A stretch of DNA of 45,227 nucleotides from Halobacteriovorax sp. (GTDB lineage: Bacteria > Bdellovibrionota > Bacteriovoracia > Bacteriovoracales > Bacteriovoracaceae): positions 1 to 45,227 of the forward strand of contig NZAF01000182.1 of assembly GCA_002686115.1 (NCBI GenBank), given 5' to 3'. The translations under genes and the position numbers were made by a program. Position 1 is the first letter of the stretch; every line of letters starts with the position of its first letter. This document shows, in pieces, positions 1 to 45,227 of the stretch. The notes under the pieces were generated by a model, which saw only the letters and a program-made list of their open reading frames with translations, was not told where the DNA came from and did no database searches.

Positions 1-99
1 ATGAGTAAAAAGCAGTAAAGCCTGCTGTTAAAGTACCTAACCAATATGAAAATAAACTTGAAACACTATAATGAGTGTAAGCAATTTCTAAAATAACAT
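1..99. repeat. Terminal overlap, copy 1 (circularisation overlap)
   Basis: 1-99 is identical to 45129-45227. Confidence 0.97.
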
Positions 100-1321
100 C
101 TTTAGAATAAAAACCAGTTAAAAATGGAAAACCTGTTAAAGCTAAAGTACCTATAAGAAATAAGGTATAAGTTAAAGGTAATAATTTAACTAAGCCACCC
201 ATTCTACGCATATCTTGCTCATCAGATAGCGAATGAATAACACAACCGGCACTTAAGAATAATAAAGCTTTAAAAAAAGCATGGTTTGCTAAGTGAAATA
301 AACTAACAGCATAACCAGATAAACCACATGAGAATACCATATAACCTAACTGACTACAAGTTGAATAAGCAATAACTTTTTTTAAATCATTTTGTACAGT
401 ACCTGCAGTAGCCGCAAAAAATGCAGTTAAAGCACCTACAAAAGTAATTACAGATAACATAGTAGGAGAATACTCGAATAAAGGAGAACACCTAATAATT
501 AAAAAAACACCCGCAGTTACCATAGTTGCTGCATGAATTAAAGCAGAAACCGGTGTAGGACCTTCCATAGCATCAGGTAACCAAGTATGTAAACCTAACT
601 GAGCTGATTTACCTACAGCACCAATAAAAAATAAAAAACAAATTAAAGTAATAACATTTACTTCCCAAAATAAGAAAAATACAGTCTTATTAAAAAAAAA
701 AGGAACTAAAGCAAAAACTGTAGAAAAATCAACAGATTGAAATACTAAAAAAACTAAAACAATGGCAATTAACACACCGAAGTCACCAATCTTATTTAAA
801 ATTAATGCTTTAATTGCTGATTTATTAGCTTGAATTCTAGTAGACCAAAAACCAATTAATAAATAAGAACATAGGCCTACACCTTCCCAACCTAAAAATA
901 ATTGAATGAAATTATCCGCAGTAACCAACATTAACATAAAAAAAGTAAAAAATGACAAATACGACATAAAACGTGATAAGTGTGGATCACCACTCATATA
1001 ACCATACGAGTACATATGAACTAAAGTTGACACAGTACCCACCACCACTATCATGGTAACAGCTAAAGGGTCTAAATAAAACCCTCAATTAACAGTAAAC
1101 ATTCCAGAATCTATTCATGTAAATAAATTAATATAACAAATATGAGATTTAAATATAACATAATAGTAAGCAATATAAGATAGTACATTACTAATTAGCA
1201 TTAAAGATACTGTAATAACAGCAGCACCTTTTCTACCAATTAAAAAGCTACCTAAACCAGCTACCATTGAACCTAATAAAGGTAATAAAATAATTAAAAT
1301 AAAACTTTGTATAAAAAACAT
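1..1321 (-). CDS. nad5: NADH dehydrogenase subunit 5, 5' part (continues across the origin into 44470-45128; 659 aa total)
   Basis: ATG at 1321. With TGA=Trp (1115, 1085) the frame gives [40 protein letters not shown] and [13 protein letters not shown]. 1321+659=1980 nt, in frame across the join. Confidence 0.97.
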
Positions 1322-1346
1322 AATATATAATAATTTTAGTTAATAA

Positions 1347-1814
1347 CTAACAATACTCATAGCTCCAATACCATTGGTTACCTAATACTTTAATAGTAAA
1401 TAAAGGTTGCCAAATTTGATCCATAGCATATAATAATGAAAAAGAAGGTACTGCAATAAAAATTAAAATAACTGCAGGAATAATAGTCCAAATTACCTCA
1501 ATTGTAGTATTATGAGTAAATAATTGTGGGAACCATACAAACTCCTCTTTTAATTGATACTCTTCAAACTCTTCTTCAAATTTTTCGTAAGCTACGATAT
1601 CTTCAGCAATAACAGAATCAATATAAGATTTTTCTTTACCCATATCAGTAAAGTAAGAATTACTTAATTGTAACTGTAAATCACGAATTGAAACTAAATT
1701 ACTTAAAATAGTACCTAAACGATTACTATAACAAGTAGTATTAGGATCATTTTTAAATTGATTATATAAATCTACATTATCTTTTGATACAAAATAACCT
1801 TTTTTTCAACCTCA
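1347..1814 (-). CDS. cox2: Cox2 second TM helix plus WYWSYEY segment. Frame is open from 1814 (first ATG 1643) and offset by -1 from the upstream giant ORF
   Basis: [34 protein letters not shown]...[16 protein letters not shown], then TAG stop. No CuA domain follows. Confidence 0.9.
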
Positions 1815-2332
1815 TTAAAAAAATACTCCACTTTATTATAATCATTTTTACCGATATATTTTAAAATATCTGTAATATTATCTGGTAATAACGAATTAGA
1901 ATGTAATTTAGAAGTAACTACTAAATGTTCTAACTCTTTATCATGGTACCACTTATTAAAATAAGTATTCTCCCAATAAATAAATAACATAGTTAAGTTA
2001 TAACATTTTTGTGCTAATAAATTAACTAAACCATTATCTTTATTTTTAGCAGAATAATCCACTAACTTAATAGTGAATGAATACCACATATTTACTAAAT
2101 CTAATAAGGTTTCACGAACCTCTTCGTGAACCCATTTTTGAATTCTAACTTTTAAGTTATAATTAGTACTGTTGAAATAATAAATAATATTAAATAATAC
2201 CCAACTTACAAAAACACTAACTAAAATTAAAAAAAAACATAAATCATGATGTAAATCAATAATACCTTCCATAATAGGAGAAGCAGGATCTTGAAACCCT
2301 AACTGCCATGCAGAAGGAGCATCATAAAACAT
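1772..2332 (-). CDS. cox2: Cox2 N-terminal segment (helix 1 plus insertion), embedded at the C-terminus of the giant ORF
   Basis: [46 protein letters not shown] is the canonical Cox2 N-terminus. In-frame ATG at 2330-2332. Confidence 0.92.
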
Positions 2333-5300
2333 GCTTTCATTTAAAACACTTAAATTTTCAAAATTATTTAATGAGCTTGCAACATTGTCCTCATAAAATA
2401 CCCAATAATCATAACATAATGGTTTATTGTTCATACGTTTATGTAAAATATTATTATATTCTGTAACATCAATACATGGAGCATCTATAACTACCGGACG
2501 AGCTTCTCTATGTGTAAATAACTCACCGTCACTACGCATATAACCATAGTAAACATCTTTAGTTACTAATAAAGTTCTTCTAAAAGTATCCATCCAACTA
2601 TAATCAACACGAGAAAGTAAACGGTTTTGTAAGTATAAGTACTCACGATAACTCGCAACACTACCATGTTCTGTCTCAATACCATGACCCCAAAACTCTT
2701 TAGCTAAGTCAGGTCTATGGATTTTAACTAAATCACCGATTACAGCATAGCCGTTCGGAAGAACGCCCCACGCTTTATAATCTGATTGATAAGTACCCTT
2801 AAAATTTGTAGGATTCCAAACACAATTATAATGATAAGTTTCCTTAAATAGAAACTGTAATAAAATACTATTTTTATAATCGATAAAATCTGAAGTATAA
2901 AATGAATCAACCGGTATTTTCCAAGCATGTCGTATACCTAAGTCCCTTTGAGGGATATCCCACTCAGGGTACCAAGTTTCATCAAAACCAAACATATCTT
3001 CTTCACCAAAACCACAAAAATAGCTATTATAATAAGTCTCAATAAAATTATCATCATTAAATATAGTATCATACTCTAAAATAGGGAACTGTAAACTATA
3101 ACGGCCATCTACACTATTAGAATAGCCCCATAATTTATTTGTTAGGCCTCAACGTAAAGCTTCTTTAATAGCATCATAGTGAGGGAAATGGCTTGTTAAA
3201 TAATAATTATTTTGAGCCCTTAAATTTCACTTAACACCATCTTCATAATGCTCCATACGTTTTTGAAATTCAAAATTACTTAATCTATGCACTAAACTAG
3301 TTGCAGAAATTAAATTAGATTCTGTACGATATACAAAATCCTTTAACCACTGTACACGCTCAGCAACAGTTAACTCATCTGCATTTAATTGTAAACTATG
3401 CCCTGGGAAATGGTATAAAATATACGCAAAAGTAGGACCATACATATCTAAATAAAAGTTATACACTTTTTGATTAAACGCCATAAAATCATAAGTATCT
3501 AATGCACGTGAGTGAAAATTTTGATAACCATGTGTAAATATACGTGGATAGGTATCTCGTGCACCAAATATTTTAACAGTTTGAAATCTAATATGATCAT
3601 CAAACATAGCATCAGAATCATTTTTTAATATGAAAACATCCTTATCACTTAATTGATTCCATATTTCAGGAGTTTTCCAACGACCACTACTTCTATGTGT
3701 AAACCAATAGCGGAACATAAAATCTGGTACTCTATATCTCCTTACAACCTCATCCATAGCATCAAGCATTTTATCATGCATATGAATTTTATTATAAACA
3801 GCTAGCGACTCTTTAGCATTACTTCTACCAAAAATATCATGAGAAAAGACCTGTCTAAAATACACTCTAATCTCTTTATAAGTATGAGTTCTACCACCAA
3901 GAGTAACCATACTATGGTATAATAACTCACGCATACGTTTTAAATAAAAATGTCGTTTCACAGGATCAGGTAAGTTTGTTTTTTCTAACATTAAAATATA
4001 ACCAGAAATATATTTATTCATACTCCATAGATCACGAATCCTTGTAGGAAAAGCATTTGATAAACCTTGGTAATCAAAAGTATCCCACATAGCATTCACA
4101 GTACTTTTTGGTACCTGATCTTGAGCTTCACCAATTAACCAAGGTAATTTACGATTATAATCACCACGAATACCTTTTGCTCTTATGTCACTGATACCTT
4201 GGAAATATGCAAATTCTTTAACACCTTTTAATTTTTTAAAAAAAGCATCAGAAAATAAATTAGGTGCAATAACATAACGTTCTGAAGGTAAAGGTAAAAA
4301 GTCACGTATAAAATTTGTAACTGGCTCAACAATACTCCTATATACATGCATAAAAAAAACATTATTTCACCAAAATTCATCAGAGCTACAAAACATATAG
4401 AAGTCAGTAAAATAAACAAAAAATTTTAAATATATCCTCTCTAAGTTAAAGTAACTAATACGACCTGTCTCAGGACTGTAATGAACAAAAATTGAAATAA
4501 CATATTTTAAACAATCATAAATAAGACGAATTAAAGTAATAACAAACAGATGTATACTACCAACACATGTATAAAAAAAGCCACCAATAAAAGGATAACC
4601 TGTATCGAAATAAGCAGCTATACAATTACTAAAATAAATAATATATTCCGCAGCCATAGCGAAAAACCAACTATAAACAGCACTACAGAACCCATAAAAT
4701 AATTTTAATAAATTATAAATTAACTTAACACTATAAATAAAGATACTTTCAGAAATGTATAAAAAGTTTACTCTAAATAAAACATAAAGTTCATAAACAG
4801 TAAAAACTAACTTACCAAATAATGAATAACAACCATTTAATATTAATTTAACATACGACCAAAAATCTTCAACAGTCCACATTAAAATTAAACCTAAAGA
4901 TTGAAATAAGTATTTAAATAATAAAGTTATAAATTTAATACTATTTAAAAATAAATTACTAATCTCTACTAGAGACCCGTTAAAAAGTAACCTAGCACTT
5001 TCTTTAAAATTTTCTTTTGGCTCATTTAAACCAAAAAATAACCCCTCTAAAGTACAGATTCTCTCCTCTAAACCTTGAAAGTATTTGACTATACTGAACC
5101 CAATTTTTACTTTAAGTAATAAAATATGCTCAGCAGTAATTTCACTAACAAAATCTACAATATAATCAAAGATAACTCCAATTCCTTCTCAAGTTTGACC
5201 TAAAGAAAACTTAATTATAGAAAAAGTTAATTTTAAATAATACCAAAGTAAATCTTTACTTACACCGGTAAAAAATAAAATATAATATGAAAATGGTAAA

Positions 5301-8300
5301 TTATAAATTTCAATAATATCAACATTGTACTTAATTCTAATTGGCACTACATACCACCTATTAAATACCCATGTAATATAATCAACAATTATAATTTGAT
5401 ACGCAGTTAAAAAATTAATAGCACTATCTTTAAAATCAAAAAGAAATTTAAAATAAACATAAGTAAATTCTTTATGAAAATCTGCATTAACAATTAACTT
5501 ATTATAAATTAAGTTAGGAGTACCTATAAAATGGATTTCTTGTTTCAACTCATGGATAGCTCTTAACATAATATAAAAGTAAAAACCTATAGGTGTTAAC
5601 CTTGTTAATAATGAATGAACCCACCAAAAAAGTTCTTCTATACCAGAATAAATAAAGTGAGCGAACCACTCTTTATAATAACCAATATAATATGAAGTAA
5701 TTTTTTTATAAAAATCAATTAACTCCTGACCTTTAAATGGGTATAAACCACCAACATATTGATCATTACGTTTTAACTCTGCTTTAGCTTCATACCTTAA
5801 ATTAGGAGTTAAAAACCAATGTTCTACACTTTCATATTGAATATAACGCTTAGTTATACGATTGAACCAATAAGGAATATAGTCAAATAGATAATATACT
5901 TTTATACTTTTCTCTTCTTTAATAGTATCAATATATTTAGCTTTATGTTCTCGTTGTTGTAAAGGTGTTTTATAAGAAAAAATCAATTGCCAAAAAGTAA
6001 TAAAACGACTATGCCAAAATACTGATTTATCGTTACCAACACCTTCCCAATATTTTAAATAAACCCTATTCCATAAACTTGTTTTTGCTCTCCAATTTTG
6101 CCACCTACCATCAGGTTTGAAATTAAAAGTTTTATTAATATAATTAAACCTATTCGCAGTATATAACCAATGGTCTTTCATAATATGTTGTAAATAACGC
6201 GGCTTCCAATAACTATGAGGAACGTAATAATACCAATAATAAAACATATCAATAAAAAATTGAACATCAAAATTACTAAAAGTTAAACCGTATGTTACAC
6301 GTAAATAAGTAGCAAAATAAGTGAATACTTCACTTAAATATGTAGGTAATTTAATTAATATATTAACAATACTACATAAAGTATTATAAACATAATCATA
6401 AGTTAAATAAATATACCTTGGTATCTTAAAGAAAGCACCAAAAATATATTGAAACATTACAGGAGCATAAAAAAAATATTTAACTGAATCTAACACTCAT
6501 ATAACATAAGTCTCACCAATCCATCGACGTAAATTAGGAGCAATCTCAGAAAACGAAATAAAGTCTACGAAATAATCATGTAAAGGTACCCAAATTTTCG
6601 CATGTATACGTAATTTATCAAAACCCCAAGAATAATTTCTAGTATCTATATGATTTTCATAAACAATTGTTTGTAAAATAACACTCTCATGCCACCTACC
6701 TATAGCACGTAATACATCAATATTACGCTGAGACTTATCTAACATATCTAACGAATCTAAAACACGCTCAGAAGGTGTTAAAGGATAATAATCTTCAAAT
6801 AAATTTACTTTACCTAACTCTTCATAAACATCAATAGAAGCTTGTGTAACTTTTGGATCTAAATTCCAACTATCAGTTACATATGCTTCTGGATTTTTTT
6901 CATAAGTATCTACAATATCTTTTGAGTATTTTTGTTTATTATTATACAGTTCAGAAACACTTAATTTTTCAACTAAACTCTCAGATTCTTTGACAGAAAG
7001 TTTCTTATTTTCATTAGGCAAATCACTTGTTTCACCTAAAGCCATATAATATATTGTTTTAAAATCATTAAATAAAGTACGTACATATACAGATATAGAG
7101 CTATGATAAAAAATATTTACATATAAACCATAACTATCCATAAATGAATCATAAAAAAAGTCTTTTGTTTTCACAAAATACCAATACATACATATAAAAG
7201 GGTAAAAAATACCTTCGACATAAAATTTACAACCTTCTACAAACATTAATTTTAATTGAACAAAAAAATTAAAAATATGTGCAACAAATATAGAAAATGA
7301 ATAACCAAACGATGAAATTACTCGAGAGAAACTTAAACCACCACTAAAACTATAATAGTCCCAATGCCAAATTACATTAGCTAAATATAGTAAAGTTACC
7401 CAAGCTTGACCAAATGTATGACGCCAAATATAAAAAATTGGGTAGTAAATAAACGAATGAACCCAATTAAGTCCATAATATGATAAAGTGCCTAAGTAAA
7501 ATACCTTATTATAAGCATTTAAAATTTCATGTACAAAGAAACCCTTGTAGTAGCTTAAATTTAAACTAAATACTTCTTGTATATAAGGCCAGTACACTTC
7601 ATTAAGATACCAACGGAAATATGCCCACTCTACCTCACGTGAAGGATCATCCTTAATAACAGCAACATAGTACTTGTAAAAGAAATACTCTAAAGTATGA
7701 TCACAAAACCTTTGTAACCTAAAATTAAAAAACTCTTGTAGACTTCCTAAATATTTAATTTGATTAAAAACAACAACCGCATTATCTAACCATAACCATG
7801 CTTTCCAAGTAATATCATCATACCAAATATTAAAAGTTTCACGAGCACCTACACGTAACTTCATAAAACTAAATTTCTTATTGAAAAAAGCTTCAATCTC
7901 TTGTGTCCAATCAGTAATCATTCTAGTTTCTGGGTAATAACGTAAATTGTTTTTATGTATTCACCAAAAACCAAACCTATGCGCCATAATTTCATGATTA
8001 TGTTCAAACATCTCTAATTTGTACAAGAAAAACCACTCTTTAAAAAATAAATACCAATAATTAATATTAAAACAATAATCTAAAAAATTCCAAATAGATT
8101 CAAAAGGTTTAATAAAAATTAAATAAAACCATAATTTTAATGTATAACCGAATACATTAAAAATAAAAAACCATAAAGAAATAATCTCTTCAAATAAGTA
8201 CTTAATAGAATAAGTAATACCTTCATATAAATTAACAACTGATTTAATAACAGCAACACTGATATTAATAACATAACCAGGTAAATTAAAAATTTCTTTA

Positions 8301-11263
8301 GGTATATTTAAAATAAAAATAAATAACTGATAAGTATAAACAGAAACTAAAACAGATAATCTAATAGGAATATCTAACAATGTATTTAAAATTTTATTTA
8401 CAAAAGCTGCTTCTACTAATACTGCTTTTAATAAAACTTTAGAAAGTCCATGCCTAAAAAAGTACCTATCAATAATTTCACTAATACTTGTAAATAATAA
8501 ATCAAAAGCGTAAATAACAGGGTTCCAAAGGTTAGATAACTCTGTTTGTTTTTCACTAAAATAACCTGCACGACCACTATTAACACCAGTATTTTTTAAA
8601 ATTGCAGGACGATACACACGATCTAAACTATCTGCTTCCCAACAATTATCTATAAAACCATAACCTTCTCGGCGAGCATTATAACTATAAATACGAGCAC
8701 GTTTTTCACTTAATTCTTTTAAATTTCTCATATTATCTTTTAACTCAGCATCACGGAAAACATATTCAGCTTTATTACCTAACCATTGGTAATACTTAAC
8801 AGCCCAAAAAGCACCAGTAACATACATCCAAGCATTACCATCATCATGATAACTTAGTTGCAGTCCTGTTTTATCAAGCCACCAATCATCTAACCTATTA
8901 CGTAAACTTCTCCACCTTAAACCTAAAAGAGTCTTACGCATTCTTCTGTGAGAAGTAATAATATCTAAAATAATAACAAATAATAACCAACTTAAACCAC
9001 CATATAAACCACCATAAGTAGTTACATGCCAAATATTTGTATGGAAAATACTAATCCAACTTAAATATAAACTTTCTAATTTATAATCTAATCTATCATC
9101 CCACATGACACTACCATAAGAAGGCCATGCTTTACACCAACCAATAGTATCTCTAGCTAGTAATTCTTTAGGTAAAGCTAAGTCACCAAAATTTAACTTA
9201 TCTGTAATTAAATCATCAACATAATAATTTAAAGTTTCAGAATACTCTTTAATCCAACGAACACGCCTAGCAAAATCAATAGAATTAGAATACTGATCAT
9301 AATATAAACCAGCGTCATAAACAATATGTTCACGTTCATTTACTAAATCTTGTTCTCCACGAACAATTTTTAAATACTCAGAACAACTTACAGTATCAAT
9401 CCAAAAACCATCTCTAAAAGCCATCATTGAAGCTTCACCGGTTTCATCATCGAAACTTTCAACCCAAGAATACACTCGGTCTTTCATTACACGAGTATAG
9501 TAAGGGTGATCATGGGTGTACCAAATTAACCTACTATACCAAGACTTCTGGTAAGTAAACATATTTTCTAAAGTATACCTAGTATCTAAACCTTCTGCAT
9601 AAGCTTTTAACTGTTCTTCAGTTAATAAACCAGTGTCGATACTTTCTTCTTCTAACCAAGTTTTAAAATCTTCCCAACTCCACTTGTAAGTTTTTTCTTT
9701 CCAAAACCAATCATGCATAAATTGGTTTATAAACGTAGTAGCTTGTCTATCAAACTCTGTAAAATTAATAGGTAAAGTAAAATCTTTACCAAAAATATTA
9801 ACTACAGTACGTTTACTTTCTATAACCCCATCCTTATCTAAAACATAAGGCTTAAAAATTTCATTAAAAGACCTTTCAGGATAAGATTTAGATTTTTTTA
9901 AATCATCATAACTGCGAGATTTAAGTGAATAATATTTATCCGATGGAATACGTACATGACGATTTTTTATCCAACGAAGGGTATTACGGATTCCTCCCCA
10001 TAATTCTTTCTTTTTATCATTGTTAAATAGCACACTATCGGCCACAGATTCTTTAAAATCACTGTAATCATCCGATATTTTCTCTGATCTGGCTAGAAGT
10101 CTAGCGGCCATACTAACCGAATCTACACTTAGGTTGTCTAACACGTCTAATGACTCTTTAAACTCTGTATTTAAATCTAATATTTGACGCTCTAACCAAA
10201 AAATTTCATGAATCTGTCTAACTAATTTCCAATTATATAAATCTTCAACATGATGAATCTCACCTGTTTCCATATTATAAAAATGTGACCATTTAAACTC
10301 AACGTCTTTATCTTTAACGAACCATTGCGCATTATAAAGTTGTTTTAATTTTTTTAATTCTTGTTCTCCTAGAACATTTAATACTTTTTGAATAAACTCT
10401 TCTTTTCTTAAAAAAAACTCAATGTTTTTTGATTTACCATACATAGTAGGATCATATGTGATTTCATCTATATTTACAGGGTCATAAAAAGCTTTTTTTG
10501 AATCAAAAGTAAGTATAACATTACCATCTTTATCAATTTCTTCAGCTCAACCACCAGCATACCAATCGCTACTATCTACGGGTAAATCCTCATAATCTTC
10601 TTCTACAACATAATCTTTACAAATATCATTTACTTTTCTTTTAATTTCGTTTGTTGATGTAAACTCTTCGAACTTTACAGGAAAAACAACTAACGGAAAT
10701 ATATAAGATAATTTTATCTTAAAATTATCAAAAATTTTAACTATTTTACTTCTTTTCTTTTCTTGTCTTACGACCATACCAATTGTGATTAATAATATAT
10801 TTACTAATATAATGAAACTATAAAAATCTAAATTTATGTTTACTACGCCTTCCATGTTATTCTCAAATAAGCCTACTAAAGGTAAGCTTAAATAATTAAA
10901 ATAATTCCATTTTTTAAAAATGAAAATTTTTTTTTTATTAAATTCAAATAAAAAATGCATATAAAATACAGACATACTGTCAATTAAAAATCTTAAATCT
11001 TTGTATACTTCAGAGCTAAAAATAAAAGTTAAATACTTTGAAGACCTTAACTCAAAAGATTCCATAGATTTTTTATTTACATGCGGAGATCTTAACAACC
11101 TCAACTTAATAGACTTCCTGGGTAACCTTAAGGTTCCAAATAAATCAACAAACATTTGTACTCTATTATAAATATAGGTTAAAAATGTAGATTGAAAAAA
11201 TTTTAAAGTAACACACCAAGATACAAAATAATTACTGTTTTTATATCTTAAGTATTTAGCCAT
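1772..11263 (-). CDS. Giant 3,163-aa ORF: Rps10 domain + about 2,870 aa unknown + Cox2 N-terminal segment
   Basis: Track ORFs 10547-11263, 7961-10444, 6497-7921, 5189-6496, 4367-4882, 3227-4351 and 1772-2995 share one frame. I translated every gap by hand: the only interruptions are TGA (10547, 7961, 6497, 5189, 4367, 3227, 3149), with no TAA/TAG until 1772. Confidence 0.9.
10960..11263 (-). CDS. rps10: Ribosomal protein S10 domain at the N-terminus of the giant ORF (no stop codon of its own; downstream boundary approximate)
   Basis: [27 protein letters not shown] matches the uS10 signature ([15 protein letters not shown]). Confidence 0.85.
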
Positions 11264-11871
11264 GGATTAGAAAATGTGAAGTATCTATACTCTTGTACTA
11301 AAGATACTGGTGCGTACTCAATCAATTGACGTGTGTCGTCATAAAAAACCTCAAAATACCCTGTTAAAGGGAAGTCTTTACGTAGAGGATGACCTTCAAA
11401 ACTATAGTCAGTAACTATACGTCGTAAATCAGGGTGACCTTCGAAAAAAATACCAAATAAATCCCATACTTCACGCTCGTACCATGAAGCTCCTTTATAA
11501 ACAGAAGAAATAGATGGTAAAACACTAAGCTCACCCACACTAACTAGGATGTTCATACGAGAATTATAAGCGATGCTTAATAATTGATAAATAACGTCAA
11601 AACGTTTATTTCTACCAGGATAATCTACAGCGATAATATCAGACAGAACTTTAAATTGAGTTCATGTATGAATTTTAATGAATTTAAAAAATTCTAATAA
11701 AAAATTTCTACTAATATTGACCTCGATTTCATTCGTTTCGATATAAATTTTACGAATAGTTCGAGGAATCATTAGTATAAGTAAATCCAAAAAAAATGAA
11801 TATACTTTATAACTAAGAGGCAAAACACTAATAGGAGCTTTACTATTTGTTAGCAATATATTATATTCCAT
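11248..11871 (-). CDS. nad9: NADH dehydrogenase subunit 9
   Basis: Two track ORFs joined by TGA at 11662. DIIAVDYP, WYEREVWDLFG, HPDLRRIVTDYSFEGHPLRKDFPL. Overlaps the giant ORF start by 16 nt. Confidence 0.96.
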
Positions 11872-12101
11872 TTCACGAGGAAATAGACTTTTTTATCAAT
11901 TACGAATAGAAGGAAGTTCAATTTTTTTTGTATTCAGTTGAAAAAAAATATAGATACTATCTGTTAAATAGCTTGCTTTTATTACTTGCCTTATAATAAA
12001 TAAAACATATGAAAATAAGCGAATCTATTAAAATTTAAGCTTTAGTTTTTACTACCTTACATAATATATAAAAAAGTAATAAAAAAAAAAGCTCCTCCCT
12101 G

Positions 12102-12173
12102 TAGGCTTGGAAAGATTTGAACTTTCGACAACATACTTATCAAACATGCACTCTACCCCTGAGTTACAAGCCC
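12102..12173 (-). tRNA. trnI: tRNA-Ile(GAU)
   Basis: Cloverleaf folded by hand: acceptor GGGCTTG/CAAGCCT, anticodon loop TTGATAA. Confidence 0.93.
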
Positions 12174-12321
12174 TAAAAACTAATAAATTAATTATTTTTA
12201 TTTAATTTTATAAGCAATAATTTATATTGCTCTATTAAATAGAAATTAAAGTGTTTTTGCAATTATCGCGCTAAGAAATAAAATTACTTCGCGACATTGT
12301 TTTGTTTTAAAAATTTAAAAC

Positions 12322-12393
12322 TACCCTCTATGGGATTCGAACCCATGTTGTTGCATTGAAAAAGCAGTGTCCTAACCCCTAGACGAAGAGAGC
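12322..12393 (-). tRNA. trnE: tRNA-Glu(UUC)
   Basis: Acceptor GCTCTCT/AGAGGGT, loop TTTTCAA, T arm ATGGG-TTCGAAT-CCCAT. Confidence 0.9.
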
Positions 12394-12413
12394 TACATCT
12401 TATGCCATATAAC

Positions 12414-13847
12414 TTATTTTACTTGAATATCTTTAAATAATAATAATATATCTTTATTATCCTTTAAAGTTAAACCAGATTCATATAAAAAAGTACCGTA
12501 ATCAGAATTAACAGGTAAACCATCAAAAGCTAATAATAAACCGGCATAAAATAATAATAAACCAAAAGTAATAGGTAAAAATATTTTCCAACCAATACTC
12601 ATTAATTGGTTATAACGATATCTTGGTAATGTGGCACGAACCCATACATATGAAAAAGCAATAAAAGTTATTTTAATAAAAAACCAAAAACTTTCTACAA
12701 GTTCAAAATGTAAAATTACAGGAGGTAACCAACCACCAAAAAAGAAAATAACCATAATTGCAGCCATTAATAACATACTTGAATATTCACCTAAAAAGAA
12801 CATAGCGAAAATAATAGATGAGTACTCTGTATTATAACCTGAAACTAATTCCGCTTCTGCTTCTGGTAAATCAAAAGGAGCTCTGTTTGTTTCAGCTAAC
12901 ATAGATACAAAAAATATAATAACTAATGGAAATAATGGAAAACAATACCATACAGTATCTTGCTTAAATACAATTTCACGTAAATTATAAGTTCCGGAAA
13001 ATAAAGCAACAATTACCATAATGAAACCTAATGAAACTTCATATGAAATCATTTGCGCCGCAGAACGTAAGCCACCTAAAAAAGCATACTTAGAGTTACT
13101 TGACCAACCAGCTAATAAAACACCGTAAACACCTAATGATGATACGGCGAATACGTATAATGCAGATAACTTAGGATCCGCAAAAACAACATCTGATGAC
13201 CAAGGTATAACACACCAACCCATTAAACTCATTAAAAATGTGTATAATGGTGAACCTATAAAAATTTTAATACTAGCACGTCTTGGTACAATAATTTCTT
13301 TAGCTAATAACTTTAAACCATCAGCTAAAGGTTGTAAAAGACCCCAAAAACCTACAACATTAGGACCTTTACGACGTTGCATAGAAGCCATAGCTTTACG
13401 CTCTAATAAAGTAAAGTAAGCTACAGCAATTAATAAACCAATAATTAAAAAAAGACTAGATAAAACATAATGAACAATAAAACTAATTAAATAGTTAAAG
13501 TTATTTTCTTTTTCTAGTAACTCTAAAATAATATAATTGTTTAAAGACTCTTTATTAAATTCTAAATTTGTGATTAACTCTTGAAGCATAGATTTATCAA
13601 TTACTTTGGTAAAGTATAAAGAAATTAACTCTTCATACTCATATTTAAACATTTCTAAATCAATATAATCATAATTCTCAACTTGGATAACATTAATAAA
13701 ATTATCCTTTGAATAAGCTGAGCTAAAACTTAATAAATTTCTTTTCTTTTCTAAACTGTTAGATAACCAACCAATATATGAAAAACTACTAATAACAAAT
13801 AAAAAAATATAAATAATTTTTTTAATACTTAATTTTTGTAAAAACAT
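12414..13847 (-). CDS. nad1: NADH dehydrogenase subunit 1 with about 120-aa N-terminal extension
   Basis: [57 protein letters not shown]. Confidence 0.97.
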
Positions 13848-13870
13848 ATTAATAAAAATATACTAAACTA

Positions 13871-14806
13871 TTAGCTACCCCACCAATAAATAGATATAAA
13901 TAAGAATAACCAAACAACATCAACAAAATGCCAATACCAAGCAGCTGCTTCAAAACCAAAATGGTGAGTATTAGTAAAATGGTAATTTAAATGTCTCCAT
14001 AAACAAACTGCTAAAAATAAAGTACCAATAATTACATGGAAACCATGGAAACCAGTAGCTAAATAGAAAACAGAACCGTAAACAGTATCTTTAATAGTAA
14101 AAAACGCATGAGCATACTCATAAGCTTGGAAGAATGAAAAAATACCACCTAATAATACAGTTAATAATAAACCATCAGTAACTTCAGAACGATTACCTGC
14201 AACTAATGCATGATGAGCCCAAGTAATACTAGCACCCGAAGTTAATAAAATAACAGTATTTAATAATGGAATTTTCCAAGGGTCAAAAGGAATAATACCT
14301 TTAGGAGGCCACACGGCACCAATTTCAATATTAGGAGATAAACTCGAGTGAAAAAATGCCCAAAATAAACCAAAAAAGAACATTACTTCAGAAACAATAA
14401 ATAAGATCATACCGTAACGTAAACCACGTTGTACCATTTTAGTATGATGACCTTCATAAGTACCTTCTACGATTACATCCCAAAACCAAGCACCCATAAT
14501 TACAATAAAAAATAAGCTCATAATTTTGTGAATAAAAATAGTAGCTGAACAAGATACAAATGACTCTAAAAACATAGTAATTAAACTACTTTTACAAATA
14601 AATGCTAAAAAAGCAGAATCACTTGACGCAGATAGTTGACCTGCTAACTCTAATTTACCATGATTCATACCATAAGTTACGAAAACTAAAATGAAATATA
14701 GTAAATTAAATGAAAATAACATAGGCCAACCACTAGGTTTTACTAGATGAAAAGGGTGTTTTAATTTTAAATTAGTCCATAATTGATTTCTTTGTATAAT
14801 ATCCAT
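13871..14806 (-). CDS. cox3: Cytochrome c oxidase subunit 3
   Basis: [43 protein letters not shown]. Confidence 0.98.
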
Positions 14807-14826
14807 AAACTATAAATAATTATATA

Positions 14827-16536
<1,710 letters not shown>

Positions 16537-16548
16537 TTAAAAATAAAA

Positions 16549-18237
16549 TTATTGCTCAATGAAACTAGCTAATAATACATCACGTTTATCTTTGTTTAAG
16601 AAAATTGCTAAAATATTAGTTAAGAAAGTATCTAATTGATCTTCAATCTCAGGAGTTAATGATTTTTCAGCAGATAAATTTAAAATAATTTTTTCAGCGA
16701 TTGCACTTTCACAACATACTAAAATAACTTTTTGGAAATTCTCTACTAAAGAAACATCTAAACGATCTAAGTAACCACGCATACCAGCATAAATTAATAC
16801 TACTTGATATTCTAAAGGTAATGGATCGTACTGACCTTGTTTTAATAATTCAATTAAACGTACACCTCTATTTAAAACACCTTGAGTAGTAGCATCTAAA
16901 TCAGAACCAAACTGAGCAAAAGCTTCTACTTCACGGAATTGAGCTAACTCTAATTTTAAAGAACCTGCAATCATTTTCATAGCTTTTACTTGAGCAGCAG
17001 AACCTACACGACTTACAGATAAACCTACATTAATAGCTGGACGAATACCTCTATAAAATAACTCAGACTCTAAGAAAATTTGACCATCAGTAATAGAAAT
17101 TACATTAGTAGGAATATAAGCAGAAACGTCACCCGCTTGAGTTTCAATAATTGGTAATGCAGTTAATGAACCACCACCTAATTTATCATTCATTTTCGCA
17201 GCACGCTCTAATAAACGAGAGTGTAAATAGAAAACGTCACCAGGATAAGCTTCACGGCCAGGTGGTCTTCTTAATAATAACGACATTTGACGATAAGCTA
17301 CTGCTTGTTTACTTAAATCATCATAAACTACTAAAGCATGCATACCGTTATCTCTAAACCACTCACCTAAACTACAACCAGAGTAAGGAGCTAAAAATTG
17401 TAATGGAGCTGAATCTGATGCAGTTGATGATACAATTGCAGTATAGTTAAAAGCTTTCATACTATTTAACGCAGTTACAATTTGAGCAACAGTAGAACGT
17501 TTTTGACCTACGGCAACATAAATACAGTATAATTTTTGAGAACCAGTACCTTTTTCTTCAATATCTAATTGATTTACAAACGATTGATTAATAATAGTGT
17601 CAATAGTAATCGCAGTTTTACCAGTTTGTCTATCACCAATAACTAACTCACGTTGACCACGACCTACTGGTACCATACTATCTACAGCTTTTAAACCAGT
17701 TTGCATAGGTTCACTAACCGATTGTCTTGGCATAATACCTGGAGCTTTTACTTCAACACGACGTTTTTCTAAAGTAGAAGCATCTAATACACGACCATCT
17801 AATGGGTTACCTAAAGCATCTACAACACGACCTAATAAAGAACGACCTACAGAAATATCTACAATTTTTTCAGTACCTAATACATAGTTACCTTGTTGTA
17901 CTTCACGATCATTACCAAAAACTACAACACCAACAATATCTTTCTCTAAATTTAACGCCATACCTTTAATCTCACTTGGAAAAAATACAACTAACTCACC
18001 AGCACGAACAGCCTCTAAACCACGTACACGAGCAATACCATCACCAACAGAAACTACAACACCAATATCATTAAAGTTTTCGCTATCAGATAACTCTAAA
18101 TCTAAGAAACTACCAGACTTGTTAGAAACAAAGGCTACTTCATTTTTTAACATAACATTACTTAACACATTTTTTTTAACACCTAAAAAAGAAGATACAT
18201 TTAATAAACCTGAATTTGAATTAACAACTTTTAACAT
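16549..18237 (-). CDS. atp1: ATP synthase F1 alpha subunit (ATG 18237; track start TTG 18243)
   Basis: VGDGIARV, Walker [33 protein letters not shown]. Confidence 0.98.
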
Positions 18238-18289
18238 AAACAAAAATAAACATAAGTATATTTTTTAAAAATTTCAAAAACATAAAAGC

Positions 18290-18318
18290 GTTATATACTG
18301 ATAAACACAGTATATAAC
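18290..18318. other. Perfect 11-bp intergenic hairpin between atp9 and atp1
   Basis: GTTATATACTG-ataaaca-CAGTATATAAC. Confidence 0.6.
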
Positions 18319-18377
18319 TAAAAACTACTATAAATTAACTAAATTATATAAATTTTAGTAAACTTTTCTAGATTAAA

Positions 18378-18605
18378 CTAGAAAGCAAATAAAATTAAGA
18401 AAGTTACCATTAAACCGAATAACGCAATCGCCTCAGTTAACGCGAAACCTAAAATAGCATAAATAAATAATTGTTTTAATAAATAAGGATTTCTAGCATA
18501 AGCTAACATTAAACCCGCAAATACTACACCAATACCAACACCGGCACCACTTAAAGAAATTGCTGCTGCACCACCACCTACTAATTTTAATACCTCTAAA
18601 CCCAT
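18378..18605 (-). CDS. atp9: ATP synthase subunit 9 (c)
   Basis: [25 protein letters not shown]. Confidence 0.98.
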
Positions 18606-18889
18606 AGAATTAATTTTAAGTGATATTATTCACAAACATTTATTGTATTTTATAAAAATATAAAATACATTTTATTCAACTTAAGATGAATAAATAAAAC
18701 AAAAACTAATTAGAATATTTATAATTACAAAAATAATTTAATTAATTTTTTAAAAAGAAACTTAGTAATAATTAAATAATAAATAATTTTAAAACTATTT
18801 TTTTTATATTTATATAATTTATAATCCATTATTATGTATTGTACATATAAATATATATTACTAAGTAAAGAAAGTAAAAATTTTATTGA

Positions 18890-21580
<2,691 letters not shown>

Positions 21581-21608
21581 AAATAAAAATAAAAAAACTG
21601 TAAAAAAC

Positions 21609-23666
21609 TTAGTTTTTTACAATAAGACCACTACTTACGTAGAAGTCAAAGTCATTATAAAAAGCTGTACTTGCATAAGTATTGCCTGTATGTAATAAGA
21701 AAGGAGAATTTACTTGAAAGTCATACCACTCTTGATTTAAAAATGGATGAACTAACGAAGAAACAAAAGAATTAAACATATCACTTTCATAGAATACTGG
21801 TATATAATAAATTAAACTTAAATTTAAAATAATAATAACAGTGATCCAAAAATTAATTATGTTTTTTTGCCAATAAGTACCCAATAACGAATTTAATACA
21901 GGTTTATCATATAAACTACCTTTTCTATATGAAAATGAAGTTACAGCAATTAACCTAATGTAGTTATAACCTGTTAATAATGAAAATAATATAACTAATA
22001 AAAAAAAGAAAAAGCCTACAAACTGGTACGCAGTCTCAATATTAAAAGATAAATTAATACCTACAACAGAGTAAAATAACTCAATTAAATAATTTTTAAA
22101 CACGTAAAGCTTAATAATAAATCCAGGAAATGGAGGTAAACCTGCCATTGAAAATAAGAAAAAAACTAATATTAACTGAATAGTTAAAGGTAATTTCTGT
22201 AAATCTGAAAAATATTTGACTAAGCGATAATTAAAAATAAACTTACCTCCACGATTTTGGACAATTTGTGTAGGTGAAATAATAATAACAATTAAAAAAC
22301 TTAATAAAGTAAAAATATAAACACCAGTATATAAAATAGAAGATTTAAAACCATCAAAAGTCATTGAAGATAAACCTAATAATATAAAACCAGTATGTAC
22401 AATAGAACTATAAGCTAAGAAACGTTTTACTTCTACTTGCGCTAATGCTAACAAGCTACCAACAAAAATTGAAAAAATAGCCGATAAGTAAATAACGATA
22501 GTAAAAATTTGAGTAAATTGCATATAAAAAAAAGTATGCATTACTAATCTAAAAAATACAGCAAAAAAACTAATTCTTACTATAGTCGCAAAAAAAGTAG
22601 TTACCCACATAGGTGCACCCTGATAAACATCACCAATCCAAAAGTGATAAGGCACTGAACCTAATTTCATTAAAAATACGATTATAATAGCTAAAGACGA
22701 CACTAATAAAATCATATCTAAACTACCTAAAGAGTTTGGCTTATAATCTAGAACAAGCTGAGAAATAACTTCACGAATAGTAAAAAGATCCATAGAGCCA
22801 GTTACAAAATAAATAGCCGCTGCAGAAATACCAAAAATACAAGAAAACACTGCACTTGTTAAAAAATATTTTAAACCTGATTCAATAGATAACCTATTAG
22901 TGGTATGTAAACCTGCTAAAATATATAAACATAAAGTCGCACCTTCTAAAGATACAAAAAACGATAATAAATTATAAGATTGCACTAACCAAAATAAAAA
23001 AAATAATGTAATAGGTAACATTATTAAAAAATTTTTAGTAAATATAGCACGATCTGTAAGCTCTAAAGTTTTTACTTTAATATAAGATGCTCTATAAGTG
23101 TTGTCATCACCATACGAAAGAAATGTGAATATTAAAAATAACATAACGCAAACGCTTAAAAAAGCCTGTACACCAAAACTAAAATGATCAAATATAACCA
23201 TATTTGATGAATCAGTTAAAGAACAAGCATAAGTATAAGGATCTTCCGAACCATAACCCCTTGGGATTGAGGTAACAAAATATTTACTATCATAAAACTG
23301 ACCTGAGCCTACTTGTTTTAATTTCCAAATATTCGCTACAGAAGCAAATAAAGAAAATGCAGCAGTAGCCACAATACCCGCGTTTGCCCAAAAAATATCT
23401 CTCGAAGTATTCCAAACCATTAAACGAGTTTTTTCTTTATGTGTACGAAATGAAAATAATAATAAAATAGCAAAAAAACAAAACAACCAAGCATTCGCAC
23501 CAAAACTAACAAGTGCATTATAATAGTTATGTAAACTATTTGAAAAGAAATGAAGAGTATCCCCTGCATAACCTTCAAGAGTACCTGGAACTAAAACTAG
23601 ATGAAATGGTTTATTACATAAATTTCTAAATAAACCTTTTACATTTTTTATTTCCGATAACCTCAT
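21609..23666 (-). CDS. nad2: NADH dehydrogenase subunit 2 with long N-terminal extension (685 aa)
   Basis: SIESGLKYF, KLGSVPYHFWIGDVYQGAP, KRFLAYSSIVHTG, SMAGLPPFPGF. Confidence 0.95.
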   Translation of the reverse strand: MRLSEIKNVKGLFRNLCNKPFHLVLVPGTLEGYAGDTLHFFSNSLHNYYNALVSFGANAWLFCFFAILLLFSFRTHKEKTRLMVWNTSRDIFWANAGIVATAAFSLFASVANIWKLKQVGSGQFYDSKYFVTSIPRGYGSEDPYTYACSLTDSSNMVIFDHFSFGVQAFLSVCVMLFLIFTFLSYGDDNTYRASYIKVKTLELTDRAIFTKNFLIMLPITLFFLFWLVQSYNLLSFFVSLEGATLCLYILAGLHTTNRLSIESGLKYFLTSAVFSCIFGISAAAIYFVTGSMDLFTIREVISQLVLDYKPNSLGSLDMILLVSSLAIIIVFLMKLGSVPYHFWIGDVYQGAPMWVTTFFATIVRISFFAVFFRLVMHTFFYMQFTQIFTIVIYLSAIFSIFVGSLLALAQVEVKRFLAYSSIVHTGFILLGLSSMTFDGFKSSILYTGVYIFTLLSFLIVIIISPTQIVQNRGGKFIFNYRLVKYFSDLQKLPLTIQLILVFFLFSMAGLPPFPGFIIKLYVFKNYLIELFYSVVGINLSFNIETAYQFVGFFFFLLVILFSLLTGYNYIRLIAVTSFSYRKGSLYDKPVLNSLLGTYWQKNIINFWITVIIILNLSLIYYIPVFYESDMFNSFVSSLVHPFLNQEWYDFQVNSPFLLHTGNTYASTAFYNDFDFYVSSGLIVKN

Positions 23667-23686
23667 CGATTTTAAAGAATAATTAT

Positions 23687-23759
23687 TAGCGGGAGCTGGA
23701 TTCGAACCAACAATTCCCGGGTCATGAGCCCGATGGGCTAACCACTACCCTATCCCGCG
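23687..23759 (-). tRNA. trnM: Initiator tRNA-fMet(CAU)
   Basis: C1/U72 mismatch, GGG/CCC anticodon stem, loop CTCATGA. Confidence 0.93.
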
Positions 23760-23846
23760 AATACACACTTAAAAATTAAACTAAGAAATAATAGTGTATA
23801 GATAACTTTAATTTACCTATAACACTAAAAATAAACAAAGCTTAAC

Positions 23847-24200
23847 TTAACCTCGTAAATTACTTAAGTAACGTAAGCTAATACTTTTATTAATTCTATA
23901 AAAATTAACAAGTAAAGCTAAACCAATAGCGGTTTCCGCTGCTGCAATAGATAACACTGCAATAGCAAAAACAAGTGCTATGGGGTTCTGAGTATATAAA
24001 TAATTACTTAAAAAGCAAATACCTACACCTAACCACATTAACTCAACACACATTAAATAAATAATTACACGCTCTAAGCTATAAATAATACCAAATAAAC
24101 CAATAAGGAATAAAGAAAACCCTAAAATGAATAAGAAATTTATGTTTAAACTTAAATTACCAAAAATATATAATTTACTTAATACATTTAAAAACTCCAT
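23847..24200 (-). CDS. nad4L: NADH dehydrogenase subunit 4L
   Basis: LMCVELM, IAAAETAIGLAL, C-terminal NLRG. Confidence 0.96.
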   Translation of the reverse strand: MEFLNVLSKLYIFGNLSLNINFLFILGFSLFLIGLFGIIYSLERVIIYLMCVELMWLGVGICFLSNYLYTQNPIALVFAIAVLSIAAAETAIGLALLVNFYRINKSISLRYLSNLRG

Positions 24201-24339
24201 ATTTAATATATCTTATTAAATAAATAAAAATGTTAACTTAATGAACAAAAAAGTAAACTCCAAAAAGGTTTAAAAAAACCTTTTTAGCTGGCTTTACTTT
24301 TAAAACTACAAAATGAATAATTTAATTTATTATATTATA

Positions 24340-25848
24340 TTTTACTTTTCTCCAGCTACAGGTTCCCCTACAGCTACCATGTTACGACTTCGCACCAATA
24401 ACTAATCCCAGCATCGCCCCTATTATTATAATAATTTTTCAATTACTATAAATAAAAACAAAGCTTCAACTGAAACTAACTTTCAGCGCGTGACGGGCGG
24501 TATGTACTGAATTTGATTACTCTTTCACCGTGACGTTCTGATTCACGATTACTGACGATTCCACCTTCATGTTCTCGAGTTGCAGAGAACAATCCATATT
24601 ACGAGGAAATTTATAGATTTGCTCAAACTCACGTTATCGCTTCTTTTTGTTATCCCCATTGTAGCACATCTGTAGCCCAGTTCATAAGGGTCATGAGGAC
24701 TTGGCGTAATCCTTTCTTTCATTTGACGTTTAATAATAAAACATCAACTATATCTTTAAAGTACTTTTTGTTTTTAGATAAGAAAAACCTAGCAATTAAA
24801 GAAAAGGGTCTCGCTTATTTTAGGAATTAACCTAAAGTCTCACGATATAACCTGACGACAGCCATGCAACCCTGTATACTTTTTTATATGATTAAATATA
24901 AAATTTGACGTACATGTCAAGAACTGGTAAGGTTTTGCGCGGATCATCGCATTAAACAACATGCTCCACCGTGTGGACAAATCCCCGTCAGATCTTTTAA
25001 GTTTCAACCTTGCGATCGTACTTCCCAGGCGGAATGTTTACCGTGTTAACTAAAATGCTGAGATAAGTACCCCAACATTGAACATTCATCGTTTACGGTA
25101 TGGACTAACAGGGTCCCTAATCCTGCTTGCTACCCACACTTCCGTGCCTCAATGTCAGTTTAGATCCAGATAGTAGCCTTCGCCATATAAGATTCCTTTT
25201 AAGATCAAATAAATGCAAGCTTTATCTTTAAAAATTCCACTATCCTCTCTCTAACTCTAAGTCCGTAAATATTACATGCACACTAATATTTCAATTTAGT
25301 TTTTAACAATAAATTTATCGGACCACCTACGCACCCTTCACGCCCAATAATGATGAATAACGCTGGCCCCCCCAGTATTACCGCGGCTGCTGGCACTGTG
25401 TTAGTTTGCCGGGACTTCCTACTGCAAATCATATCATTATTAATTTATTGCTGAAAGAGTTTTACAACTTGACAACTGTCTGTTCACTCATGAAATATTG
25501 CTGGATCAAGCTTGCGCTCATTGTCCAAGATTCCACACTGCTGCCTCATCTAAAAAAGTTTGGACCTTGTCTCAGTTCCAATGTGGCTGATCATCCTTTC
25601 AGACCAGCTAAAGATCGACGGCTTGGTAAGCCATTACCCCACCAACTACCTAATCTTGTACGAGCTCATCTAGAAGCGAAATCAATCTTTTGAATATCTG
25701 GAATTTCTAATGCCAGTCTTCTAGGTAGATTCTCGTATATTACTCACCCGTTCGCTACAAAATAAATTTTAATTTTATTTCGTTCAACTTGCATGTGTTA
25801 AGCATATTTCTAGCGTTCATTCTGAGCCAGGATCGAACTCAATATTAA
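24340..25848 (-). rRNA. rns: Small subunit rRNA (ends approximate)
   Basis: GAGTTCGATCCTGGCTCAG near 25840, GTGCCAGCAGCCGCGGTAA, and GAAGTCGTAACATGGTAGC near 24380. Confidence 0.98.
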
Positions 25849-26051
25849 ATTTTTCGAAAAATACAATTTTTCAAAACAACTTGAAGACACTCAAATTTTA
25901 TTAGTTTTTAATTTTTTAATTAATATCTAAGCTAACTTTTGGTTAATTATATAAATTTTTAATATTTATATAATAATACTATATAACCAATAAATCTAAA
26001 AAAATAAAAAAAAAGGAATTTATCCTTTAATAGTAAGAAAATAGAAAACTT

Positions 26052-27221
26052 TTAAATATCTTTCAAAGAAATAATTTTATCTTTAGTCCTACTTAATTGA
26101 TCAGAATGATATTGTTTTTTTACACCTGAACGTTCTCTAAAAGTTAATAAAATAGGAGCAACGATACTCACTAAAAGAACTAAACCTGACATAATAAAAG
26201 CAAATGAATATTTAGTATAAAAAACCATACCTAAATCCTCTAAATCATTTAATACAGGTCTTAAGTTAAAGTAACTTTCTAAAGAACTATCACGAACAAC
26301 CTCATTTAATCTCCAATAATATAAATTAGTTAGTAAACTAGAATTATAACTTTTAAAGAAAATAAAAAATAAACTTAAAAATAAAAAAAATAAAAAAAAA
26401 TTAAATAAGCCGGATTTTTTTAACTTATACTCAGGTATTTTTTCAAATTTTAACATCATAATAACAAATAAAAATAAAACTGCAATAGCACCTACATAAA
26501 TAATAACATATAATAAAGCAAATAACTCTAAACCATAAGCTAATAAAACAATACTTGAATATACATAAGTTGCAATTAAAAATAATAAAGAATTAATTGG
26601 ATTACGAGATAAAATTATACCAAAAGCATTTAATAAAAAAAAGCTATAAACAAAAAAAGAAACAACAGAATCAAAAGTTAAATTATAACTTTCAATACTA
26701 TAAAAATATACACTTTTTACAAAAAAAACAACATTAGTTTCTTCAGAAAAAAATGAAAAAAACATATTATTAACTATATTCACAAATGAATTATACTCGC
26801 CAATAATATAAGGGCAACCTATTTCCTCAAAAAATTGAGTTAATACTAAACTCATTCTTGAGATATATGATATATTAAACTCATTAAAAAACGATAAGTA
26901 TAAATAAAAATATACCATAATTGAAATTAAAATTAAACTACTTACTATATTTTCAACAATATGAATATAATTAAATAAGCTGTAATTTTTAAAAATAAAA
27001 TTACCAACACTTATTAAAATATATAAACCAATAAAAAATACAATAAATAGAATATTCAAACTAAATGATAAATCAAAAACTAAAACATTAATTAAACTTA
27101 ATAAAACTACAAAAATAGAATAAAAGTTTCGGAAATCATTTTTAGTTTTTAAAACATCACCTTTTAATGAAAATTCAAAATAATCAAAATTATTATTATT
27201 ATTAATATTATTATTTAACAT
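26052..27221 (-). CDS. nad6: NADH dehydrogenase subunit 6 with about 185-aa hydrophobic N-terminal extension
   Basis: SRNPINSLLFLI, YVGAIAVLFLFVIMML, LGMVFYTKY in the C-terminal half. Confidence 0.93.
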   Translation of the reverse strand: MLNNNINNNNNFDYFEFSLKGDVLKTKNDFRNFYSIFVVLLSLINVLVFDLSFSLNILFIVFFIGLYILISVGNFIFKNYSLFNYIHIVENIVSSLILISIMVYFYLYLSFFNEFNISYISRMSLVLTQFFEEIGCPYIIGEYNSFVNIVNNMFFSFFSEETNVVFFVKSVYFYSIESYNLTFDSVVSFFVYSFFLLNAFGIILSRNPINSLLFLIATYVYSSIVLLAYGLELFALLYVIIYVGAIAVLFLFVIMMLKFEKIPEYKLKKSGLFNFFLFFLFLSLFFIFFKSYNSSLLTNLYYWRLNEVVRDSSLESYFNLRPVLNDLEDLGMVFYTKYSFAFIMSGLVLLVSIVAPILLTFRERSGVKKQYHSDQLSRTKDKIISLKDI

Positions 27222-27240
27222 AGTTAAAAAAAATAATTAC

Positions 27241-27810
27241 TTAATTTACTTTTAAAGTAGAAAAAGTATCAAATGGAGATTTACACCAAGCATAAAAAGC
27301 CTCTAAATCTACAGCTTCAACAACAATAGGCATAAAAGCATGATTTACACCACAAATTTCAGAACATTGGCCATAAAAAAAACCCTCACGTTTTAAGAAT
27401 AAAGCAGTTTGATTTAAACGACCAGGACAAGCATCTAATTTAATACCTAACGAAGGCACGGTCCAACTATGAATTACGTCTAAAGATGTAATTAAAAAAC
27501 GAATCCAAGAACCATAAGGTAAAATAACATTATTATCAGTAGCTAATAACCTATAAAAACCGTTGCTTAAATCCTCAGTTTTTACCATATTACTAGTAAA
27601 TTGATAATTTTTAAAATAAAACACATTAGTATTATAAAAATCAACATTATAAAAACTTACTAATAAAAACATAACTAAACTGTTTAAACTGAATAAAACT
27701 AAAGCAGGTACAATTAAAATAGGAATTAAAAAATACTGACCTAGATGATAAGGTTTATTAACTTTAAATAAAAAACTAAAAATTGAAGAATTAATAAAAT
27801 AGTTTAACAA
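27241..27810 (-). CDS. cox2: Cox2 C-terminal CuA domain as a separate gene (cox2b); start uncertain (TTG 27810, ATG 27672 or 27588)
   Basis: [50 protein letters not shown] with all CuA ligands. In-frame TAG upstream at 27829-27831. Confidence 0.95.
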
Positions 27811-27920
27811 AGTTAAAAAATATAAGAACTATTAATAAATAAATATTAAATAAACTAATAAAAATCTTTCTAGGTACAAAAAAATAACAAGCACTTAAAA
27901 TACTTGAAAATGAATACCAC

Positions 27921-27992
27921 TACCCAAAAGTGGAATTGAACCACTACACAAGGATTTTCAGTCCTTTGCTCTGCCAGTTGAGCTATTTGGAT
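27921..27992 (-). tRNA. trnF: tRNA-Phe(GAA)
   Basis: AAGGA-CTGAAAA-TCCTT anticodon arm, full cloverleaf. Confidence 0.94.
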
Positions 27993-27998
27993 TTTAAA

Positions 27999-28071
27999 CA
28001 AGTGGAGAGAGACTCGAACTCTCATCAATTGATTTTGGAGACCAACACTCTACCAATTAAGCTATCCACTC
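27999..28071 (-). tRNA. trnW: tRNA-Trp(CCA)
   Basis: TTGGT-CTCCAAA-ATCAA anticodon arm, acceptor GAGTGGA/TCCACTT. Confidence 0.94.
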
Positions 28072-28076
28072 TGTTA

Positions 28077-28148
28077 TAGCAAAAGAGGGAATCGAACCCC
28101 CGACACGTAGATTATGATTCTACTGTTCTACCACTGAACTACTTTGCC
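28077..28148 (-). tRNA. trnM: tRNA-Met(CAU), probably elongator
   Basis: GTAGA-ATCATAA-TCTAC arm; lacks initiator hallmarks. Confidence 0.85.
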
Positions 28149-28180
28149 ATATTTTATTATTTAATAAAATTTTTATAATT

Positions 28181-29374
28181 TTATTTTTGTTTAAATAATA
28201 AAAAAAATTTATTCACATAACTCCAAGGCCACCAATAGAAATCCATATTAGAATCCCAAAAATTAGCATAAGGAATAAAGAATAAAAAGTATAAAAAATG
28301 AGCATGGAATGCAATATAACCTAACTCGGTATAAGGATACTCAACTGGTTGAGCACCTAACCAACCTAATAATAAAAAGTTACCTACGAAAGTCCAAAAA
28401 CATAATTTATACCTAAAACGAAACTGAGCACTCTTAACAAACACCGGATTTAAAAATAGAACGGCTAAAATTAAAATAGCTGCAACCATAGCAATTACAC
28501 CATTTAATTTATTTGGAATAGAACGTAAAATAGCATAAAATGGTAAGAAGTACCACTCAGGAACAATATGAGTAGGAGTTACCATAGGATTCGCTCTAAT
28601 ATAGTTATCTGAATGTCCTAAATAATTTGGAATAAAGAATACAAAGTATGAAAAGAACATTAAAAATAAAATAAATCCAAATAAATCTTTTACATAGAAA
28701 TAAGGGTAAAAAGATACTTTATTATAATTATCAAAATATAAAGGGTTACCTGAACCATCAATATGTAATAAAATTAAATGTAATAATACTAAACCTAAAA
28801 TAACAAAAGGTAATAAGTAGTGTAAACTAAAGAAACGGTTTAAAGTAGCATTATCTACAGAAAAACCACCCCATAACCAGTGTACAATATCTTCACCTAC
28901 ATAAGGAACAACAGTAACTAAATTAGTAATTACAGTTGCACCCCAAAAACTCATTTGACCCCAAGGTAAAACATAACCAATGAAACCAGTACCCATCATT
29001 AATAAAAAGATTAAGATACCAGTAGACCAAAGTAAACGTCTTGGATATAAATAAGAACCATAATAAAGGCCACGAGCAATATGAATATAAACTACAATAA
29101 AAAACATAGATGCACCATTTGAGTGAGCATAACGTAATAACCAACCGTAGTTAACATCACGCATAATATGCTCTACACTATCAAAAGCTAAATCTACATG
29201 CGGAGTATAATGCATTGCTAAAAAAATACCTGTAATTAATTGAATGGCTAAACAAATACCGGCTAATGAACCAAATCCTCACATATAACTCACGTTAACT
29301 GGTGTTGGATAATCGATTAATTCATTTTTTAAAATAGGTAAAATAACTGAAGTACGTAATACAGACTCTTTCAT
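28181..29374 (-). CDS. cob: Apocytochrome b
   Basis: ATG 29374. TGA at 29279 occupies the conserved Trp of YxWGFGS. PEWY motif and haem His residues present. Confidence 0.98.
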
Positions 29375-29393
29375 AAATGAATTTAATTAAAAA

Positions 29394-29465
29394 CGGGAAT
29401 GAAGGGAATTGAACCCATATCAATAACTCGACAAGCTAATGCTCTAACCTTTAAGCTACATTCCC
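29394..29465 (-). tRNA. trnD: tRNA-Asp(GUC)
   Basis: Acceptor GGGAATG/CATTCCC, loop TTGTCGA. Confidence 0.92.
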
Positions 29466-29496
29466 TTAGGACTATAAAATATAAGAATTGATTCTT

Positions 29497-29568
29497 GGCT
29501 AAATAACATAATGGTTAATGTATTGAATTGCAAATTCAATGATAGTGGTTCGATTCCACTTTTAGCCT
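29497..29568 (+). tRNA. trnC: tRNA-Cys(GCA)
   Basis: Acceptor GGCTAAA/TTTAGCC, arm TTGAA-TTGCAAA-TTCAA, U73. Confidence 0.94.
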
Positions 29569-29623
29569 TTTAGATAAAGGAAAAAAATATTATTTTATTT
29601 TTACTCAAAAAAATAAAATAAAA

Positions 29624-29705
29624 GCCTTAATGGTGGAATTGGTAGACACGCTAGATTTAGGTTCTAGTCTTGCAAAAGGTAGGAGTTCGAGTCTCCTTTA
29701 AGGTA
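29624..29705 (+). tRNA. trnL: tRNA-Leu(UAG)
   Basis: CTAGA-TTTAGGT-TCTAG arm with long variable arm. Confidence 0.94.
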
Positions 29706-29715
29706 ATTTTTAAGC

Positions 29716-29740
29716 GTCTTTATGAAAAAATCATAAAGAC
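29716..29740. terminator. Perfect 10-bp hairpin between convergent trnL(UAG) and atp8; possible terminator or processing signal
   Basis: GTCTTTATGA-aaaaa-TCATAAAGAC. Function is inferred from position only. Confidence 0.5.
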
Positions 29741-29789
29741 ACCACTAATTAGCTCACCCATACTAATTGAAAAAATACTTAGAGGTAAA

Positions 29790-30185
29790 TTAATCTTCTA
29801 AATTATTAAAAAAATAACTAAAAAATAAGAAACCAGTTGAAAAAGATGAACTTTGGAAACTTTGACGTTTTAAAATATAATACGAATTTTTATTAGTAAA
29901 ATACGATAATAAATTATTAAATGATTCATAAAAAAATTTATTACAAAATAAAATACCCGAAAATTTAAAAACAGTAGTACGAATAAAAATTACGAACTCA
30001 TTAAACATTTTTAAAAAGAATGTAATAAAAAAAATAAAAAAACTTGAAATATAACGACCTCTTAACTTTAAGATCATAATACTATAACTAAAAAAACCTC
30101 TTAATAAGTAAAAAAAAGAAAAACCTATTAAAGTAATTAACCAAAAAACTTGTGGAAAAAAAGTTGAAAAATCCATTTGTGGCAT
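29790..30185 (-). CDS. atp8: ATP synthase subunit 8
   Basis: N-terminal MPQMDFSTFFPQVFW, one TM helix, then LKLR. Confidence 0.93.
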   Translation of the reverse strand: MPQMDFSTFFPQVFWLITLIGFSFFYLLRGFFSYSIMILKLRGRYISSFFIFFITFFLKMFNEFVIFIRTTVFKFSGILFCNKFFYESFNNLLSYFTNKNSYYILKRQSFQSSSFSTGFLFFSYFFNNLED

Positions 30186-30223
30186 ATTTTTATAAATAAA
30201 AACTTAAAAAAGTAACTTTAAAT

Positions 30224-30589
30224 TTACCAATCTAAAGCACCTTGTCTTCACTCGAATATAAAACCAAAACCTAATAAAACTAAAAAAAATAACATAGTTA
30301 AAAAACCAGTTAAACCTAAAACAGATAAACAGATAGCCCAAGGAAATAAAAAAGCAATTTCTAAATCAAACACAATAAATAAAATTGCAATTAAATAAAA
30401 ATGAATTTCAAATTTTAAACGAGCATCTTCAAAAGGATCGAAACCACATTCATATGCTGATATTTTTTCAATATCTCTATTTTGACTAAAAAATAAAGAT
30501 AATAATTTTGCTAAAAATAACATAATAAATACCAAACAAATAGAAACTAGAAAAAAAATAAATATATTTATATAATTTATAGTAAACAT
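30224..30589 (-). CDS. nad3: NADH dehydrogenase subunit 3
   Basis: [30 protein letters not shown] at 30248 completes the conserved EWRQGALDW*. Confidence 0.97.
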
Positions 30590-30606
30590 TTTATATTAAA
30601 TTAACC

Positions 30607-31353
30607 TTAATGTAAGTGAATTACATCATTTAAATAAATACATACTAAAACAGTGAAAACATAAGCCTGTAAAAAAGCAATAGCCATTTCTAAACCAGTA
30701 ACTAAAAAAATAATAATTAATGGAAAAATACCAATATTTAACCAAATACCTAAAGCTAAAAACATACTCCAACAAAACCAAGCTAAAATGTTTAATAAAG
30801 TATGACCAGCCATCATATTTGCAAATAGTCGAATAGATAAACTAAAAACTCTAGCAATATATGAAATAATTTCAATAGTAACAATAAATGGCATAATAGC
30901 TAAAGGAGCACCATCAGGTAAAAATAAACCAAAAAAATGTAATCTATGTTTTACAAAACCAATAAAAGTAACACCAAAAAAAAAAATTAAAGCAATAGAA
31001 AAAGTAAAAATAAACTGACTAGTTACAGTAAAACTATAAGGAATCATACCTAAAATATTTGACAAAAATAAAAATAAGAATAAAAAGAAAATTAATGAAA
31101 TATATTTAACATATTTAACACCAACATTTTCTACAATTAACATTCTAGAAAATACAAATAAATTATTGATTAATAAAAAATGCCATTTTACAACCATTAA
31201 AGAAACATAAGAAAAAAAAAATAATATCAATAACATTAATGCTAAAATCATAACAACTACTAAAGTAGAGTTAGTTATTGAAAAATAAAAATTATGTAAA
31301 TTAAGAGAAATCAAAGTAATTAATTCAAACTGTTCTAAAGGTGAATTAAACAT
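30607..31353 (-). CDS. atp6: ATP synthase subunit 6 (a)
   Basis: SPLEQF, SLSIRLFANMMAGH, LEMAIAFLQAYVF. Confidence 0.98.
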   Translation of the reverse strand: MFNSPLEQFELITLISLNLHNFYFSITNSTLVVVMILALMLLILFFFSYVSLMVVKWHFLLINNLFVFSRMLIVENVGVKYVKYISLIFFLFLFLFLSNILGMIPYSFTVTSQFIFTFSIALIFFFGVTFIGFVKHRLHFFGLFLPDGAPLAIMPFIVTIEIISYIARVFSLSIRLFANMMAGHTLLNILAWFCWSMFLALGIWLNIGIFPLIIIFLVTGLEMAIAFLQAYVFTVLVCIYLNDVIHLH

Positions 31354-31394
31354 ATATTATATTAAAAAGTAACTAAAAAACTTTTTATTTTATT

Positions 31395-32873
31395 TTATTT
31401 TACGTCATATAGACGTAAAAATCTAAAAACAGAATACTCAATACTTTCTATAAAAATTTGAGGACATACACCAAATAATAATGTTAAATAAGCTAAAATA
31501 CTTAAAACATAAAAATCACGTGCAGACATATCTTTAAATTTACTAATATATTGAACTTTTAGTGAACCAAAAACAACACGATTGTATAATAAAATCATAT
31601 AAGCAACTGTAAATACACTAGCTAAAGCACTAATAACAGCCGCAAATGTATTTGTAGCAAAAATACCAATTGTTGTTAAAAACTCACCAACAAATATACA
31701 TAAACCAGGTAAACCCATATTTGCAATGGTAAAAAAAAAGAAAAAAAAAGAGAATAATGGCATAACTTGACTTAAACCACCATAATATTTAATTAACCTA
31801 GTACCATAAATATCATACAGAACACCTACTAATAAAAACAATGCACTTGATACTAAACCATGACCTAACATTAATAAAATACCACCCATAATACCATAAT
31901 AATTTAATGAAAAAATACCTAACATACCATAACTCATATGAGCTACAGATGAGTAAGCAATAATTCTTTTCATATCAACCTGGCGTACAGTTGTTAATGA
32001 AGCATAAACAATACCAATAACACAAAGAGTTAATGCTAAAGGTAAAAAAAATTTAGTTGCATCACTAAAAATAGGTAAAACAAACCTTAAAAAACCATAA
32101 CCACCTAGTTTTAATAATAAACCTGCTAAAATCACAGAACCAATTGTAGGAGCTTCCACGTGAGCTTCAGGTAACCAAATATGAAATGGCCATAAAGGTA
32201 CTTTAATGGCAAAACCAATAAAAAATAAAATCCATAATAATTTTTGAGTATTTAAATTGTAATTAAAAACATAACTATCATACCAACCGGTACTACCTAC
32301 AGTTAAATAAATAATTAAAATACCTACTAACATAAATAATGAACCAAAAAATGCATAAAATAAAAAATAATTTGCTGCTTTCATTCTACGACTACGAGAA
32401 CCCCAAATACCAATGATTAAAAACATAGGAATTAAAATTGCTTCAAAAAATACATAAAACATTAAGAAATCTAAAACAATAAATGAGGCTAAAATAAATA
32501 ACTCTAATAATAAAAATAAAGTAAAAAATAATCTAACTTTTTTATCCACACTAAAAGCTACTAAAGAACAAACAGAAAATAAAAAAGTAGTTAATATTAT
32601 TAAAAATAACGAAATACCGTCAATACCTAATACCATAAAAGAATCTTCAGGAAAATAAAAAAACTTAGGACCTTCTATATAAACAAAATTATATTCATTA
32701 ATACTTTGTAAACAAACTTTTCAAATTTTACATGATAAAATAAACATTACCATAGTAATTACTAAACTAACAACACGAATTTGATTATTACTTTTTACAA
32801 TGGGTGTCCATAAGAATAGACCACCACCAAAACCTAATAACATTATTGTATAAATTAATGTGCTTAATACCAT
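31395..32873 (-). CDS. nad4: NADH dehydrogenase subunit 4
   Basis: ATG 32873, TGA at 32721. GIDGISL, HIWLPEAHVEAPT, KRIIAYSSVAHM. Confidence 0.97.
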
Positions 32874-32933
32874 TTTTTAATGTGTTTTATAACATTTACT
32901 ACTACTAATATATATATATATATATTTAAATAT

Positions 32934-33008
32934 GGCAAGTAATGGGAATTGAACCCACGACCAAAAGATCCACAATCTTTCACTCTAAACCACTGAGTTA
33001 TACCCGCC
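32934..33008 (-). tRNA. trnH: tRNA-His(GUG) with encoded G-1
   Basis: AAAGA-TTGTGGA-TCTTT arm, G-1:C73. Confidence 0.94.
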
Positions 33009-33026
33009 TACTAAAAACTTTACTTT

Positions 33027-33559
33027 TTACTTAATTAATGTAAAGTTTTTTTTATAATTTAATAAATAAAAGAATTTAAATACAGCTAACCTATTTAACA
33101 CGAAGTATACAAAAAACTTTTGTAATAACAACCTATAAATAGATTCCATAGAACCTTTATAATTTTTAAGAGTATCTTTAACTAAATTAAAACGCTTAGC
33201 ATCTACAAATAAATTATTATTAATAATCATACCTAAAAAAATTAACTTTGACTTATTATTATCAATAAATTTAACTAAGTCATAGAAATTAACTTCATTA
33301 GTTTGACCATAACTTAAAAAAGATTGACTTTTTAATAAATAACGTAACTTTAAGTTAGAATTATTTAAATAAATCGATGAAAATACACCACGTTTTAACC
33401 AAATAGTTGAAAGATTAAACTCCTCTAACTTATACATAAAGCTTTTTAAAGCAGATTCATTATCTCTATAATTCCAAAAAAAAAAAAAAAATTATTCTTT
33501 AGAATTATTTTATTTAATGCAACAGAATATCTTTGTTTTCTATAAAGCCAAAAATTCAT
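33027..33559 (-). CDS. rpl10: Probable ribosomal protein L10, frameshifted in a 16-nt homopolymer (33476-33491)
   Basis: ATG 33559 gives MNFWLYRKQRYSVALNKIILKNNFFFFF. The -1 frame continues FWNYRDNESALKSFMYKL...LLKSQSFLSYG...LVKFIDNNKSKLIFLGMIINN. Size and motif spacing resemble uL10 (similarity judged by eye). Confidence 0.55.
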
Positions 33560-33563
33560 AAAA

Positions 33564-34745
33564 TTAACGATCTACTTCACCAAAAACAATATCCTGAGTA
33601 CCAATAATTGCAACAACGTCAGCTAAATAATGACCTTTAGCCATAAAATCAATACCTTGTAAGTGAGCAAAGCCTGGAGCTTTAATTTTACACCTATAAG
33701 GACGATTAGTACCATCTGACACTAAAAATACACCAAACTCCCCTTTTGGCGCTTCAACAGCACTGTAACATTTACCTTCTGGAACATAGAAACCTTCACT
33801 ATATAATTTAAAATGGTGAATTAATGCTTCCATAGACTGTTTCATTACTTTACGTGCTGGAGGTGTTACTTTTTTATCATCTAATTTAATGTGACCTTCT
33901 GGTATTTTAGAAATACACTGCATAATTAAATGTACACTTTGACGCATTTCTTCAATTCTAATTAAATAACGATCATAACAATCACCATTAGTACCAACAG
34001 GAACTTTAAAATCTAAATCACGATAAACTTCATAAGGTTGTGTTTTACGAAGATCCCAAAAAATACCAGAACCACGTAACATAACACCACTAAAACCTCA
34101 ATCTAAAGCTTCTTGTTTAGTAACAACACCGACATCAACTAAACGTTGCTTCCAAATTCTATTATTTGTTAAAAGCTCTTCAATCTCATCAATACGAGAA
34201 TTAAATGCTTTAGCAAATATATAAATATCATCTAATAAACCTACAGGTAAATCTTGATGAACACCACCTGGACGTATATAAGCTGCATGCATTCTTGCAC
34301 CAGAAACGCGCTCATAAAATTCCATTAATTTTTCACGCTCTTCAAAAGCCCATAAAAATGGTGTAAAAGCACCAACATCTAAAGCATGAGTAGTTAATGC
34401 TAATAAATGATTTAAAATTCTTGTAATCTCTGAAAATAATACTCTAATATACTGCGCACGTAAAGGAACAGTACAATTTAATAATTTTTCAACTGCCAAT
34501 GAATAACCATGTTCTTGTGCCATCATTGAAACGTAATCTAATCTATCAAAATAAGGTAATGCTTGCATATATGTTTTATATTCAATTAACTTTTCTGTAC
34601 CACGATGTAATAAACCAATGTGTGGATCTGCTCTTTCTACGACCTCACCTTCTAGTTGTAATACTAAACGTAAAACACCATGAGCAGAAGGATGCTGAGG
34701 GCCAAAATTTATATTAAATGTTTTATATTTTTTTAAATCTTTCAT
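33564..34745 (-). CDS. nad7: NADH dehydrogenase subunit 7
   Basis: [15 protein letters not shown] at the start, DIVFGEVDR at the end. TGA at 34098 lies in the conserved ALDWGFSG. Confidence 0.98.
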
Positions 34746-34786
34746 AACTTTTTAATAAATAATAAATAAATCGGTAACACTATAAA

Positions 34787-34858
34787 TTGGGGCAGAAGGA
34801 TTCGAACCTTCGAATGACGATATCAAAAACCGTTGCCTTACCACTTGGCTATACCCCA
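34787..34858 (-). tRNA. trnQ: tRNA-Gln(UUG)
   Basis: Acceptor TGGGGTA/TGCCCCA, loop TTTTGAT. Confidence 0.94.
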
Positions 34859-34886
34859 TCACTTGAACCTATAATAAACTTATCCA

Positions 34887-34985
34887 GGGTTTTTAAAATA
34901 CAATAATAATAATTTTTAATATTTAAAAACTAACATAAAATTGAATAAGTCCGTAACATTATAAGATCTTCTCTAAAAAAAACCC
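34887..34985 (-). ncRNA. Candidate highly divergent 5S rRNA-like structured RNA
   Basis: About 100 nt between two tRNAs, closed by a 9-bp terminal helix (GGGTTTTTT/AAAAAACCC) with two internal hairpins. No convincing primary-sequence match. Confidence 0.25.
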
Positions 34986-35057
34986 TAAGCTCAGTAGGAT
35001 TTGAACCTACAACTTTTCCATTATGAGTGGAACGTTCTACCCTTGAACTATAAGCTC
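34986..35057 (-). tRNA. trnI: tRNA(CAU), probably tRNA-Ile2 (lysidine type)
   Basis: Third CAU tRNA; acceptor GAGCTTA, loop CTCATAA. ATA codons are abundant and need a reader. Confidence 0.8.
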
Positions 35058-35096
35058 ATTTGGTTACAATAATAAATATATATAATTAAATAAAAC

Positions 35097-35507
35097 TTAC
35101 TTTACGCCTACTACGCGCATTTTAATAGGTATTTTTTTACCTGCTTTTTTTAATAAATCAACAATGGCTTGAGAATTAGTACCTTCTACTTCAAATAGAA
35201 CCATACCACAACGAATTTTAAAAATTCTTGCAATTACTTCACCTTTACCTTTACCCATACGTTTATCACCTACTTTTGCAGTAACTGGTAAAGTAGGGTT
35301 AACACGGATCCATACTTTTGCAATTTTTTTTAATCTACGCGATAATACTTTTCTAGCAGACTCTAAATGTTTAAAACTAACAAAACCATTTTCTAAACTT
35401 TTCAAACCAAAACTACCATAAACAATTTTTGAACTTTTATTATTTCTATTACGATACAAACCTTTCATAGGTCTTTTTTGATATCTACTATACTTTAATT
35501 TTAACAT
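35097..35507 (-). CDS. rpl16: Ribosomal protein L16 (start 35507 or 35513)
   Basis: GSFGLKSLE, ESARK, VWIRVNP, RMGKGKG, GMVLFEV. Confidence 0.95.
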   Translation of the reverse strand: MLKLKYSRYQKRPMKGLYRNRNNKSSKIVYGSFGLKSLENGFVSFKHLESARKVLSRRLKKIAKVWIRVNPTLPVTAKVGDKRMGKGKGEVIARIFKIRCGMVLFEVEGTNSQAIVDLLKKAGKKIPIKMRVVGVK

Positions 35508-36481
35508 ATTCATACTTTAATACCTAAAACTCCTGCAAAAGTATATGCTTCTGTTAAGCTATAATCAACAGGAGTTTTTAATGTTTGAATAGGAACCTGC
35601 TTACCTTTATAATAACTAAATGAATAAATTTTTTTTACTGCACGCATTTGACCATTTACCTTACCTGATATTTGAATTTTTAAATACTCTGCACGCATTA
35701 CATCACCTAATCTTGATTTTAAAGGTACAAGATAAAAAATTTCACGTAAAATTTTAAAAAATAAATTTAAAACTTTACCTGAGCGTTTATATTTTTCTAA
35801 ACCAATAGAAAATGTTTTAGCAATTAAAAAACTATTTTTACGTAAAACACCTAAAACCATATAAAAAATATGAGTTTTTATACCACGGTATAAATTTTTT
35901 TGCTCTTTTGGAAATAATTTAACAAAAACTGTCATATAAGTTGTAAAAATATTTGTTTCATAAATATTATAATAATCTAAAATATTATATAAACGAATTC
36001 TTACAACATTACCTACAATACGTTTTAACTTATCTTCTAAATAAAATTCTAAAATTTTTAAAAAAAATTGACGATAAGCCAAAATTTTTTTATAACGTTT
36101 TAAAATAAACTTTAACTTCATTAACTTAACGTTTTTATCTCTATAAGGACTTCTCGGAGAATAAGGAACTTTAAAAAAACCAATACCTACAGGATTCCAA
36201 TACCAATTTTCCTGTAAAAATGATAAGAAGAACACTTTATTAATACGAGGTTCAGAACCATTAAAATAACAAATTAAAACATGAATATCTGTTAAATTTT
36301 TCTTTTGAACTAACCTCATAGATAAGAACCAAATAGATAATTTTTCTAATGTATTTACCAACCATTGTTGAATAAAAAAACTTTTCTTTAAATTTTCACC
36401 ATACTTAAAACTACCAAAATGTGAGATTCAATCTTTACTAATGCCTAAACGATTACCAATTGCATGACCTTTTCGACTCAT
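35501..36481 (-). CDS. rps3: Ribosomal protein S3
   Basis: Starts MSRKGHAIGNRLGISKDW (TGA 36428). IQISGKVNG, VPIQTL, and C-terminal GVLGIKVW(TGA)IC*. Confidence 0.92.
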
Positions 36482-36521
36482 AAATTTTTAAATTTATAAA
36501 AACTGAAGACTAACTTAATAA

Positions 36522-36607
36522 CGGATAAGGAGGGATTCGAACCCCCGGTATCTTTTAAATACACTTGTTTTCAAAACAAGCACCTTCGACCACTCAGTCA
36601 CTTATCC
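36522..36607 (-). tRNA. trnS: tRNA-Ser(UGA)
   Basis: CTTGT-TTTGAAA-ACAAG arm, long variable arm, G73. Confidence 0.94.
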
Positions 36608-36620
36608 AAAAAATAAAATA

Positions 36621-37214
36621 TTAACGTCTTTTTTTAAACTTTTTACGACGTTTTTTTTTCCAACTACAACCATTATGGGAAATTGGTGTTTTATCAATAA
36701 TATTTCGAATAGTAATACCTGAAGAAACTAAACCTTTAATAAAGTTTAATCTATGCGACTTAAATGGTAAACCATGAAACTCTAAATCTAAAAAACATAC
36801 TAATTTAGACTTTAACTCTAAACCTAAATTTTCTCCTAAAAGAATATTAGCAACAGCTACAGTACGCCTTCTTAAAAAGAAATAATTTAAACCACCACTA
36901 CTATAAAAAACATAACGACCAAAAGGATCCATAACAGTAATAAAAACATTATTACGAGTAACTTTAAAAACTAATTTATAAACTACAACATCTTTAAGAC
37001 GATTTTTGCGTGCGTACCACTCTAACTTATCTAAATATTTTTGTTCTTGGTGTTTTTCACGACTTTTTTTATCTAAAAAAGTAACATTTTTTGAATTGCT
37101 AAAATCGCTAATTCTATTATGTAACCTTTCAAAAGTATTATCCTCATTTTTTAATACTGATAATGTTTTAAAAAAAAATAAATTTAAATTATTTTTTAAC
37201 TTATTTACAAACAT
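36621..37214 (-). CDS. rps11: Ribosomal protein S11 with N-terminal extension
   Basis: TRNNVFITVMD, SSGG, DKTPISHNGC. Confidence 0.92.
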   Translation of the reverse strand: MFVNKLKNNLNLFFFKTLSVLKNEDNTFERLHNRISDFSNSKNVTFLDKKSREKHQEQKYLDKLEWYARKNRLKDVVVYKLVFKVTRNNVFITVMDPFGRYVFYSSGGLNYFFLRRRTVAVANILLGENLGLELKSKLVCFLDLEFHGLPFKSHRLNFIKGLVSSGITIRNIIDKTPISHNGCSWKKKRRKKFKKRR

Positions 37215-37911
37215 GTTTATTATAAATAATTATTTAAAAGAATTAAAAATATATATATTTTACATATTAATTTCTATAACCCTGACGACTAGTTTAGCAT
37301 ACACATATAATTACGAAGCTTTTTATTTAATTAGTAAGCCAATTACAATAAATACAGACCAATTTAGTTTTATATTTACAAATATATTTGAAGCATTTAA
37401 AACATACTTAACATTAAGCCTTATTATTGGATTTCATTTTAATATACCATTTATAGCTTGGATATTATGGAAATTTTTAATCAAAGGATTACATAAATAT
37501 GAAAATACAATACTACTAAAAGCATCTCTAATTATAACCTTAACCTTAATTTTAATAAATTTACTATTTTACAACATAATAATGCCAATAATTGTAACAT
37601 TTTTACTACAATTTGAAAACCTAGTAGACTTTAACCCTGTAAATATACAAATACAACTAAAGCTAGAAGAGTACTTTAAAATTTATATACAATTAATATA
37701 TATATTTAACTTAACTTTTTTAATACCATTTTTATCGCTATTTATTAATAACATGAAATGAATATATTATAAAAAATATATTTATGTAATATTATTAATA
37801 ATAATAGCACTAATAACACCTCCTGATATTATTAGTTTAATACTATTTTTTTTACCTACATTTTTAACTTTAGAAATTTCACACTTAATCAAAAGAATAA
37901 ATTATAAATAA
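37213..37911 (+). CDS. tatC: Twin-arginine translocase subunit TatC (232 aa)
   Basis: ELKIYIFY, FIFTNIFEAF, WKFLIKGLHKYE. Read-through of TGA 37759 adds IIIALITPPDIIS...LE. Stop TAA 37909-37911. Confidence 0.92.
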
Positions 37912-37923
37912 ATTAAATATAAA

Positions 37924-38007
37924 TGGGAAGGATGGGACTCGAACCCATGATGGCACAACACCAACAGATTTACAATCTGTCACCTTAACCAACTCAGTCA
38001 CCGTCCC
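37924..38007 (-). tRNA. trnY: tRNA-Tyr(GUA)
   Basis: ACAGA-TTGTAAA-TCTGT arm, long variable arm. Confidence 0.94.
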
Positions 38008-38032
38008 TAATTTATTTTATTTTAATTTATGT

Positions 38033-39175
38033 TTAAGTACGTAAAAAATACGATAATACTAATTTCACATTTTTTAAAGGAATATTATCATTCACATTAG
38101 CAAAAATCTCATGATATTTTGCAGTAAACGGATTAGATTTATTATGCCTTGCAAAATGTTTTTTTTTATTTTTGTATTCTGTAAAACTACGTGCATTTTT
38201 ACTAATTTTATGAAAATTCATATGCTCATACTGTACCTTATCTTTACCAAAAAAGAAACTAGGATGTTGTTTTGCTAAAACATTATAATTATTTAAAGGA
38301 TCGTATAAAAAAATACCTGTTAAAAGTCTATGCTTTACATATAAGTGAGGTAACTCTGGCTTAATAACAGAACTAAACATAAAATTTAAAGGTAAAGTTT
38401 TATTACCTAATAAAAAGTTTAAGAACATTTTACGATCTACACTAATAATATCATTTTTTTTAATATGAAAATTCCTATAAATAACTTTTTTACCGTTTAC
38501 CTTAACGAAACCATGTCTTATAAATTGCTTAGCTTGCATTAAACTTAAAGCAAGATTCATACGAAATAAAACAACTACTAAACGGTTTTCTAATAAACTT
38601 AAAAAGCTTAAAACTTTATTTTTACGACGTTTACTTTTTAAATAAGCTCCACGCCAAACATTATTTTTTAAATAACCATAAAAAAAACGTAAAACACGTT
38701 TTAATGTGTAAATTTTGTTAGAGTGACCTTCAACAAAAGAACAACTTCCGTGTGTTTTTACTTTTCTATGTTCAAATAAATCCCAATAATGACTAACTTT
38801 ATTTGTGTCTAATTTTTGCCACTTATAAGAAGTTAAAGGTCTATAGCGTTTACGACGTAAAACACGTTGGGCTTTCATACCAGATAATAATTTACGCTCA
38901 TAAGGAGTATAGATACGGTCTTTTACAAATAAATGACCATATTTCTCAATAAATTTTTGCTGCTCATCTTTATCTGTAGTATTTAGAATGAACGACTTAA
39001 ATAAGTTATTTAACTTTACATAAGTACGTATTTTTCTACGCCTTTCTTTACCTTTTTGTTTTCTAATTGATTTTAGCTCTTTCTTTTCCATCTGCATTTT
39101 TTTAACCATAGCAGACTTTAAAATTTTTTCAACACGAATTTGGGCATAATTTTTTTTACCTAAATTATTAGTCAT
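38033..39175 (-). CDS. rps4: Ribosomal protein S4, extended (start probably 39175 via TAATG coupling to rps2; alternative 39214)
   Basis: LRFFYG, LENRLVVVLFRMNLA...QAKQFIRHGFVKVNG (S4 domain). Confidence 0.92.
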   Translation of the reverse strand: MTNNLGKKNYAQIRVEKILKSAMVKKMQMEKKELKSIRKQKGKERRRKIRTYVKLNNLFKSFILNTTDKDEQQKFIEKYGHLFVKDRIYTPYERKLLSGMKAQRVLRRKRYRPLTSYKWQKLDTNKVSHYWDLFEHRKVKTHGSCSFVEGHSNKIYTLKRVLRFFYGYLKNNVWRGAYLKSKRRKNKVLSFLSLLENRLVVVLFRMNLALSLMQAKQFIRHGFVKVNGKKVIYRNFHIKKNDIISVDRKMFLNFLLGNKTLPLNFMFSSVIKPELPHLYVKHRLLTGIFLYDPLNNYNVLAKQHPSFFFGKDKVQYEHMNFHKISKNARSFTEYKNKKKHFARHNKSNPFTAKYHEIFANVNDNIPLKNVKLVLSYFLRT

Positions 39176-40329
39176 TAATTTTTTTTGTTGTACATTTTGT
39201 AAATTCCTTTTCATATACTAGATTTTTTTAAAGGCGGTAAATTATTTGCTTGTCTTTTTTGAGCTAATTTACGTTTCTTCCAAATACGTTTAAAATTGAT
39301 AGGTGTATTATACCTAGTAAAAAAATGTTTATCAATATCAAATTTTTCTTCAAAACGTAAGTTACTATGTTTAATAACACCACGAAAGCGTTGTATAAAA
39401 CCACGGGCATAAACAGCATTTGCATTTAATCTAACTAAAGATTTTAAATTTAAATGACGTGATTTAACACTATCTACATTTTCGTAAACATTTTTTGAAA
39501 TATTTAAATTAGACTTAGTATTATCTAAATCGATACTTCCTGTATTTTTTTCAATACCACTAATATTTTTAATATAATTATCTAAATAGTAGAAAAACTT
39601 ACGCTTATTATATTTTTTATAAATACCACTTAAACTATTATCACTTTGTAAAACCATTTCTTTGTTACGAAGAGATTTAAAACCATTAAAATGACTAAAC
39701 AAATCATCACGTATAAAAGAATAATTAGAAACGGTTAAACCTTTTTCTACATAAAACTTTAAATAATTAAAAAAGAAAAATAATGACTTAATTGAGTTAT
39801 TTGCAGGAATAGGCATCATTACTTTTTTCATTAATAAATCTGGATGTTCCCTAGAATCTACTAAAGCAACAACAGGAATACGTAAGAAATAAGCTTCATC
39901 TAAAAAGTTTTTACTACCAGAAAAATCCGATAAAAAAACTAAAGAAGGTAATTGCCTTAAATTTAGAAATTTAAAGTTAATAAAATTCGTAAAAGCACCA
40001 TCAATCCAATCATCAGTGAAAACACGAACAACATTTGAAAAAGGTCTTAAATTAAAAATTTTGCTTAAATAATAAACTTCTTTTTCCATACTTCTATTCA
40101 TAACTAATATAGTACCACCATTTTTAACAATATGAACAATAATAGGACCTAAACGTTCTAATCTTTTCAATAATTCTTGTATATTTAAAATATCCCAAGA
40201 ACTTCCTCTTGAACCCAAAATAAAATTTTGCAACCAGACTGCTCTATTTTGTACACGGTTTCCTAAATGTAAACCTAAATCAATAAAATAATTAATATTT
40301 AAAACTTGATTAATTTCTTTTTTTAACAT
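39175..40329 (-). CDS. rps2: Ribosomal protein S2 with long C-terminal extension
   Basis: GLHLG, WIDGAFTN, LPSLVF, EAYFLRIPVVALVDS, IPANN. TGA 39211 reads through to TAA 39175-39177. Confidence 0.9.
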
Positions 40330-40340
40330 AAATTAAACTT

Positions 40341-40387
40341 ACTACACTATAAAATGTATATAAAATACATTATAACTACACTATAAA
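40341..40387. repeat. 13-bp direct repeat ACTACACTATAAA flanking a short hairpin, upstream of rps2
   Basis: Copies at 40341-40353 and 40375-40387. Confidence 0.6.
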
Positions 40388-40420
40388 TGCGTAAAATAGT
40401 TATATTTTACCATTTACTAC

Positions 40421-40503
40421 TACCTTCTGATGGACTCGAACCATCAGCCTCAATAGAGGACAGATTTTAAGTCTGTTGTGTTTACCAATTTCACCAAGAA
40501 GGC
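40421..40503 (-). tRNA. trnL: tRNA-Leu(UAA)
   Basis: ACAGA-CTTAAAA-TCTGT arm, long variable arm. Confidence 0.94.
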
Positions 40504-40544
40504 TTTTTTTGTTTTTTTATTTACAAAAAAGTAAATTTCCTCTA

Positions 40545-41135
40545 TTAATTAAAGGAATAAAAAGATAATATTTTTTGGTTTAAAAAATTAAATTTTTTGT
40601 TTACTTTAAAATTCACAAAAATATTTAAATTTAATGATAAACTTCTAGTTGAATAAAAAATACTTTGAAATAAATTATATACATGATACATAAAATCATT
40701 ATTAGGAAAATAAAAAAAACCAATATTAAAAATTTCATAAATACATAAAAAAAACTTCGAAGTAGATAAAACCATAACACTTTGGTTTTTTTTACCAACA
40801 GGAGAATTATTTTTTTTTAACTTTACAACCTTATTTAAATACTTAAATAACAAATTTATAATTAAAAAAAAGAAAAAAAAATCATTATTTTTTTTCTTTA
40901 CTTTAATTTCGAAGAATAAATTTGAATAATTAACTTTAAAACTTACTTTTTGGTTTAAAAAAAAACATTTAAAAAAAAATGCTAAAAATGTTAATATAAA
41001 ACTAAACTCTTTTCTACTTACTCTAAAAGAAAACTTAACACTACCAACTTTAGGTAACTCTAAATAATTTGTAAAAAAACCTCAATTGTGTAATAGAGGC
41101 CATATAATATTTCTTTCATATAAAGTAAATAACAT
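40545..41135 (-). CDS. rpl5: Probable highly divergent ribosomal protein L5 (196 aa)
   Basis: ATG 41135, TGA 41082. N-terminus LYERNIIWPLLHNWGFFTNYLELPKVGSVKFSF resembles uL5. Lies directly after rpl14, as in the spc operon. Confidence 0.65.
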
Positions 41136-41147
41136 AAAACAACTAAT

Positions 41148-41519
41148 TTAAAAAATAACCTTTGCTAAAAATAAAATTTTAGATATATTTTTTTCACGTA
41201 ACTCTAAAGCAACAGGGCCTTTAACAGCTTTACCTAGCATTTTATCTTTATTATCTAATAAAACAACACGGTTTTCACCAGCTCTAACAAAGAAACCTGT
41301 TTTTCGCCTAACCCATTTTTTTAACGAAACAATAATACCTAAAAAAACTTTTCTAGAAGATTTTTTTTTATAACCTTTATAATCCGCAATACTAACAACC
41401 GCAATATTACCTAAAGTACCTTTACTATTATTAGAATAACCATTTAAAAATTTCAAACATTTTACCGTACGAATACCGCTATTATCTGCAACTTTAACCT
41501 TACTTTCTAAAAATAACAT
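41148..41519 (-). CDS. rpl14: Ribosomal protein L14
   Basis: MLFLESKVKVADNSG, ENRVVLL, GPVALELR. Confidence 0.95.
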   Translation of the reverse strand: MLFLESKVKVADNSGIRTVKCLKFLNGYSNNSKGTLGNIAVVSIADYKGYKKKSSRKVFLGIIVSLKKWVRRKTGFFVRAGENRVVLLDNKDKMLGKAVKGPVALELREKNISKILFLAKVIF

Positions 41520-41589
41520 ATTATAAATTAAATAAAATACAAAACACAATAGTATAAAAAACTTAATAAATTAATCTATACTATGGAAA

Positions 41590-41664
41590 TCGGGACGATA
41601 TGATTCGAACATATGACCTTCTGTTCCCAAAACAGACGCGCTAGCCAAACTACGCCACGCCCCG
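41590..41664 (-). tRNA. trnP: tRNA-Pro(UGG)
   Basis: Acceptor CGGGGCG/CGTCCCG, loop TTTGGGA. Confidence 0.94.
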
Positions 41665-41680
41665 GATAAAATTTTAAACT

Positions 41681-41753
41681 CTCTTTAGACTGGATTCGAA
41701 CCAATGTAACCATGGTTAACAGCCATGTGCTTTAACCCCTAAGCTACTAAAGA
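41681..41753 (-). tRNA. trnN: tRNA-Asn(GUU)
   Basis: CATGG-CTGTTAA-CCATG arm. Confidence 0.94.
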
Positions 41754-41789
41754 TGAAATTTAAGAAGTTCATTCATTAAAAAAAATAAT

Positions 41790-42386
41790 TTACCAACGAA
41801 ACCTAGTACCAATATGTTTAATACCTTCCTCAGTTTCGTTATAATATTTTTTTAACCCATTATTATATAACTTAGTACGTTTTAAAAAAAACAATGAAAA
41901 AAATAGCTCACTAAATAACTTCGATTGTAAGTCACTTTCCCAATCCCATTTTGCTTTTAAAACATTACTAAACAATTTTACAGTACGAAGTAAAAAAATA
42001 TCTTCATCCATAATACTTTGTGGAATTTTATATACCTGACCAGCTTTTCTAACTTTTTGAAACTCTACAGTAACTAAAAAGAAAAAAAGAATATAAAAAT
42101 ATACAATCACTGGGTGTACTCTTAAAATTAGTTTTAAATTTTTAAACGCACGGTGTACATATTTTTGAACTTTGTAATTCTTACCACCATGCATTAAATG
42201 TTTAACTAATTTTTCAACTAAATATAAATCATACACATAATTAGTATTATTTTTAGAAAATTCTTTACCTGAAATGCTAACTACGATCTCTTTTCATAAC
42301 TTAGTACCTACAATAAAATTTGATTTTTTCTTATTTACACAGTTATACTTGCTTAATATCTTGTTTTTAATTTGACTTTTTTCCAT
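41790..42386 (-). CDS. rps7: Ribosomal protein S7 (first ATG 42386 via TGA 42294; start uncertain)
   Basis: LVEKLVKHLMHGGK, VRKAGQVYKIP, C-terminal FRW. Follows rps12. Confidence 0.88.
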
Positions 42387-42763
42387 TTATTAATATCTTG
42401 CTTACGACCATATTTTGATCTTGATGACATTCTTTTCTCAACAGGCCCTAAATCATACTTATTCCTAACAGCTTTATATTGTACAGGCAAATCTTGAACA
42501 CGACCTCCACGAATTAAAATATTCGAATAAATCTGCAATGTATGCCCCCCTTCACCAGGAATATAAACCCAAGCACGCTTATTCGTACTTAAAATTTGAG
42601 CACGTACAACTTTTCTTTTTGCTGAATTTGGTTTATTAGGTGCCATAACACTAATACGAATACAAATACCCTTTTTTTGAGGGTTACCTTCTAATAATTT
42701 ACGTTTAACGAATGTACGTCTTAATTTCCTTGAATTACTTAACAATTGATTTTTTGTTGGCAT
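42353..42763 (-). CDS. rps12: Ribosomal protein S12
   Basis: MPTKNQL, PQKKGIC, KPNSA, YIPGEG, RGGRVQDLP, RSKYG. Confidence 0.97.
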   Translation of the reverse strand: MPTKNQLLSNSRKLRRTFVKRKLLEGNPQKKGICIRISVMAPNKPNSAKRKVVRAQILSTNKRAWVYIPGEGGHTLQIYSNILIRGGRVQDLPVQYKAVRNKYDLGPVEKRMSSRSKYGRKQDINKWKKVKLKTRY

Positions 42764-42808
42764 TATTTAATTTTTAATTATTATAAAAATACAAAAACAA
42801 AACCTATC

Positions 42809-42897
42809 CAGAGGAAATGGGATTCGAACCCATGATATTTTAAATTAAATATATTGATTTAGCAAACCAACACCTTCAGCCACTCAGTCATTCCTCC
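42809..42897 (-). tRNA. trnS: tRNA-Ser(GCU)
   Basis: TTGGT-TTGCTAA-ATCAA arm, long variable arm. Confidence 0.93.
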
Positions 42898-42918
42898 TAT
42901 AGTTATAGCAGTTTAAAC

Positions 42919-43467
42919 TTAAGCATTTTTACCTTTACCCTCTTTTAAAGTAATTTCTTCACCAAAAAAAAAGATACCTTTACCTTTATAAACATCTTTT
43001 TTTTTTAAAGAACAAACCTTAGATGCGGTAGATAAAACTAAATCACGGTCATTACCAAATAAAAGGAAAACACTTCCTTTATCATCTAATACACGACCAA
43101 TTATACCTTCTGGTAAATTATACTTAACTTGATGACTAAAACCTAAATTAAACATAAGTTGGCCTAAACTATATTGAACTTTAGTACCCACACCCCTAAC
43201 TTCTAATATTACAAAAAAACCATAATCTACATCACTAAATGAATTTAAAATTTTAGTTTTATAGGTTTGTAATAAAGATTTTGTTTCTTTTGTAAAAGTA
43301 TAAGGCTCTAATAAAACACGATCTGGACTTACCTTCATAACAACCTCTTTTCTAAAGTAACTTTTAATATTACCATAAATACCCGAAACTTTAACTTTAT
43401 AATAATCTTTACTAATATCTTTAATAGATAACTTATTTTTTAAATTTGATTTTTCAATAGTAATCAT
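42919..43467 (-). CDS. rpl6: Ribosomal protein L6
   Basis: LEVRGVG, LGFSH, DVYKGKGI, LKEGK. Confidence 0.94.
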   Translation of the reverse strand: MITIEKSNLKNKLSIKDISKDYYKVKVSGIYGNIKSYFRKEVVMKVSPDRVLLEPYTFTKETKSLLQTYKTKILNSFSDVDYGFFVILEVRGVGTKVQYSLGQLMFNLGFSHQVKYNLPEGIIGRVLDDKGSVFLLFGNDRDLVLSTASKVCSLKKKDVYKGKGIFFFGEEITLKEGKGKNA

Positions 43468-43474
43468 GTTTAAA

Positions 43475-43897
43475 TTAATAACATTTTACAGTAAATAATA
43501 ACTTACCACCAATACTATGCTTTAAAGCATCCTTGTGTGTCATTATACCTTTACTTGTAGATAAAATAAAAATTGATGATTTTTCACCCTCTTTTACTAA
43601 ATAATTTCTATAAAAATTTTTACCTTTTAAGTCTTTATAACTTAAATGAACTTCAAAAGGACGCTTATAAAATATTTTAAAATTTTTAATTACAGGCTCA
43701 CCCATACTATTATACTTTAAAATAATATAAATATAACCATCTTTTTCAAAAAAACCACTAATAAAGCCTTCTTTTAAAAAACACTCTAACAAACTAACCA
43801 ATAACTGATTTTTTTTATATTTTACTAAAATATTCCTATTTTGAATACTAATTTTAAAAAAACTTACTATTTTTGTTAACTTAAAATTTAAACTCAT
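43475..43897 (-). CDS. rps8: Ribosomal protein S8
   Basis: LKEGFI, ILSTSKGIMTH, IGGKLL. Confidence 0.94.
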   Translation of the reverse strand: MSLNFKLTKIVSFFKISIQNRNILVKYKKNQLLVSLLECFLKEGFISGFFEKDGYIYIILKYNSMGEPVIKNFKIFYKRPFEVHLSYKDLKGKNFYRNYLVKEGEKSSIFILSTSKGIMTHKDALKHSIGGKLLFTVKCY

Positions 43898-43903
43898 TTT
43901 AAC

Positions 43904-44197
43904 TTAAAATTTTCTTAAACCAGGAATTCAACCCTGTAAACCATAATGTTTTAACATAATACGAGATAATCTAAATTTAGTAAAAACACCTCTACCACGA
44001 CCAGTTAAAATACAACGGTTACGAATACGGACCAAAGAACTATCTCGTGGAATTCGCTTTAATAAATATTGAATAAAATTCTTTTCATATTCTTTTAAAC
44101 CATCACTATACAATAAAGATTTTAATATTAATCTACGCATTTCATACTTTTTATATAAATTACGACGCTTTTTATCTCTTTCTAATACACTCTTCAT
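43904..44197 (-). CDS. rps14: Ribosomal protein S14
   Basis: RDKKRR, RIRNRCILTGRGRG, FRLSR. TGA 43928 read-through gives GWIPGLRKF*. Confidence 0.95.
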
Positions 44198-44288
44198 ATT
44201 TAATTAATAAATTTAGACAATGTAAAATAAATTTTAAAGGTACACTAAAAAAAATTATTAGGTTTTTTAGTGTAAATCCTTCCAATAC

Positions 44289-44364
44289 TGGAGATAACCG
44301 GACTTGAACCGACAACCTTATGTACGCAAAACACACGCTCTACCAAAAATTGAGCTATATCCCC
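44289..44364 (-). tRNA. trnA: tRNA-Ala(UGC)
   Basis: G3.U70 identity pair, loop TTTGCGT. Confidence 0.93.
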
Positions 44365-44372
44365 TATCAAAA

Positions 44373-44445
44373 TGAGTGCATTGGGATTCGAACCCAAGAC
44401 AAATGGATTAAAAGTCCACTACTCTACCAACTGAGTTATACACCC
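44373..44445 (-). tRNA. trnK: tRNA-Lys(UUU)
   Basis: GTGGA-CTTTTAA-TCCAT arm. Confidence 0.94.
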
Positions 44446-44469
44446 CAACATAAAACTAAAAATTTAAAG

Positions 44470-45227
44470 CTATACAGATAGTATAGCAATAAAAAATAAA
44501 ATAAATACAGTAAATAAAACCATAAATTGTACATAGAATTTTAAATTACCACGCATATAATTTGTCTTCATAAAAAATGATGACTCATATCCTAATAACG
44601 ATAAACCATAAGGGCCAAAAAATTCAATAACACCTTTATCCATTAATTTAAATGTTACATTATAACCAAATTTTAATAAAGGATAACCTATAAATAAATT
44701 ATAAACTGTATCAAAAAACCACTTTTTATTATAAAATTTATATAAAAAATGATGAACTTTCACAATATTTAAATTTTTACTATCATAAGCATTAAACCAA
44801 AAAGATTCTAGTTTTAATAAGAATGAGTAAAAAAAGAAACAAAGGAAAATACCACTGAAACTAAAAACTAAAGGAATTAGTTTAATATGGTAAGGAATAA
44901 ACTCAGCATCAATAAAAATTAAATTTTTAGGATGCACAAAAATTGAGTTTAAAAAAGCATCACTACCTAAACCTAAAAATAAGTCTTTCGCTAAGTAACC
45001 TACAAAAATACTACCAAACACTAAAACCATTAAAGGTAAGATCATAACCCAACTAGATTCATGCACATTTTTCATAACAGATTTATACGCATTATTTTCA
45101 CTTAAAAAAGTTAAATAAAGTAACCTAAATGAGTAAAAAGCAGTAAAGCCTGCTGTTAAAGTACCTAACCAATATGAAAATAAACTTGAAACACTATAAT
45201 GAGTGTAAGCAATTTCTAAAATAACAT
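44470..45227 (-). CDS. nad5: NADH dehydrogenase subunit 5, 3' part (continuation of 1-1321)
   Basis: TAFYSFRL across the join, HESSWVMILPL, NKKWFFD, DKGVIEFFGP. Stop TAG 44470-44472. Confidence 0.96.
   Translation of the reverse strand, partial: VILEIAYTHYSVSSLFSYWLGTLTAGFTAFYSFRLLYLTFLSENNAYKSVMKNVHESSWVMILPLMVLVFGSIFVGYLAKDLFLGLGSDAFLNSIFVHPKNLIFIDAEFIPYHIKLIPLVFSFSGIFLCFFFYSFLLKLESFWFNAYDSKNLNIVKVHHFLYKFYNKKWFFDTVYNLFIGYPLLKFGYNVTFKLMDKGVIEFFGPYGLSLLGYESSFFMKTNYMRGNLKFYVQFMVLFTVFILFFIAILSV
45129..45227. repeat. Terminal overlap, copy 2
   Basis: Identical to 1-99. Confidence 0.97.

What the first reader, a model, noticed from the sequence alone, without database searches (positions are those of the whole stretch)
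1772..11263. Hidden 9.5-kb mitochondrial polyprotein: Rps10 + about 2,870 aa unknown + Cox2 N-terminus in one reading frame
Seen: seven track ORFs share a frame and are separated only by TGA. There is no TAA/TAG over 3,163 codons of very AT-rich DNA, which is not plausible by chance. Residues 1 to about 100 carry the uS10 signature, and the canonical Cox2 N-terminus starts at residue 2978. Known: mitochondrial fusions exist (the cox1/cox2 ORF of Acanthamoeba and Dictyostelium), and yeast Cox2 is matured by Imp1 cleavage just before an Asp. Inference: a ribosomal protein, a giant unknown membrane-associated protein and a complex IV subunit may be made as one precursor and cut apart (e.g. at MFY/DAPSAW). 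Alternatively they could be separated by RNA processing or internal initiation (ATG 2332). I know of no described rps10-giant ORF-cox2 arrangement.
Basis: partly seen in the sequence, partly recalled or inferred. Interest (0 to 1): 0.92.

Follow-up and report, generated by a model that had tools for sequence, protein, structure and literature searches.

The report
Giant three-part mitochondrial polyprotein gene
The mitochondrial DNA of an unidentified marine eukaryote, and of several distant relatives, joins a ribosomal protein (Rps10), about 2,850 residues of unknown protein and half of a respiratory-chain subunit (Cox2a) in one reading frame of about 3,300 codons, which is likely made as one precursor and then likely cut apart.

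Summary
The frame is real, on the minus strand, and longer than reported. The window is a circular mitogenome (TGA=Trp) binned into a bacterial MAG. Its stop at 1772 comes from one missing A in a homopolymer: 5 of 5 runs with a listed contig bridging the site carry the base, and the frame runs on to 1347 (3,305 aa). It encodes Rps10, about 2,850 unknown residues, then Cox2a with a ~220-aa loop insertion; cox2b lies 16 kb away. The arrangement is conserved. A close relative has an intact 3,309-aa frame (middle 78% identical, dN/dS 0.25, no stop where ~148 are expected under drift). Two distant lineages have 3,375- and 3,267-aa proteins with the same order although the middle is only 23-25% identical. 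The proposed internal ATG (2332) is not conserved (Met in 8 of 16 junction variants); the mature-type Asp is kept in all 16. Best reading: one precursor, cut proteolytically (0.55). Cleavage, transcript form, host lineage and the middle's function are untested; the junction lacks the yeast Imp1 Asn. I found no description in ten literature searches.

The parts
1347..11263 (-). Full Rps10-giant-Cox2a reading frame (3,305 aa once the missing A is counted); ATG overlaps the last 16 nt of nad9, TAG lies 25 nt before nad5
10964..11263 (-). Rps10 (uS10m) domain, aa 1 to about 100; aligned core aa 13-85
   Evidence: dN/dS 0.07 against L003
10769..10825 (-). Strongest predicted TM helix of the middle (aa 147-165), followed by basic residues; a matching helix follows Rps10 in all 4 full-length sequences
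   Evidence: hydropathy scan only
2324..10963 (-). Giant unknown middle, about 2,850 aa, rich in F/Y/W/I/L, 7 hydrophobic segments by scan; no Pfam, NCBIfam or PDB match above threshold
3263..3526 (-). Best-conserved block of the middle (aa about 2580-2667), found in 11 aligned sequences with 19 invariant columns
2390..2437 (-). Conserved R-[ML]-x2-[KR]-P-x-C-[YW]-x-Y-W motif, its Arg 30-40 residues before the Cox2 Asp; candidate leader or first cut site
   Evidence: 16 distinct segments, picked by this pattern
2321..2332 (-). Met2978 (ATG 2332, not conserved) to Asp2981 (conserved; aligns with residue 1 of mature yeast Cox2 chains)
2183..2251 (-). Cox2a TM helix 1
1517..2182 (-). About 220-aa insertion between Cox2 TM1 and TM2 (matrix side by standard Cox2 topology, inferred); 94-98% identical to L003
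1800..1806 (-). A7 run where other assemblies have A8; the missing base makes the false stop at 1772-1774
1347..1516 (-). Cox2a TM helix 2 and first strand of the CuA domain, ending at [13 protein letters not shown]
27241..27810 (-). cox2b: separate gene for the rest of the CuA domain (Pfam COX2 17-120, complementary to 2-16 in Cox2a), with about 60 extra N-terminal residues

Best explanation
One 9.9-kb mitochondrial reading frame encodes Rps10, a lineage-specific protein of about 2,850 residues and Cox2a in that order, and it is likely translated as a single ~400-kDa precursor that proteases would cut into its parts. Shown: the continuous frame, the identity of both ends, purifying selection on the middle, and the same order in distant relatives. 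Inferred: (1) ribosomes starting at the Rps10 ATG meet no stop before the end of Cox2a; (2) a matrix protease would release Rps10 somewhere before the hydrophobic helix at aa 147-165, whose basic C-terminal flank predicts an N-out anchor for the giant protein; (3) Cox2a would be freed at Tyr|Asp2981 by an inner-membrane-peptidase-type enzyme with a specificity different from yeast Imp1, possibly after a first matrix-side cut near the conserved Arg2943, which would leave a ~37-residue leader instead of a 700-residue soluble domain to export; (4) Cox2a would pair with the separately encoded Cox2b; (5) the giant part is most likely an inner-membrane-bound helical scaffold tied to complex IV, since its conservation is highest next to Cox2a. 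The fusion would fix a 1:1:1 output.
For: Frame intact in L003 (3,309 aa), P0264/P0265 (3,375 aa, two assemblies, 4 differences) and P0273 (3,267 aa), each with uS10 and Cox2 hits at the two ends. The middle is 23-25% identical between window/L003 and P0265/P0273 but colinear: 6 of 7 segments score z 10.7-34.3 over shuffles, and the motifs keep their order in P0278 and P0276 too. Window vs L003: middle dN/dS 0.25, 871 nonsynonymous changes, 0 stops against about 148 expected under drift; aa 111-200 P(no stop)=0.01; the four DNA indels between aa 136 and 171 are all multiples of 3. Met before DAP in only 8 of 16 junction variants, Asp in 16 of 16. SSU rRNA 3' end shows no CCUCC, no tRNA or Rfam RNA lies inside the frame, and 0 of 13 differences in RNA-library contigs makes a stop. 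Mature yeast Cox2 chains begin at the aligned Asp. Precedent: the Acanthamoeba cox1/2 ORF gives two products from a polycistronic mRNA (as reported in PMC5626475, passages).
Against: No protein data at all. The residue before Asp2981 is Tyr (15) or Phe (1), not the Asn of the Imp1 motif (PMC8835746). No conserved cut motif was found after Rps10, and aa 100-480 are not significantly alike between L003 and P0265 (z 0.5). A Met in the R-M motif is kept in 15 of 16 variants and could be an internal start; the Val replacing Met2978 could be GTG (no DNA in hand). The two short junction stretches alone do not reject drift (P(no stop) 0.08 and 0.07). Searches used fused queries, so unfused relatives may have been missed; P0238-P0241 (308-330 aa) start at or just before Cox2a and may be TGA-cut gene calls or free genes. 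RNA contigs cannot show transcript ends, and no silent-stretch control was laid.
Confidence: 0.55

Rival explanations
1. One precursor, but only Rps10 is cut off: the giant part (or its C-terminal ~400-700 aa) stays on Cox2a as a huge built-in complex IV extension.
For: Conservation peaks next to Cox2a (44% at aa 2601-2700 and 50% at 2901-3000 vs P0265, about 20-30% elsewhere); giant-Cox2a linkage holds in the most distant homologues P0278 and P0276; the yeast Imp1 Asn is absent; an uncut 1,892-aa Cox2 was detected in Scrobicularia plana (PMC9174706, passages).
Against: The Asp that starts mature yeast Cox2 is kept in 16 of 16 variants while the spacing to the upstream motif varies from 30 to 40 residues; about 730 residues without a hydrophobic segment (aa 2249-2980) would have to cross the inner membrane.
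Confidence: 0.2
2. One precursor, but only Cox2a is cut off: Rps10 keeps the giant part as a very large extension of the small ribosomal subunit, perhaps anchoring it to the membrane.
For: No conserved cut motif seen after Rps10; a 612-aa uS10 chain exists in PDB (7pkq_j); nine unknown ciliate mitochondrial ORFs turned out to be mitoribosomal proteins (PMC7326499, passages).
Against: A single strong hydrophobic helix after Rps10 has its basic flank on the C-terminal side (K/R 0-2 before, 4-8 after, in 4 of 4), which would put Rps10 on the wrong side unless a second weak helix precedes it; the stretch next to Rps10 is the least conserved (z 0.5).
Confidence: 0.08
3. Three genes that happen to share a frame and are expressed separately, by RNA cutting with tails that make stops, or by internal initiation (Met137; Met2944 or Met2978).
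For: Met near aa 137 in window, L003 and P0173; Met in the R-M motif in 15 of 16 variants; many genes here carry in-frame N-terminal extensions, so starts are loosely defined.
Against: Frame kept without a stop at both junctions in 4 full-length lineages down to 23% middle identity, with length changes in both linkers; internal starts would not stop upstream ribosomes from reading through; RNA-library contigs bridge both junctions without joints or stop-making changes (weak, DNA may be present); every neighbouring gene has its own TAA/TAG.
Confidence: 0.15
4. The frame is an assembly artefact or a mobile-element ORF (intron, plasmid polymerase) inserted between rps10 and cox2.
For: The window does contain one assembly-type error (1799); dS in the middle is about twice that of other genes (0.56 vs 0.26).
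Against: 20 runs of 14 studies hold half or more of its words; independent contigs tile it; codon use matches the other genes; no mobile-element family or intron match; dS is also high in nad9 (0.63) and rps10 (1.09).
Confidence: 0.02

Closest known systems
cox1/2 continuous ORF of Acanthamoeba castellanii, Dictyostelium, Polysphondylium, Paracercomonas and some Pleosporales; cox1/cox3 of Gefionella (PMC5626475, PMC12086354, passages)
   Same: Mitochondrion-encoded genes in one frame without a stop, with Cox2 as the downstream partner whose N-terminus must be freed.
   Different: Three parts, not two; partners are a ribosomal protein and an unknown 2,850-aa protein rather than another complex IV core subunit; only the Cox2a half is fused.
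Split cox2a/cox2b of Chlorophyceae, apicomplexans, dinoflagellates, Perkinsus and Campsomeris/Dielis wasps (PMC5664110, passages)
   Same: Break at the start of the CuA domain; the two pieces are complementary by Pfam positions. Both halves mitochondrial, as in the wasps.
   Different: The halves lie 16 kb apart and Cox2a is the tail of a 3,300-aa frame with a ~220-aa insertion between its helices. The review's table lists no case like it.
Yeast pre-Cox2 processed by Imp1 (PMC8835746, PMC8847149, passages)
   Same: The Asp that begins mature yeast Cox2 aligns with Asp2981.
   Different: The upstream part is about 2,980 residues instead of a short leader; P1 is Tyr/Phe, not Asn.
Composite precursors such as yeast Atp25, cut by MPP (PMC5063612, passages)
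   Same: Unrelated functions in one precursor, often with a ribosome-related partner.
   Different: Those are nucleus-encoded and cut on import; this is made inside the mitochondrion.
Enlarged Cox2 of Scrobicularia plana (1,892 aa, uncut; PMC9174706, passages) and large unknown ORFs of ancyromonads (Orf1249; PMC12086354, passages)
   Same: Very long mitochondrial frames under purifying selection with no known homologue.
   Different: The bivalve protein has an internal insertion in one gene; the ancyromonad ORFs are under half the size and not shown to be fused to known genes. Sequence homology to either was not tested directly.

Membership tests
Ribosomal protein uS10 (PF00338) | Profile match to uS10, including the conserved hairpin motif | tested here: met
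   Pfam 21.9 bits vs cut-off 21.2 for the window, 21.0 and 20.4 for L003 and P0265, just under; 4-sequence profile vs PDB best E 1.3e-9, 51 of 52 hits uS10; below NCBIfam whole-protein cut-offs
Ribosomal protein uS10 (PF00338) | Incorporation in the small subunit | not testable with these tools
   no other rps10 in the mitogenome (only a 107-nt weak self-match in rps2); a nuclear copy cannot be excluded
Split Cox2 (Cox2a + Cox2b) | Cox2a holds both TM helices and ends at the start of the CuA domain; Cox2b holds the rest | tested here: met
   COX2_TM in two stretches and COX2 2-16 in P0265; COX2 17-120 in 27810->27241; 8 of 9 aligned Cox2a end at QWYWSYEYC, the ninth is a fragment
Split Cox2 (Cox2a + Cox2b) | Heterodimer in complex IV | not tested
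   no complex prediction was run; halves of a split gene would pass by likeness to solved structures
Mitochondrion-encoded fused ORF of the Acanthamoeba cox1/2 kind | Continuous frame across gene borders, conserved in relatives | tested here: met
Mitochondrion-encoded fused ORF of the Acanthamoeba cox1/2 kind | One mRNA covers the frame | tested here: inconclusive
   RNA-library contigs bridge both junctions (X4 8191-12089, X20 10770-11796; X16 813-4852, X17 2039-4452, X20 2220-2849) but none spans the frame, contigs show no ends, and DNA may be present
Mitochondrion-encoded fused ORF of the Acanthamoeba cox1/2 kind | Separate mature products | not testable with these tools
   needs proteomics or blots
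Yeast Imp1 substrate | [I/V][H/D/F/M]N|[D/E] at the cut (PMC8835746) | tested here: not met
   Asp after the site in 16 of 16, but Tyr/Phe instead of Asn before it in 16 of 16
Intron- or plasmid-borne mitochondrial ORF (RT/maturase, homing endonuclease, polymerase) | Profile match to such domains or a flanking intron RNA | tested here: inconclusive
   no such match in Pfam, NCBIfam, PDB profiles or Rfam; absence at these thresholds does not exclude a very diverged domain

The most novel reading that the evidence does not exclude
An unrecognised lineage of marine eukaryotes makes a ~400-kDa, virus-style polyprotein inside its mitochondria: one translation event yields a mitoribosomal protein, a new ~330-kDa membrane scaffold family and half of Cox2, coupling ribosome and complex IV supply 1:1, with the giant part serving as a mitochondrion-encoded complex IV subunit or assembly platform. 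It would be the longest mitochondrion-encoded translation product I know of (recall plus the searches named).
Probability: 0.5. Interest if true: 0.92.

Novelty: new variant of a known kind. Interest (0 to 1): 0.82.

Why it matters
Mitochondrial genomes are thought to keep a shrinking subset of ancestral genes, each translated on its own; fused frames are rare and the described ones join two complex IV subunits. Here 22% of a compact 45-kb mitogenome is one frame that joins the translation and respiration machineries through a protein family with no known relatives, kept in frame while the middle drifted to about 24% identity. If cut, it implies a dedicated processing route for mitochondrion-made precursors, with a peptidase specificity unlike yeast Imp1 and a way to handle a very long leader on Cox2; if uncut, a ribosome or complex IV with a 330-kDa built-in extension. 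It adds a further cox2a/cox2b split with both halves mitochondrial. It is testable: the organism is common (20 runs, 14 studies, including biofilm, oyster and rhizosphere samples). Practically, table-11 gene callers shatter the frame, and the truncated form from this contig is in NCBI nr (P0246).

Tried and rejected
Three-piece cox2 (my first reading): rejected, the 1643->1347 ORF is the tail of the giant frame. RNA insertion editing at 1799: rejected, DNA runs carry the base too. Stop-making editing: 0 of 13 listed RNA-contig differences in the frame; 9 of 13 also occur in DNA runs, and 8 further rows of that table were not shown. L004 (genome contigs): chance match to a GreA-like bacterial gene. 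Viral contigs: nothing with two alignments. Structure: AlphaFold of L003 aa 2330-3038 gave pLDDT 32 (its alignment placed P0265 poorly); the conserved 131-aa block gave pLDDT 52, pTM 0.27, no Foldseek match and only generic helices, best Z 5.2: uninformative, not evidence of a new fold. No ESM Atlas result is in hand for the middle, so look-alikes by language-model features remain open. No internal repeats in L003 or P0265 and no paralogue in the window or MAG. P0284/P0285 (unsplit Cox2 with 300-400 extra N-terminal residues) do not match a profile of the middle: treated as unrelated. Host lineage not identified: nearest named Nad7 proteins are 81-82% identical green-algal entries, no closer than many unnamed ones; cluster look-ups gave no eukaryote names; ancyromonads differ in gene content (nad11, nad8, sdh2; PMC12086354). 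One weak nucleotide-transporter match in the MAG does not show that the bacterium is a symbiont. A recalled link of ciliate Ymf77 to the mitoribosome could not be confirmed and is not used. Earlier scan findings: 4 look-ups, nothing.
Full report
What the window is. The 45,227 bases are a complete circular mitochondrial genome (99-base terminal repeat) with rnl, rns, 20 tRNAs and, by my reading of the translations, nad1-7, nad4L, nad9, cob, cox1, cox3, atp1/6/8/9, tatC and about 13 ribosomal protein genes (nad1, nad2, nad6, atp8, tatC checked by profile, the other names recalled). It is contig C182 of a 2.5-Mb prokaryote MAG and its most deviant contig by tetranucleotides (1 of 140), so it is mis-binned. 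TGA is read as Trp in about 11% of Trp codons of the other genes and 6% in the giant frame. The stretch is held by 20 runs of 14 studies from marine, seawater, biofilm, oyster and rhizosphere samples, three of them flagged as a possible source. I could not name the host.

The observation. The frame lies on the minus strand, 11263->1772, 3,163 codons, 7 TGA, no TAA/TAG; the other five frames have 171-295 stops each and codon use matches the other genes. Chance is about 1e-92. The N-terminus is uS10 and Cox2 begins at Met2978/Asp2981.

A correction. The stop at 1772 is an artefact of one missing A in the run at 1800-1806. Three RNA-library runs and two DNA runs carry the extra base: 5 of 8 runs laid, 5 of 5 with a listed contig bridging the site. 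X1 and X17 have no cover; X9 has depth there without the insertion but its listed long contigs end either side. The piece 1799->1347 is open, another assembly encodes exactly that continuation (P0243; the truncated P0246 comes from this contig), and the relative L003 has eight A. The real product is 3,305 aa and ends at QWYWSYEYC. It thus contains a whole Cox2a: TM1, an insertion of about 220 residues, TM2 and the first strand of the CuA domain. The remainder is a separate gene, cox2b, at 27810->27241; Pfam positions 2-16 and 17-120 are complementary, which matches the position described for known splits (PMC5664110, passages).

Conservation. L003, a metagenome contig with the same gene order, has an intact 3,309-aa frame. 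Twelve neighbouring genes are 97% identical overall (dN/dS 0.05), Rps10 87% (0.07), Cox2a 94-100%, the middle 78% (dN/dS 0.25). All 8 indels in the protein alignment are whole codons; at DNA level six are clean multiples of three and two regions show small gaps that sum to multiples of three. Neutral drift to the observed four-fold divergence would give about 148 stops in the middle; for aa 111-200 the chance of none is 0.01, for the two short junction stretches only 0.08 and 0.07. Of 23 DNA-contig differences I classified (long contigs only; short partial contigs left out) 14 are silent, 9 change a residue, 0 make a stop. Distant relatives carry the same architecture as single proteins without TGA: P0264/P0265 (3,375 aa, contigs of 34 and 45 kb) and P0273 (3,267 aa), with uS10 and Cox2 hits at the ends. 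Their middles are 23-25% identical to ours and 34% to each other, Rps10 34-37%, Cox2a 57-76%; 6 of 7 segments beat local shuffles (z 10.7-34.3), the segment aa 100-480 does not. P0278 (2,858 aa) and P0276 (1,393 aa) join the giant part to Cox2a as well; their motifs map to our aa 1350 and 2300 onward, so they are cut at the N-terminus and say nothing on Rps10. For these proteins I hold no DNA. Fragments on shared contig lengths (P0277 with P0239, P0279 with P0240) fit a TGA-broken fused frame but do not prove it.

The junctions. Among 16 distinct variants picked by the upstream pattern, the Met three residues before the Asp is present in 8 (Val 5, Thr, Leu, Ser 1 each); the Asp is in all 16, preceded by Tyr (15) or Phe (1); a motif R-[ML]-x2-[KR]-P-x-C-[YW]-x-Y-W begins 30-40 residues upstream, with Met in 15 of 16. 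Similarity continues upstream of that motif without a break. Mature yeast Cox2 chains in PDB start at the aligned Asp. The Imp1 motif has Asn before the cut (PMC8835746, passages), so this is not a textbook Imp1 site. After Rps10, all 4 full-length sequences have a hydrophobic helix with 0-2 basic residues before and 4-8 after. No tRNA or Rfam RNA lies in the frame, the SSU rRNA 3' end shows no anti-Shine-Dalgarno, and RNA-library contigs bridge both junctions with no stop-making change among 13 listed differences; contigs cannot show ends and no silent control was laid, so this is weak.

Mechanism. Shown: frame, ends, selection, conserved order. Inferred: translation from the Rps10 ATG, which overlaps nad9 by 16 nt, runs to the end of Cox2a (about 400 kDa). 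Rps10 works in the matrix and the Cox2 N-terminus faces the intermembrane space (established knowledge, recalled), so cuts are the simplest way to place both. I favour release of Rps10 by a matrix protease before aa 147 and of Cox2a at Tyr|Asp2981 by an IMP-type peptidase, perhaps after a first cut near Arg2943 that spares export of about 730 hydrophilic residues (0.55). The middle is most likely a membrane-bound helical scaffold linked to complex IV, because conservation is highest next to Cox2a; nothing identifies it (folds uninformative). Rivals: giant stays on Cox2a (0.2; precedent of an uncut 1,892-aa Cox2, PMC9174706), giant stays on Rps10 (0.08), separate expression by RNA processing or internal starts (0.15), artefact or mobile element (0.02).

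Comparison and novelty. It works like the cox1/2 frame of Acanthamoeba and Dictyostelium (as reported in PMC5626475; the primary papers by Lonergan and Gray and by Pellizzari et al. were not read) and like composite precursors such as Atp25 (PMC5063612), and its Cox2 is a member of the split-Cox2 kind by sequence. It differs in having three parts, a ribosomal and a respiratory partner, and a 2,850-aa protein of a new family. Ten full-text searches listed no paper whose title, abstract start or the passages I read describe an rps10-giant-cox2a frame; the library lacks most subscription journals, and supplements of preprints were closed, so an annotation in a mitogenome paper could be missed. 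What I saw of papers: passages of PMC12086354, PMC5664110, PMC7194472, PMC5626475, PMC8835746, PMC8847149, PMC9174706, PMC5063612; passages, section 7 and an empty supplement search of PMC7326499; listings only for the rest. Verdict: real, longer than reported, conserved across deep divergence; new variant of a known kind with a new protein family inside; interest 0.82.

Noticed in passing
window 12414-13847, 26052-27221, 21609-23666, 13871-14806, 14827-16491, 16549-18243 (all minus): In-frame N-terminal extensions on many respiratory genes: Pfam starts at aa 132 in nad1, 199 in nad6, 230 in nad2. The nad1 extension is kept in L003 (97% identity over 451 aa); cox1 N-termini vary among relatives.
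   Followed up: partly
window 27999-28071 and tRNA set: The only trnW has anticodon CCA although TGA=Trp is used; no tRNA genes found for Gly, Arg, Thr or Val, implying tRNA import or anticodon modification.
   Followed up: no
whole window: No nad11, rpl2, rps13, rps19, atp4 or sdh gene recognised in the ORF list, while atp1, nad7, nad9, rps10 and tatC are present (names partly recalled). SSU rRNA 3' end lacks CCUCC.
   Followed up: partly
window 33027-33437 (minus): 136-aa ORF with no Pfam or NCBIfam match; looks rpl10-like to me (recalled, untested).
   Followed up: partly
window 37006-37911 (plus): tatC, the only protein gene on the plus strand (TIGR00945 E 1e-26, below cut-off). A Tat route could matter for exporting a large folded domain.
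   Followed up: partly
window 10934-11871 vs L003: Synonymous divergence is much higher in nad9, rps10 and the giant middle (dS 0.63, 1.09, 0.56) than in most other genes (0.10-0.33): local mutation-rate rise or recombination between lineages.
   Followed up: no
proteins P0284, P0285, P0423, P0424: An unrelated group has unsplit Cox2 with at least 300-400 extra N-terminal residues that do not match the giant middle: a second case of a very long Cox2 leader.
   Followed up: partly
G000: The mitogenome is mis-binned as the longest contig of a 34% GC bacterial MAG; contig C185 (8.9 kb, 27.6% GC) carries ParA-like and methylase-like ORFs (recalled names) and may be a plasmid; one weak TLC transporter match on C43.
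   Followed up: partly
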